Source of the DNA: a virus
Virus record (IMG/VR): IMGVR_UViG_3300045988_088856
Location: 1 to 42,175 of that record
Reading direction: 5' to 3' (one strand)
Length of the DNA: 42,175 nt
A program made the position numbers and the translations under genes. Under the pieces are notes generated by a model. That model had not been told where the DNA came from, ran no database searches, and was given only the letters and a program-made list of their open reading frames with translations. This document shows positions 1 through 42,175 of this stretch, piece after piece. Each line of letters begins with the position of its first letter. The first letter of the stretch is position 1.

Positions 1-99
1 AACACAATCCTATGGAGTGTATTTTTATGAATGTCCTATTTGTAATGAACCTGTGCATGAGAAAGATAATTTCTGTTGCAAATGTGGACAGAGGTTGAA
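1..99. repeat. Terminal direct repeat, copy 1 (identical to 42077-42175)
   Basis: Exact 99-nt identity was read directly from both ends. It is consistent with the assembly overlap of a circular contig. Confidence 0.95.
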
Positions 100-112
100 A
101 CGGAGGGACTGA
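2..112 (+). CDS. 3' end of the wrap-around zinc-ribbon ORF that starts at 41904
   Basis: The frame is continuous with 41904-42175 across the repeat. It ends ...CPICNEPVHEKDNFCCKCGQRLKRRD, with TGA at 110-112. Confidence 0.6.
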   Translation, partial: TQSYGVYFYECPICNEPVHEKDNFCCKCGQRLKRRD

Positions 113-113
113 C

Positions 114-563
114 ATGAAAGAAATAGAGAAAGCTATTGAAATACTTGATAAGCTCTCGTTCTTCGGCGGTCAGAGAGCCGGAAGAGAGCTGTGGAACGAT
201 AAACCGAGAGAAGTGCAGGATGAAGATATTGCAAACTTTAACCGAGATATCGAATATCTGAAAGACATTATCTGCAAGCACATGAATGACGGCTGGATCC
301 CGGCAAAAGAGAAACCAGCAGAAGACGGATTCTACGCGGCCACCATGAGCGGAGCGCTTGTGGATCAGGAAGAACCGTTCGTGGGGCTCGTAGAATTTGA
401 AGACGGAGAATGGGTTGACGGAGATGATGTTGTCGCCTGGATGCCGCTTCCTGAGCCATACTGTCCGGAGGCAAAGGCACCGGAAAGAAAACAGGAGTGG
501 AAAGAACGAATGCTGCGGAATTTTCTCCGCGGACATGAGTGTGAGAGGAGGGAAGACGTTTGA
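114..563 (+). CDS. Hypothetical phage protein, DUF551-like
   Basis: GGAGGG RBS at 102-107. The motifs DGWIPAKEKP and VVAWMPLPEPY resemble DUF551. Confidence 0.55.
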   Translation: MKEIEKAIEILDKLSFFGGQRAGRELWNDKPREVQDEDIANFNRDIEYLKDIICKHMNDGWIPAKEKPAEDGFYAATMSGALVDQEEPFVGLVEFEDGEWVDGDDVVAWMPLPEPYCPEAKAPERKQEWKERMLRNFLRGHECERREDV

Positions 564-751
564 AAAAGATCAGAGTATTCCCGGCACCGCACGTGGAGTT
601 AAAGCTGCATGTGTCTGACCAGATGCTTAAAGACTATAAAGACTGCGCTTTCAGAAACTGTGAGAACTGCAGTTGGAACGACGTCCGGATCGGCAACACA
701 GCATTGTGCGGGCTGGCCGATGTGCGCCGGCAGTTAAGTCAGGAAAGATAA
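560..751 (+). CDS. Hypothetical Cys-rich small protein
   Basis: TTG start overlaps the upstream stop. The gene sits in a tightly packed same-strand series. Confidence 0.45.
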   Translation: MKKIRVFPAPHVELKLHVSDQMLKDYKDCAFRNCENCSWNDVRIGNTALCGLADVRRQLSQER

Positions 752-1219
752 ATGAGACATCAGGAAGGGAGCGTGATTCCTTTGGGAAAAAAGAGACTCA
801 GGGACATGACCTGGGATGACTACGGAATATCGAAGCATCGGTATCAGGAGCTCAAGGCGTTTTGTCTCCAGTACGATGAGAAGAAATCTAAAATCAGCAG
901 AGGAATAAGCGGTACAGGATATGACGGGATGCCAAAGGGGAATTACAAAGGAAATCCGCTGGAAACGCAGGCAATCCGGAATGTGATGTATCAGAAGGAC
1001 TGCGAGATGATTGAGCAGGCAGCCATGGCGGCATCAGGAGAGATTTATCCGTACATAATCAAAAGCGTGGCTAATGATTTATCTTACCAATTCATAGAAT
1101 ACGATGAAACACTGGGAAGGATACCTGTGGGAATCAATGAGTTTTATGCATACAGAAGATTATTTTACCATTATCTGGACTTATTAAAAATTGGTGACAA
1201 AATCGACCTGCTTTCATGA
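752..1219 (+). CDS. Hypothetical protein, possible late-gene regulator by position upstream of terS
   Basis: The ORF abuts the previous stop. The regulator idea rests on position only, by analogy to RinA/ArpU-type regulators; no motif was recognised with certainty. Confidence 0.4.
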   Translation: MRHQEGSVIPLGKKRLRDMTWDDYGISKHRYQELKAFCLQYDEKKSKISRGISGTGYDGMPKGNYKGNPLETQAIRNVMYQKDCEMIEQAAMAASGEIYPYIIKSVANDLSYQFIEYDETLGRIPVGINEFYAYRRLFYHYLDLLKIGDKIDLLS

Positions 1220-1306
1220 TATTATGATAGCGTGATTTAATTCACAGAGAGCGATGACCAGATACTGGGACATTGAGATTCCTCCCCTTAAAACATTTTT
1301 TTTGAA

Positions 1307-1337
1307 GACACCCCGTAGAAATATGGGGTGTTTTGTT
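1307..1337 (+). terminator. Rho-independent terminator
   Basis: Stem GACACCCC/GGGGTGT with a 10-nt loop, followed by TTTTGTT. Confidence 0.7.
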
Positions 1338-1389
1338 GTGCAGTGTACTATTAATTATTGTATATTTTTACAAAAAAACTCGCTTAGCC

Positions 1390-1417
1390 TTGCATAACTA
1401 TGTCAATGTGATATAAT
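1390..1417 (+). promoter_or_regulatory. Sigma-70-type promoter of the moron gene
   Basis: TTGCAT at 1390-1395, a 16-nt spacer, and TGaTATAAT extended -10 with TATAAT at 1412-1417. Confidence 0.6.
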
Positions 1418-1454
1418 AATATAACTAATTAAAAGAGAAAAGGCGGCGAATAGC

Positions 1455-2261
1455 ATGCTATTAGTTGATAAAGAAATAAAAAGATTATGCAATGACAGAA
1501 AGTTAATAAAGAATGGATATAAAGAAGAAAATGTTAATAGTATATCATATGATTTGACAATAGGTGAGTTTCTAGATTCGGATAAGCAATCTATAGATGT
1601 AATGCCTGGTGAATTTGTTATTATAAAGACGAATGAAGAACTTACAATACCGAATAATCTTACCGGACGTATAGGGGAGAAGAATTCATTGCTTAGGCTA
1701 GGGTTGGTGGTCGATGGTCCACAATATCAACCAGGGCATACAACATATGCCTTCTTGCGTGTTCAAAATATATCTAGTGCGGTTATAACTATAGAAAAAG
1801 GTCTATCAATAGCGCAAATATTTTTTGAAGAATTAAAAGATGAACCAGATATTACATATGACAAACAAGAAAATGCATCTTTTCAAAATGAACGAGAATA
1901 TCGTGGATTTGGAAAATATGAAGCGAAATATACAAAAAATTTAAAATCATTTGAAAAAGTCAAAGATGATATTGAAGGGATATCTAATAAAATATATGCT
2001 AATGTTTTAACATTAATGGGTGTTTTAGTTGCTATCTTCTCTATGCTTTCTATTAATTATCAAGCATTTACAGCCGCTGATTTGTCACCAAATTATGTTA
2101 TGGCTATGAACATATCTTTGGCATTTTGCATAGCCGTTATGATGGGTATGATATTTCTGATTATTAATGGACGAAAAAGCAAAGTGTTTACTATAGTTTA
2201 TATTTTAATTATTATTATGCTTGCATTTTTAGCATGGTTTTTTTCACATAAAATATTTTAA
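1455..2261 (+). CDS. dCTP deaminase/dUTPase-fold domain fused to a C-terminal multi-pass membrane domain (moron)
   Basis: The N-terminal ~150 aa align by eye to Dcd (SYDLTIG, PGEFVIIKTNEELTIPNNLTGRIGEKNSLLRLGL, QPGH..FLRVQN). The C-terminal ~85 aa form three hydrophobic helices. The gene is AT-rich and has its own promoter and terminator. Confidence 0.7.
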   Translation: MLLVDKEIKRLCNDRKLIKNGYKEENVNSISYDLTIGEFLDSDKQSIDVMPGEFVIIKTNEELTIPNNLTGRIGEKNSLLRLGLVVDGPQYQPGHTTYAFLRVQNISSAVITIEKGLSIAQIFFEELKDEPDITYDKQENASFQNEREYRGFGKYEAKYTKNLKSFEKVKDDIEGISNKIYANVLTLMGVLVAIFSMLSINYQAFTAADLSPNYVMAMNISLAFCIAVMMGMIFLIINGRKSKVFTIVYILIIIMLAFLAWFFSHKIF

Positions 2262-2263
2262 CA

Positions 2264-2299
2264 AAAGAGATGGCCGACAACCATCTCTTTTTTCTTTTC
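2264..2299 (+). terminator. Rho-independent terminator
   Basis: Stem AAAGAGATGG/CCATCTCTTT with loop CCGACAA, followed by a T-run. Confidence 0.8.
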
Positions 2300-2328
2300 C
2301 CAAACAAACGATTGAGAGGTGGTGAGGC

Positions 2329-3054
2329 TTGCCGAGAGCACCAGATCCCCGTGTCGAAGAGGCGAAGGAGCTGTTCGACCAGGGAATGAAATTAATTGAT
2401 ATTGCAAAGCGGCTTTCCGTTTCGGAAGGGACAGTCCGAAGCTGGAAGAGTAGATATAAATGGGGCAACGCAACGTTGCAAAAGAAAAAACGCAACGCTG
2501 CGAAACACCGTGGCGGTCAGCCAGGCAATAAGAACGCTGTCGGCCATGGCGCACCAAAAAAGAATAAGAATGCAGAAAAACATGGTTTCTTCTCGAAGTA
2601 TCTTCCGGAAGAGACCATTTCTATTATCCGGGACATTGACGAACAGGACCCGCTGGATATCCTTTGGGGGAATATCCAGATTGCTTATGCTGCCATTGTC
2701 CGGGCACAGCAGATTATGTATGTGCGGGACAAAGAGGATAAGACGATTGAAAAGGTCGAAGAAAAAGATGGAAATGTAATCGGAGAACGCTGGGAAGTAC
2801 AGCAAGCCTGGGACAAGCAGGCAACCTTTCTGAAGGCGCAGGCTAGGGCACAGTCGGAGCTTCGGTCCCTGATTAAGCAATACGATGAGCTGCTACATCG
2901 AAACTGGGATCTGGCCAGCGAGGAGCAGAGAACGCGGATTGAACATCTGCGTGCCAAAACGGAGCAGATTAGGGGCAGTGACCAGAATCCTATTGAGGAT
3001 AAAGTCCGGAAGTTGTTTGATGCCATAGGAGGTGCGTTGGATGAATCTGAATAG
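2329..3054 (+). CDS. terS: Terminase small subunit
   Basis: TTG start after GAGAGGTGGTGAGG. It has an N-terminal HTH (IDIAKRLSVSEGTVRSWKSRYKW) and GNKNAVGHGAPKKNKNAEKHG repeats typical of terS. It lies immediately upstream of terL. Confidence 0.8.
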   Translation: MPRAPDPRVEEAKELFDQGMKLIDIAKRLSVSEGTVRSWKSRYKWGNATLQKKKRNAAKHRGGQPGNKNAVGHGAPKKNKNAEKHGFFSKYLPEETISIIRDIDEQDPLDILWGNIQIAYAAIVRAQQIMYVRDKEDKTIEKVEEKDGNVIGERWEVQQAWDKQATFLKAQARAQSELRSLIKQYDELLHRNWDLASEEQRTRIEHLRAKTEQIRGSDQNPIEDKVRKLFDAIGGALDESE

Positions 3055-4294
3055 CATCTACACACCGAAGCAGATCGAGATTCTGAAGGCCTGCCAAAAT
3101 ACAGACTGGTTCATGTTGATTAATCACGGCGCAAAGCGTTCCGGGAAGACACAGCTGGACAATGACATCTTTCTGCAGGAGCTGATCCGGGTCCGCGGGA
3201 TTGCTGATCAGCTGGGAATTGATATTCCACAGTACATCCTGGCCGGTTATTCGATGGGGAACATCCAGGACAATATCCTCACAGAGCTGTCAAATAAGTA
3301 CGGCTTTGAGTTCAAATTTGACCGGTTCAATAATTTTACGCTGTTCGGAGTGAAGGTGGTGCAGACTTCCCACGGGAATATCAGTGGGCTTGGCCGGATC
3401 CGAGGCATGACATCCTTTGGAGCGTACATCAATGAGGCTTCCTTGGCGAATCAAGAGGTGTTCGATGAGATTAAGGCCAGATGCAGCGGCCCGGGAGCGC
3501 GGATCATTGCGGACACGAACCCGGACCATCCGGAGCATTGGCTCCTGAAAGATTATATCAAGTCTTCAGCAGAAGGGATTTTAAGCTTTCATTTTGCGCT
3601 GACGGATAACACTTTCCTGGATGATAGGTATGTGAAAAATATCAAGGAATCCACCCCTAAGGGGATGTTTTATGACCGCGGTATCCGGGGCTTGTGGGTA
3701 TCTGGTGAGGGTGTGGTCTATCCGGATTTTGACCAGAACGTGCATGTGATCACGCCGGAGCAGGCCAGGAGCATTATATTTGAGCGTGTTCTGGCAGGCG
3801 TAGACTGGGGCTGGGAACATTGGGGAGCCATCGTGGTGATCGGTGTGAGGGCCGGGAGTTATTACGTCATTGAAGAACATGCAGCGCAGCATAAGCATAT
3901 AAACAACTGGATAGCTGTAGCAAAGGATATTATCAGGCGGTATGGTAATATCCCTTTTTATTGCGATCCGGCAAGACCGGAACATGTGGCATCCTTCCAG
4001 GAAGCAGGAATCAATGCCTTCTTGGGAAACAATAGGGTGCTATCCGGCATCGAGGCAGTGGCAACGCTGATGAAAAATCGGCAGTTTTTCATTGTGTATT
4101 CCCGCTGCCCGCGGTTCCGGGATGAAATCTATAAATATATCTGGAAGAAGAATACCGGAGAACCGTTGAAAGAAAATGACGACGTTCTCTGTGCGATCCG
4201 GTACGGCATTTATTCAGATATGACAGTAAATAAAGTGGAACTGCCTGGTCAAAGTCGCATGGAACAGGCGAGGAGATTGAAAGGAATGTTGTAA
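3041..4294 (+). CDS. terL: Terminase large subunit
   Basis: ATG lies 8 nt after AGGAGG. The Walker A motif is GAKRSGKT. Size and position are typical of PBSX/headful-type terL. Confidence 0.9.
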   Translation: MNLNSIYTPKQIEILKACQNTDWFMLINHGAKRSGKTQLDNDIFLQELIRVRGIADQLGIDIPQYILAGYSMGNIQDNILTELSNKYGFEFKFDRFNNFTLFGVKVVQTSHGNISGLGRIRGMTSFGAYINEASLANQEVFDEIKARCSGPGARIIADTNPDHPEHWLLKDYIKSSAEGILSFHFALTDNTFLDDRYVKNIKESTPKGMFYDRGIRGLWVSGEGVVYPDFDQNVHVITPEQARSIIFERVLAGVDWGWEHWGAIVVIGVRAGSYYVIEEHAAQHKHINNWIAVAKDIIRRYGNIPFYCDPARPEHVASFQEAGINAFLGNNRVLSGIEAVATLMKNRQFFIVYSRCPRFRDEIYKYIWKKNTGEPLKENDDVLCAIRYGIYSDMTVNKVELPGQSRMEQARRLKGML

Positions 4295-4296
4295 CT

Positions 4297-5829
4297 ATGG
4301 CGGATGGAATGCTAAAAGTGAATGAATTTGAACACGGCATAGATGGACCGTATAACGTGCATAAGAGCTTCCAGCAGCTCTACGGCCCGGAGACCAACTA
4401 TTCCTACCGGGCGGACAGCGCAGAAGAAATACTGGGAGACTTGGGTAAGCTCCGGGAGATGATATTGGACCATTACCAGACCCAGTGCCCGAGGTTGGCG
4501 GCGCTGGACGATTACATGAAAGCCAGGAATGATGGCATCTATAACGATGACTGCCGGCGGATAGAGAAAGAACGGGCGGACCATCGGGCGGCTCACAATT
4601 TTGCGAAAATTATCAATGTGTTTGATGTTGGATATAATACCGGCGTCCCGATCAAGAAGGTCAGTGATATTGACCAGGTGAATGAGATCATTGCGGAGTA
4701 CGACCGGATTAATGACATTGAGGCGCTGGATAGTGAACTCTGGCGGGATATGAAAAAATACGGCAGGGCCTATGAGCTGCAATATCGGAACGAAAAAGAC
4801 GAGGACCGTTCAGTAATCAGTAACGTATTCGAGACATTTGTCTGCTATGGTACGGACGTGGAGCGAACGCCGCTGTTTGCGGTTCGGTATCCACGCTACC
4901 GTATTGGTACGCAGGAGAGGGTAAAGGTATTTGTTTACACAGATACAGAGGTCATTACATATAAATCCTGCGAGATGGCGGCGCTGAAGCTGGAAGAAGA
5001 GGGCAGGGAACAGCACCAGTGGGGAGAAGTGCCCGTCACAGAATATTCTCCGGACCGGTACCGGATGGGAGGATATGAGGATGTGATCCCGCTGATTGAC
5101 TTATATGATGCAGCGCAGTCTGATACGGCAAATTATATGACAGACCTCAACGAGGCCACCCTAGTCATTACCGGAGACCTGAATCTGCAGAAGTATTCCG
5201 CCAAAGATTTGGCGGAGATGAAAAAGGCAAACTTGTTGTTATTGGCATCCGGAATCAATCCGGATGGAAGCAGAGAACAGACCGATGCTAAGTATGTGTA
5301 CAAGCAGTATGATGTGACCGGCGCCGAAGCTTATAAAGACCGGCTGCAGAAGGATATCCATAAGATTTCCTTTGTACCGGACCTGACAGATGAAGCCTTC
5401 GCCGGCACCCAGTCCGGGGAAGCCATGAAATATAAATTGTTCGGCTTCCAGCAGATTGCAAAGACCGGGCAGCGGGGCTTTAAAAAGGGGCTCATGCGGC
5501 GGTACCGGCTGCTCATGAATATTAAAAACTTCGTCAATGAGGCGGACAACGATGACCTTGGGAATCTTACCATCACCTTTACACCAAATCTACCGAAAGC
5601 TGTCCTGGAGGAACTCAAAACTCTGGTGGACGCCGGCATGGAAGTTAGCCAGGAGACCATGATGGGGCTGGCGTCATTTATCGAAGACATTCAGGCGGAG
5701 ATGGAGCGGATCCAGAAAGAAAAAGAGGAAGAAGAGGCGGATCCGGTGATGGATCAGATGTTTGGAGGTGCGGCAGATGACCAGCCAAGAGTACTGGAAG
5801 AACCGGGAGACGGAACAGAGGAAACATAA
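4297..5829 (+). CDS. Portal protein (SPP1 gp6-like)
   Basis: The protein is 510 aa, lies directly after terL, and has the acidic C-terminus typical of portals. Confidence 0.85.
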   Translation: MADGMLKVNEFEHGIDGPYNVHKSFQQLYGPETNYSYRADSAEEILGDLGKLREMILDHYQTQCPRLAALDDYMKARNDGIYNDDCRRIEKERADHRAAHNFAKIINVFDVGYNTGVPIKKVSDIDQVNEIIAEYDRINDIEALDSELWRDMKKYGRAYELQYRNEKDEDRSVISNVFETFVCYGTDVERTPLFAVRYPRYRIGTQERVKVFVYTDTEVITYKSCEMAALKLEEEGREQHQWGEVPVTEYSPDRYRMGGYEDVIPLIDLYDAAQSDTANYMTDLNEATLVITGDLNLQKYSAKDLAEMKKANLLLLASGINPDGSREQTDAKYVYKQYDVTGAEAYKDRLQKDIHKISFVPDLTDEAFAGTQSGEAMKYKLFGFQQIAKTGQRGFKKGLMRRYRLLMNIKNFVNEADNDDLGNLTITFTPNLPKAVLEELKTLVDAGMEVSQETMMGLASFIEDIQAEMERIQKEKEEEEADPVMDQMFGGAADDQPRVLEEPGDGTEET

Positions 5830-7099
5830 TATCCGAGATGAGAAAGAATATCAGAAACGTATCCGGGAAATCTATCAGAATATGATTGATGAAGTGGATA
5901 AAGAGATCCATGGTTTCTATGGGAAGTATGCCAGCAAGGAAGGCATCACAATTTCCGAGGCCCGGAAGCGTGCAGCCAAGCTGGATATTGAAGCGTATGC
6001 CCGCAAGGCAAAAAAGTACGTCAAAGAGAAGAATTTCTCTGACGAGGCCAATGCAGAGATGCGGCTTTATAACATGGCTATGCGGGTGAACCGGTTGGAG
6101 CTTCTGAAGGCCAATATTGGCCTGGAGATGATTGCCGGATTTGATGAATTACAGAAATTTTTCGACGAAAAGCTGACAGATAGAGCTATGGGTGAATTTG
6201 AGCGCCTGGCGGGTATTCTTGGGAAAACAGTTCAGGACAATGCCAAGGCAGCGCATGCCATTGTAAATGCATCGTTCCACAATGCCACGTTTTCAGACCG
6301 TATCTGGATGTATCAGGACATGTTGAAAGCTGAATTATCCAACCTGCTGCAGACTGGGCTGATCCGGGGGCAGAATCCCCGGAAATTGGCTACCCATCTC
6401 CGGAAGCGGTTCGGGGTCAGCCAGAGTAATGCAGAGCGGCTGATGATCACGGAGCTGGCAAGAGTCCAGACAGAAGCGCAGAAGCAGTCTTTTGAGCGGA
6501 ATGGCTTTGACGAATATACTTTTCTTGCGCTGGGAACTGCCTGCCCGATCTGCAGGGCTCTGGACGGGAAACATTTTGAGATTAGGAAAATGATGCCCGG
6601 AGAGAATGCTCCGCCGATGCATCCCCGCTGCCGCTGCAGCGCCTCAGCCCACATGGATAGCGAAGAATACGAACAGTGGCTGGATGGGTATCAGCAGCAT
6701 GGGCTTTCATTCGATGATTGGAAAAAGCAAAATTCCGTTGCAAAGAAATCTGGCTCTGGTATAATGAAGATGAATTTAAAATATTTTACAAATATACCTG
6801 AAGAGAAATTTACAAAATATGCCTTAAATTATGAGAAGGCACCAGATAAAGCGAAAGCGTTTGAGGCGGCGCTGGGCTATACAAAAGACAATTACCAGGA
6901 TTTGATAGATGACATTGCTGTTCATTTTGACGAGGAAAAACTGGTCGAAAAAGGGGATAACGGCTTTGGCATGAGATATTCTCAGGTAATGAATCTAACG
7001 GGACCAAATGGAAAGACTGCTAAAGTACTAACTGCATGGATTTATGATGAACAAATAAAAGATTTCCGTCTGACATCGGCGTATATTGATAAGAGGTGA
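5777..7099 (+). CDS. Head morphogenesis protein (SPP1 gp7 / Mu F family) with DUF6883-like C-terminal extension
   Basis: ATG lies 8 nt after GGAGG. The MuF motif is ITELARVQTEAQ...CPICRALDGKHF...PPMHPRCRCS. The C-terminal ~110 aa (EEKFTKYALNYEKAPDKAKAFEAALGY...GMRYSQVMNLTGPNGK...LTAWIYD) resemble DUF6883. Confidence 0.8.
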   Translation: MTSQEYWKNRETEQRKHNIRDEKEYQKRIREIYQNMIDEVDKEIHGFYGKYASKEGITISEARKRAAKLDIEAYARKAKKYVKEKNFSDEANAEMRLYNMAMRVNRLELLKANIGLEMIAGFDELQKFFDEKLTDRAMGEFERLAGILGKTVQDNAKAAHAIVNASFHNATFSDRIWMYQDMLKAELSNLLQTGLIRGQNPRKLATHLRKRFGVSQSNAERLMITELARVQTEAQKQSFERNGFDEYTFLALGTACPICRALDGKHFEIRKMMPGENAPPMHPRCRCSASAHMDSEEYEQWLDGYQQHGLSFDDWKKQNSVAKKSGSGIMKMNLKYFTNIPEEKFTKYALNYEKAPDKAKAFEAALGYTKDNYQDLIDDIAVHFDEEKLVEKGDNGFGMRYSQVMNLTGPNGKTAKVLTAWIYDEQIKDFRLTSAYIDKR

Positions 7100-7104
7100 T
7101 GAGG

Positions 7105-7269
7105 TTGAAATTAGAAATGTACGATAAAGTTCTTTTAAAAAGTGGTGAGACAGCATATATTGTGGAAATTTACGATAGCGGAAAAGCCTACGAGATGGAC
7201 ATTGATAAATCAGATGGATCCACAGAGACAGACACGGTATGGCCGGATCAAATTGAGAAAAAGTTATAG
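7105..7269 (+). CDS. Small DUF4926-like protein (54 aa; below the ORF-track length cutoff)
   Basis: TTG at 7105 (or ATG at 7117) follows AGAGGTGA. The peptide is MKLEMYDKVLLKSGETAYIVEIYDSGKAYEMDIDKSDGSTETDTVWPDQIEKKL. A terminator follows. Confidence 0.55.
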   Translation: MKLEMYDKVLLKSGETAYIVEIYDSGKAYEMDIDKSDGSTETDTVWPDQIEKKL

Positions 7270-7304
7270 ATACCACCAGTCAGAAATGGCCGGTGGTATT
7301 TTTA
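7270..7304 (+). terminator. Rho-independent terminator
   Basis: Stem ATACCACC/GGTGGTAT followed by TTTTT. Confidence 0.7.
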
Positions 7305-7336
7305 TACCCATTTTTAAGAAAGGAAAGGTGAATGAT

Positions 7337-7492
7337 ATGGGAGACATGATGAGTTTTCCGGAGACTCCTGAGGAATTTTTGAAAGAGTACTCTTTCAAGG
7401 ATAAGAAAGGGGAATATACAAATGGATCAGAGTTGATTCCTGTATTTAGGGTAGAACAGATGATTGATTATTATTTCAGAGAAAGGCGGTGA
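7337..7492 (+). CDS. Hypothetical small protein (51 aa)
   Basis: ATG follows AAGGAAAGGTG. The upstream part of track ORF 7142-7492 overlaps the terminator, so the shorter start is preferred. Confidence 0.45.
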   Translation: MGDMMSFPETPEEFLKEYSFKDKKGEYTNGSELIPVFRVEQMIDYYFRERR

Positions 7493-7547
7493 TCCAATAA
7501 TCTCCCACCGGCGGGGAATGACCGGAATACAGAAAGGATGTGCAAGA

Positions 7548-7871
7548 TTGAAAGTTTCAATATTAGGAACAGAATATGACATAGACAGAAGACGAGTAGA
7601 AGATGATATATTGCTGGAGAGTAGAGCTGGATATTGTGATAATACAACCAAAAGTATTATTACGTGTATATTGAGACCAGAACTTGGAAGTTCAGTTGAC
7701 GTAGAACCAGAAGCAAAAAGACTGCTCAGACATGAGATTATACATGCTTTTATGTATGAAAGTGGCTTGGACGAAAACAGCAAATGGGGTGCAGATGAGG
7801 AACTCGTTGACTGGATTGCTATTCAGTTTCCGAAAATCTTGAAGGTATTTCAGAAGGCAGGATGCTTATGA
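7548..7871 (+). CDS. Putative zinc metallopeptidase (HExxH)
   Basis: HEIIH motif in RLLRHEIIHAFMYESGL. The start is uncertain: TTG 7548 after AAAGGA, or ATG 7518. Confidence 0.5.
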   Translation: MKVSILGTEYDIDRRRVEDDILLESRAGYCDNTTKSIITCILRPELGSSVDVEPEAKRLLRHEIIHAFMYESGLDENSKWGADEELVDWIAIQFPKILKVFQKAGCL

Positions 7872-8140
7872 AAAAACTGAATATGAACAGTATAATTAAG
7901 GTTAAATTGACTCCTTTTGGGGCGGATATATTTTACCACCAGTACGATGAGTTAAACAAAAAAGTATTAAATGCTGGAGGAAGACCAATACACCCCAGAA
8001 TGCCACAAATAGATAACAAGGGCTTTTCAAAATTCCAGTTGCATCATTTTATTAATTTATATGGCGATTATATGACGGTTGATCAAAAAAACGTTGTTGA
8101 AGATATATCTATATACATTGATGAGGACGATTTGGAGTGA
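7862..8140 (+). CDS. Hypothetical protein
   Basis: The ORF overlaps the upstream stop. ATG at 7862 or 7868. Confidence 0.5.
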   Translation: MLMKKLNMNSIIKVKLTPFGADIFYHQYDELNKKVLNAGGRPIHPRMPQIDNKGFSKFQLHHFINLYGDYMTVDQKNVVEDISIYIDEDDLE

Positions 8141-8173
8141 AATGATACAGAAAAATTGGAAGGAGTGGTGTGA

Positions 8174-8461
8174 TTGATTGCGGTACGTGTCCAGGAGGAC
8201 GGAATAACAGTGTCCGGCCATGCGGGATTTGCAGGAGTCGGAAAAGATATTATCTGCGCAGGAGTAACGGCACTGACTCAGACACTGATCAAGTCACTGA
8301 ATGACTTGACAGAAGATAAAATTGAATATGAAATGTCGCCCGGAAGGGCTGATATAAAATACAGGGATCTGTCAGAAGCAGGAAAGCTTCTGGTGGATTC
8401 CTTTTTCATTGGCATTTGTTTAATTGCCGATGAATTTCCGGATTATGTCCGGATAGAGTGA
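8174..8461 (+). CDS. prp: Prp-family cysteine protease (ribosomal-processing protease homologue)
   Basis: SGHAGFAGVGKDIICAGVTAL carries the His/Cys dyad pattern of Prp/YsxB. The gene lies just upstream of scaffold and capsid, which both carry LQLFA motifs. Confidence 0.75.
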   Translation: MIAVRVQEDGITVSGHAGFAGVGKDIICAGVTALTQTLIKSLNDLTEDKIEYEMSPGRADIKYRDLSEAGKLLVDSFFIGICLIADEFPDYVRIE

Positions 8462-8561
8462 CCAGGCGTGAGTGTCAGTAAACCTTACGGATATGGCAGG
8501 CGTGGAACCATTTAAAGCTACGGCAGATAGGCGTGAAATCTTAAAAATACGGAGGTAGAAC

Positions 8562-9152
8562 ATGAGAAAGAAAGAATTTTTATACTTGCAATTGTTTGCG
8601 GATGATCCTGGAAGCGGTGACGAAGGAGGTTCTGAACCAGAAGATAAATCGGGTGGCGCCGGAGGCCCAGAGCCACACGAAGATGATCCGAAGCCGGAAA
8701 AGAAATACACCGATGCGGAAGTAGATGAACTCATCAAACGCAAGAAGGCTGAATGGGAGAAGACCAGGCAGAAAGAGGACGATGAGGCAAAGAAGTTTGC
8801 CAAGATGAATGCTCAGGAGAAATCTGAGTACAAACAGCAGCAGCTGGAGAAACGTATCCAGGAGCTGGAGGATGAGAAAACGCTTTCTGGTATGCGTGAT
8901 GAGGCAAGGAAACAGCTTGCGGAGAAAGGAATCAATATTTCCGATGAGCTTCTGGCATTTATGGTGTCTAAGGATGCCAAGGAGACTAAAGAAGCTGTTG
9001 ATTCGTTCGCAAATTTATTTAATGCGGCCGTAAATGAGGCTGTCAAAGGGAAAGCCCGCCAGACCACACCAAAGGAAAGCGGACATTTTTCCAGTGGAAA
9101 GGCCGGCATCAATATTGGTGAGATGGCAAAGAAAGCAAGGATTATTAAATAA
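8562..9152 (+). CDS. Capsid scaffolding protein
   Basis: The protein is acidic and coiled-coil rich and lies directly before the major capsid gene. Its N-terminus is MRKKEFLYLQLFA-DD. Confidence 0.75.
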   Translation: MRKKEFLYLQLFADDPGSGDEGGSEPEDKSGGAGGPEPHEDDPKPEKKYTDAEVDELIKRKKAEWEKTRQKEDDEAKKFAKMNAQEKSEYKQQQLEKRIQELEDEKTLSGMRDEARKQLAEKGINISDELLAFMVSKDAKETKEAVDSFANLFNAAVNEAVKGKARQTTPKESGHFSSGKAGINIGEMAKKARIIK

Positions 9153-9166
9153 TGGAGGTAGATAGA

Positions 9167-10456
9167 ATGAATGTGATGAAACTGAATTTACAGTTGTTTG
9201 CCCAGACATTTGATCCGGATAATGTGACAATGTATGAGCATAAGGACGGAACAATCCCGGAGAAGTACAACACACTGATCCTGGAAGAGATCATGGAGAA
9301 CAGCAAAGTAATGCAGCTGGCCAGATATGAGGAAATGGATAGCAAAGAAAAGAAGTTTGAATATTTCGCAAAAGGACCAGGCGCTTACTGGGTTGGTGAG
9401 GGTGAGAAGATCCAGACATCTAAACCGCAGTGGATGCAGGTAACGATGGTAGCAAAGAAGCTGGGTGTCATCGTTCCATGCTCCAGAGAGTTTCTGCACT
9501 ACAAAATGTCTGACTTCTTTGAGCAGATGCGGCCAAAGATCGCAGAAGCTTTCTATAAGAAATTCGATGAGGCAGCTATCCTAAACATCGAAAACCCGTT
9601 TCCGCAGTCAGTGAATGAATCTGCACTGGCAGCGGGAAATCTCATCAGTGGCGGAATCACTTATGATAACATTCTGGCAATGGAGGATGCTCTGAATGAT
9701 GAGGACTACGATGCGAACGCTTTTATTTCTACGAAGAAGAACCGGAGCACGCTGCGGAACGTCAATAAGATTCAGAATGGCGTGATTGTGGAATCTCTGT
9801 ATGACAGAGGGGCAAATACAATTGACGGTCTTCCGGTTGTAGATTTGAAAGGACTGGATAAGGGGATTCTGTATGCCGGTGATTTCGATTATATGTACTA
9901 CGGCATCCCGTTCGGCATGTCCTACAAGATTGATGAGTCCGCGCAGCTGTCCACACTGAAAAATCCAGACGGTACCCCGGTCAATCTGTTTGAACAGGAG
10001 TTGGCGGCCCTCAGAGTAACGATGGATGTTGCTTTCATGATCGTGAAAGATGAAGCATTTGTGAAATTGGAAACAAAAGCGGAAATCAGTCCGGATAAAC
10101 TGACGATTCCGTCTCAGGGGCAGACCCTGTACGGCAAGAGAATTTCCTCCCTTATCGGAAGCGATGTGAAGGTTTATGAAGACGGAACTGTCACCGGAAC
10201 ATTCAAACACGTGACGGGATACACTGGATTTAATGAAAGTGTGCCGGAAGAACAGGAAGGTTATTTCTTCCCATTTAAACTGACCAAATCCGGAACGAAC
10301 ATGACATTCAAAAAGAACGGTTCTGAAACTAAGCAGAGCATTCCGTGGGAGGCAGATAATGTATTCCGGGTGACGAAAGGGGATACGTTTGAAGTGCTGG
10401 TAGATGAGGAATCTGTAGTTACATTCAACTTTGCCCAGGCTACCTTTGAAAAATAA
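9167..10456 (+). CDS. Major capsid protein with C-terminal Ig-like extension
   Basis: ATG lies 8 nt after GGAGG. The N-terminus MNVMKLNLQLFA-QTF mimics the L27 Prp site. Size and position fit a major capsid protein. Confidence 0.85.
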   Translation: MNVMKLNLQLFAQTFDPDNVTMYEHKDGTIPEKYNTLILEEIMENSKVMQLARYEEMDSKEKKFEYFAKGPGAYWVGEGEKIQTSKPQWMQVTMVAKKLGVIVPCSREFLHYKMSDFFEQMRPKIAEAFYKKFDEAAILNIENPFPQSVNESALAAGNLISGGITYDNILAMEDALNDEDYDANAFISTKKNRSTLRNVNKIQNGVIVESLYDRGANTIDGLPVVDLKGLDKGILYAGDFDYMYYGIPFGMSYKIDESAQLSTLKNPDGTPVNLFEQELAALRVTMDVAFMIVKDEAFVKLETKAEISPDKLTIPSQGQTLYGKRISSLIGSDVKVYEDGTVTGTFKHVTGYTGFNESVPEEQEGYFFPFKLTKSGTNMTFKKNGSETKQSIPWEADNVFRVTKGDTFEVLVDEESVVTFNFAQATFEK

Positions 10457-10490
10457 ATGGGTGATCTGATGCCGGAAAGGAGGCGGCGTT

Positions 10491-10823
10491 ATGCTGGAAG
10501 ATCTGAAGCGGATGCTGGGATTGCTCGATCAGAACGATGAAGACCTGGATGCCAAACTGAATTGGATTTTGAACACGACGCGGTCCCGGCTCAAGGTGCT
10601 CTTGGGTGGCATTGATCCAAGGGATGATCTAGACTATATCATCATAGAAGTGTCCATTGTCCGGTACAACCGGATTGGCTCAGAAGGGCTGTCTTCTCAC
10701 AATGTGGAAGGTGAAAATTCCAGTTTTTTAAGCTCTGATTTTGACCCATATATGGATGATATCCAGGCATACAAAGATATGAAAAACATTGACATATCCA
10801 AAGGAGGGATTCGCTGGGCATGA
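10491..10823 (+). CDS. Head-tail connector (gp6-like)
   Basis: The N-terminus MLEDLKRMLGLLDQNDEDLDAKLNWIL is typical of the family, and the position fits. Confidence 0.7.
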   Translation: MLEDLKRMLGLLDQNDEDLDAKLNWILNTTRSRLKVLLGGIDPRDDLDYIIIEVSIVRYNRIGSEGLSSHNVEGENSSFLSSDFDPYMDDIQAYKDMKNIDISKGGIRWA

Positions 10824-11152
10824 GGTATGACACACCTGTTTATTTCCAAAGATTCACCCCGCCGCGCTATGACCCATCAACCGGTGATTATGTGGAAGGC
10901 CCTGTGGAGGAATCCATGCGGTATGCTTCGGTCATGAATACCGGCACAGAGAGAATCATGCAGGTATACGGACAGATGAAGCAGGGAAGTCTGACTATTC
11001 AACTGCAGAATCATTATGACTGCCCATTCGACCGGATCCGTGTCGGCAATGCGGTGTATCAGGTGGATTCTTCCCGGAGGCTTCGCACAAAGCATACATT
11101 TATCGTATCGGAGGTGCAGGGGGATGCCAAAAGTAAAAATTGTGGGGATTGA
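10820..11152 (+). CDS. Head closure / head-tail adaptor protein (SPP1 gp16-like)
   Basis: Size, position and overlapping start/stop fit this role. Confidence 0.65.
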   Translation: MRYDTPVYFQRFTPPRYDPSTGDYVEGPVEESMRYASVMNTGTERIMQVYGQMKQGSLTIQLQNHYDCPFDRIRVGNAVYQVDSSRRLRTKHTFIVSEVQGDAKSKNCGD

Positions 11153-11459
11153 GAAGCTGCAGAGAAAGCTGAAAGATAATACGGATTTGTCTGCGGTGAG
11201 AACTGTGGTACAGAAGAATGGGGCAGATATGCAGACCAAAGCACAGCAGAATGCGCCGGTTGATACAGGAAATTTGAAGCGTAGCATCGGTCTTGCCATG
11301 CGTGACAGCGGGCTCACTGCGGAGGTAGAGCCAACTGCGGAATATGCGCCTTATGTGGAATTTGGTACCCGGTTTATGAACGCACAGCCTTATTTGAAGC
11401 CGGCTTTTGAAGAGCAGAAGGAGAAATTCAAAAAAGACATGGACAAGCTTGTGAGGTGA
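11124..11459 (+). CDS. HK97 gp10-family tail component
   Basis: The motifs APVDTGNLKRSI and YAPYVEFGT are present. ATG 11124 follows GAGGTGCAGGGGG. Confidence 0.8.
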   Translation: MPKVKIVGIEKLQRKLKDNTDLSAVRTVVQKNGADMQTKAQQNAPVDTGNLKRSIGLAMRDSGLTAEVEPTAEYAPYVEFGTRFMNAQPYLKPAFEEQKEKFKKDMDKLVR

Positions 11460-11463
11460 TAAC

Positions 11464-11847
11464 GTGGACCCGCAGCAGGAATTATTTACAGCATTATTAT
11501 TACAAATTGGAGATAAGGGATACGACGTATATGATACATTCCTTCCACCGGAGGGTACGCCGTATCCCTTTGTTTATCTGGCAGACAGCCATATGACCGA
11601 CGACGCCAACAAGACGGCAGTCTTCGGAAATGTCTTCCAGACAATCCATATCTGGCATAACAATCCGAGGCAGCGCGGCACGGTATCGCAGATGCTGCTG
11701 GAGATCAAGAGGATATGCCGGCGATTGGAACATACGGAGAATTTTGCCTGGCAGTTACGAAACGTAGACCAGCGGATTCTCCCAGATAACACGACAAAGA
11801 CTCCGCTTCTTCACGGCCTGTTAGAAGTGGAGTTTAAATTTTCATAG
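11464..11847 (+). CDS. Tail completion/terminator-like protein
   Basis: GTG start. The gene lies between the gp10-like protein and the major tail protein. Confidence 0.55.
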   Translation: MDPQQELFTALLLQIGDKGYDVYDTFLPPEGTPYPFVYLADSHMTDDANKTAVFGNVFQTIHIWHNNPRQRGTVSQMLLEIKRICRRLEHTENFAWQLRNVDQRILPDNTTKTPLLHGLLEVEFKFS

Positions 11848-11859
11848 GAGGTATAACAC

Positions 11860-12390
11860 ATGAATTTATATGGATTACAGCTGTTTACGGAAGCAGTCGC
11901 AGGCAAAAAGATTGTCTATCTGTACCGGATCGCCAAGGATGCCGCAACAAAAGCAGCGTGGCAGATTGCGTTTGCCACAGAAAACGGAAGGACAAAGAGC
12001 AAAGATGCCGATGCCACTGCCACAAAGGACGGCAGCATCCGGACGCCTGGAACTGCCGAAACAGAGATTACGGCAACTTCCATTCTGTCAAAAGGTGATA
12101 CGAACATTGACGCGCTGGAAGACGCTATGGATAGTGATGAGCTGATTGAAATCTGGGAAGCGAACCTGGATGAGCCCGCCAGCACTGGCCAGAACAAATT
12201 TAAAGGAATGTATTTCCAGGGATACATCACAGAGTTTGAAAAGACAACCAATGCGGAAGACAATGCAGAAATTTCGCTCACATTCGGAATTAACGGCAGC
12301 GGAGCAAGAGGAGAGGTTACGGTAACGGCAGAACAGCAGGATCAGGCAGCCTATGTATTTACCGATACGACCGTGCAGACAGAAGAATGA
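11860..12390 (+). CDS. Major tail protein (TP901-1/phi13 type)
   Basis: Size, position and Thr/Ala-rich sequence fit the family. RBS is GGAGG. Confidence 0.8.
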   Translation: MNLYGLQLFTEAVAGKKIVYLYRIAKDAATKAAWQIAFATENGRTKSKDADATATKDGSIRTPGTAETEITATSILSKGDTNIDALEDAMDSDELIEIWEANLDEPASTGQNKFKGMYFQGYITEFEKTTNAEDNAEISLTFGINGSGARGEVTVTAEQQDQAAYVFTDTTVQTEE

Positions 12391-12407
12391 TAAGGAGGAT
12401 TTAAGAT

Positions 12408-12755
12408 ATGTTTGAATTAGAAATCAATGGAAAAATGTACCCGTTTAAATTTGGTATTGGCTTTCTGCGTGAGATCAACAAGTCGCGGATTGTCAACGGA
12501 GAAGAGGTCGGCTTCCGGTACAATGTTGCCAACCTGATCGGTGAGGGTGACCCGACCAGCCTGTGCGACATTCTTATGGCCGCAAATAAAGGGCAGAGCC
12601 CACGGATTACCGCCAAAGATCTGGAGGGCTACATCGAAGAGGGGGAAGACATGGATGAACTGACGGAAAAGGTGGTTGATTTTTTAGAGAAGAACAACTG
12701 TACGAGGAAATTGATGGAGAAAGTGCAGACGGCACTCAAGGAACTCCAGGAATAA
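12408..12755 (+). CDS. Tail assembly chaperone (gpG-like)
   Basis: The gene lies between the major tail protein and the tape measure. It contains the slippery site. Confidence 0.8.
   Translation: MFELEINGKMYPFKFGIGFLREINKSRIVNGEEVGFRYNVANLIGEGDPTSLCDILMAANKGQSPRITAKDLEGYIEEGEDMDELTEKVVDFLEKNNCTRKLMEKVQTALKELQE
12680..12686 (+). promoter_or_regulatory. Programmed -1 ribosomal frameshift slippery heptamer T_TTT_TTA
   Basis: This is an X_XXY_YYZ heptamer in the 0 frame (GAT TTT TTA). The -1 frame has a TGA at 12677-12679 and is then open from 12680 to 13120. Confidence 0.75.
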
Positions 12756-13120
12756 TTGCTTGCCGGGAGGTAACGGAAGCAGATTATGAGGAAATTGCCC
12801 TCACCTGCTTCCGTTTTCTTCATTTGACTTCTTTTACTCAGGTTGATCAGCTCACAATGCGGGAGTATGAGCTGCTGGTAAGGGCGGCAGAACTTCGGGA
12901 TGTGGATACGGACTATCGGTTGCATGAGCAAGCGTTCCTGAATTTTGTGGTGCAGGGACGGAAGAAGAACGGAAGACCAGTTTACCGACGGTTTAAGCAG
13001 TTCTTTAATTACGTGCAGGAAGTCAAAGAAGTCATGGAAAAACGGAAGAAGGAAAAGAAGACAGACAGTCGTTTTGCCAGACTGAGCAAACACTTGAAGG
13101 AGAAAAGAGGTGACGGATAA
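12686..13120 (+). CDS. gpT-like extension of the tail chaperone, reached by -1 frameshift from 12408
   Basis: I checked the -1 frame codon by codon from 12680 to the stop at 13120. There is no convincing independent RBS for the TTG at 12824. Confidence 0.7.
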   Translation, partial: REEQLYEEIDGESADGTQGTPGIIACREVTEADYEEIALTCFRFLHLTSFTQVDQLTMREYELLVRAAELRDVDTDYRLHEQAFLNFVVQGRKKNGRPVYRRFKQFFNYVQEVKEVMEKRKKEKKTDSRFARLSKHLKEKRGDG

Positions 13121-16100
13121 TGCCGGAAAGTTATAGCGTAAAGGCCGTATTGTCTGCGGCGGATTCTGGGTTTACTGCCATGATGAATAAAGCGTCAAAA
13201 GTGACAGATTCTTTCGCGGATAAATTCAAAAGCGGGCTGGGGATTGGCGCCGGCATGGCCGTTGCCAACTCAGCGATCAGTACAGTATCAAACGGTATCC
13301 GGTCCATGGCCGGAGAGCTGAGCTCTGCCACAGCGACCTGGAAGACCTTCCGGTCCAACATGGACATTTCCGGAAAGAGTGAAAAGCAGATTGCCAAAGT
13401 GCAGAAGCAACTGCAGTCATTTGCGGAGCAGACCATTTACAGCTCATCCGATATGGCGTCCACCTATGCGCAGTTGTCGGCAGTCGGTACGAAAAGTACC
13501 ACGAAGCTGGTGAAAGGCTTCGGTGGCCTGGCATCGGCGGCAGAGAACCCTGCGCAGGCCATGAAGACATTGTCGCAGCAGGCAACGCAGATGGCGGCAA
13601 AACCGTACATCCAGTGGCAGGATTTTAAGCTGATGGTGGAACAGACACCGGCCGGCATTGCGGCGGTGGCAAAGCAGATGGGAAGATCAACCCAGCAGCT
13701 CATCAAAGATGTGCAGGCGGGGACCATAAGCACCCAGGAGTTCTTTGACGCCATAGCAGCGGCAGGGACATCCGAGAAATTCACAAAGATGGCAACGACA
13801 TACAAAACGGTCGGACAAGCCATGGATGGCCTGCAGGAGACGGCGGCCAATAAGCTGCAGCCAGCGTTTGAGAAGCTGTCGGATACCGGTGTGAAAGCCA
13901 TTTCGGCCATCATAGATAAACTGAGTGCCATTGACGGAAATGCACTGGCACAGAAGATTACACCGTTTACCAAGGCACTGAATAAAGTCATCAAGGGATT
14001 TTCAGAAGGCGGCATGGAGGGCGGTATCGCAGCCATCGAGCAGCATATGGGAAACCTGATACCAACAGCCCAGAAGATCGGCGGCGTGCTGGTAGCGGCA
14101 TTTGCGGTGACACATATCAATGATTTTGCCGGAGCGTTCCGCGGCGTCACAGGGCTGGTCAGCAAGTTTAAGATTCCGGAGAGCGTAACGAAGGGGCTGA
14201 GTTTTTCCGGAATATCGAAAAGTGCTTTAAAAAATGTCAGAGGTATTAAGAAATCCTTTGCATCCCTTGGCAGCGGCATTGATGATTATGGCGCAAAAAT
14301 CGCGATGTCTATGGAAGCCATCAGTCCGAAACTGTCAGAATCCGGCACCAAAGTATGGAGCGTGTTTGCCAATACGGGAGAAAAGATTTCTGGTTTTGGA
14401 AATAGCATTTCCAAAGGCCTGACCTCAAAAATCAAGGGCGCCACCAGTGCTCTTTCCTCTTTTGGTGGCCGGGTAGGTACAATTCTTGGGCCGATTCAGA
14501 CAGTAGCCAGCAGCATCCTGAATCTGGGAGGTACGGTGGCCAGTGGGCTCACATCCATGATGGGAGTGGCACTCAAGGCGATTATGCCGGCAGCCATGGT
14601 CGGTGTTGTTCTGGCAGGACTGGGACTGATTTATCAGCAGTTCGGAACGCAGATTGACCAGATGCTTGCCATGGCGCAGCAGCAGGGGCCGCAGATTATC
14701 AGTAATCTGGCGAATGGCATATCCAGCGCGCTGCCGGGGCTGATCAGTTCGGGCGCGCAGCTGGTGACTGGTCTGATGAATACAATCACGGCGAACCTGC
14801 CAGCGCTGATCGGTGGCGGTACTCAGATTATCGCGAGTCTTGTCAGCGGCGTGGCAGCAGCGGCACCGTCCCTGATTTCTTCAGCGGCGACCATGATTGG
14901 CCAGTTTGTGGTCAGCGTTGCATCGGCAATCCCGCAGCTGATTACCACGGGTATGCAGCTCCTTCTGGGATTGGCCCAGGGAGTTGTTGCCAGCCTGCCT
15001 ACATTGATCTCATCGGCCACGCAGGCAGTCACGTCGTTTATCAGTGGCATTGGCCAGAACCTGCCGCAGATTTTGACGACAGCAGCGCAGATCATCGCTA
15101 CGCTGGCGGGCGGCCTCATCGCGGCGATCCCGCAGCTGATTTCTGCCATTCCGACGGTCATTTCGTCTCTGGTTGATACAATCATGAGTACGGACTGGAT
15201 TTCAGTAGGTATTCAGATTGTCAGCGCCATTGGAGAGGGTATCTTCGGAGGACTTTCTAAGATTGGCGGAAAGATTGGTTCCTTCTTTGGCGGTATCGGT
15301 GATTGGTTCGCCGGCGGTAAAAAAGGCGGTGAGGAAACGTCTTCTGGTGCTGCAGAGGGAATTGCGGCCGGGTCTTCCAACGTCACCACGGCGGCCTCCA
15401 ATGTGACCAATGATGTGACGCAGACCTTCTCTGCCGGAGCCGGTGCTGCGAAGAGTGCCGGCAGCGAGATTGGCAGCGGGTTCAGTACGGAGTTATTGTC
15501 CGGACTGGGAGATTCCGCATCGATCACGACCCAAAACATGGATGATATCACCTCGTCCATGGAGAAACCAGCGGGAACATCGAAAAAGGCCGGAAAGCAG
15601 ACGGGAACCGGATACACCAATGCCCTGAAAAATGGGTTGAACAAAGCACCAGGCATTGCATCACAGGCAGTATCCAAAGTGATTGCCCGGTTGAATTCCG
15701 GTGCTGCCGGAGCAAGGGCGGCCGGTACCCAGATCAGCGCCGGTTTTGCGGCCGGCATGAACGCTTATCTGTCCCAGATTGAAGCGGCGGCGAGCCGGAT
15801 GGTTGCGGCAGCCAATAAGGCTATCACGGCCAAGGCAAAGATCCATTCTCCGTCCAGAGTGACGGCCGGATATGGTAAAGATTATGTGGCCGGATTCGTT
15901 AAGGCAATCAAAAAGAATACAAAGGCCGCCGCCAAGGCAGCGCGGAGCCTGGCACAAACAACGCTTGCGGCCATGAAACAGGCAATTGCTGGTGGAAATT
16001 ATCAATCTATGGCAGACAGTCTGGGAGAGTCCTATGAGGCGACAGTCAATAAGCAGACCTCCAAGCAGGAAAAGACCATCAAGAAGAAATATAATTCCAT

Positions 16101-17280
16101 CACAAAGCGGCTGGAGAAGTCAGATAAGAAGCTGGAAAAGCAGGAGAAGAAGGCAAAGGGTAACCGGAAGAAGAATATCCAGGCCCAGCGCAAAGAGATT
16201 GAAAAACAGCAAAAAAAGCTGGAGAAGAGCTATAACAAGTATACAAAGTCTCTGGAGAATCAGGCAAGCCAGATGATCTCCGCCACGCAGAGTCAGCTCT
16301 CTTCTCTGGGCGAGACCTTCCAGTCTCAGTACGACGACATCATCAGCAAGAGGGATGCCTTTTATGACAAGCTTTCCGATGTCGGAGATCTGATGACGTC
16401 TGACAGCTATGGATTTACGTCCTTCAAGGACTTTGACGCTGCGACCAAACAGGTGGAGCAGTACGGAAAGAATCTGGAGAAACTGAAAAAGATCATGCCG
16501 AGTGGGTTCATGGATGAGATCCTTGGCATGGACATGGCAGAAGGGCTCAATTATACCAATGCTCTCCTGAAAAAGAGTGACGCTGAACTGATTGCCTACG
16601 GAAAGAGCTATCAAAAATTTACCGATGCGGCAAATAGGGTATCAAAAACCTATTATCAGGAACAGCTGGATCTGCTGAATAAAAACTATATCAGTCAGGT
16701 TACGGCGGCGCTTTCAGAACTGGACGCACAGATCGCGCAGATTGGTAAAAATGTGGCGGAGAGTTTAACGCAAGTGGCCACTACCGTCACAAATACAACT
16801 GTGGGAAAACAGATTTCAGCGACTACTAAGATCGGCGAGGATATCTCGTCTGGGTTAGCCAATGGTATTTCGTCCAAAAAGAGCCAGAAAAAGGTAAAAA
16901 AGGCCACGAAGAAGACGGCAAAAACGGCGACCAAAAACACCAAAAAGAAGCTGAAATCGCATTCTCCGTCCAAAGTATTTTATGGTATCGGCGCAGATAC
17001 TATCCAGGGATTTGTCAATGCGGTCCTGGGCATGCGGCATGTGGTCGCACGGACCATGGACCGGGTAATCAGCATTCCGGCCACGCCGCGCATGGCCTTC
17101 GCGGGCAGTTATGATGGAGAACTCAACGAAAAGTACCAATATGGTTACTATATGGACGGAACGATTGAAGTACCGGTTGTCATTGATGGCAAAGAAGTGG
17201 CCAGAGTATCTGCGCCATATACGGCCGTACAGCTGAACAAACAGCAGAAGCGGGAAAACCGGAAGAAAGGCATTGCATAA
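13120..17280 (+). CDS. Tape measure protein
   Basis: The protein is 1386 aa with Ala/Gly-rich hydrophobic repeats and coiled coils, and lies after the chaperone pair. Confidence 0.9.
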   Translation: MPESYSVKAVLSAADSGFTAMMNKASKVTDSFADKFKSGLGIGAGMAVANSAISTVSNGIRSMAGELSSATATWKTFRSNMDISGKSEKQIAKVQKQLQSFAEQTIYSSSDMASTYAQLSAVGTKSTTKLVKGFGGLASAAENPAQAMKTLSQQATQMAAKPYIQWQDFKLMVEQTPAGIAAVAKQMGRSTQQLIKDVQAGTISTQEFFDAIAAAGTSEKFTKMATTYKTVGQAMDGLQETAANKLQPAFEKLSDTGVKAISAIIDKLSAIDGNALAQKITPFTKALNKVIKGFSEGGMEGGIAAIEQHMGNLIPTAQKIGGVLVAAFAVTHINDFAGAFRGVTGLVSKFKIPESVTKGLSFSGISKSALKNVRGIKKSFASLGSGIDDYGAKIAMSMEAISPKLSESGTKVWSVFANTGEKISGFGNSISKGLTSKIKGATSALSSFGGRVGTILGPIQTVASSILNLGGTVASGLTSMMGVALKAIMPAAMVGVVLAGLGLIYQQFGTQIDQMLAMAQQQGPQIISNLANGISSALPGLISSGAQLVTGLMNTITANLPALIGGGTQIIASLVSGVAAAAPSLISSAATMIGQFVVSVASAIPQLITTGMQLLLGLAQGVVASLPTLISSATQAVTSFISGIGQNLPQILTTAAQIIATLAGGLIAAIPQLISAIPTVISSLVDTIMSTDWISVGIQIVSAIGEGIFGGLSKIGGKIGSFFGGIGDWFAGGKKGGEETSSGAAEGIAAGSSNVTTAASNVTNDVTQTFSAGAGAAKSAGSEIGSGFSTELLSGLGDSASITTQNMDDITSSMEKPAGTSKKAGKQTGTGYTNALKNGLNKAPGIASQAVSKVIARLNSGAAGARAAGTQISAGFAAGMNAYLSQIEAAASRMVAAANKAITAKAKIHSPSRVTAGYGKDYVAGFVKAIKKNTKAAAKAARSLAQTTLAAMKQAIAGGNYQSMADSLGESYEATVNKQTSKQEKTIKKKYNSITKRLEKSDKKLEKQEKKAKGNRKKNIQAQRKEIEKQQKKLEKSYNKYTKSLENQASQMISATQSQLSSLGETFQSQYDDIISKRDAFYDKLSDVGDLMTSDSYGFTSFKDFDAATKQVEQYGKNLEKLKKIMPSGFMDEILGMDMAEGLNYTNALLKKSDAELIAYGKSYQKFTDAANRVSKTYYQEQLDLLNKNYISQVTAALSELDAQIAQIGKNVAESLTQVATTVTNTTVGKQISATTKIGEDISSGLANGISSKKSQKKVKKATKKTAKTATKNTKKKLKSHSPSKVFYGIGADTIQGFVNAVLGMRHVVARTMDRVISIPATPRMAFAGSYDGELNEKYQYGYYMDGTIEVPVVIDGKEVARVSAPYTAVQLNKQQKRENRKKGIA

Positions 17281-17295
17281 AGGAGGGAGAAGACA

Positions 17296-18129
17296 ATGAT
17301 GTATTCGTTTGTAGATACCAATGGATGTCCGTCGGATACCGCTCTTCCGGCAGAGGCGATGAATTTCAACGGTGTCTTCCTGGAAAATGAGATAGAGGGG
17401 TACCGGACGCTTTATGTGAGCGGCCGGGAATCCCTGGCTCCGGAGCTGGATACCTATGATACCGGCGCTAGGGCGGGAGCGTCATTAAAACGCCGGCGCT
17501 TCCCTACCCGACCGATAACAGTCGGATATCAGCTACTGTCCCGGACACCGGAAGACTTCCGGCAGGCATTTAACAAGATGGCCCGGATTTTAAATGTTCA
17601 GGAAGGCCGGATGGTGTTTGCGGATGAACCGGATAAATATTTCACGGGAACCTTGTCCAGCATGGGTGATATTGAGCCTGGCAGAAATAACATCACAGCA
17701 GAATTGGAATTCACCTGTCTGGATCCGTTCAAATATTCCGTGGAAGAAACCTTGTATTCCCTGCGGACTCTGAGCCGCGTCGAATACGAGGGAACACAGC
17801 CGTGTTATCCGCGGATCCGCTGGGACATCAAGGGTAATACTGGGTATGTGGGCGCGTTCCTGAGGGATGCGTCTACAATTATTCAGATTGGAAATCCGGA
17901 TGAAAGCCAGATGACCAGTAACACCTTCGCCGCCGGCGACGTGGTGGTGGCGGATTGCGCCAGCGCAACTATCACTGTCAACGGCGTGATACGGGATGAC
18001 CTGGGCGCTGTGGGTAATGACTGGGAGTCATTTTTGCTGACGCCAGGAGAAAATCTCATCGGCGCCTTGTCTTCTTCCTGGGCGCAACGCCCGGATATCA
18101 CACTTGCCGTGCGGGAGGTGTGGTTATGA
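17296..18129 (+). CDS. Distal tail protein (Dit)
   Basis: The protein is 277 aa and lies directly after the tape measure. Confidence 0.7.
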   Translation: MMYSFVDTNGCPSDTALPAEAMNFNGVFLENEIEGYRTLYVSGRESLAPELDTYDTGARAGASLKRRRFPTRPITVGYQLLSRTPEDFRQAFNKMARILNVQEGRMVFADEPDKYFTGTLSSMGDIEPGRNNITAELEFTCLDPFKYSVEETLYSLRTLSRVEYEGTQPCYPRIRWDIKGNTGYVGAFLRDASTIIQIGNPDESQMTSNTFAAGDVVVADCASATITVNGVIRDDLGAVGNDWESFLLTPGENLIGALSSSWAQRPDITLAVREVWL

Positions 18130-19370
18130 TCTTATATTTTGCAGATAAGAACCTGACTATTATCGGAAAGGCGTCCACGAATCTGCCAAAAGGCTATGAG
18201 GTGAAAAATGATAAAAAGACCGAAGACATAGAGACGCAGGCGGTGTCGTTTGAATGCGAGATTCCCTACGGGGATACGCCGGTAAAATGCGATAACCTGA
18301 CAACGCCAGGGAATTATATCCTGCGCCAGAACAGCGACGATATTAATGAGTTGTACCAGATCATTGAATCTGAGAAAGATACGGACGCCGGGATTATCCG
18401 GATCTATGGGGAAGATGTAGGGATGGATCTGCTGAACGAAGTGGCGCTTTCCTCTCCAAATGATACGCCGATATGGACGGTAACAGAAGCGGTGCAAAAT
18501 ACCATTGTGGATACTGGTTTTGTCATCGGCATCAATCAGTTGGCTGAATCCACAACAACAATGGCCTGCAGCTTTTCGGAGCAGACCCGCTCTGAGCGTA
18601 TCAAAGAGATTGCGGAGCTGTTTGAGTGTGAAACTGATTACCGGATAACACTGAGTGCGGACGGCCACACCGTGGAACACAAATATATTGACATATACAC
18701 GAAGCGGGGCACGGACAGCGGCGTGACGCTGCGTTTGGGTACCGATATCGACAGTATCGCCGTGACCAAGACGATCGAGAATCTGGCCACGTCCATTTAT
18801 GCCTATGGCGCCAATGATGCCGGTGGGAATCCGATCACGCTGGCCGGATACAGCTATGATGACGGCGACTTTGTTGTGGCGGCTCAGACATTTGATGACC
18901 GGGACGGGAACGGGACGCCGGATACCGGTTACTGTATCCAATCCCGGAAAGCCCTGGAAAAGTGGGGCCGGATGGTAGACGGCCAGAAGCGTCACATCAC
19001 GAAGCCCTATAATGTCGATACAGTGGATCAGGCCACGCTGTTCAGTGAATCACTAAAATATCTGAAATCTATCTGTGATATCGCAGTAAATTACGAGTGC
19101 AGTATCACGAACCTGCAGAAAAAGGTTTCCCTGGGTGATACGGTGACGGTCATTGATGAGGAAGGGCAATTGTTTTTGACCTCCCGGGTATTAAAGCTGG
19201 AGACGTCAGAGGCAGACAAGACGGTTACAGTCACGCTGGGAGAGCACCTGATCCAGTCCGGCGGCATCGCACAGTCAGTTCGGGACAGCGTTGCACAGAT
19301 GATTAGCAGTATAACATCGGCGCAAATGACAGAAATGACCGCAGACCAGGTCAGGGAAATATGCACGTAG
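18126..19370 (+). CDS. Tail-associated/baseplate hub protein (Tal-like N-terminal domain)
   Basis: ATG lies 6 nt after GGGAGGTG. The N-terminus MILYFADKNLTIIG is typical of this family in siphophages. Confidence 0.65.
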   Translation: MILYFADKNLTIIGKASTNLPKGYEVKNDKKTEDIETQAVSFECEIPYGDTPVKCDNLTTPGNYILRQNSDDINELYQIIESEKDTDAGIIRIYGEDVGMDLLNEVALSSPNDTPIWTVTEAVQNTIVDTGFVIGINQLAESTTTMACSFSEQTRSERIKEIAELFECETDYRITLSADGHTVEHKYIDIYTKRGTDSGVTLRLGTDIDSIAVTKTIENLATSIYAYGANDAGGNPITLAGYSYDDGDFVVAAQTFDDRDGNGTPDTGYCIQSRKALEKWGRMVDGQKRHITKPYNVDTVDQATLFSESLKYLKSICDIAVNYECSITNLQKKVSLGDTVTVIDEEGQLFLTSRVLKLETSEADKTVTVTLGEHLIQSGGIAQSVRDSVAQMISSITSAQMTEMTADQVREICT

Positions 19371-19385
19371 CAGGGAGGCGGAAAA

Positions 19386-19772
19386 ATGGCATTTATGGGT
19401 AGTGCGGCACTTGGCACCTTGTGGGAGCTTTTCAAAGAAAGAATATCAGGATATGAAATCACTGTATCAGCGGACGTACAGGCAGAAAACGCATTGACCG
19501 TGACGATTGCAAGAGCAGCGCAGGCATGCTTCGGCATCGTGACGATCCCGCCGGATAATACAACGGATACGGCAACAATCCCTGAAGGTTTTCGCCCTAC
19601 GGCGGAATATGCGATAACCGGAGAGGATTTTTCCATCGATACAGGCGGTACGGTCAGTATAAATTCGGCAGATACCGAGGAAAGGAACCTGGCATTTTTT
19701 TATTTTACAGATGATGACGTACCAGACGCAGCTTACGCGAAAGGGGTGAAGGATGATGAGCTTACAGATTGA
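19386..19772 (+). CDS. Hypothetical baseplate/fibre protein
   Basis: Called from its position in the tail tip module and its GGGAGG RBS. Confidence 0.5.
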   Translation: MAFMGSAALGTLWELFKERISGYEITVSADVQAENALTVTIARAAQACFGIVTIPPDNTTDTATIPEGFRPTAEYAITGEDFSIDTGGTVSINSADTEERNLAFFYFTDDDVPDAAYAKGVKDDELTD

Positions 19773-20244
19773 CAATGACCTTCGGACGATTTCTATACCG
19801 GAAGATATCACATTTCTTGGTGTGGCCGGCGACAAAAATGTGAGGGTTTTGGAATTTACCATGCCATCTACATATGGGGATATTGATCTGTCCGGTTATG
19901 ATATCGTCATCAATTACAAGAACATCGAACGGGGACGGATGCGCAAAAGTGAGGGCAGTTATGCAATCGCTGGAGCTGCGGTCTTGGATGACACGATCAC
20001 ATTTGCCTGGCAGATCGGCGCAGAGCCATGTAAATACCATGGGGATACCTGGTTTTCTGTTTCCCTGATAAACGGGGATAGTAATGTATTCAACACGCAA
20101 TGGGTCAGCCTGCCGGTGCTGCAGAAACAGATGTGCCCGCAGCCGGCTGAAAATGAAGCAGGTGGCGAAACTATCGTGATAGACATGGGCAATGTGACAT
20201 TGTCGGTCAGTGATGAAAACCTGATCATAACGGGAGGTGCATAA
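19753..20244 (+). CDS. Baseplate upper protein-like (BppU N-domain-like)
   Basis: The N-terminus LQIDNDLRTISIPEDITFLGVAGDKNVRVLEFTMP resembles the BppU_N family, and the position fits. Confidence 0.55.
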   Translation: MMSLQIDNDLRTISIPEDITFLGVAGDKNVRVLEFTMPSTYGDIDLSGYDIVINYKNIERGRMRKSEGSYAIAGAAVLDDTITFAWQIGAEPCKYHGDTWFSVSLINGDSNVFNTQWVSLPVLQKQMCPQPAENEAGGETIVIDMGNVTLSVSDENLIITGGA

Positions 20245-20245
20245 G

Positions 20246-20434
20246 ATGGACGTGACAATCAAGGGGATGCAGATACAGGGCACACTGTATTTATTCAAAG
20301 ATGCGGTGGCAAGGGCAACTACGGCAGATTTAAATACCAAGATAGCAATCACGCAAGACGATATTGATGAGGTCTGCGTGACGACAGAGCAGGCAGAAGT
20401 GGTAACATCAACAGGAACGGAGGGCGATGTATAA
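20246..20434 (+). CDS. Small hypothetical protein with ITQDDIDEVCVTTE motif
   Basis: ATG follows GGGAGGTG. The C-terminal motif is repeated in the ORF at 25817. Confidence 0.55.
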   Translation: MDVTIKGMQIQGTLYLFKDAVARATTADLNTKIAITQDDIDEVCVTTEQAEVVTSTGTEGDV

Positions 20435-20895
20435 TGGCAACAGCATTAACATTAAAACAGGCGATTGCAGCAGTATGGCAGAAATTCATGGGAGTGATTG
20501 GATATGCAGACATTTCCGGCATTGGCGACGGGACAGTCAAGGGCGCCATTGCTGGATTAAATGGGAATACAGTATTTTATGCAAATGCTTTTTCTACTCA
20601 GCAGGGAGCGACAATAAACAGCGACTACACTTACGCCATTAAACAAGGAAAGATTGTTCATTTAGTTATACGGTTCACAACTGGGCAATACAAAGATGTT
20701 TCCTTGCGCATGATTCAGCTGCCGGAAGCACTTAAGCCAGCAAGAAGCTCTCATCCATTTGCGTGCGAAACATGGCAAACAGGAGTTGGCCAAGTCCAAC
20801 TAAATGCCGAAGGCTGCCATATACGTCCAACAACAGGAACGAAGGTGTCTACTGATTATACTTTAGATTGCGTATATATTGCCGCCGATTATTAA
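20434..20895 (+). CDS. Receptor-binding protein: constant N-terminus (aa 1-45) plus currently expressed cassette 1
   Basis: The start is coupled as TAATG. At 153 aa and placed after a BppU-like gene, it resembles a BppL-type RBP. Crossover site A encodes L42-N45. Confidence 0.7.
   Translation: MATALTLKQAIAAVWQKFMGVIGYADISGIGDGTVKGAIAGLNGNTVFYANAFSTQQGATINSDYTYAIKQGKIVHLVIRFTTGQYKDVSLRMIQLPEALKPARSSHPFACETWQTGVGQVQLNAEGCHIRPTTGTKVSTDYTLDCVYIAADY
20556..20569 (+). repeat. Shufflon crossover site A (ATTAAATGGGAATA)
   Basis: This 14-mer is identical to sites B (inverted) and C. Confidence 0.8.
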
Positions 20896-21152
20896 TAGAA
20901 TCCAATGATAGTCACGTGATAAACTCCCGCGCTGGAAGCTGTGCAATACATAGTTGTATTATTTTCAACCGTCGCATTACAGACATATGTGGTTCCCGAC
21001 CGCCGACCGCCAATAGCAACTACTTTTTTGGCTGATGGATATTCTGTTGATACGTCAACAGCGCCACTGGAATGACCGCCTTCTGGAAGACTCGTGCCAA
21101 TTTCGACTTGAATCTCCCGGTATTGGATTTTATTAGTTATATTCCCATTTAA
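20892..21152 (-). other. Silent RBP cassette 2 (start-less 86-codon open frame)
   Basis: I translated it codon by codon: LNGNITNKIQYREIQVEIGTSLPEGGHSSGAVDVSTEYPSAKKVVAIGGRRSGTTYVCNATVENNTTMYCTASSAGVYHVTIIGFY*. A TGA lies immediately 5' of the Leu codon. Its stop overlaps the cassette 1 stop. Confidence 0.75.
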
Positions 21153-21153
21153 T
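21140..21153 (-). repeat. Shufflon crossover site B (inverted ATTAAATGGGAATA)
   Basis: The + strand reads TATTCCCATTTAAT. Confidence 0.8.
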
Positions 21154-21246
21154 CAATTAATGGATTGGTGTATTGGTTGGTGTATGGGATTGGTGCAACC
21201 TTTTCTGTATAATTTGATTATCAATTATACGGAGGAGGTATTTTTT

Positions 21247-22239
21247 ATGAAGGAAAAGCTGATATCTGCTGTATTGGAGAAGATGCATGGACATCTGCAG
21301 CCTGATCAGGCGACGATGCTGCAGTGGGTGATGTCGGTTGTGCTGGACGATTATTCGGTGGAGCGAAAATCCACCGAAGTCACCGTGTACGATGGCAGCG
21401 CGGAGGAGTATGCAAAGAGATTTTTGGTGGTCAAACATCTGGCGGGGTGCTCTGAGAGGACCATCGAATCATACCGTTTTAACTTGCAGAAATTTATCCT
21501 GAATCTGCGGCGGCCATTGCTGGAAACAGATACAAATGACATCCGGTGTTATCTGGCGGCGTACAAGGAGCGGCGGAAAGTCAGCAATACCACCCTGAAT
21601 AATATGCGCGCCAGCTTATCCAGTTTCTTTACGTGGTTGCATGAGGAAGGGCTGATTGCCAAAAACCCAATGCGCCGGATTCCGCCGATTAAGGCACCGA
21701 AGGTAATCCGCCAACCGTTTACGCCGGAGGATATGGAGCACCTGCGGATGGAGTGCCAACAGGAACGCGATCTGGCCATTATGGAATTTTTGTATTCCAC
21801 CGGCGTTCGCGTCAGCGAAGCAGTACAGCTAAACCGTGACCAGATTAATTTTATTGAAGGAGAGTGTATCGTATATGGAAAGGGGGCGAAAGAGCGGGAA
21901 GTATTCATCAATCCGCGGACATGTATCCATTTGAAAAAGTATCTGGATTCCCGGACGGACAACAACCCAGCATTATTTGTCTGGACGAAAAAACCGCATC
22001 GGAGACTATCCGAAAAGGGAATCTGGGCGTTGCTGCATAATCTGGGGCAGCGGGCCGAAGTGGAGAAAACGCACCCGCATCGATTCCGGCGGACACTGGC
22101 AACTGATGCCCTGAATCGGGGGATGCCGTTGCAAGAGGTGCAGCAGATGCTAGGGCATGAAAAGGCGGATACAACGTTGATTTACTGTACAGTGACCAAA
22201 GATAGTGTAAAGATGTCGCATCGTAAATATATAGCATAA
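21247..22239 (+). CDS. Tyrosine site-specific recombinase (XerC/D / Rci-like), candidate shufflon invertase
   Basis: ATG follows GGAGGAGG. It has an N-terminal SAM-like domain, Arg in STGVRVSEA, HRFRRT, LGH and the catalytic Tyr in LIYCTV. Confidence 0.85.
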   Translation: MKEKLISAVLEKMHGHLQPDQATMLQWVMSVVLDDYSVERKSTEVTVYDGSAEEYAKRFLVVKHLAGCSERTIESYRFNLQKFILNLRRPLLETDTNDIRCYLAAYKERRKVSNTTLNNMRASLSSFFTWLHEEGLIAKNPMRRIPPIKAPKVIRQPFTPEDMEHLRMECQQERDLAIMEFLYSTGVRVSEAVQLNRDQINFIEGECIVYGKGAKEREVFINPRTCIHLKKYLDSRTDNNPALFVWTKKPHRRLSEKGIWALLHNLGQRAEVEKTHPHRFRRTLATDALNRGMPLQEVQQMLGHEKADTTLIYCTVTKDSVKMSHRKYIA

Positions 22240-22321
22240 CTTGTAAGTAATCCTTACAGGTTCATTTAAGCCTGCGGAAACGGAGGTTTTATTTGTATGT
22301 CATGATTTCGTAACTATAAAT

Positions 22322-22347
22322 AAGGTTCGCTCTTAATTAAATGGGAA
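22322..22347 (+). repeat. Left arm of 26-bp inverted repeat (AAGGTTCGCTCTTAATTAAATGGGAA)
   Basis: It matches the reverse complement of 22931-22956 at 25 of 26 positions. Confidence 0.9.
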
Positions 22348-22349
22348 TA
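22336..22349 (+). repeat. Shufflon crossover site C (ATTAAATGGGAATA)
   Basis: Identical 14-mer. TAA at 22334-22336 immediately precedes the TTA AAT GGG frame. Confidence 0.8.
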
Positions 22350-22687
22350 TGAACTGGTCCGATGCAATCACCCTGGGATCTACTTACGGCATTGAAATGA
22401 AATATCGGTATAATGCCAAATTTGTAGAAATACAATACGGTGGGACATTACCTGATGGTGTTGGATTTGGTGCAGGTACAAATGGTTATGAGTTTCCATC
22501 TATGCCGGAAGAATTCCTTCCAGGTTCAAATATTCGGCAACCGATTTTTTGCCCTGGGAACGGAAACAAACTATGTATTCGTATATATCCGTGGGCTACA
22601 GACAAATGGTCTATAGCCCCTGGAAGTATGGGGCTTACCTCCGTACCAGAGTATATTGCAGGAACGTTCGTATACGCTAGAAGGTAG
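22337..22687 (+). other. Silent RBP cassette 3
   Basis: The frame LNGN-MNWSDAITLG...FVYARR* opens exactly at the crossover site. There is no RBS before the internal ATG at 22349. Confidence 0.7.
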
Positions 22688-22695
22688 ATATATGA

Positions 22696-22941
22696 TTATT
22701 CGAAATAAATAACCCTAATATAATAATTTCCGGATGTAACGGAATTTCCTGTCCACGGATTAAAGACTCGATACCAAGCTTGACTATCAGTCGACATTTG
22801 TCGGAGTTCGTATTGTTCGTTTAATAAGATAACATTTATTAAACGTTCGTCAGAACAAATATGCCTTACATTAAACATACCGTGCTCGTTGAGAGTTACT
22901 GAATCATGTTTATACACAATTCTTGTTAACTTCCCATTTAG
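22696..22941 (-). other. Silent RBP cassette 4
   Basis: The frame LNGKLTRIVYKHDSVTLNEHG...YYIRVIYFE* opens at site D, with TAA immediately 5'. It is convergent with cassette 3, with an 8-nt gap. Confidence 0.7.
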
Positions 22942-22942
22942 T
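22929..22942 (-). repeat. Shufflon crossover site D (inverted ACTAAATGGGAAGT, 12/14)
   Basis: The + strand reads ACTTCCCATTTAGT. Confidence 0.7.
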
Positions 22943-22956
22943 TAAGAGCGAACCTT
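22931..22956 (-). repeat. Right arm of 26-bp inverted repeat
   Basis: The + strand reads TTCCCATTTAGTTAAGAGCGAACCTT. Confidence 0.9.
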
Positions 22957-22997
22957 CACGGGACCTTCGGGTCTTTTTTTTGATGGAGGTAATAAAA

Positions 22998-23543
22998 TTG
23001 GGAAAATTATTTGATATTATTCCGACAACAAACAAAGCAAGAAAAAAGAAGTATCCATACAAGATCAAGTTTACGGATGGACGTGTAGTACCACTGCCAT
23101 CACAGTACGATTTTACAGACAGCAGCTTTATCCGCCGGCATGGCTGTATTATAGCCGCTTTTTATATGGGTCTGCGATTTGTTGGCGTAAAAAAATCAAT
23201 GAAAAAATGTCTGAAATATTTGCAGGAGAATCATCCGAAGGGTAGTCATATCAATTACTGTCTGCGACAGGTTTGTACAGCTATTAATAAACTGGCTCCG
23301 GGAACTCCGGCAAAGTTTTATGAGAAAATCAGTAAAGCGGAAATGAAGAAAGCTCTGAAAAATGGTCATATGGTTTTGTATACCGAGAAAAATCCGGTAC
23401 ACACGGCCGTTATCCTGTGGAATGGCCGGAAATTTAAACGATTTTCAGACGGCAAATACAAGTCGGTAACGGTAGCCTGGGAGATTCGCAAACGCTATGT
23501 TAATGACTGGTACGGCGGCTGCGTGGTTGTCAAAAAATCATAG
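22998..23543 (+). CDS. Hypothetical protein, possible papain-like Cys/His fold
   Basis: TTG lies 8 nt after GGAGG. RRHGCIIAAFYMG and PVHTAVILWNG could form a Cys-His dyad, which is speculative. The track start at 22923 would span crossover site D and was rejected. Confidence 0.45.
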   Translation: MGKLFDIIPTTNKARKKKYPYKIKFTDGRVVPLPSQYDFTDSSFIRRHGCIIAAFYMGLRFVGVKKSMKKCLKYLQENHPKGSHINYCLRQVCTAINKLAPGTPAKFYEKISKAEMKKALKNGHMVLYTEKNPVHTAVILWNGRKFKRFSDGKYKSVTVAWEIRKRYVNDWYGGCVVVKKS

Positions 23544-23550
23544 TATTATT

Positions 23551-23577
23551 CGGCGGTCCAGAGGGCCGCCTTTATTT
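23551..23577 (+). terminator. Rho-independent terminator
   Basis: Stem GGCGGTCC/GGGCCGCC with a 3-nt loop, followed by TTTATTT. Confidence 0.6.
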
Positions 23578-23601
23578 ATAAACATAAGGAAGGAGACAAG
23601 G

Positions 23602-23910
23602 ATGGACACACCAATCACACGGGCAGAGCACGAGGAATTTCGCCGCAGGCTGGAAGAAGAAAATCGCCGCCAGGATAAACGGATTGGCCTGCTGGAAGAA
23701 AATACGAAGCAAATCGGCGCGCTGACAATATCCGTGGAAAAATTAGCGTTAAGTATTGAAAGCATGGTCAAAGAGCAAGAGTCACAGGGCGAGCGCCTGC
23801 AGGTCCTGGAGGGGAGGGATGGAGAGAAGTGGAGAGCTGCAGCCAGTTATGTTTTAACTGTGATTTTAGGAATTGTCATTGGATACATATTTAAGTTGAT
23901 TGGAATGTAG
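23602..23910 (+). CDS. xhlA: XhlA-like lysis-associated membrane protein
   Basis: ATG follows AAGGAAGGAG. It has a coiled-coil N-terminus and a single C-terminal TM (ASYVLTVILGIVIGYIFKLIG), as in PBSX XhlA. Confidence 0.65.
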   Translation: MDTPITRAEHEEFRRRLEEENRRQDKRIGLLEENTKQIGALTISVEKLALSIESMVKEQESQGERLQVLEGRDGEKWRAAASYVLTVILGIVIGYIFKLIGM

Positions 23911-23923
23911 GAGGTATAAAAAG

Positions 23924-24160
23924 ATGTTTAAAAATAGCGTATTGAAACCGGATGTTGACACAGTAGAATGGTGCAAAAAAGCCGGCATCCGTGCAGTAAA
24001 AACCATGGCACAGTCTGCGATCGGCGCGATCGGCGCCGCAGCCACAATGGGCGCGGTCGATTGGCGCATTGTCGGATCCACCGCGGCACTGGCAGGGGTG
24101 CTGTCAATATTGACATCAGTAGCCGGTATCCCGGAGGTAGAAGGGACGGTGAGTGAATAA
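23924..24160 (+). CDS. Holin (phi LC3 / LLH-type)
   Basis: ATG follows AGGAGG. The sequence AGIRAVKTMAQSAIGAIGAAATMGAVDW...ALAGVLSILTSVAG has two hydrophobic segments. Confidence 0.7.
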   Translation: MFKNSVLKPDVDTVEWCKKAGIRAVKTMAQSAIGAIGAAATMGAVDWRIVGSTAALAGVLSILTSVAGIPEVEGTVSE

Positions 24161-25053
24161 TGGCAGTACAATCGGTCAAGGCCAAAATAAACGGCCAGAC
24201 AGTTAATTTGACCTATAATGATGGAACCGGTTTCTGGGAAGCGACGACAACGGCGCCAACGTCGTCATCTTATAATCAGCCTGGACATTATTACGGCGTG
24301 GAGATTACGGCTACAGACGATTCTGGCAATGACACGACCATCAACGCATCAACGGGCGATTTCCAGGAAGAATGCCAGCTGATCGTAAAAGAGAAGATTG
24401 TACCGGTCATCACGATCAACAGTCCAACATCAGGGGCGCATATCACGAACAATAAACCGACCATCCAGTTTAGTATCACCGATGATGATTCTGGCGTAGA
24501 TCCGGATACGATCACGGTCAAGATTGACAACGGCAGCGCCATATCGACAGGCATCACAAAGACTCCATCCGGCAAGGGATATACCTGTTCGTATACACCG
24601 GAAACAGCGCTGGGTGATGGCAGCCATACCATTTACATCAATGCCAGTGACCATGACGGAAATGCGGCGGCCCAGAAGTCGGTGCAGTTTACCGTGGATA
24701 CAGTGGCACCAACGCTCAATATTTCTTCACCGGCTGATAACTTAAAGACTAATGAAGACTCTGTAACGGTATCTGGTACGACCAATGACGCAACGTCTAG
24801 TCCGGTTACATTGACTATTAATGGTGACCCGGTGACAGTTCAGTCCAATGGTTCATTTAGCAAAGTGGTCAACCTGACTGAGGGCGAGAATACCATTACT
24901 ATCATTGCTACCGACAGCGCTGGAAAGAGCACGACTATTGTCCGTCACGTAACGAAAGATACTGGGGCACCGGTATTTGTAAGCGTGGAAATTGTTGATA
25001 ATCCGGTGGACGCCGGGGATACATATGTGATCCGCGTCAAAGTTACGGACTAA
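24160..25053 (+). CDS. Ig-like repeat structural/adhesion protein
   Basis: It has repeated Ig-like modules (VPVITINSPTSG..., VDTVAPTLNISSPADN..., TGAPVFVSVEIVDNPV). Confidence 0.6.
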   Translation: MAVQSVKAKINGQTVNLTYNDGTGFWEATTTAPTSSSYNQPGHYYGVEITATDDSGNDTTINASTGDFQEECQLIVKEKIVPVITINSPTSGAHITNNKPTIQFSITDDDSGVDPDTITVKIDNGSAISTGITKTPSGKGYTCSYTPETALGDGSHTIYINASDHDGNAAAQKSVQFTVDTVAPTLNISSPADNLKTNEDSVTVSGTTNDATSSPVTLTINGDPVTVQSNGSFSKVVNLTEGENTITIIATDSAGKSTTIVRHVTKDTGAPVFVSVEIVDNPVDAGDTYVIRVKVTD

Positions 25054-25057
25054 GCCT

Positions 25058-25642
25058 ATGGTTGTTCGACTGGAAGGCAAAGTGCAGGGACAGGATATCA
25101 TATTTAAGCATGTGAAGGGGGATGACTGGGAGGCGGTCATCCCCAAAAATCTGACAGGTATCTATATCATAGAATTGACAGCCTATGATGACAATGGGAA
25201 TACGGCATTTACGACGCGATATATCTTAACGGTCGACTTGGATGCGTTATGTATCCATCTGGAACCGTATCCTTTCTGGGCTGATATATTGCCAGATACT
25301 TTTTGTGCGAATATCCTGCCCGGGAATTATTACGCGCGGCTATGTCATGGGGGTGATAGTATAAATAGTTTGAAAATTGTGATGGATTTAGGAGAGACCC
25401 GGCATGTGCAATTAAAAATCTGTTCATCGGTGAAGGATGATTTCAATATTCTGGACGCCACCTACGTGCTGCAGAAAATGGGCGATCAGGAAGCGGAAGA
25501 CAGCGGAAGATGCGTGATTCGGGAGCACATCATCGATACAGTCATCACCCCGAAAGAATCTGGTACATATATATTCCGGGTGACCTATACCATTGCTGAT
25601 GAGGTTTTAATCGACACGGTGGAAGTGAAGGTGATGGGATGA
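25058..25642 (+). CDS. Hypothetical structural protein
   Basis: Called as an ORF with compact spacing. No family was recognised. Confidence 0.5.
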   Translation: MVVRLEGKVQGQDIIFKHVKGDDWEAVIPKNLTGIYIIELTAYDDNGNTAFTTRYILTVDLDALCIHLEPYPFWADILPDTFCANILPGNYYARLCHGGDSINSLKIVMDLGETRHVQLKICSSVKDDFNILDATYVLQKMGDQEAEDSGRCVIREHIIDTVITPKESGTYIFRVTYTIADEVLIDTVEVKVMG

Positions 25643-25812
25643 CAGCCAATATAAAAATAACAGGCGTAAATATCACGCCGAACCCTGTGCAGACAAAATC
25701 GACAATCCGGCTGTCCGTAAAGGTAGAAAAGAAATTGTTCGGTCTGTCCACGGCAGCTGGAAAGATTCTGATTCGCGCCGACGGCAGGCCGATCGTAACG
25801 ACGAAGGGGTGA
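25639..25812 (+). CDS. Small Ig-like protein (57 aa; below track cutoff)
   Basis: The start overlaps as ATGA. MTANIKITGVNITPNPVQTKSTIRLSVKVE resembles the C-terminal module of the 24160 ORF. Confidence 0.45.
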   Translation: MTANIKITGVNITPNPVQTKSTIRLSVKVEKKLFGLSTAAGKILIRADGRPIVTTKG

Positions 25813-25816
25813 TGAT

Positions 25817-26014
25817 ATGGACGAAGGAATTTTAATCAAAGATTTGACATCGACCAGTACGCTGTCTGATACAGAATATATGATAACTGGCTCATCGGAC
25901 ATCAAGAAAATTTCTATGGCCAATTTTATTTCCCAAGTAAAAGCAAAGCTGGGCTATGGGGATATCACGCAAGACGATATCGATGAGATTTGTGTAACGA
26001 CAGAAGGAGAGTGA
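25817..26014 (+). CDS. Small hypothetical protein with ITQDDIDEICVTTE motif
   Basis: The C-terminal motif and ~45 nt of DNA resemble 20349-20393. Confidence 0.5.
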   Translation: MDEGILIKDLTSTSTLSDTEYMITGSSDIKKISMANFISQVKAKLGYGDITQDDIDEICVTTEGE

Positions 26015-26019
26015 TTAGT

Positions 26020-26763
26020 ATGGCGTTAAAATTTAGAGATGAACTGGCGCATAAGAGCAATTACGGTGGCACACGTAGCACGAGCGATATCAAATACATC
26101 GTAATCCACTACACCGGAAATGACGGCGATACTGCCGCCAACAACTGTCGGTATTTTCAGGGCGCAAACCGGCATGCCTCTGCTCACTACTTCGTGGACG
26201 GCGGGGCATATGTCTATAATTCCGTACCGGTCAAATACGTAGCATGGTCCGTCGGCGGGTTCTATTCAAAATCTAACGGCGCCGGCACTTACTATCAGAA
26301 GTGCACCAACGCGAACAGCATCAGCATTGAGATGTGCAACTGTGTGAAATCTGTTCCGGATGATGTGTTTGACCAGACGGTGGAACTAACAAAATATCTG
26401 ATGGAAAAATATGATATTCCAGCCAACTGTGTTATCCGTCATTGGGATGTTAACGGAAAATCCTGTCCGGCCCGATGGACGGGCAAAAATAACGATGGCT
26501 GGGAAGACTTCAAAGATGCAATCAAAGAAAATGATGATTACTTAAAAGAAAGGGTGGAAGGCGTGAAGTATTTTAGCAAAAATAAAAAAGCAAATGATAT
26601 TAAGGAATTTCTGCACAATCGGGAATTCGGAGCAGGAGAGAATAATCTGTCAAAGATTGCAGCAGCGAACTGCGAGTCAAAAGAATTAAAAGATGCCATG
26701 TTTGCTTTGGCTGAGAAAGGGCTGCTGGTTAAGCCCGACGGATTAAACAAAAAAGACGATTAA
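26020..26763 (+). CDS. Endolysin, N-acetylmuramoyl-L-alanine amidase (Amidase_2/PGRP)
   Basis: ATG follows AAGGAGAG. The motifs are YIVIHYTGNDGDTA, SAHYFVD, SISIEMCN and RHWDVNGKSCPARW. Confidence 0.85.
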   Translation: MALKFRDELAHKSNYGGTRSTSDIKYIVIHYTGNDGDTAANNCRYFQGANRHASAHYFVDGGAYVYNSVPVKYVAWSVGGFYSKSNGAGTYYQKCTNANSISIEMCNCVKSVPDDVFDQTVELTKYLMEKYDIPANCVIRHWDVNGKSCPARWTGKNNDGWEDFKDAIKENDDYLKERVEGVKYFSKNKKANDIKEFLHNREFGAGENNLSKIAAANCESKELKDAMFALAEKGLLVKPDGLNKKDD

Positions 26764-26787
26764 TGTCAAATTTTTACTAAATATGTA

Positions 26788-26816
26788 TTGACATTTTTTT
26801 ACAAGTGCGATATTAT
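26788..26816 (+). promoter_or_regulatory. Consensus-like orphan promoter TTGACA-N17-TATTAT
   Basis: Read directly. It has the same -35/-10 hexamers and spacing as the two immunity-region promoters. No ORF lies downstream. Confidence 0.5.
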
Positions 26817-26876
26817 TTTAACAGCATTAGAAAAAATGTAAAAAGTACAAAAGAGAATAAAATACAAAAGATACTG

Positions 26877-26905
26877 GAGCCTGTGGGAGATATTCTCACA
26901 GGCTC
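26877..26905 (-). terminator. Strong hairpin, probable terminator of the integrase transcript
   Basis: The stem GAGCCTGTG/CACAGGCTC can be extended to ~12 bp. A T-rich tract follows on the minus strand only. Confidence 0.45.
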
Positions 26906-26922
26906 TATTGGGTTAAAAAAGT

Positions 26923-26970
26923 TCTACACCTACAAGCCATCCGGACCTCCGAACTGCTTATAGGTGTAGA
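26923..26970. other. Candidate attP for the serine integrase
   Basis: The 10-bp perfect inverted repeats TCTACACCTA / TAGGTGTAGA flank a 28-bp centre. It lies 75 bp from the int stop in the only sizeable non-coding gap beside int. Confidence 0.4.
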
Positions 26971-27044
26971 TGTTTATAGGGCTTATTTATGCGGTTTTTG
27001 TGGATACATTATAGCAGATTTCTGTGAAAATGTGGATAAATAAA

Positions 27045-28520
27045 TTATGAATAATAGTAATACAGGCTAAGAGAATCGGTCTGGCGATCGTAGACAACCT
27101 TTTCAACCACGGAACGGATGGCAGACGCTTTTCTATCGTAATCAGCGTTCTCGTCCTTCAGCACATCGACAGCAGTCCGGATGCCGGCCAGAATGACCGG
27201 AGAATAATCAATATCGGCAGTGGTGGTCTTTGCCTTTAATAGGGATTCCAGCTCCGCCCGCTCTTTTTGTAAGATCTCTTTATTCTCTTTATATTCCGCC
27301 AAAGTGTCTACGCCATTTCGGTACGCTTCCTTGATGCGGGACTCTTTCTGCTCCAGCTTCTGCAGCTGTTCTTCCAGCAGGCTGGTGTCCTCATCGGTCG
27401 GGCGCCGGTTCTTCAGTAATTCATAATCAATGGTATTGGTTTGTAGTGTATCTTCCAGGGCGGCGATAACTTCCTGCTCCAGCTTTTTGCCGGGGATGCC
27501 ATTGGATGTGCTGCACTGCCCCTTGGTGTAACCGTGACATTGAAAATATTCATACCGGCTCTTACCACTCTTGTTCATGGTATTGTGATAGGAGAGAGAG
27601 CGACCGCAGTTCGGACATTTGACGATGCCGGATAGCCAGTGCTTCCGCAGGCTGATCTTGGCGGCTTTCGGTGCAAAATCATGCAGCCGCTTCTCGTGTG
27701 CTTTATCCCACAGATCCTCCGGGATGATGGCCGGATGATTGGATTTTCGGATGATGCCGTTCTCTGCGTTCTTCAGTTTCCTTTCTTTTGTATTCCCGTC
27801 CCAGCGGACATACCCCTTGTAAAACGGGTTGTCAATAATATACTGTACACCGCGGTTGTCGAAGTTGTTTCCGCGCTTGGTCTTGTATCCGAGACTATTC
27901 AAATCCTTAGCAATCTGCAGGAAGGACATACCATTGATATAGTTGTCATAGATCCTGCGGATGATCCGGGCCTCCTCCGGGACAATGACTGGCGGGTGCC
28001 CTTTGGCTTTGACTGCATAGCCCAGCGGTGGTGCCGTCTGAAATCCACCCCGCAGCGCTTTCTCCGTCATGCCACGCTTTACGTCTTCGGCCAGACGCAC
28101 AGAATAGAACTCATCCATCCATTCGATGATTCTCTCAATCAGGTCCCCGAACATTCCGTCAATGACCGGTTCCGATATGCTCACGACATCCACACCGCAT
28201 TTATTCCGCAGCAAAGATTTATAGACGATGCTTTCTTCCTGATTTCGGGCAAATCGGGAAAATTTCCAGACCAGAATCACATCGAATGGCCGGGGCGTTG
28301 TTTTGGCGGCGGCAATCATGCGCTGGAACTGCGGACGCTTCTTGGCAGATTTGCCGGATATACCGCTTTCAATGTAGATGTTGTCAGATGGCAGATAGAT
28401 ATGATTTTTCTTGGCGTAGTCTCTGATCAGACGCTTCTGGGCGTCTGGAGAGAGCTCCTCCTGCTTGCCGTGGGTGGAAACCCGGATGTAGGCGGCGCCG
28501 GTACGGGTTGTGGTTGGCAT
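27045..28520 (-). CDS. int: Large serine recombinase (integrase)
   Basis: It has an N-terminal resolvase domain (AAYIRVST), a recombinase domain, a zinc ribbon (CPNCGRSLSYH...FQCHG) and a C-terminal coiled coil. Confidence 0.9.
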   Translation of the reverse strand: MPTTTRTGAAYIRVSTHGKQEELSPDAQKRLIRDYAKKNHIYLPSDNIYIESGISGKSAKKRPQFQRMIAAAKTTPRPFDVILVWKFSRFARNQEESIVYKSLLRNKCGVDVVSISEPVIDGMFGDLIERIIEWMDEFYSVRLAEDVKRGMTEKALRGGFQTAPPLGYAVKAKGHPPVIVPEEARIIRRIYDNYINGMSFLQIAKDLNSLGYKTKRGNNFDNRGVQYIIDNPFYKGYVRWDGNTKERKLKNAENGIIRKSNHPAIIPEDLWDKAHEKRLHDFAPKAAKISLRKHWLSGIVKCPNCGRSLSYHNTMNKSGKSRYEYFQCHGYTKGQCSTSNGIPGKKLEQEVIAALEDTLQTNTIDYELLKNRRPTDEDTSLLEEQLQKLEQKESRIKEAYRNGVDTLAEYKENKEILQKERAELESLLKAKTTTADIDYSPVILAGIRTAVDVLKDENADYDRKASAIRSVVEKVVYDRQTDSLSLYYYYS

Positions 28521-28561
28521 AGTATCACGCTCCTTCTTTTGTATGTATAAGCAAAAATGGG

Positions 28562-28610
28562 TACAAAAATAACAGCCAGCGGGAAACGGATGTTCCGCTT
28601 GCGGTGGCTG
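28562..28610 (-). terminator. Minus-strand intrinsic terminator between the HNH gene and int
   Basis: A compound hairpin (CAGCCAGCGG...CCGCTTGCGGTGGCTG) is followed on the minus strand by TTATTTTTG. Confidence 0.5.
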
Positions 28611-28730
28611 CCCGGAGATGATACAATATTATTGAACGTACTGCGGTCATCTTCGGATCCGTGGTCTAATAATGAGATACCCGTATGGATTACGGGTGCA
28701 GGATTCTTGTTGGGAAGAAATCCTGTGATT

Positions 28731-28766
28731 TTCCGCTCCTGTTGGCGCAGGGGCGGAGTTTTTAGT
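28731..28766 (+). terminator. Plus-strand intrinsic terminator-like hairpin with no upstream plus-strand gene
   Basis: A ~10-bp stem (CCGCTCCTG/CAGGGGCGG) with a 6-nt loop is followed by TTTTTAGTTTTT. Confidence 0.45.
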
Positions 28767-28768
28767 TT

Positions 28769-29734
28769 TTAAATTTTAGCGCCTTTCTTACGATTACAAC
28801 GCCAGCAAAGCGTTTGCAAATTCTCTTCAGTGGTCAAACCTCCTTTAGAGACTGGTATGATATGATCAATTTCAAGAAGAAGATTTGGTTCTTGCTCAAC
28901 AGAAGCGCCACACTGCTTACATGTGAATCCGTCACGCTCCTTGATATGCTGACGAAGCTTGCTGGTCATAAGGGCTCGTTGACCGGCAACACTCTTTTTA
29001 AATTTAATCTTTTCAGATAAAAACGTAACAAATTTATTCAGATTCTCGATATCCATTACAACATCGCATTCAGTGGAAGCGTTTCCTCCAGAACTGATAT
29101 ATTTAAAAATGTATTTTGGAAAATAATCCGTACTCATATCAATTTCTTCAAAACCAAGTTTTTGCTCCAGTTTCTTTTTGCTGAATTTTTTTATAAGAGT
29201 AGGAATTTCAGTTTGAATACTATCAAGAATTTGTTTCTTTTCTGCTTGTAAATGATTCTTTCCTTCCTCAGCCGCCTCAAAATTATTTAAAATGTTCTCA
29301 AAACCTGTAAGGTATTCTTCGGTGGCTTTTATACCGAAGTATTTACAAATATATTCAAATGGTTTCTTGCGTGCGTTATCACAAACTGTGCGGGAACAAT
29401 TATGTATATTTGGGGAATATTGCTGTTCTTTTAAATGTTTTCTTTTATAATCCCATTTACTGGAATCGCTATAAGTTGCATTGCCGTAATCTGTCTTGTC
29501 TGCCGGTAAAGCAGTGTGTTTCAAATTTTCAATATGCTCATTCAGTTCATTGCAATCATTGATGTATGCATCTATACGCTGTTTAACATCTGTAAATTTT
29601 GTACTTTTATAATAAAAAGATTCATATATTTTCCAAACGACATAGATGGCAGCAAGTAATAAAAAAATTGGCCAGATAGCACTTATAAAATATATAATCA
29701 ATGCTATGATAATAATGGCTACAATAAATTGCAT
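28769..29734 (-). CDS. Membrane-anchored HNH endonuclease-domain protein (moron)
   Basis: ATG at 29734 lies 5 nt after AAGGAGG. It has an N-terminal hydrophobic hairpin (MQFIVAIIIIALIIYFISAIWPIFLLLAAIYVVW). The C-terminal HNH is RDGFTCKQCG...LEIDHIIPVSKGG...NLQTLCWRCNRKKG. The gene is AT-rich. Confidence 0.75.
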   Translation of the reverse strand: MQFIVAIIIIALIIYFISAIWPIFLLLAAIYVVWKIYESFYYKSTKFTDVKQRIDAYINDCNELNEHIENLKHTALPADKTDYGNATYSDSSKWDYKRKHLKEQQYSPNIHNCSRTVCDNARKKPFEYICKYFGIKATEEYLTGFENILNNFEAAEEGKNHLQAEKKQILDSIQTEIPTLIKKFSKKKLEQKLGFEEIDMSTDYFPKYIFKYISSGGNASTECDVVMDIENLNKFVTFLSEKIKFKKSVAGQRALMTSKLRQHIKERDGFTCKQCGASVEQEPNLLLEIDHIIPVSKGGLTTEENLQTLCWRCNRKKGAKI

Positions 29735-29777
29735 AATATCCTCCTTTGTAATAAATATCATCATAATTATTTTTTTA

Positions 29778-30233
29778 TCAATTATATGTGTAAAATTTTT
29801 TTGCCTCTATATTTTTGAACTCCATAATCATTTCTGTGTATCCCAGCATCCGAGCAATTTGTTCTTTGGTCAGATCAGGATTGGAATAGATTATTTCATC
29901 TGGTACTAAGAGTTCCGCCGCAAAGGTATTGGCTTCGTTTTCCTCTTTGGCTTTATTGAAAAATGTACTGCCGTAGAAATAGCAGTCATTTTTCCAATGA
30001 AGTCTTGAGTGACCCAGTTCGTGGCTTAGGACTACTTTTTCCAAGGGCGTGTCAATAATGCTGCTGTTTAGCATAATGCATTTCTGCCGTTTGATGAGCA
30101 GATAACACCCCATGATCTTTCCTAAATCCCCGATCTGAACCAAGACATCGGTACAATCACATAATTCATATGGATTGCGCGTGTGATATTTTCTTACGAG
30201 CTGATTCACGATGCTCTTGATATCCCGCTGCAA
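29778..30233 (-). CDS. immA: ImmA/IrrE-family zinc metallopeptidase
   Basis: It carries the HELGH motif and lies directly downstream of the XRE repressor, as in ICEBs1 immR-immA. Confidence 0.8.
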   Translation of the reverse strand: MQRDIKSIVNQLVRKYHTRNPYELCDCTDVLVQIGDLGKIMGCYLLIKRQKCIMLNSSIIDTPLEKVVLSHELGHSRLHWKNDCYFYGSTFFNKAKEENEANTFAAELLVPDEIIYSNPDLTKEQIARMLGYTEMIMEFKNIEAKKFYTYN

Positions 30234-30241
30234 ATTATCAC

Positions 30242-30658
30242 CTACTTTTCCCCTTTGTTTTTGTTGGGGTTGTATTTTACTTTGTTAATCTCTTTTACAG
30301 TCGTTACCAAAGAATTAAGCTGGTTGCGGAACAAAAGTTTTGTCTGTTCATCCATTTCTTCTCCGTCGTAGAACAACGGTGCTCCATCGTTGGAATCTAA
30401 TTTTTCCATCAATTCATTGACGGTTTTTGAGATGTCCCGTTTATCTTTATTTGTTAATCCCTTTTCTGTCTCCCCATTCAATAAGTAATCCATAGTTACA
30501 CCAAAATATTTTGCAACTGTATTTAACTTTTCTGCATTAGGTGTAGATTTATCCCATTTAACAATGGTTCCATTACCAAAACCAAGCTCTGCCTCCAAAG
30601 TGGGAAGGCTTATTCCTTCGGCATTGGCTAATTCTTTAATTCTTTCTTTTAAAGTCAT
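30242..30658 (-). CDS. immR: XRE-family repressor (CI/ImmR-like)
   Basis: ATG at 30658 follows AGAGGTGG. The HTH is ISLPTLEAELGFGNGTIVKWDKSTPNAEKL. The longer track ORF would run through a promoter. Confidence 0.8.
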   Translation of the reverse strand: MTLKERIKELANAEGISLPTLEAELGFGNGTIVKWDKSTPNAEKLNTVAKYFGVTMDYLLNGETEKGLTNKDKRDISKTVNELMEKLDSNDGAPLFYDGEEMDEQTKLLFRNQLNSLVTTVKEINKVKYNPNKNKGEK

Positions 30659-30699
30659 AAGCCACCTCTTTCTACAAGAAAATTTTCTCGAAAAAATAC

Positions 30700-30728
30700 T
30701 TGACAACAAGAAAATATTCTCGTATTAT
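30700..30728 (+). promoter_or_regulatory. Rightward (lytic) promoter TTGACA-N17-TATTAT
   Basis: Read directly. An operator copy occupies the spacer. Confidence 0.65.
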
Positions 30729-30829
30729 AGAGGATGTAAAGAGAAAACATTCTCGTAAATAGCGTAGAACAGCCAATAAACACCAAACAAAAAAGCTGTA
30801 ACTAGAATATTTTCAAATTGTTTAAAACA

Positions 30830-30858
30830 ATAATAGAATATTTTCTCTTTGTTGTCAA
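30830..30858 (-). promoter_or_regulatory. Leftward (repressor) promoter TTGACA-N17-TATTAT
   Basis: The reverse complement reads TTGACAacaaagagaaaatattcTATTAT. It faces the rightward promoter. Confidence 0.65.
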
Positions 30859-30932
30859 TAATATATTAGAATTTTTTCGAGTATTATTGATTGATTTTGC
30901 GGGTCGCAGTGGATTAACAGTTATATGTGGCC

Positions 30933-31052
30933 TTATACCACTTTTTCAAGATGGATAGTCATTGGGAGTGACTCTCCAACCCAGTAAGAAAGAGCGACTA
31001 CGTTATATCCAATGCGTCGATATTTCTGGGCAAGCTCAGCGGAAGTAATCAT
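30933..31052 (-). CDS. Tentative 39-aa HTH-like ORF coupled to a 5-codon leader ORF (31071-31054)
   Basis: AGGAGG-N5-ATG CAT CAG GTT CTA TAG A ATG... The leader stop lies 1 nt before the ATG. The peptide is MITSAELAQKYRRIGYNVVALSYWVGESLPMTIHLEKVV. A TGaTATAAT element lies at 31115-31123 on the minus strand. Confidence 0.3.
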   Translation of the reverse strand: MITSAELAQKYRRIGYNVVALSYWVGESLPMTIHLEKVV

Positions 31053-31145
31053 TCTATAGAACCTGATGCATGTCACCTCCTTTCGAGGAGTGCGATTTGC
31101 GACCCGCATAATTCATTATATCAAAACGTGAGAGGAGGGAAAATA

Positions 31146-31331
31146 TTGATTCTGAAGAAAATCGAAGAGCTCGTAAAGCAGCATGATATGTCAATCACAG
31201 CTCTTGAGAAAAAGCTTTCTTTTGGAAACGGGACAATCCGTAGTTGGGATAAATGTTCTCCGTCAATCGAAAAGCTTAAAAGGGTAGCCGATTATTTCGG
31301 TGTGTCTATTGAATATTTTCTTGAGGAGTGA
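31146..31331 (+). CDS. Cro-like XRE-family HTH protein
   Basis: TTG lies 7 nt after GAGGAGG. The HTH MSITALEKKLSFGNGTIRSWDKCSPSIEKL is paralogous to that of the repressor. Confidence 0.7.
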   Translation: MILKKIEELVKQHDMSITALEKKLSFGNGTIRSWDKCSPSIEKLKRVADYFGVSIEYFLEE

Positions 31332-31342
31332 GAGGAAACGCG

Positions 31343-31507
31343 ATGGTGAGAATAAAACATTGTTTATCAATCTATGAGTATAAGGGAAAGCGATACGCGG
31401 AAGCCTGGATACTTGTAAAAATTTTAAACAAAAGGTTCGCTTTCTGGAAGAGGAGGGAAGAAATCCCTGAAGGAAAGCCGCTGCGGGCACAGCGACTTTC
31501 TCAATAA
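31343..31507 (+). CDS. Hypothetical small basic protein (54 aa)
   Basis: ATG follows GAGAGGA. The ORF is below the track cutoff. Confidence 0.4.
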   Translation: MVRIKHCLSIYEYKGKRYAEAWILVKILNKRFAFWKRREEIPEGKPLRAQRLSQ

Positions 31508-31508
31508 T

Positions 31509-31649
31509 TTATTTAACGGCGGTAAATTCGGTGCCACCGCATTTCGGGCATTCAGGCATTTCGGTAGTGTTTGTTTCTAGTTTAATACTCGTGCCACACT
31601 GCTTGCAAACATAAATGCCTTCACCCGGACATTCACCAGAGTAAACCAT
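31509..31649 (-). CDS. Zinc-ribbon small protein (46 aa)
   Basis: ATG follows AAGGAG. The peptide MVYSGECPGEGIYVCKQCGTSIKLETNTTEMPECPKCGGTEFTAVK has two CxxC pairs. TGcTATAAT lies upstream on the minus strand. Confidence 0.55.
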   Translation of the reverse strand: MVYSGECPGEGIYVCKQCGTSIKLETNTTEMPECPKCGGTEFTAVK

Positions 31650-31723
31650 AAATTTTCTCCTTTCATAATACTCGGCATGGCTGTGCCTGTAAGGAAATTA
31701 TAGCATAAAAAGGGGTTGATTAA

Positions 31724-31918
31724 ATGGAAGGAATATCAGTTGTATCTCGACTCCCTACTGATGAGGAAATCACCAAAGAAATAGAAGGTCTGGAGCTGAC
31801 ACTTAAATTTCTCAAAAATTTGCTCAAGCTGAATGATGCCGGGCGCGAACAGGCGTTGATTTATATGTTTGGGCTGACGCATTTTGAGAAATATGTGAAG
31901 GAGGGAATAAAAGATTAA
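31724..31918 (+). CDS. Hypothetical protein
   Basis: Called as an ORF with an AAGGGG RBS. Confidence 0.5.
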   Translation: MEGISVVSRLPTDEEITKEIEGLELTLKFLKNLLKLNDAGREQALIYMFGLTHFEKYVKEGIKD

Positions 31919-31987
31919 GAGATGACTGAGGAACCTGTAAACAGCGTTCTTCATACCATAAATTAGCAATAGAAGGGAGCGATATCA

Positions 31988-32158
31988 ATGAAAAGAAAAT
32001 TGTTTTTCACGAACCGGACGACGGGAGAATGTAAAAGCGCAGAAGAACTCACTGAGAAAGAGCGTGAAGAAATCGGGTTAAAACTGAACCTGACTATGCT
32101 GGAAGCAATGGGGGCCACGCCGATGAAAGTGCAGAAAGATGAAAAAGCCTCTGCATAG
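31988..32158 (+). CDS. Hypothetical small protein (56 aa)
   Basis: ATG follows AAGGGAG. The ORF is below the track cutoff. Confidence 0.4.
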   Translation: MKRKLFFTNRTTGECKSAEELTEKEREEIGLKLNLTMLEAMGATPMKVQKDEKASA

Positions 32159-32260
32159 CGTAGCCCCAAAGCAAAGTGCCTTTTTGGGAGTGGCAGCTCC
32201 CGTAGGGCACAGTAACAAATAGACAAGCTTATTGTACAGCAGATTTGAGGGAAAAGAAAG

Positions 32261-32434
32261 ATGAAATTTATAAAAAACCTGATTTGCAATGCATTTGCAG
32301 TAGCCGGCGTGGTATTGCTGGTCTGGCTGACCATAAGCTGGGCGGATGTGCTGATGCATAACGATCCTATCACCGGGGATGCGGCGTACTGGCGGGGCAA
32401 TGCGATTGTGATGATGATTAATTTAATGGATTAA
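32261..32434 (+). CDS. Hypothetical small membrane protein (57 aa)
   Basis: ATG follows GAGGGAAAAG. It has one hydrophobic helix (NAFAVAGVVLLVWLTISW). Confidence 0.4.
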   Translation: MKFIKNLICNAFAVAGVVLLVWLTISWADVLMHNDPITGDAAYWRGNAIVMMINLMD

Positions 32435-32447
32435 GGGAGGATGAGAC

Positions 32448-32723
32448 ATGGCAAAAGTAATTGTGGAGCATGAAGGAGAAAGACATGAGTTTGAAGGTAG
32501 TTATGTGATTGGCTTTGCGATAGACGCCTCAGACGAAGCACATGTTGCTGTAGATGGGATGCACTATGGCTGGGGACGTACGCGCAACAAGGCGATAGCC
32601 CTGGGTGGGATAGTACGTTCTATGCTAGACAACCTGGCGGAGGGCGATGTTTCAATACATTCTGCTTTATATAGCTTGTTTCTGGAAGAATTACTCAACT
32701 ATAAAGAAAGTGAGGAGGAATAG
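32448..32723 (+). CDS. Hypothetical protein
   Basis: Called as an ORF with a GGGAGGATGAG RBS. Confidence 0.55.
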   Translation: MAKVIVEHEGERHEFEGSYVIGFAIDASDEAHVAVDGMHYGWGRTRNKAIALGGIVRSMLDNLAEGDVSIHSALYSLFLEELLNYKESEEE

Positions 32724-32726
32724 CAA

Positions 32727-33992
32727 ATGGAACAAATCAAGATCAATAAACTCGAGATCGAAAATGTAAAACGGATCAAAGCAGTCAAAGTAGAGCCGAC
32801 AGCTTCCGGACTGACCGTCATTGGAGGAAAGAACAATCAGGGAAAAACTTCTGTATTGGATTCGATCGCCTGGGCTTTGGGAGGGGAGAAATACCGTCCT
32901 TCCAAAGCGCAGAGGGAAGGCTCCGTCATCCCGCCTACCTTACATATTGTCATGAGTAATGGTCTGGTGGTAGAGCGGAAAGGAAAAAATAGTTCCCTGA
33001 AAGTGACAGACCCCAGTGGACAGAAAGGCGGCCAGCTGCTCCTCAATGAGTTTGTGGAGCAGCTGGCGTTGGATCTGCCGAAGTTTATGGAGAGTTCCGG
33101 AAAAGAAAAGGCAAAGACGTTGCTCCGGATCATCGGCGTGGGGGATCAGCTGGAAGTTTTGGACCGCAGGGAAAAAGAATTATACAATAATCGCCTGGCT
33201 ATCGGACAGATCGCAGACCGGAAAAAGAAGTTTGCAGATGAACAGCCGTATTATCCGGATGCACCGAAAGAACTTGTTTCTCCGACAGAGATGATCAAGC
33301 AGCAGCAGGACATCATTGCTCGTAATGGGGAGAACCAGAGAAAAAGAGAGAACCTGCATCGCCTGGAACAGGAATATCAGAAGATCAATGAACAGATGGA
33401 AGAGCTGCTGAAAAAGCAGAAGCAGGTACAGGACGATCTGACTGTTGCACGCACCTCCGCGAAGGATCTGCAGGACGAATCGACGGCGGAACTGGAAGAA
33501 TCCATCGCAAACATCGAGGAGATCAACCGCAAGGTACGGGCAAACATGGATAAAGATAAGGCGGAAGAGGATGCCAGGGATTATAAAGACCAGTACAATG
33601 CATTGACGATTGAGATCGATAAGACCAGGCAGGAGAAGACAGAGCTGCTGCAGTCCGCGGAACTGCCGCTTCCGGAATTATCTGTGAAAGACGGGGAACT
33701 GGTCTACAAGGGGCAGCAGTGGGACAACATGTCCGGTTCTGACCGGTTGAAAGTCTCTACGGCGATTGTCCGGAAACTGAATCCGAAGTGTGGCTTTGTC
33801 CTTCTGGACAAGCTGGAACAGATGGATACTGACACCTTAAATGAGTTTGGACAGTGGCTGGAGCAGGAAGGGCTGCAGGCGATTGCGACCCGCGTCAGCA
33901 CCGGAGATGAATGCAGCATCATCATTGAGGACGGGTATTCCAATAACGTTGCCCCGCAGGCACAGAAAACATGGAAAGCAGGTGAGTTTTAA
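32727..33992 (+). CDS. SMC/RecF/SbcC-like AAA ATPase
   Basis: The Walker A motif is GGKNNQGKTS. It has a long central coiled coil and a C-terminal FVLLDKLEQMD Walker B-like motif. Confidence 0.7.
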   Translation: MEQIKINKLEIENVKRIKAVKVEPTASGLTVIGGKNNQGKTSVLDSIAWALGGEKYRPSKAQREGSVIPPTLHIVMSNGLVVERKGKNSSLKVTDPSGQKGGQLLLNEFVEQLALDLPKFMESSGKEKAKTLLRIIGVGDQLEVLDRREKELYNNRLAIGQIADRKKKFADEQPYYPDAPKELVSPTEMIKQQQDIIARNGENQRKRENLHRLEQEYQKINEQMEELLKKQKQVQDDLTVARTSAKDLQDESTAELEESIANIEEINRKVRANMDKDKAEEDARDYKDQYNALTIEIDKTRQEKTELLQSAELPLPELSVKDGELVYKGQQWDNMSGSDRLKVSTAIVRKLNPKCGFVLLDKLEQMDTDTLNEFGQWLEQEGLQAIATRVSTGDECSIIIEDGYSNNVAPQAQKTWKAGEF

Positions 33993-35125
33993 TGGGGATG
34001 GAGATTACCAGAGGCAGGATCAAAAAAGCCAAAAAAGTAGTGGTGTATGGACCGGAAGGAATCGGCAAGTCCACATTTGCTTCCCGGTTCCCGGATCCGG
34101 TATTCATTGATACGGAAGGCAGCACTAATGACATGGATGTGGCCAGGCTCCCCCGGCCGACAAGCTGGACCATGCTCCTGGATGAAATCGATCATGTGAA
34201 GAGCACGCCAGGAGTCTGCCGGACGCTTGTGATCGATACCATTGACTGGGCGGAAATGCTTTGTATCGAGCATATCTGTGACAAACATCACAAAAATGGG
34301 ATTGAAAGCTTCGGTTATGGAAATGGGTATGTCTACGTGAAAGAAGAGTTCGGAAAATTCCTGAACAGGCTTTCCGATGTGATCGAGACGGGGGTCCATG
34401 TCGTACTGACCGCCCACGCCCAGCTGCGGAAATTTGAGCAGCCGGACGAGATGGGCGCCTATGACCGATGGGAGTTAAAGCTGGGAAAGAAGACATCTTC
34501 CCAGACCTCCCCGCTGGTGAAAGAATGGGCAGACATGCTTCTGTTCTGCAATTATAAAACATTTGCAGTAGCTGTGGACGATACCGGAAAAAAGCATAAA
34601 GCCCAGGGAGGAAAGCGGGTCATGTACACGTCCCATCATCCTTGTTGGGACGCAAAGAACCGTTACGGTCTTCCGGAAGAGTGCGAGTTTGATTACAGTG
34701 TGATCGCGGGGATCATTGAGGCTGGTTCGGCAGCGCCGCAGCAGAAGGAGCCGCCTGTTTCGCCGCCGGTCCAGGCCGTAGAAGCGGAGCCGGAGAAAAA
34801 GGAACCGGAACAGATGGAGATAAAATTTGACGATGCAGACGTGGAGATTTCCCGGGAAGATACCCTCCCGCCGAAAAACAATACGAGCAGCGTCATCCCA
34901 GGTGTCCCAAAGGCCCTGTCCGATCTGATGACGGCTAATGGCGTGACGGAGTGGGACATCCAGGCGGTCTGTGCGCGGCGGGGATATTACCCGGAAGACA
35001 CGCCGATCGCCAACTATGACCCTGACTTTGTCAGTGGCGTCCTGGTGGCTGCCTGGCCGCAGGTCTATGCCATGATCGAAGAATACCGGAAAGAGTTTGA
35101 TGTCCCGTTTAAAGAGGATAAGTAA
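33992..35125 (+). CDS. Sak4-like RecA-fold ATPase (phage nucleotide-binding protein)
   Basis: VVVYGPEGIGKSTFAS is a Walker A motif. The gene lies before a DUF669-like gene, as in Sak4 modules. Confidence 0.7.
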   Translation: MGMEITRGRIKKAKKVVVYGPEGIGKSTFASRFPDPVFIDTEGSTNDMDVARLPRPTSWTMLLDEIDHVKSTPGVCRTLVIDTIDWAEMLCIEHICDKHHKNGIESFGYGNGYVYVKEEFGKFLNRLSDVIETGVHVVLTAHAQLRKFEQPDEMGAYDRWELKLGKKTSSQTSPLVKEWADMLLFCNYKTFAVAVDDTGKKHKAQGGKRVMYTSHHPCWDAKNRYGLPEECEFDYSVIAGIIEAGSAAPQQKEPPVSPPVQAVEAEPEKKEPEQMEIKFDDADVEISREDTLPPKNNTSSVIPGVPKALSDLMTANGVTEWDIQAVCARRGYYPEDTPIANYDPDFVSGVLVAAWPQVYAMIEEYRKEFDVPFKEDK

Positions 35126-35142
35126 AGAAAGGAAGGATATTT

Positions 35143-35595
35143 ATGGAAAATCAAATGGATAGAGAATTGCAGTGGGATGATACGATTGAAAAAGAAAGCA
35201 GCGATTTTGTCCTGCTCCCGGAAGGAGACTATAACTTTGTCGTAGACAGTTTTGAGCGGGGCAGACACGGCGGCAGCGAGAAGCTGCCTTCGTGTAACAA
35301 AGCAATCCTGAAGCTCCGGGTAGAATCCGATAAGGGGACAGCGCTCATCACACATAACCTGTTCCTGCATACCAAAACAGAAGGGCTGTTGTCTGCCTTC
35401 TTTGAATCCATCGGACAGAAAAAGAAGGGCGAAAAGATGACCATGAACTGGAGCCATGTGCCTGGCGCGACCGGCAGGGCAAAGGTAGGCATCCATACCT
35501 ATGTGAATAAAGACGGGGAAGAACGTCAGTCTAACGATATCAAGAAATTTTATCCAAAAGAAGATAAGCCGGCATTCACCGCCGGTACGTTTTGA
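35143..35595 (+). CDS. DUF669-like (SSB-like) protein
   Basis: The N-terminal pattern LPEGDYNFVVDSFE and its position after Sak4 support the call. Confidence 0.6.
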   Translation: MENQMDRELQWDDTIEKESSDFVLLPEGDYNFVVDSFERGRHGGSEKLPSCNKAILKLRVESDKGTALITHNLFLHTKTEGLLSAFFESIGQKKKGEKMTMNWSHVPGATGRAKVGIHTYVNKDGEERQSNDIKKFYPKEDKPAFTAGTF

Positions 35596-37178
35596 TGGAG
35601 CTGAGGCCGTACCAGCAGGAAGCGAAAGACGCGATCTTCAACCAGTGGGCCAGTGGCGTGAACAAAACGCTGCTGGTCCTTCCTACCGGATGTGGGAAGA
35701 CCATTGTCTTTGCAAAGGTTACGGAGGATTGCGTGAGGAACGGTGACCGGGTATTGATCCTGGCGCACCGCGGGGAACTGCTGGAACAGGCCGCAGACAA
35801 GATCCTGCAGACAACGGGGCTTAACTGTGCAGTGGAAAAAGCAGAGCAGTCCTGCCTGGGGAGCTGGTTCCGGATAACCGTAGGTTCCGTCCAGAGCCTG
35901 ATGCGGGAGACCAGACTTGCCCGGTTCCCGGAAGAGTATTTTGATACCATCATCATTGATGAAGCGCACCACTGTATCTCAGACAGCTATCAGAGAGTTT
36001 TGGGACATTTCCCCGAGGCAAAGGTCCTTGGCGTAACAGCAACGCCGGACAGGGGCGACATGAAAAACCTGGGCCAGGTGTTTGAATCCCTGGCGTATGA
36101 ATATACGCTGCCTAAAGCTATCAAAGAGGGATATCTGTCCCCAATCAAAGCAGTGACGATCCCCCTGCGGGTAGATCTGACGGGCGTGGGCGTCCAATCC
36201 GGCGATTTTAAGGCGGGTGACCTGGGAACGGCACTGGATCCGTACCTGGAACAAATCGCGTCAGAAATGGAAAACTACTGCAGGGAGAAAAAGACCGTGG
36301 TATTCCTGCCGCTGGTGAAGACCAGCCAGAAATTCCGGGACATCCTGACCAGCCACGGATTCCGGGCTGCAGAGGTCAATGGAGAGAGCCAGGACCGTGC
36401 GGAGATCCTGCGGGATTTTGCAGCAGGAAAATATAATGTCTTGTGCAATTCCATGCTGCTGACCGAGGGCTGGGACTGCCCGGATGTGGACTGCATCGTG
36501 GTGCTGCGGCCGACAAAGGTGCGGAGCCTGTACTGTCAGATGGTGGGGCGCGGCACCCGGCTCGCACCGGGGAAAGACCATCTGCTTCTCCTGGACTTCC
36601 TGTGGCATACAGAGCGTCATGAACTGTGCCATCCGGCGCACCTGATCTGCGAGAATGAAGAGGTCGCCCAGAAGATGACAGAAAATCTGGAGAAAGATGC
36701 CGGCTGTCCGATAGACATCGAAGAGGCAGAGAAGACGGCGTCTGAAGATGTCGTGGCGCAGCGAGAGGAAGCGCTGGCGCAGAAACTGGCAGAGATGAAA
36801 CGCAGGAAGCGGAAGCTGGTAGACCCTCTGCAGTTTGAGATGAGCATCCAGGCGGAGGACCTTTCCGGGTATGTCCCGGCGTTTGGCTGGGAGATGGCGC
36901 CGCCATCTGAGAAACAGAAAAAAACACTGGAAAAACTGGGGATCCTGCCGGATGAGATCGATAATGCCGGAAAAGCAACAAAACTGCTGGAGAGACTGGA
37001 TAAGCGCCGGAAGGAAGGACTGACCACGCCAAAACAGATCCGCTTCCTGGAAAGCAGAGGCTTCCAGCATGTGGGGACCTGGCAGTTTGAAACAGCCAGG
37101 AAACTGATCGACCGGATCGCGGGGAATGGCTGGAAAGTTCCCCGGGACATCATTCCGGCAGAATATAAAGGAGCATGA
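35595..37178 (+). CDS. Superfamily 2 DEAD/DEAH-box helicase
   Basis: The motifs are LPTGCGKT, IIDEAHH and VTATP, with helicase C motifs. Confidence 0.85.
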   Translation: MELRPYQQEAKDAIFNQWASGVNKTLLVLPTGCGKTIVFAKVTEDCVRNGDRVLILAHRGELLEQAADKILQTTGLNCAVEKAEQSCLGSWFRITVGSVQSLMRETRLARFPEEYFDTIIIDEAHHCISDSYQRVLGHFPEAKVLGVTATPDRGDMKNLGQVFESLAYEYTLPKAIKEGYLSPIKAVTIPLRVDLTGVGVQSGDFKAGDLGTALDPYLEQIASEMENYCREKKTVVFLPLVKTSQKFRDILTSHGFRAAEVNGESQDRAEILRDFAAGKYNVLCNSMLLTEGWDCPDVDCIVVLRPTKVRSLYCQMVGRGTRLAPGKDHLLLLDFLWHTERHELCHPAHLICENEEVAQKMTENLEKDAGCPIDIEEAEKTASEDVVAQREEALAQKLAEMKRRKRKLVDPLQFEMSIQAEDLSGYVPAFGWEMAPPSEKQKKTLEKLGILPDEIDNAGKATKLLERLDKRRKEGLTTPKQIRFLESRGFQHVGTWQFETARKLIDRIAGNGWKVPRDIIPAEYKGA

Positions 37179-37180
37179 GA

Positions 37181-39415
37181 ATGGAACACAGGGCAGATTT
37201 ATTACATATACTGGACAGCATCCATCCCGCTGACCTTGATTATCAGGAATGGGTCAATGTGGGGATGGCGTTAAAACAGGAAGGATATACCGCGGCGGAC
37301 TGGGACCGGTGGAGCCAGATGGATTCTGCCCGTTACCATTCCGGGGAGTGTTTCCGGAAATGGGAAAGCTTCCGCGGTTCTTCCGACCCTGTCACCGCCG
37401 GCACTATCATACAGATGGCTCTGGATCATGGCTGGGTCCCGGAAGCGGGGCATGAACTGGAATGGGATTCCGAGATCCGTTATGACATCATTGACAGTGG
37501 CTGGGTAGAAGACAGGGAGATCACCGAACCTGCAGACTGGGACCCTGCCGGAGAACTCATCCGGTATCTGGAGACCTTGTTCGAGGCAGGGGAAAATGTC
37601 GGTTATGTTACGGAGAGCTGGGAGAAAACAGATGAAAAAGGGACCCGGTGGCTGCCGTCAAAGGGGGACTGGAGCCGGACTGCCGGACAGTTGATCCAGG
37701 CCCTTAATAAATGCAACGGCGATATTGGCGCGGTGCTGGGGGATTACAACCCGGAAGCCGGCGCGTGGATCCGCTTCAATCCTCTGGACGGGAACGGATG
37801 TCGGAATGAAAATGTGACGGATTTCCGGTATGCCCTGGTGGAATCCGATGACATGGAACTGGAAAAGCAGAATGCCCTCATCCGGGAACTGGAGCTGCCT
37901 GTGGCTGCCCTGGTATTTTCCGGAAAGAAAAGCCTCCATGCCATCGTGCGGATCGATGCGGCAGATTACAGGGAATACCGCCAGCGGGTGGAATATTTAT
38001 ACGGTGTTTGCCGAAAGAACGGATTAAAACTGGACACACAGAACAAAAATCCATCCCGTCTGTCCCGGATGCCGGGCGTGATGCGGAATGGAAAGAAACA
38101 GTTCCTTTTGGATACCAACATCGGAAAAGAGTCCTGGGAAGAGTGGCAGGAATACATTGAGAGTATCAATGACGACCTGCCGGACCCGGAGTCCCTGGAA
38201 GCCGTGTGGGAAAATCTGCCGGAACTGTCACCCTGCCTGATCGATGGGGTGCTGCGTAAAGGACACAAGATGCTTATCGCCGGCCCGTCCAAAGCGGGGA
38301 AATCCTTCCTCCAGATCGAATTATGTATCGCCATCGCGGAAGGAAAGAAGTGGCTGGGATGGCAGTGTGCCCGGGGGAGGGTGATGTATGTAAACCTGGA
38401 GCTGGACCGTGCCAGCTGCCTGCACCGGTTCCGTGATGTATATGAATCCCTCGGCTGGCGTCCGGAGCATCTTGGAAGTATTGATATCTGGAACCTGCGA
38501 GGGAAATCTGTTCCGATGGATAAATTGGCACCAAAACTGATCCGACGGGCTGCCAAAAAGGACTATGTGGCCATCATCATAGATCCGATCTACAAGGTCA
38601 TCACGGGAGATGAGAACAGTGCGGACCAGATGGCAAACTTCTGTAACCAGTTCGATAAAGTCTGTACGGAACTTGGCTGTGCAGTCATTTACTGTCATCA
38701 TCACAGCAAGGGCAGCCAGGGCGGCAAGAAGTCCATGGACCGTGCCAGCGGCTCTGGCGTGTTCGCCAGGGATCCGGATGCGCTGCTGGACCTCATTGAA
38801 CTGGAAACCACAGATGCACTCATGGAACAGGAGGAAAACAAGGCTATCTGTAAGGCATGTATCCAATACCTGGACGCACACTTTGAATGGGCGGACGACC
38901 TCTCCCAGGACGATCTGTGCAGTAAGACACAGATGCTTTCTTACTGTCAGGAACATCTGGATAAGTGGCAGATGAACGCTCTGCAGAAGCAGATCGACCA
39001 GGTGGTAACGGATACAAGAGCAAAGACCGCGTGGCGCATTGAAGGGACGCTCCGGGAATTCCCGAAATTTGAACCGGTGAATGTCTGGTTCCATTACCCG
39101 GTACATCGACTGGATGACACAGGCTGCCTGCATGATATCCAGCCGGAGGATGAGAGGCCGCCATGGAAAAAGGGGGCAGAAAGCAATAAAAAGAGCGCAA
39201 AGGACCGGAAAGAAGAGCGCAGGAAGGCCCTGGAAGCTGCTCTGGAGAACAGTAATTTTGGAGAAAATCCGTCCGTGGATGATGTGGCCGGATACCTGGG
39301 AGTCTCAAAAAGAACGGCAAGAGACCGGATTAACGAGCATGGAGGATATGTCATTGAAGGCGGGATCGTACGGAAAAAGGCAGAAAAACAGAGGGAGGGA
39401 AAAGCTGAAAGTTAA
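37181..39415 (+). CDS. Primase-helicase (PriCT-like N-terminus, primase-polymerase core, RecA-like AAA domain)
   Basis: The Walker A motif is LIAGPSKAGKSF. The N-terminal Trp-rich PriCT-like segment is present. The start may be 37175 or 37181. Confidence 0.75.
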   Translation: MEHRADLLHILDSIHPADLDYQEWVNVGMALKQEGYTAADWDRWSQMDSARYHSGECFRKWESFRGSSDPVTAGTIIQMALDHGWVPEAGHELEWDSEIRYDIIDSGWVEDREITEPADWDPAGELIRYLETLFEAGENVGYVTESWEKTDEKGTRWLPSKGDWSRTAGQLIQALNKCNGDIGAVLGDYNPEAGAWIRFNPLDGNGCRNENVTDFRYALVESDDMELEKQNALIRELELPVAALVFSGKKSLHAIVRIDAADYREYRQRVEYLYGVCRKNGLKLDTQNKNPSRLSRMPGVMRNGKKQFLLDTNIGKESWEEWQEYIESINDDLPDPESLEAVWENLPELSPCLIDGVLRKGHKMLIAGPSKAGKSFLQIELCIAIAEGKKWLGWQCARGRVMYVNLELDRASCLHRFRDVYESLGWRPEHLGSIDIWNLRGKSVPMDKLAPKLIRRAAKKDYVAIIIDPIYKVITGDENSADQMANFCNQFDKVCTELGCAVIYCHHHSKGSQGGKKSMDRASGSGVFARDPDALLDLIELETTDALMEQEENKAICKACIQYLDAHFEWADDLSQDDLCSKTQMLSYCQEHLDKWQMNALQKQIDQVVTDTRAKTAWRIEGTLREFPKFEPVNVWFHYPVHRLDDTGCLHDIQPEDERPPWKKGAESNKKSAKDRKEERRKALEAALENSNFGENPSVDDVAGYLGVSKRTARDRINEHGGYVIEGGIVRKKAEKQREGKAES

Positions 39416-39700
39416 GACTTCCCCTCCGGGGACGACAGGGAGGGAAAGACTAAAAACAAGACTTCCCCTCACAAAGCAAGAATGGAGGGGAACACTGCAA
39501 AACAGTCTTTCCCTCACAGAAAGGCGGAGGGAGGGGAACACTGAAATTCAGTCTTCCCCCTGTGGAGGGGAAGACACTACCCCTAAAGGGGTAAATATTT
39601 CCCCCTCCGTTGCACGTCGGTTACGGGGGTAGGAGAGGGACGGGCCTAAAGCTGCCCGGCCCCGTCTCCCTTCCCCCTCCCCGTAACAAGGGCGCATGAA
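39414..39700. repeat. Iteron/hairpin array (candidate replication origin)
   Basis: Four direct repeats (A/C)AG(A/T)CTT(C/T)CCC(T/C) start at 39414, 39458, 39503 and 39549, spaced 44-46 bp. Each pairs with a downstream GGAGGGGAA-type complement. A long imperfect hairpin lies at ~39620-39690. Confidence 0.55.
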
Positions 39701-39742
39701 AACGAAAAAAAGATGTTTTAGCGATTTAGAGAGGTGAAGTGC

Positions 39743-40132
39743 ATGGAATTCTTTATGGCGATGGTACCACCCACGGTTACCCATCAGGAAAAGCAGGTGC
39801 ATGTGGTAAATGGCAAACCAAAGTTTTACGAACCGGCAGAGCTGAAAGCTGCCAGGGCAAAACTGGAAGCATATCTGACACCGCATCGTCCAGGTAAGAA
39901 ATATACTGGTCCGGTGGAGCTAGTCTCCACATGGTGCTTCCCGGTGAGAGGAAAACATAAGGACGGGGAGCCTATGGCGAATAAGCCGGATACCGACAAT
40001 CTGCAGAAACTCCTGAAAGACTGCATGACGAAAGTCGGTTTCTGGAAAGATGACGCGTTGGTCTGCCGGGAGATCGTGGAAAAGTTCTGGGCGGACATTC
40101 CAGGGATCTATATCCGGATCAAGGAGATGTGA
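39743..40132 (+). CDS. rusA: RusA-family Holliday junction resolvase
   Basis: It carries the KPDTDNLQKLLKDCMTKVGFWKDDALV motif. Confidence 0.8.
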   Translation: MEFFMAMVPPTVTHQEKQVHVVNGKPKFYEPAELKAARAKLEAYLTPHRPGKKYTGPVELVSTWCFPVRGKHKDGEPMANKPDTDNLQKLLKDCMTKVGFWKDDALVCREIVEKFWADIPGIYIRIKEM

Positions 40133-40371
40133 TAACGATCAGCGGGAAAGCAATGATACAGCATGAATTGGATCTGTTCTTCGGAAACTGCATGGAACAT
40201 ATGCACGACACCGAAGAAGATTGGGACTACGTGATCAGATGGAGCAAGAAATATGCAGCCAGCAAAGGGAACACCCCGGAAATCCGGGAACTGATCTTGG
40301 AGCATATCGAACGGCTGGAAAGAAAGTTCGGGCATAAGAATATGGGAGGCGACAGGAGTGATAAAAGTTGA
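40129..40371 (+). CDS. Hypothetical protein
   Basis: Called as an ORF. The start is uncertain: GTG 40129 or ATG 40153. Confidence 0.45.
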   Translation: MITISGKAMIQHELDLFFGNCMEHMHDTEEDWDYVIRWSKKYAASKGNTPEIRELILEHIERLERKFGHKNMGGDRSDKS

Positions 40372-40546
40372 TGACATAAATTTCAAATACATTCCGATTG
40401 CTGCAATAGAGGATGTAAAGAATCGTGTGGCCGATTGGTTGGCATCTGGCGGCAAACCGGAAGATCCGTATGTGCAGCGACAACTGCAGTATTTGAAGAA
40501 CGTGGAAAAGGCCGTAAAGGCAGAGGAAAGGAAGAGAGGAAAATGA
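40358..40546 (+). CDS. Hypothetical protein
   Basis: GTG lies 8 nt after GGAGG. Confidence 0.45.
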   Translation: MIKVDDINFKYIPIAAIEDVKNRVADWLASGGKPEDPYVQRQLQYLKNVEKAVKAEERKRGK

Positions 40547-40977
40547 GCAAGAAAGACTACATCACCGGCCGTATGGACGGACTGAAACTGGCATTACGCA
40601 TCGCCGATCGGGACGGCATTGACGGGATCCGGAAGGAGATTGCCTACCGAAACAATGGCGGAATCAATACGCAATTATCGATGCGAGAGTTGGACGAGGC
40701 GTCCCAGACTATCAAAGAAAATTGTGTAGATACGATCCTCATCATGTCCATGTATGCTTTGCGTGATGAATATGGCTACGGCAAGGACCGGATGCAGCGA
40801 TTCTATGACCGGTTCATGCTGAAAACGGATATGGTGCTGAATCATGTGACAGACTTTCCGGAGATTCGGAAGACGCTGGAGAAAGAACTGGGCTATGAGA
40901 TCAATAAGCGGATTGGCGTCACCGGCGTGGAGCTGTTCCGGAAGAAGCTGGGGATAAAGGCGGAGGATTGTTCATGA
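40543..40977 (+). CDS. Hypothetical protein
   Basis: The ATG overlaps the upstream stop (ATGA). The longer track ORF has no RBS. Confidence 0.5.
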   Translation: MSKKDYITGRMDGLKLALRIADRDGIDGIRKEIAYRNNGGINTQLSMRELDEASQTIKENCVDTILIMSMYALRDEYGYGKDRMQRFYDRFMLKTDMVLNHVTDFPEIRKTLEKELGYEINKRIGVTGVELFRKKLGIKAEDCS

Positions 40978-41882
40978 AAATCGGACTGATTGATGTAGAT
41001 GGACATAACTTCCCTAATCTGCCATTGATGAAGCTTTCTGCGTATCACAAAGGAAACGGCGACGACGTAGAGTGGTATAATCCTCTGCTCGCCTGGAAAT
41101 ATCCGTATGACCGGGTGTATATGAGTAAAGTGTTTGCGTTTACACCGGATTATCTGCACCCAGTAAATGCACAGGAGATTATCTGCGGGGGAACGGGGTA
41201 TTACTATCCGGATGGCGGACAGCTACTGTCTCCGGAGATTGAACACATTTACCCGGATTATAGTCTGTATCCGGAGTATACAAAGGACACAGCTTACGGA
41301 TTCCTGACCAGAGGCTGCCCGAGAGGATGCGAGTTTTGTATCGTGGGCGACAAAGAGGGGCACAAAAGCCGGAAAGCTGCTGATCTGTCGGAGTTTTGGC
41401 GCGGTCAGAAAAATATTGTTTTACTCGACCCGAACACAATAGCCTGCCCAGAATGGGAAGATATTTTGCAACAATTGATTGATTCTGATGCCTGGGTAGA
41501 TTTTTCACAGGGCGTGGACATACGGCTCATGACGGATAAAAAAGCTGAAATGATAAAGCGCATCAAAGTCAAAAATATTCATTTCGCTTGGGACAGATAT
41601 GAGGACAAGGACGAGATTATTCCTAAATTTCGGAGGTTTAAAGAACTGACCGGCTGGGATTATCGAAAAATGACGGTTTATGTACTTACCGGATATAACA
41701 CCACGATAGAACAGGATTTGGAAAGAATTTATGCTTTGAGGGATTTGGGATACAGCCCGTATGTAATGATATACGACAAATATAAGAGAAAAAAGAAGGA
41801 TACTCTTGTTCGGGTACAGAGATGGGTAAATAGCAGATATGCATTTATGGCATGTAAATATTTTGAGGATTATACAGGATAA
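40974..41882 (+). CDS. Radical SAM domain protein
   Basis: The CxxxCxxC motif is in FLTRGCPRGCEFCIV. ATG lies 8 nt after GGAGGA. Confidence 0.65.
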   Translation: MKIGLIDVDGHNFPNLPLMKLSAYHKGNGDDVEWYNPLLAWKYPYDRVYMSKVFAFTPDYLHPVNAQEIICGGTGYYYPDGGQLLSPEIEHIYPDYSLYPEYTKDTAYGFLTRGCPRGCEFCIVGDKEGHKSRKAADLSEFWRGQKNIVLLDPNTIACPEWEDILQQLIDSDAWVDFSQGVDIRLMTDKKAEMIKRIKVKNIHFAWDRYEDKDEIIPKFRRFKELTGWDYRKMTVYVLTGYNTTIEQDLERIYALRDLGYSPYVMIYDKYKRKKKDTLVRVQRWVNSRYAFMACKYFEDYTG

Positions 41883-41903
41883 TCGTTCAGAGGAGGAATG
41901 ACC

Positions 41904-42175
41904 ATGGCCATGGAAAGATTAACGCATAAAAGAGCCAATGGAATCAAAGAGGGGTACTGGTCCCCAAATAAGAAGCAGGAGCTAGTGGATACGCTGGCAG
42001 CATATGAGAATACCGGATTGACACCGGAACAGATTATAGAACTGAAATATCGAAACAACGAGGAAGAAATATCAGAAACACAATCCTATGGAGTGTATTT
42101 TTATGAATGTCCTATTTGTAATGAACCTGTGCATGAGAAAGATAATTTCTGTTGCAAATGTGGACAGAGGTTGAA
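41904..42175 (+). CDS. Zinc-ribbon hypothetical protein, runs through the circular junction (continues at 100-112)
   Basis: ATG lies 7 nt after GAGGAGG. The frame is open to the window end and closed by the TGA at 110-112 of the repeat-adjacent sequence. Confidence 0.6.
   Translation, partial: MAMERLTHKRANGIKEGYWSPNKKQELVDTLAAYENTGLTPEQIIELKYRNNEEEISETQSYGVYFYECPICNEPVHEKDNFCCKCGQRL
42077..42175. repeat. Terminal direct repeat, copy 2 (identical to 1-99)
   Basis: Exact 99-nt identity to the window start. Confidence 0.95.

Follow-up and report, generated by a model that had tools for sequence, protein, structure and literature searches.

The phage genome analysed here poses the question of why a temperate gut siphovirus should carry, directly before terS, an AT-rich gene for a protein that resembles dCTP deaminase (Dcd) and ends in membrane helices. 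The window, which is the whole analysed stretch of 42,175 nt (positions 1 to 42,175 of the IMG/VR virus record IMGVR_UViG_3300045988_088856), had received a preliminary description from sequence inspection, in which the gene was read as a prophage-encoded superinfection-exclusion or abortive-infection protein whose nucleotide-binding sensor gates a membrane effector. This interpretation was partly supported by the present analysis: the anatomy, the fold, the cargo slot and the portability of the membrane module were upheld, whereas the connection with known dCTP-deaminase defences and the restriction of the gene to prophages were not.

The cassette and its cargo slot

The last backbone gene 5′ of the insertion (752–1219; plus strand, as the other features of the slot) encodes a probable late transcriptional regulator with PHROGs matches to phrog_11237 (3.3e-21) and to phrog_248, a 'transcriptional activator' (2.3e-5), and the first backbone gene 3′ of it encodes the terminase small subunit, terS (2329–3054; phrog_509, 8.5e-91). 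In the closest relative, L051, a homologue of the regulator (61% identity) is found at the same position, and a different AT-rich gene encoding 322 aa fills the same slot. Because L051 alone keeps the late regulator yet carries other cargo, the boundaries of the insertion were taken from an unrelated phage, L001, which holds a copy of the cassette. Pairwise alignment of window positions 1220–2335 with L001 positions 7473–8935 gave DNA similarity that was unbroken from about 1262 to the common AAACAAACGA (about 2302–2311), with unrelated flanks on either side, and the approximate extent of the mobile cassette is therefore 1262–2311.

This block opens with an intrinsic-terminator-like hairpin and U-rich tail (1305–1344), the hairpin itself (1305–1334, then UUUUGUUGUG) having a folding energy of −19.6 kcal/mol and a z score of −5.8, with none of 200 shuffled sequences as good. 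It is absent from a consensus terminator scan, where its stem is taken as 9 pairs with a 10-nt loop (limit 3–8), as opposed to 13 pairs and a 4-nt loop by the folding tool. A sigma-70-type promoter with an extended −10 element was read from the sequence at 1390–1417, comprising TTGCAT (1390–1395), a 16-nt spacer ending in TGa (TG at 1409–1410) and TATAAT (1412–1417); the consensus scan missed it because its −35 hexamer matches at only three of six positions, but the pattern TTG-N16-TGnTATAAT occurs only twice in 42 kb, against 0.03 occurrences expected by chance. The sequence AAGGCGG (1440–1446), 8 nt 5′ of the ATG, is probably the ribosome-binding site. The coding sequence (1455–2261) specifies 268 aa, namely a pseudo-Dcd domain, a coiled-coil stalk and three transmembrane (TM) helices, and it is not a chance open reading frame, as a database search at E ≤ 1e-3 yielded 454 matching clusters, the best 120 of them full-length and conserved. 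It is closed by an intrinsic terminator (2263–2299) with an 11-bp stem, a 7-nt loop and a T-run, which did match the consensus scan (hairpin 2263–2291, T-run to about 2299; −13.4 kcal/mol, z = −5.5). In L001, a hairpin with a different stem sequence is retained at the place of the upstream one, the promoter keeps its −35 element (TTGAAT) and TGATATAAT at identical spacing, and the downstream terminator has an identical stem, the differences being confined to its loop.

The GC content of the gene is 0.294, compared to 0.475 in the rest of the window. Positions 1262–2311 thus constitute a self-contained, horizontally mobile single-gene cassette in the order terminator, constitutive-type promoter, gene and terminator. 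Possession of its own promoter and terminator, deviant composition and absence from close phage relatives are all features of a moron, and, judged by the conservation of the whole block in an unrelated phage, the cassette is in anatomy a true one. The preliminary description had anticipated most of this, with a terminator at 1307–1337, a promoter TTGCAT-N16-TGaTATAAT, a strong terminator at 2264–2299 before terS, a visibly AT-rich composition and a moron reading, all of which were confirmed. The terminators of the cassette stand in the path of late transcription from the regulator side to terS, and the gene could also be transcribed late.

The position just 5′ of terS was then compared in 80 phages with a related terS. 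It is occupied by many unrelated AT-rich cassettes or is empty (L082), and the three nearest ORFs upstream of terS fall into 86 ORF clusters in total; the window gene was found in none of the 80. In this gut Firmicutes siphovirus lineage, the late regulator and terS flank a hypervariable cargo slot. Its cargo includes a dGTPase (PADLOC, 3.7e-105, L113), PDC-M02A/B (4.8e-152, L053), PDC-S33, Type II methyltransferases, a RelA_SpoT protein and a Panacea-domain protein, and most of it is without known function. Residence in the slot is guilt by association, as such slots also carry toxin–antitoxin genes, methyltransferases and non-defence genes. Other phage copies of the gene lie before packaging genes (L001 and L011) or beside a holin and an endolysin gene (L012). 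The arrangement is similar to the P2/P4 cargo hotspots and lambdoid morons, in which a fixed backbone position holds interchangeable, AT-rich and self-transcribed cargo, including known defence genes; unlike the P2/P4 hotspots, the present slot lies between a late regulator and terS, and no description of this hotspot was found in the literature. If the defence reading put forward below is true, it would also define a rich hotspot for cargo in a common gut phage lineage, and most of the cassettes there, being uncharacterised, would be candidates for new defence systems.

A Dcd fold without the catalytic residues

Residues 1–150 (1455–1904) adopt the Dcd/dUTPase fold, and the pocket of this domain is remodelled (K76, N77, S78, R81, Q92, H95, T97, R102 and N105). 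The domain matched PF22769 (DCD) in Pfam with 70.5 bits (E = 2.3e-19, cutoff 27), which denotes membership of a broad domain family only and not of an enzyme family. Indeed, its scores fall below the cutoffs of the Dcd equivalog TIGR02274 (72.9 against 92.8 bits) and of the trimeric dUTPase family PF00692 (21.1 against 22 bits), placing it outside PF00692/TIGR00576. The AlphaFold monomer model has pLDDT values above 90 over residues 1–130, and Foldseek returned E values of 1.7e-12 to 4.4e-12 to 2qxx, 2v9x and 1xs1, which include Dcd of E. coli and Mycobacterium tuberculosis, with TM-scores of 0.7–0.83 normalised to the target, demonstrating the Dcd/dUTPase β-barrel fold. This PDB search with the whole model was dominated by the Dcd domain and is uninformative on the membrane part. 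The earlier assignment of the N-terminal 150 residues or so to the Dcd/dUTPase family, for which a profile or structure search had been proposed as a check, is thus correct.

The domain has the same fold as homotrimeric Dcd and bifunctional Dcd-dUTPase (1xs1, 2qxx) and shares with Dcd two N-terminal motifs ('M.L.D..I' and 'SYDL'), the Arg-bearing phosphate-binding loop KxS..R.G, and a C-terminal arm in which aromatic and Gly residues are conserved. Identity to Dcd is only about 23%, and the catalytic triad, the Asp and the Phe/Trp position are altered throughout the window family; Dcd is moreover a soluble protein of about 190 aa, to which the window protein adds the coiled-coil stalk and three TM helices. 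HMMER alignments to 2qxx, for which A115 and E129 of the A115V variant entry served to check the numbering, put Asn77, and not Ser78, opposite the catalytic Ser and Arg102 opposite the catalytic Glu, and Arg81 is kept. Therefore, relative to the reference triads S111/R115/E138 (E. coli) and S102/R106/E129 (M. tuberculosis), the window protein has N77/R81/R102, which leaves one deaminase residue of three in place. In addition, the dUTPase-type Asp ('IDPG', motif III) is Gln92, the family having Gln, Phe, His, Asn or Tyr at this position, and the Phe/Trp that follows PG in Dcd is His95. The by-eye alignment in the preliminary description, in which the position of Glu138 appeared to be Arg, was accurate for this residue but underestimated the remodelling, as the Ser and the Asp are lost as well.

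The substituted positions are themselves conserved. N77 and R102 are invariant in 30 close family members and near-invariant in 40 diverse ones; N77, R81, H95, T97, R102 and N105 hold in members of 28–45% identity, and N77, H95 and R102 stay near-invariant down to 28%. Ser, Asp or Glu was absent from the catalytic positions in all full-length, DCD-bearing members of the diverse set (n = 40). The domain has thus lost both the Ser and the Glu needed for deamination, as well as the Asp typical of dUTPases, and its re-tooled pocket is strictly conserved (Asn77, Arg81, His95 and Arg102). This conservation suggests that the pocket binds a ligand, most likely a (deoxy)nucleotide.

The membrane module and the family

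Residues 153–179 (1911–1991) form a cytoplasmic linker and an amphipathic stalk helix that is continuous with TM1, the model predicting helices at residues 153–162 and 166–207. The stalk displays an a/d heptad at residues 166, 169, 173, 176 and 180, and the same hydrophobic periodicity recurs in 30 family members. Three hydrophobic helices follow, at about the C-terminal positions previously proposed, as evidenced in hydropathy and the model together with conservation. TM1 (residues 180–202; 1992–2060) contains the invariant N183, G189, F195 and N201 within the signature IYANVLTLMGVLVAIFSxLSIN; TM2 (residues 214–238; 2094–2168) is bounded by the invariant N219 and N238 and contains G231; and TM3 (residues 243–265; 2181–2249) is hydrophobic but poorly conserved. 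The basic GRKSK loop before TM3 is likely to be cytoplasmic according to the positive-inside rule. The membrane part of the monomer model has pLDDT values of 64–84, a moderate confidence.

The C-terminal region gave only sub-threshold Pfam matches among described families (DUF1345, 0.069; Sip4, 0.12), the PHROGs match of the protein covers the Dcd part only, and BFVD contained no full-length structural match, its hits being Dcd/dUTPase-domain matches with TM-scores of at most 0.48 normalised to the query. Using the C-terminal fragment of the window protein as query, we found that the stalk and the TM1 motif also follow wHTH domains (P0175–P0180) and other unknown domains (P0221/P0222, P0249 and P0259). 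On the strength of this shared motif, the stalk and TM helices are a portable module carried by several different N-terminal domains. In 22 of the 23 contigs that were read, P0175 is flanked by hsdS and hsdR within a Type I restriction-modification (R-M) operon, and comparable R-M-linked positions are held by PrrC cell-death effectors and the TM protein RonA (bioRxiv 10.1101/2023.04.06.535777).

The window protein belongs to an undescribed family of 91 clusters at 50% identity from Lachnospiraceae, Ruminococcus, Dialister and relatives. In agreement with the preliminary description, which did not recognise the architecture, no account of it was found in Pfam, PADLOC, PHROGs, INPHARED, PLSDB, BFVD or the literature; tblastn against INPHARED and PLSDB returned ordinary soluble Dcd genes only and no full-length member, PADLOC gave no match to the window protein at E ≤ 1, and no Dcd/dUTPase domain joined to a membrane domain in defence was found in the literature. 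In DefensePredictor, a dUTPase domain appears only in a predicted, unvalidated system of MazG-C kinase, dUTPase and aGPT-Pplase.

Many copies of the gene are solitary and chromosomal, and the supposition that it is prophage-specific must be dropped. In 23 of 29 loci, the GC content of the gene is 5–21 points lower than that of the flanks, and no conserved partner gene (antitoxin, cyclase or other) accompanies it, any one neighbour cluster being shared by at most 3 of 31 loci. Some copies adjoin tyrosine integrases and PemK, RosmerTA (RmrA, 1.9e-132, and RmrT), a retron-type NDT effector or PifA. In a raw count of 131 nearest neighbours in 27 mainly chromosomal loci, a handful strongly match RmrA, RmrT, NDT_II-A, PifA or PDC-S33, and most are housekeeping genes. 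Only a minority of chromosomal copies lie in recognisable defence islands and most lie among housekeeping genes, such as those for ATP synthase, histidine biosynthesis and glycosidases.

Candidate functions

The reading that we favour, and to which we would give an even chance, is that the gene is a one-protein anti-phage candidate, with a pseudo-Dcd that would sense a ligand and thereby gate a membrane effector. A prophage, or a chromosome, would express the protein as a single-gene anti-phage system, and its cytoplasmic pseudo-Dcd, which probably trimerises as its relatives do, would bind a small ligand, presumably the (deoxy)nucleotide suggested above, at the subunit interfaces. When genuine Dcd and dUTPases bind a nucleotide, their C-terminal arm becomes ordered over it. 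In the window protein the arm runs straight into the stalk and TM1, and because of this direct continuation a change in ligand occupancy may be passed to the membrane helices. Infection would alter the occupancy, and the helices would then either damage the membrane, as in abortive infection, or prevent entry; abortive infection and superinfection exclusion are both compatible with the comparative evidence. The block-conserved moron, the hotspot, the copies in moron slots, the solitary and mobile nature of the gene, the conserved pocket, the portable module and the stalk count in favour of a defence role, and the lack of a PADLOC match and the housekeeping surroundings of most chromosomal copies count against it. 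If true, gut Firmicutes, a group that E. coli- and Bacillus-based catalogues of defence systems represent poorly, would have a widespread defence family consisting of a single gene, and a portable effector module of coiled coil and three TM helices would be defined on several different sensor domains. To our knowledge, it would also be the first use of the Dcd/dUTPase fold for a sensor that lacks catalysis and is joined to a membrane effector.

The closest functional parallels are partial. The trimeric dUTPases of staphylococcal phages derepress SaPIs through Stl, and in the established model nucleotide-dependent ordering of their C-terminal motif controls partner binding. As is proposed for the window protein, they use the dUTPase fold as a signalling switch in a phage-related conflict (3zez, 3zf4 and 6h4c), but they are soluble, catalytically active and repressor-binding, without a membrane domain, and the structural similarity is weak, Foldseek aligning the window model to them with a TM-score of about 0.5 normalised to the target and an rmsd of about 11 Å. 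The logic of a variable sensor and a constant membrane-disrupting module is seen in RonA of Ronin, in PrrC and in TM effectors of the CBASS, Pycsar and SLATT type; no sequence similarity to these was detected in Pfam or PADLOC, and no signalling-nucleotide synthase was found near 31 family loci. Unlike those effectors, the window protein combines the proposed sensor and effector in one polypeptide, the former with a Dcd fold.

A more specific version of the favoured reading, doubtful but worth stating, is a ligand-gated suicide channel made from a dead enzyme, in which the trimeric pseudo-Dcd, upon nucleotide binding at the subunit interfaces, would open a nine-helix pore by way of its ordered C-terminal arms and a trimeric coiled-coil stalk, as a bacterial intracellular analogue of the trimeric nucleotide-gated P2X channels. 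At the same level of doubt, the pseudo-Dcd would be a decoy that guards against phage inhibitors of host Dcd/dUTPase or detects phage-specific modified dNTPs, and the stalk and TM helices would be a general plug-in effector for various sensors, DNA-binding ones among them, and would serve Type I R-M operons as a back-up effector.

Lactococcal Sie2009-type and P22 SieA-type proteins block phage DNA entry, and superinfection exclusion without cell death on their model, with entry blocked at the inner membrane and the pseudo-Dcd acting as an oligomerisation scaffold or binding an incoming phage component, fits a prophage-borne membrane protein with a constitutive-type promoter in the moron slots that such genes occupy. 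We nevertheless consider it unlikely. The conservation of the pocket (N77, H95 and R102) and of the arm (Y135, F143, E146, G153 and Y155) points to a function that depends on a ligand and speaks against simple scaffolding, and the occurrence of the module on a cytoplasmic DNA-binding-type domain in an R-M operon fits a triggered effector better than a passive block. Similarly unlikely is a non-defence accessory role, either as a metabolite- or nucleotide-responsive membrane channel or regulator in gut Firmicutes, or as a selfish addiction or toxin module, which would spread because it is mobile. The many solitary copies among housekeeping genes without defence neighbours and the absence of a defence-model match in PADLOC speak for this role. 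Against it, the gene is found repeatedly in those cargo slots of phages where known defence genes reside, its distribution is patchy, it is AT-rich and mobile, its membrane module is linked to an R-M operon, and no conserved antitoxin-like partner was found in the 31 loci.

A membrane function in the phage life cycle, as a holin, antiholin, lysis-timing factor or replication/packaging anchor, is distinctly improbable. It would account for the three TM helices, the holin and endolysin genes beside the L012 homologue and the sub-threshold holin-family matches of a distant member, P0257. In the window, however, the endolysin gene (25990–26763) is some 24 kb away and the cassette gene is set apart by terminators of its own. 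Many copies are located on chromosomes outside prophages, and none of the 80 relatives that share the packaging module has the gene, which indicates that it is dispensable for the phage. Identity as a holin was rejected on this dispensability and the chromosomal copies.

The least probable reading, to which we attach very little weight, is an active, membrane-tethered dCTP deaminase or dUTPase serving as an auxiliary metabolic gene or a dCTP-depleting defence enzyme. The Dcd-family similarity is significant and some homologues are automatically annotated as 'dCTP deaminase', but the scores are below both the TIGR02274 equivalog and the Pfam dUTPase cutoffs, and the replacements Ser to Asn, Glu to Arg and Asp to Gln/Phe occur in all but one of the 40 diverse members, the sole exception, P0221, having no recognisable Dcd domain. 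Furthermore, crystal structures of E. coli Dcd with a substituted E138 show substrate, product or inhibitor trapped in complex with the enzyme (PDB 1xs4, 2j4q and 2v9x). An active enzyme was thus rejected on catalytic residues. The link that the preliminary description had drawn to known dCTP-deaminase defences, with different domain partners, amounts to a shared name. The window protein has no match to the PADLOC dCTPdeaminase HMM at E ≤ 1 and has in common with the anti-phage enzyme (DefenseFinder/PADLOC 'dCTPdeaminase') only the enzyme name and the theme of nucleotide pools. That enzyme maps to the zinc-dependent CDA clan (MafB19-deam, Bd3614-deam and dCMP_cyt_deam_1), and its fold is unrelated to that of Dcd/dUTPase, which corrects a confusion that the common name makes easy.

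The insulated cassette and the slot ahead of terS

The window appears to be an entire temperate phage genome of ~42 kb, with a probable late regulator (752-1219), terS (2329-3054), terL (3032-4294), head and tail genes, an endolysin (25990-26763) and, on the minus strand, a serine integrase (27045-28520) and an ImmA-like protease with an XRE repressor (29778-30709); the remainder, after the repressor, looks like replication genes. The gene under study (1455-2261, plus strand, 268 aa) lies between the late regulator and terS. As the preliminary description had claimed, it is AT-rich (GC 0.294 vs 0.475 in the rest of the window) and framed by its own signals, namely an upstream hairpin with a U-rich tail (1305-1334, dG -19.6 kcal/mol, z -5.8), a downstream terminator with a T-run (2263-2291) and, as read from the sequence, a promoter TTGCAT-N16-TATAAT with an extended -10 TG (1390-1417), whose pattern TTG-N16-TGnTATAAT has two matches in the window where 0.03 would be expected by chance.

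Window 1220-2335 was aligned with the 78%-identical copy in L001, another phage carrying the gene; the L001 backbone is unrelated, with an HNH gene, an SPP1-type portal and no neighbouring genes in common with the window. The -35 (TTGCAT in the window, TTGAAT in L001), TGATATAAT at unchanged spacing, the ribosome-binding region and the downstream terminator stem, which differs in its loop only, are all conserved, and the upstream position in L001 also holds a hairpin, of different stem sequence. Leftwards the similarity extends to ~1262 and rightwards to AAACAAACGA, ~2311. These limits and the conserved elements indicate that the cassette moves as an insulated transcription unit of about 1.05 kb, composed of terminator, promoter, gene and terminator. 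Directly upstream of the cassette in L001 are genes for tRNA-Ile(tat) (7572-7644) and tRNA-Met(cat) (7730-7802); no tRNA genes were found in the window.

Two efficient-looking terminators stand between the late regulator and terS (regions 1220-1304 and 2292-2328 around the cassette), and only about 18 nt separate the right end of the cassette from the terS start codon (TTG, 2329). Late transcription may start upstream and pass both terminators, helped by antitermination or a processive late complex; alternatively, a late promoter may lie inside the right end of the cassette.

In this gut phage lineage, the stretch from the regulator to terS is a hypervariable cargo and defence hotspot. None of 80 IMG/VR phages with terS 53-90% identical to that of the window (L051-L130) carries the family gene. 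Directly upstream of terS they hold highly varied AT-rich cassettes of one to three genes (GC 0.20-0.32 vs 0.36-0.50 in the backbone), spanning 0.2-2.3 kb (for example L054:1738-3820, L057:2334-3871, L083:2412-3320, L076:1649-3872 and L051:2967-3935), and the three nearest ORFs fall into 86 clusters in total. The slot is nearly empty in a few phages, such as L082 (gap ~217 bp). In L051, the nearest relative (terS 90% identical, regulator shared at 61%), the slot is taken by another gene, of 322 aa and GC 0.32. A scan of 40 representative cargo proteins recovered a defence dGTPase (L113:1991-3313, PADLOC E 3.7e-105), both components of PDC-M02 (L053:2820-3935, E 4.8e-152) and PDC-S33 (L116), as well as Type II methyltransferases, a RelA/SpoT protein, a Panacea-domain protein, and DUF4365 and M78 peptidase domains; most cargo gave no match. 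Recurrent cassettes include a trio of 327, 131 and 236 aa (components in 6 to 9 phages), a pair of 316 and 196 aa (4 phages) and a 302-aa gene (9 phages). Most of them had no PADLOC match at thresholds of 1e-5 to 1e-8, and such cassettes are candidates for new defence systems.

A changed Dcd pocket on a reused membrane module

The assignment of the N-terminus to the Dcd/dUTPase family was borne out, with residues 1-150 adopting this fold. The protein scores 70.5 bits against Pfam DCD (cutoff 27), which places it in this broad domain family, and an AlphaFold model built from an alignment of 30 homologs (mean pLDDT 83.7, >90 across the Dcd-like domain) retrieved M. tuberculosis and E. coli Dcd as the closest PDB structures in Foldseek (E about 1e-12), archaeal Dcd-like dUTPases also being among the best matches (TM-score 0.83, normalised to target). 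HMMER alignments to M. tuberculosis Dcd (2qxx; numbering checkable via the A115V variant entry and E129) map catalytic Ser102 to Asn77, Arg106 to Arg81, Asp119 of 'IDPG', the position of the residue required by dUTPases, to Gln92, and catalytic Glu129 to Arg102. The Glu-to-Arg change called in the preliminary description is thus correct, and the extent of change was underestimated there, the Ser and the dUTPase Asp being gone too, so that Arg alone is kept of the deaminase triad. Judged by sequence, the protein is neither a member of the Dcd enzyme family, given the two replaced catalytic residues and a score (72.9 bits) below the TIGR02274 equivalog cutoff of 92.8, nor a dUTPase, given the missing Asp and a narrowly missed Pfam dUTPase threshold.

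The new pocket is conserved. N77, R81, H95, T97, R102 and N105 are near-invariant across 30 close and 40 diverse members, down to ~28% identity, which argues that the changed active site is not the result of decay. Ser, Asp or Glu is restored in no full-length DCD-bearing member of this set; the sole outlier at the catalytic positions, the homolog P0221, carries no recognisable Dcd domain. Conserved Y135, F143, E146, G153 and Y155 in the C-terminal arm suggest that the lid, which closes over the nucleotide in real Dcd/dUTPases, is kept.

In the model, residues 153-162 form a helix after the arm and residues 166-207 a single long one, whose cytoplasmic part bears a family-wide a/d heptad (166, 169, 173, 176 and 180) in register with TM1, the next core position being invariant Asn183. 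The three hydrophobic C-terminal helices described previously were recovered by hydropathy and model at about 180-202, 214-238 and 243-265. TM1 and TM2 are highly conserved, bounded by invariant Asn pairs (183/201 and 219/238) and containing invariant Gly189 and Gly231, and TM3 is hydrophobic yet variable.

The membrane part is reused in modular fashion. In profile and exhaustive C-terminal searches, the coiled coil and TM1 motif Y-x-N-x-L-T-x-M/I-G...F-S...N was also found behind BlaI/TrmB-type winged helices (P0175-P0180, E 1.6e-9) and behind uncharacterised domains (P0221/P0222, P0249 and P0259, E 1.7e-7 to 9e-4 for 1.8 billion sequences searched). P0175 (L049:7001-7564, 187 aa, winged helix, coiled coil and TM module) is encoded in a Type I R-M operon (within L049:3693-10998), with hsdS on one side and hsdR on the other. 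An additional ORF of 199 aa separates hsdM from hsdS, and upstream there is an AAA_15/AAA_21 ATPase gene; the arrangement recurs in 22 of 23 contigs read. Genes for PrrC, the classic back-up cell-death effector, and for the small TM protein RonA are likewise linked to Type I R-M loci (bioRxiv 10.1101/2023.04.06.535777). By this analogy P0175 is a candidate R-M-linked back-up effector, which lends independent, associative support to an effector role of the module.

Proposed mechanism and alternatives

To our knowledge, all characterised Dcd and dUTPases are trimeric with ligand sites at subunit interfaces, and their C-terminal arms order over bound nucleotide. The Dcd-like domain would trimerise in this manner, with its three arms leading into a trimeric coiled-coil stalk and TM1. 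Infection might change ligand occupancy, through pool collapse, a surge or a phage-specific nucleotide, and this change would be passed to the membrane helices, which could permeabilise or depolarise the membrane in abortive infection, or perhaps block entry. We regard defence by such a ligand-sensing domain coupled to a membrane effector as about evenly poised, and some anti-phage or exclusion role, by whatever mechanism, as rather probable. Rivals to this scheme are superinfection exclusion without abortive infection and an active enzyme, against which the replaced catalytic residues speak.

Two further rivals are a role in the phage life cycle and an accessory role outside defence. The gene occurs in four different phages, immediately ahead of the packaging genes in the window, L001 and L011 and adjoining holin and endolysin in L012. 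Another copy borders an element with integrase and PemK, and some reside in islands that contain M78 peptidases or RosmerTA, a retron-type NDT effector and PifA. Housekeeping neighbourhoods are frequent too, among them a his operon, ATP synthase, and a site flanked by cobW and cellulase genes. The gene was solitary in all 31 loci, no neighbour cluster (280 neighbouring ORFs) recurring in more than 3, and in 23 of 29 loci its GC content is lower than that of the flanks, by 5-21 points. Of 454 database clusters that match, the best 120, from Lachnospiraceae, Clostridium, Roseburia, Ruminococcus and Dialister, keep the full-length architecture. Searching exhaustively with the last 114 residues gave 91 clusters at 50% identity, nearly all full-length ones containing the DCD domain. 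Members are labelled only automatically, as 'dCTP deaminase' or 'hypothetical', and none was present in the deposited phage collection, the plasmid collection or BFVD.

The sequence-level statements of the preliminary description all hold, and its defence interpretation is partly supported, being strengthened by this comparative evidence. One of its supporting arguments, the link to anti-phage dCTP deaminases, fails because that enzyme maps to the zinc-dependent CDA clan, unrelated to the Dcd fold, and PADLOC gives no match for the window protein. The closest functional precedents are staphylococcal phage dUTPases (PDB 3zez, 3zf4), which serve as nucleotide-dependent switches, and defence systems coupling a sensor to a TM effector. 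DefensePredictor lists the dUTPase domain among predicted, unvalidated defence domains, in a soluble multi-domain context unlike the membrane-linked one here. Prophage morons encoding defence candidates with a fused sensor and membrane effector follow a familiar logic; the sensor fold, effector module and hotspot are undescribed. No description of the Dcd-TM architecture or the TM module was found in the literature.

Additional observations

At L008:4335-7842 (also L009 and L010), a chromosomal member lies directly 3' of genes for DUF5986, an HTH and M78-peptidase protein and a 521-aa FRG-domain protein, which looks like a small defence island; the HTH and M78-peptidase protein is RosmerTA-like, with strong RmrA and RmrT PADLOC matches in the neighbour set.

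Within the window, the only other match to the promoter pattern (6738-6765) sits exactly at a GC drop from about 0.52 to about 0.37-0.39 over ~1.7 kb (6750-8460), beginning within the C-terminal ~115 codons of a minor-head (MuF/gp7-like) ORF (5762-7099) and containing small ORFs (7096-7269, 7142-7492, 7464-7871, 7862-8140 and 8174-8461). A further cargo region is one possible reading; the other is a C-terminal extension of MuF type, accompanied by downstream genes of its own. A 331-aa ORF (28769-29764, minus strand, region GC about 0.31) whose C-terminus is an HNH nuclease domain (PHROG E about 1e-16) has the serine integrase on one side and the ImmA-like protease/XRE repressor pair on the other, a classical position for morons or defence genes. 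A tyrosine recombinase (21160-22239, plus strand, phrog_1, 8.8e-51) is encoded midway through the late region and is followed by an AT-rich stretch (22200-23400, GC about 0.37-0.39) with unannotated ORFs in or near it (22349-22687 and 22923-23543), and this segment, close to the tail-fibre and lysis genes, could be invertible or have been inserted.

Follow-up and report, generated by a model that had tools for sequence, protein, structure and literature searches.

The window analysed here is the whole stretch of viral DNA, 42,175 nucleotides long, in which genes for the tape measure (13120-17280), Dit (17296-18129) and Tal (18120-19370) lie upstream of a gene for a 153-aa distal tail protein, a putative receptor-binding protein (20434..20895, + strand). 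The start codon of this gene overlaps the stop codon of the preceding tail ORF (TAATG), and its product consists of a constant N-terminus (aa 1-45; 20434-20568, +), presumably its anchor on the tail tip, and a C-terminal part, head A (20569-20892, +).

Searches with the 153-aa protein gave no sequence match in Pfam, PHROGs or NCBIfam, and sequence and profile searches of the PDB returned only chance hits to Rab-43. An exhaustive HMMER search recovered nine homologues of head A, which are too few for a good model. The AlphaFold model of the A form was of low confidence (pLDDT 54), and its fold matches are therefore only suggestive; the top PDB matches were 6r5w, 4hep, 2f0c and 2bse (E-values of 1e-3 to 1e-2, TM 0.40-0.45), the best being siphophage receptor-binding proteins (PSA gp15, TP901-1 ORF49 and p2; E about 1e-3). 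The model of the B form, in which the N-terminus carries the second head described below, showed a confident head (pLDDT about 90) and a junction below 50; this head had no significant match among PDB folds (best E-value 0.095), and in BFVD it matched phage tail proteins no more than marginally. The size of the 153-aa protein and its position after Dit and Tal fit the small receptor-binding proteins (about 150-170 aa) of the TP901-1 BppL and PSA gp15 type, which are built from an N-terminal anchor, a linker and a beta-sandwich head at the C-terminus. The first-pass annotation had named the protein a receptor-binding protein and the system one of host-range variation; neither statement was upheld, and what points to both is gene context together with weak fold matches.

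Exact copies of ATTAAATGGGAATA were found at 20556-20569 (+), 21140-21153 (-) and 22336-22349 (+), as claimed beforehand. The fourth copy that had been reported at 22929-22942 (-) is present and has an exact 10-bp core, but it matches the 14-mer at 11/14 positions and not at 12/14. The invariant 10-bp core common to all four sites is TAAATGGGAA, and the window shares the orientation + - + - with all close relatives. This core occurs five times in the window when 0.34 occurrences are expected, and 0/100 shuffles reached five; the fifth exact copy (10268-10277, -) is without a left arm and is probably a chance occurrence. The site logo, built from 39 distinct sites, showed that the conserved site is about 20 bp long and asymmetric, T(T/G)GAT-TAAATGGGAA-(T/G)ATAA, and the logo and the bookkeeping of slots and cassettes showed that this short asymmetric repeat is located upstream of each variable cassette and that the inversions occur at it.

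Site 1 (20553..20572, +; TGGAT-TAAATGGGAA-TACAG) is located within the expressed gene, where it encodes G41-L-N-G-N45, and the earlier reading of L42-N-G-N45 was correct. Sites 2 (21137..21156; TTGAT-TAAATGGGAA-TATAA) and 4 (22926..22945; TTAAC-TAAATGGGAA-GTTAA) are on the - strand, and site 3 (22333..22352; TTAAT-TAAATGGGAA-TATGA) is on the + strand. The left arms of sites 2-4 supply an in-frame stop codon (TGA or TAA), while GGA is found at that place in site 1. Sites 3 and 4 are part of a 26-nt inverted repeat (22322-22347 / 22931-22956), which involves their left arms.

Three silent head cassettes are associated with sites 2, 3 and 4: B (20892..21152, -; 86 codons from Leu, then TAA TAA), C (22337..22687, +; 116 codons from Leu, plus stop) and D (22696..22941, -; 81 codons from Leu, plus stop). 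As first described, each of these frames opens at the Leu codon directly after a stop codon (TGA, TAA and TAA, respectively), and none has a start codon or ribosome-binding site of its own. Cassette B is tail-to-tail with head A, the stop codons of the two heads overlapping (TATTAATA). The four sites thus bound three invertible segments, which are module 1 (A and B, tail-to-tail), the recombinase segment and module 2 (C and D, tail-to-tail). Directly after site 4, a terminator-like hairpin followed by a T-run (22960..22981, +) would end the transcription unit of the shufflon.

The gene for a 330-aa Xer-like tyrosine recombinase (21247..22239, +) is carried by the segment that sites 2 and 3 enclose and is flanked, as proposed, by the two cassette pairs. 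Its product contains a SAM-like and a Phage_integrase (PF00589) domain only, with no arm-binding domain, and its Xer-like alignment covers residues 47-324. The gene is intact and the catalytic set is complete (R188, K215, H278, R281, H304 and Y313); the NCBIfam matches were of the Xer and integron-integrase type, with no named invertase model among them. Upstream of this gene, an imperfect hairpin (21198..21239, +) spans the TATAAT box and the GGAGG ribosome-binding site and may limit expression of the recombinase. The only serine recombinase in the window, a large one of 491 aa and of the large integrase type (27045-28520, -), is encoded about 4 kb downstream of site 4 and is a candidate for the separate integrase of the phage.

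Fusion proteins and rearranged relatives

Comparison with proteins from public metagenomes showed that all four head fusions (A-D) exist as called proteins. P0023 joins the constant N-terminus to cassette B and P0024 joins the constant 45 aa to cassette C, with C-termini 100% identical to B and C, respectively, while P0026 joins the constant N-terminus to cassette D with one residue different. In total, 69 fusion proteins with at least 17 head families have a common N-terminus up to the G-L-N-G-N/K junction; they span 111-166 aa, with exchangeable heads of 66-121 aa. Two N-terminal alleles were found, each joined to many of the same head families. The four heads of the window are intact and are 99-100% identical to copies expressed elsewhere.

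The locus matched none of 50,697 phage records at the DNA level, and the rearrangements described here were observed among related contigs. Module 1 is inverted in L001-L004 and L086-L092, where the order is const|B(+) A(-)|rec and cassette B is expressed; in L089, a 112-aa minus-strand ORF maps to cassette A. The C/D pair occupies slot 1 in one orientation in L005/L006 and in the other in L007-L010, where cassette D is expressed, and it is inverted in slot 2 in L014. Cassette C was found joined to all four site positions among the relatives. The recombinase segment is inverted in L076 and L091, with junctions between a cassette and the site-3 arm and between the site-2 arm and a cassette. All three segments were thus found inverted in some relative.

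Comparison of L076 and L002, whose backbones are 97.6-97.8% identical, showed two adjacent inversions with ends overlapping by the 15-16-nt site. This was the best pair found, and no contig pair with backbones at least 99% identical differed by inversion only. The breakpoints, in dozens of junctions, always fell inside the 10-bp core. The left arms remained with the slot and the right flanks moved with the cassette, so that bases -1 and +10 bracket the exchange within TAAATGGGAA. The predicted fusions P0023, P0024 and P0026, together with the inverted relatives broken within the core, bear out the earlier proposal that a shufflon joins the heads in frame to the 45-aa N-terminus. Since sites 1 and 3, and sites 2 and 4, are direct repeats, deletion should compete with inversion, and L078 may be such a deletion product.

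In a sister lineage with the same tail context, the same four-site layout and homologous heads, the recombinase is 67% identical, the core is AATAGCAAT and the junction is L-N-S-N. The recombinase and the core sequence thus co-vary between the lineage of the window and this sister lineage.

Proposed mechanism and alternative explanations

We consider it highly probable, from sequence comparison, that the locus is a phage-borne multiple-inversion system (shufflon) that would choose one of four heads for the distal tail protein, and the 330-aa tyrosine recombinase very probably drives the switch. The recombinase encoded on the middle segment would recombine any + site with any - site, with strand exchange inside the invariant 10-bp core. 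Recombination of sites 1 and 2 would swap A and B, that of sites 3 and 4 would swap C and D, that of sites 2 and 3 would invert the recombinase segment, and that of sites 1 and 4 would invert the whole array and bring D to the expression site. Through combined inversions, any of the four heads would come to follow Gly44-Asn/Lys45 of the constant N-terminus in frame, while the silent heads would be kept off by their lack of a start codon and a ribosome-binding site and by the stop in the left arm of sites 2-4. Switching would be frequent, and the heads would bind different receptors and hence change the host range.

Part of the contig variation has another origin. Two-head modules of 603-609 bp were 99-100% identical on backbones that are 89-94% identical (L005 versus L010; the window versus L002, L004 and L010), so that this part reflects exchange between phages and not switching within a genome. 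In L012, whose recombinase protein is identical to that of the window, similarity to the window stops at 20567 and restarts at 21142, which shows that module 1 alone, exactly the segment from site 1 to site 2, was replaced. These observations, and the joining of both N-terminal alleles to many of the same head families, would also be explained if the sites were fixed crossover points for module swaps among co-resident phages or prophages and inversion within a genome were rare or incidental. We judge this account unlikely, given that the same module is found in both orientations and in both slots and that the recombinase segment, which carries no head, is inverted too.

Signatures at contig ends also argue against it, as they suggest that single samples contain mixtures. 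Four independent contigs, each from a different sample, stop 0-5 nt beyond the site 2 core; L103 and L095 have the same cassette at both ends of the recombinase segment, as terminal inverted repeats of 47 nt and 25 nt, respectively; and 8/10 contigs with P0093 are 1176-1226 bp long, a size that corresponds to the segment bounded by sites 2 and 3. Contig ends at the sites and duplicated cassettes at the ends of the recombinase segment suggest mixed isoforms within samples, although these signatures could alternatively come from co-existing strains or duplicated cassettes. Among the samples listed for P0001, P0002, P0003, P0023, P0024 and P0026, none had two different expressed heads. Exchange between genomes and inversion within a genome are compatible, and we think that both occur.

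It is possible, and we propose it only tentatively, that the four-site design is a natural platform for recombinase-mediated cassette exchange as well as a phase-variation switch. Phages and prophages of gut Lachnospiraceae would trade two-head modules enclosed by inverted sites, divergent backbones would share at least 17 receptor-binding heads, and the pool would be split by at least two recombinase/core classes (TAAATGGGAA and AATAGCAAT).

The switch might instead have worked in ancestors and have become fixed in this phage, as could be read from L011 and three similar places, which have the exact recombinase of the window and share its neighbouring genes and which were reported as a single arrangement. 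This is very unlikely when the recombinase gene is intact and codes for every catalytic residue, each of the four cores is exact and the four heads are intact and nearly identical to their expressed copies. Static mosaicism, with ordinary homologous or illegitimate recombination among related phages and another job for the recombinase (dimer resolution or integration), would agree with the known mosaicism of phage tail genes and with the NCBIfam placement of the recombinase in the Xer and integron-integrase family, but it is scarcely tenable in view of breakpoints confined to an invariant core that, at 10 bp, is too short for RecA-type exchange, segments that are inverted and not merely replaced, silent frames that are intact, promoterless and shielded by stops, a core that changes together with the recombinase in the sister lineage and the presence of a separate putative serine integrase.

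Comparison with known inversion systems

The first-pass annotation knew of no described example, a claim that has to be withdrawn: the Rin shufflon of Bifidobacterium breve and B. longum prophages was described in 2018 as the first case of a tyrosine DNA invertase that is encoded by a phage and acts on the C-termini of a receptor-binding protein (Mavrich et al. 2018; PMC6109161), and Eggerthella lenta prophages have since been reported to carry it as well (PMC8778435). Both loci have a phage-encoded Xer-like recombinase without an arm domain, located with the gene for the receptor-binding protein (putative in the window) of a siphophage that infects a Gram-positive gut bacterium. In both, a constant N-terminal part is combined with several promoterless C-terminal cassettes that do not resemble one another, each cassette is preceded by a short and asymmetric crossover repeat (the 11-bp rix in Rin, the 10-bp invariant core here), and a separate integrase is encoded elsewhere in the genome (here, putatively, the large serine recombinase). 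The hosts differ in phylum, being Actinomycetota for Rin and Bacillota (Lachnospiraceae) here, and rix, TTCCCTAACCC, shares only TTCCC with TTCCCATTTA, the reverse complement of TAAATGGGAA. The Rin recombinase is at one side of the cassette array, whereas the one described here is between two two-cassette modules on an invertible segment, and the tail protein here is much smaller.

The multi-cassette tail-fibre shufflon of BV01-like Phocaeicola vulgatus phages (2026 preprint, PMC13596623) is also phage-encoded and recombinase-flanked, with 10-bp directional motifs, and makes alternative tail-fibre ends; reads there showed all configurations. It differs in its Bacteroidota host, in having three cassettes placed distally in a large fibre gene, with six isoforms, and in its motif, TGGGAGAACT. 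The mechanism is thus already known for Bifidobacterium and Bacteroides phages; no description of it for Clostridia phages, or with the present layout, came to light, and a search of the library consulted for a shufflon in a Clostridia phage found none. An Xer-like recombinase is also encoded between the tail and lysis genes of Terrisporobacter phage TPELB_ph1 and of C. perfringens phage phiCp-D, with no comparable four-site repeat set found around it.

The R64 shufflon (Rci, sfx, pilV) is likewise a tyrosine-recombinase multiple-inversion system with one constant N-terminus and alternative C-termini, and the direct-repeat deletion problem exists in both systems. Like the sites of the window, the sfx sites are asymmetric and combine a conserved core with one arm. 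The target in R64 is a conjugative pilus adhesin on a plasmid, whereas the one here is a distal tail protein encoded with the tape measure, Dit and Tal. The recombinase showed no similarity specific to Rci, its best family matches being of the Xer type, and the recombinase gene is outside the invertible region in R64 but inside it here. In phages with Gin (Mu), Cin (P1) and Min (p15B), tail-fibre C-termini are also switched by site-specific inversion, Min being a multi-segment shufflon. These are serine invertases that use an enhancer and Fis, unlike the tyrosine recombinase (PF00589) found here; a fibre-assembly chaperone gene, absent here, is co-inverted with the fibre ends, and the phages are myophages or plasmid prophages of Gram-negative hosts.

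Few phages of gut Lachnospiraceae are cultured and their host-range determinants are largely unknown. With this locus, the shuffling of receptor-binding proteins by a tyrosine recombinase would be known from phages of Bacillota in addition to those of Actinomycetota and Bacteroidota; four different tail tips would be possible from one prophage, and related phages appear to draw on their pool of heads through the same short junction. Shufflon loci fragment metagenome assemblies and confuse strain-level virome analyses, and a single assembled isoform can mislead host prediction. The 45-aa anchor, the exchangeable heads and the roughly 20-bp site would make an attractive scaffold for host-range engineering.

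Tyrosine recombinases also act in the "epigenetic invertons" of type I R-M hsdS genes, such as PsrA of S. pneumoniae (PMC7096588; survey in PMC7672463), in which inversion between short repeats exchanges specificity domains and the target is the specificity subunit of a DNA methylase and not a virion protein. Among the relatives of the recombinase, L071 (43% identical) was set aside, its surroundings being methylase genes and not tail genes. The recombinase homologue of MT835621 (L074; 44% identical) has two pairs of hsdS half-genes flanking it and belongs to a type I R-M inverton, in which four sites follow the same orientation as in the window, + - + -, with the core TAAATGATAATTTA.

Crossover sites and gene order of the locus

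The shufflon locus lies at the distal end of a siphophage-type tail module, in which the tape measure gene (13120-17280) is followed by the genes of Dit (17296-18129) and Tal (18120-19370, Prophage_tail), by three small ORFs and by the gene of the 153-aa distal tail protein (20434-20895, +), whose ATG overlaps the stop codon of the preceding ORF. The cassettes and the recombinase gene come next and are followed by a terminator-like hairpin (22960-22981) and then, in this order, by a 181-aa gene of unknown function, an XhlA-like gene and a holin gene. The first-pass annotation had placed a 330-aa tyrosine recombinase gene (21247-22239) between the two cassette pairs, and this was borne out. The holin gene is directly followed by that of a 297-aa protein (24160-25053, +) whose Ig-like domains are of the Big_13 and Glucodextran_B types; a protein of the cell-surface-binding type is unusual at this position. 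A large serine recombinase of 491 aa (27045-28520, -; Resolvase, Recombinase and zinc-ribbon domains) is probably the phage integrase. It is followed by a protein of 331 aa whose C-terminal HNH domain weakly matches the IscB and Cas9d HNH models; together the two genes span 27045-29764 (-).

Comparison of the window with contig k119_11075 of ENA ERZ27239400 showed 100% identity over the 7,754 bases compared. Binning assigned close relatives to an uncultured Eubacteriales bacterium and to Candidatus Anaerobutyricum faecale, and one was found in a genome of Eubacterium sp. An11. The hosts of the close relatives are gut Clostridia, Anaerobutyricum belonging to the Lachnospiraceae.

The 14-mer ATTAAATGGGAATA was matched exactly at the three places claimed for it (20556, +; 21140, -; 22336, +); the fourth site, at 22929 (-), had been described as a 12/14 variant and matches at 11 of the 14 positions. 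The invariant part of the site is the 10-mer TAAATGGGAA, present in five copies in the window for 0.34 expected, a number that was reached in 0 of 100 shuffles. The logo of 39 distinct sites, T(T/G)GAT-TAAATGGGAA-(T/G)ATAA, is asymmetric, and sites 3 and 4 are contained in a 26-nt inverted repeat. Translation confirmed that site 1 encodes L42-N-G-N45 of the 153-aa ORF and that the three silent frames (86, 116 and 81 codons) each open at a Leu codon right behind a stop codon (TGA, TAA and TAA, respectively). The in-frame stop of sites 2 to 4 is made by a thymine at position -4, where site 1 has a guanine that produces a Gly codon. Heads A and B meet tail-to-tail at 20889-20898 in the palindrome TATTAATA, which reads Tyr-stop on each strand; the two stop codons overlap, leaving the module without a spacer between its cassettes.

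The fifth exact copy of TAAATGGGAA (10268-10277, -) lies within a 434-aa ORF of the head module (9152-10456), with CAGTT as its left flank and not T(T/G)GAT. Since the conserved left arm is missing, this copy is probably due to chance; were that arm dispensable, the copy would act as an off-target site.

Rearranged loci in related phages

A protein search with the 153-aa product gave 72 matching proteins, 69 of which share its N-terminus through G-L-N-G-(N/K) and, past this point, split into 17 unrelated head families. The predicted fusions of the constant part (the 45-aa N-terminus) with the silent cassettes were all found among proteins called from other assemblies: with cassette B in P0023 and with cassette C in P0024 (both 100% identical), and with cassette D in P0026 (one residue different). 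The contigs encoding fusion proteins were mapped onto the window, and all invertible segments were found inverted among the mapped relatives. L001-L004 and L086-L092 have module 1, the A/B pair between sites 1 and 2, in the inverted state (const|B+ A-|rec). The C/D pair is found in this same slot in both orientations (L005 and L006 versus L007-L010), and is in the opposite orientation in slot 2, between sites 3 and 4, of L014. L076 and L091 carry the recombinase segment, which extends from site 2 to site 3, in reverse, and its junctions there are the hybrids expected. Comparison of L076 and L002, whose backbones are 97.6-97.8% identical, showed that they differ by two adjacent inversions, the ends of which overlap by the 15-16-nt site. 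These inverted segments, with the predicted fusions in other assemblies, support the shufflon interpretation made in the first-pass annotation, and it is very likely that this recombinase, acting on these sites, reshuffles the heads by site-specific recombination.

The + - + - orientation of the four sites is common to all close relatives. Comparison of these relatives showed that the left arm of a site is specific to its slot (GCCATTGCTGGAT at site 1, ..TTAATTGAT or CAGCTGATTGAT at site 2, and AGGYTCAGCTCTTGAT at sites 3 and 4) and that the right flank is specific to the cassette rather than the slot, cassette C being seen attached to all four left arms. This pattern places the strand exchange within the 10-bp core.

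The order of the genes (tape measure gene, 229-aa ORF, Tal, small receptor-binding-protein gene, recombinase, cassettes, holin) is the same in a sister phage lineage (P0093/P0097; L104-L107) whose recombinase is 67% identical, and so are the four sites; the heads of this lineage have homologues among the families of the window's lineage. Its core, however, is AATAGCAAT and its junction L-N-S-N, so that recombinase and core co-vary. The fourth site of L105 (6022-9993; ENA ERZ28597095), from this lineage, lies within a second receptor-binding-protein-like gene on the opposite strand (…AELNSN-head, 165 aa), which adjoins a 1303-aa Peptidase_S74 fibre gene in place of the usual downstream lysis genes; this arrangement may have arisen when two phages formed a co-integrate, by rearrangement on a large scale or through an assembly error.

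The similarity of cassette pairs often greatly exceeds that of their backbones. Between L005 and L010 the backbone is 93% identical and the module 100% (609 bp), and between the window and L002/L004 the values are 90-91% and 99.3%, respectively. L012 encodes exactly the window's recombinase protein but has a different module 1, swapped precisely between its two sites. The modules therefore move between phages, and we infer that cassette exchange by a double site-specific crossover is the simplest route.

Contig ends also gave signs of a mixture of isoforms in single samples. In four contigs, each from a different sample (L087, L088, which is the same contig as L004, L089 and L006), the sequence stops 0-5 nt past the site-2 core, and many recombinase-bearing contigs are 1.18-1.29 kb long, as is the segment that sites 2 and 3 enclose. 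L103 (recombinase 89% identical) carries one head cassette twice, at site 2 and again at site 3, as a 47-nt exact terminal inverted repeat, and L095 follows this pattern with a 25-nt repeat. Such patterns are the assembler output expected when both orientations coexist, although co-existing strains or duplicated cassettes could mimic them. A 2179-bp contig, L078 (ENA ERZ24773328; coverage 2.3), contains const|A(+) B(-) joined via a site to the left arm of site 4 and then the downstream 177-aa gene, without the recombinase and module 2. Either sites 2 and 4, which are direct repeats, have recombined in a deletion that locks the phage, or the assembler followed a chimeric path through a mixed population.

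The recombinase and its homologues

The Xer-like recombinase has a SAM-like and a catalytic domain but lacks an arm-binding domain, and its residues R188, K215, H278, R281, H304 and Y313 are all present. Its closest structural relative is an XerC-like tyrosine recombinase (PDB 4a8e, E = 1e-35), and it scored 229 bits (cut-off 220) against NCBIfam recomb_XerA_Arch ('site-specific tyrosine recombinase/integron integrase'). A 44% identical homologue is located in a type I R-M hsdS inverton of L074 (MT835621.1, a human faecal 'Bacteriophage sp.'), which has four sites with the core TAAATGATAATTTA in the + - + - layout of the window. The presence of this homologue in a like-built inverton, together with the co-variation in the sister lineage, ties the recombinase to inversion; the homology and the shared layout suggest movement of the design between hsdS and the receptor-binding-protein genes of phages.

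Xer-like tyrosine recombinases annotated 'integrase', 32-35% identical to that of the window, are also encoded between the tail and lysis genes of two isolated phages, Terrisporobacter phage TPELB_ph1 (L072, 17645-18640), which has a second 'integrase' gene close by, and C. perfringens phage phiCp-D (L073, 21639-22616). A four-site repeat set was looked for in both and none was evident.

In L002, L007-L010, L070, L076 and L079, site 2 has beside it an inverted copy of nearly the same sequence, TTGATAAATGGGAT or TTGGTAAATGGGAA. Located between site 2 and the recombinase gene, this copy forms a palindrome with site 2 upstream of the TATAAT box of this gene. The corresponding interval of the window (21154-21246) contains a 17-pair imperfect hairpin (21198-21239) spanning the TATAAT box and the GGAGG ribosome-binding site. 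These structures ahead of the recombinase gene may serve in autoregulation or throttling of its expression.

The target protein and described systems

By sequence, the 153-aa protein matched no family. Its A and B forms were each modelled with AlphaFold. The top PDB fold matches of the A form (PSA gp15, TP901-1 ORF49 and p2 head; E 1e-3 to 1e-2) were nearly all siphophage receptor-binding proteins, for a low-confidence model of pLDDT 54. The beta-sandwich head of the B form was modelled confidently (pLDDT about 90), with a low-confidence hinge at the L-N-G junction; this model gave no significant match in the PDB, and the matches in BFVD, to phage tail/baseplate proteins, were only marginal. 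Position, size and hypervariability fit a BppL-like receptor-binding protein, which we infer the target to be. Separately, 11 stretches of P0073, a 622-aa metagenomic protein, match residues 30-81 of head A, so part of this head fold exists elsewhere as a tandem repeat.

The first-pass annotation knew of no described example of such a system. This was wrong and the novelty claim overstated, since the Rin shufflon of Bifidobacterium prophages was described in 2018 (PMC6109161). Rin is an Xer-like tyrosine invertase without an arm domain that acts with 11-bp rix sites on a receptor-binding protein with a constant N-terminal part and several dissimilar C-terminal cassettes, and its inversions were observed in the genomes of prophages as well as virions (Mavrich et al. 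2018; PMC6109161). The same system was later found in Eggerthella prophages (PMC8778435), and a 2026 preprint describes a tail-fibre shufflon that is active in phages of the BV01-like Phocaeicola group (PMC13596623). Tyrosine recombinases that drive hsdS invertons have been studied well (PMC7096588, PMC7672463). For Clostridia phages, the literature searched contained no report of a system of this kind. The system of the window differs from Rin in its host phylum and core sequence, in its very small protein, and in its central, self-inverting recombinase placed between two two-head modules. It also differs by the evidence for a head pool shared between phages, with at least two recombinase/core classes.
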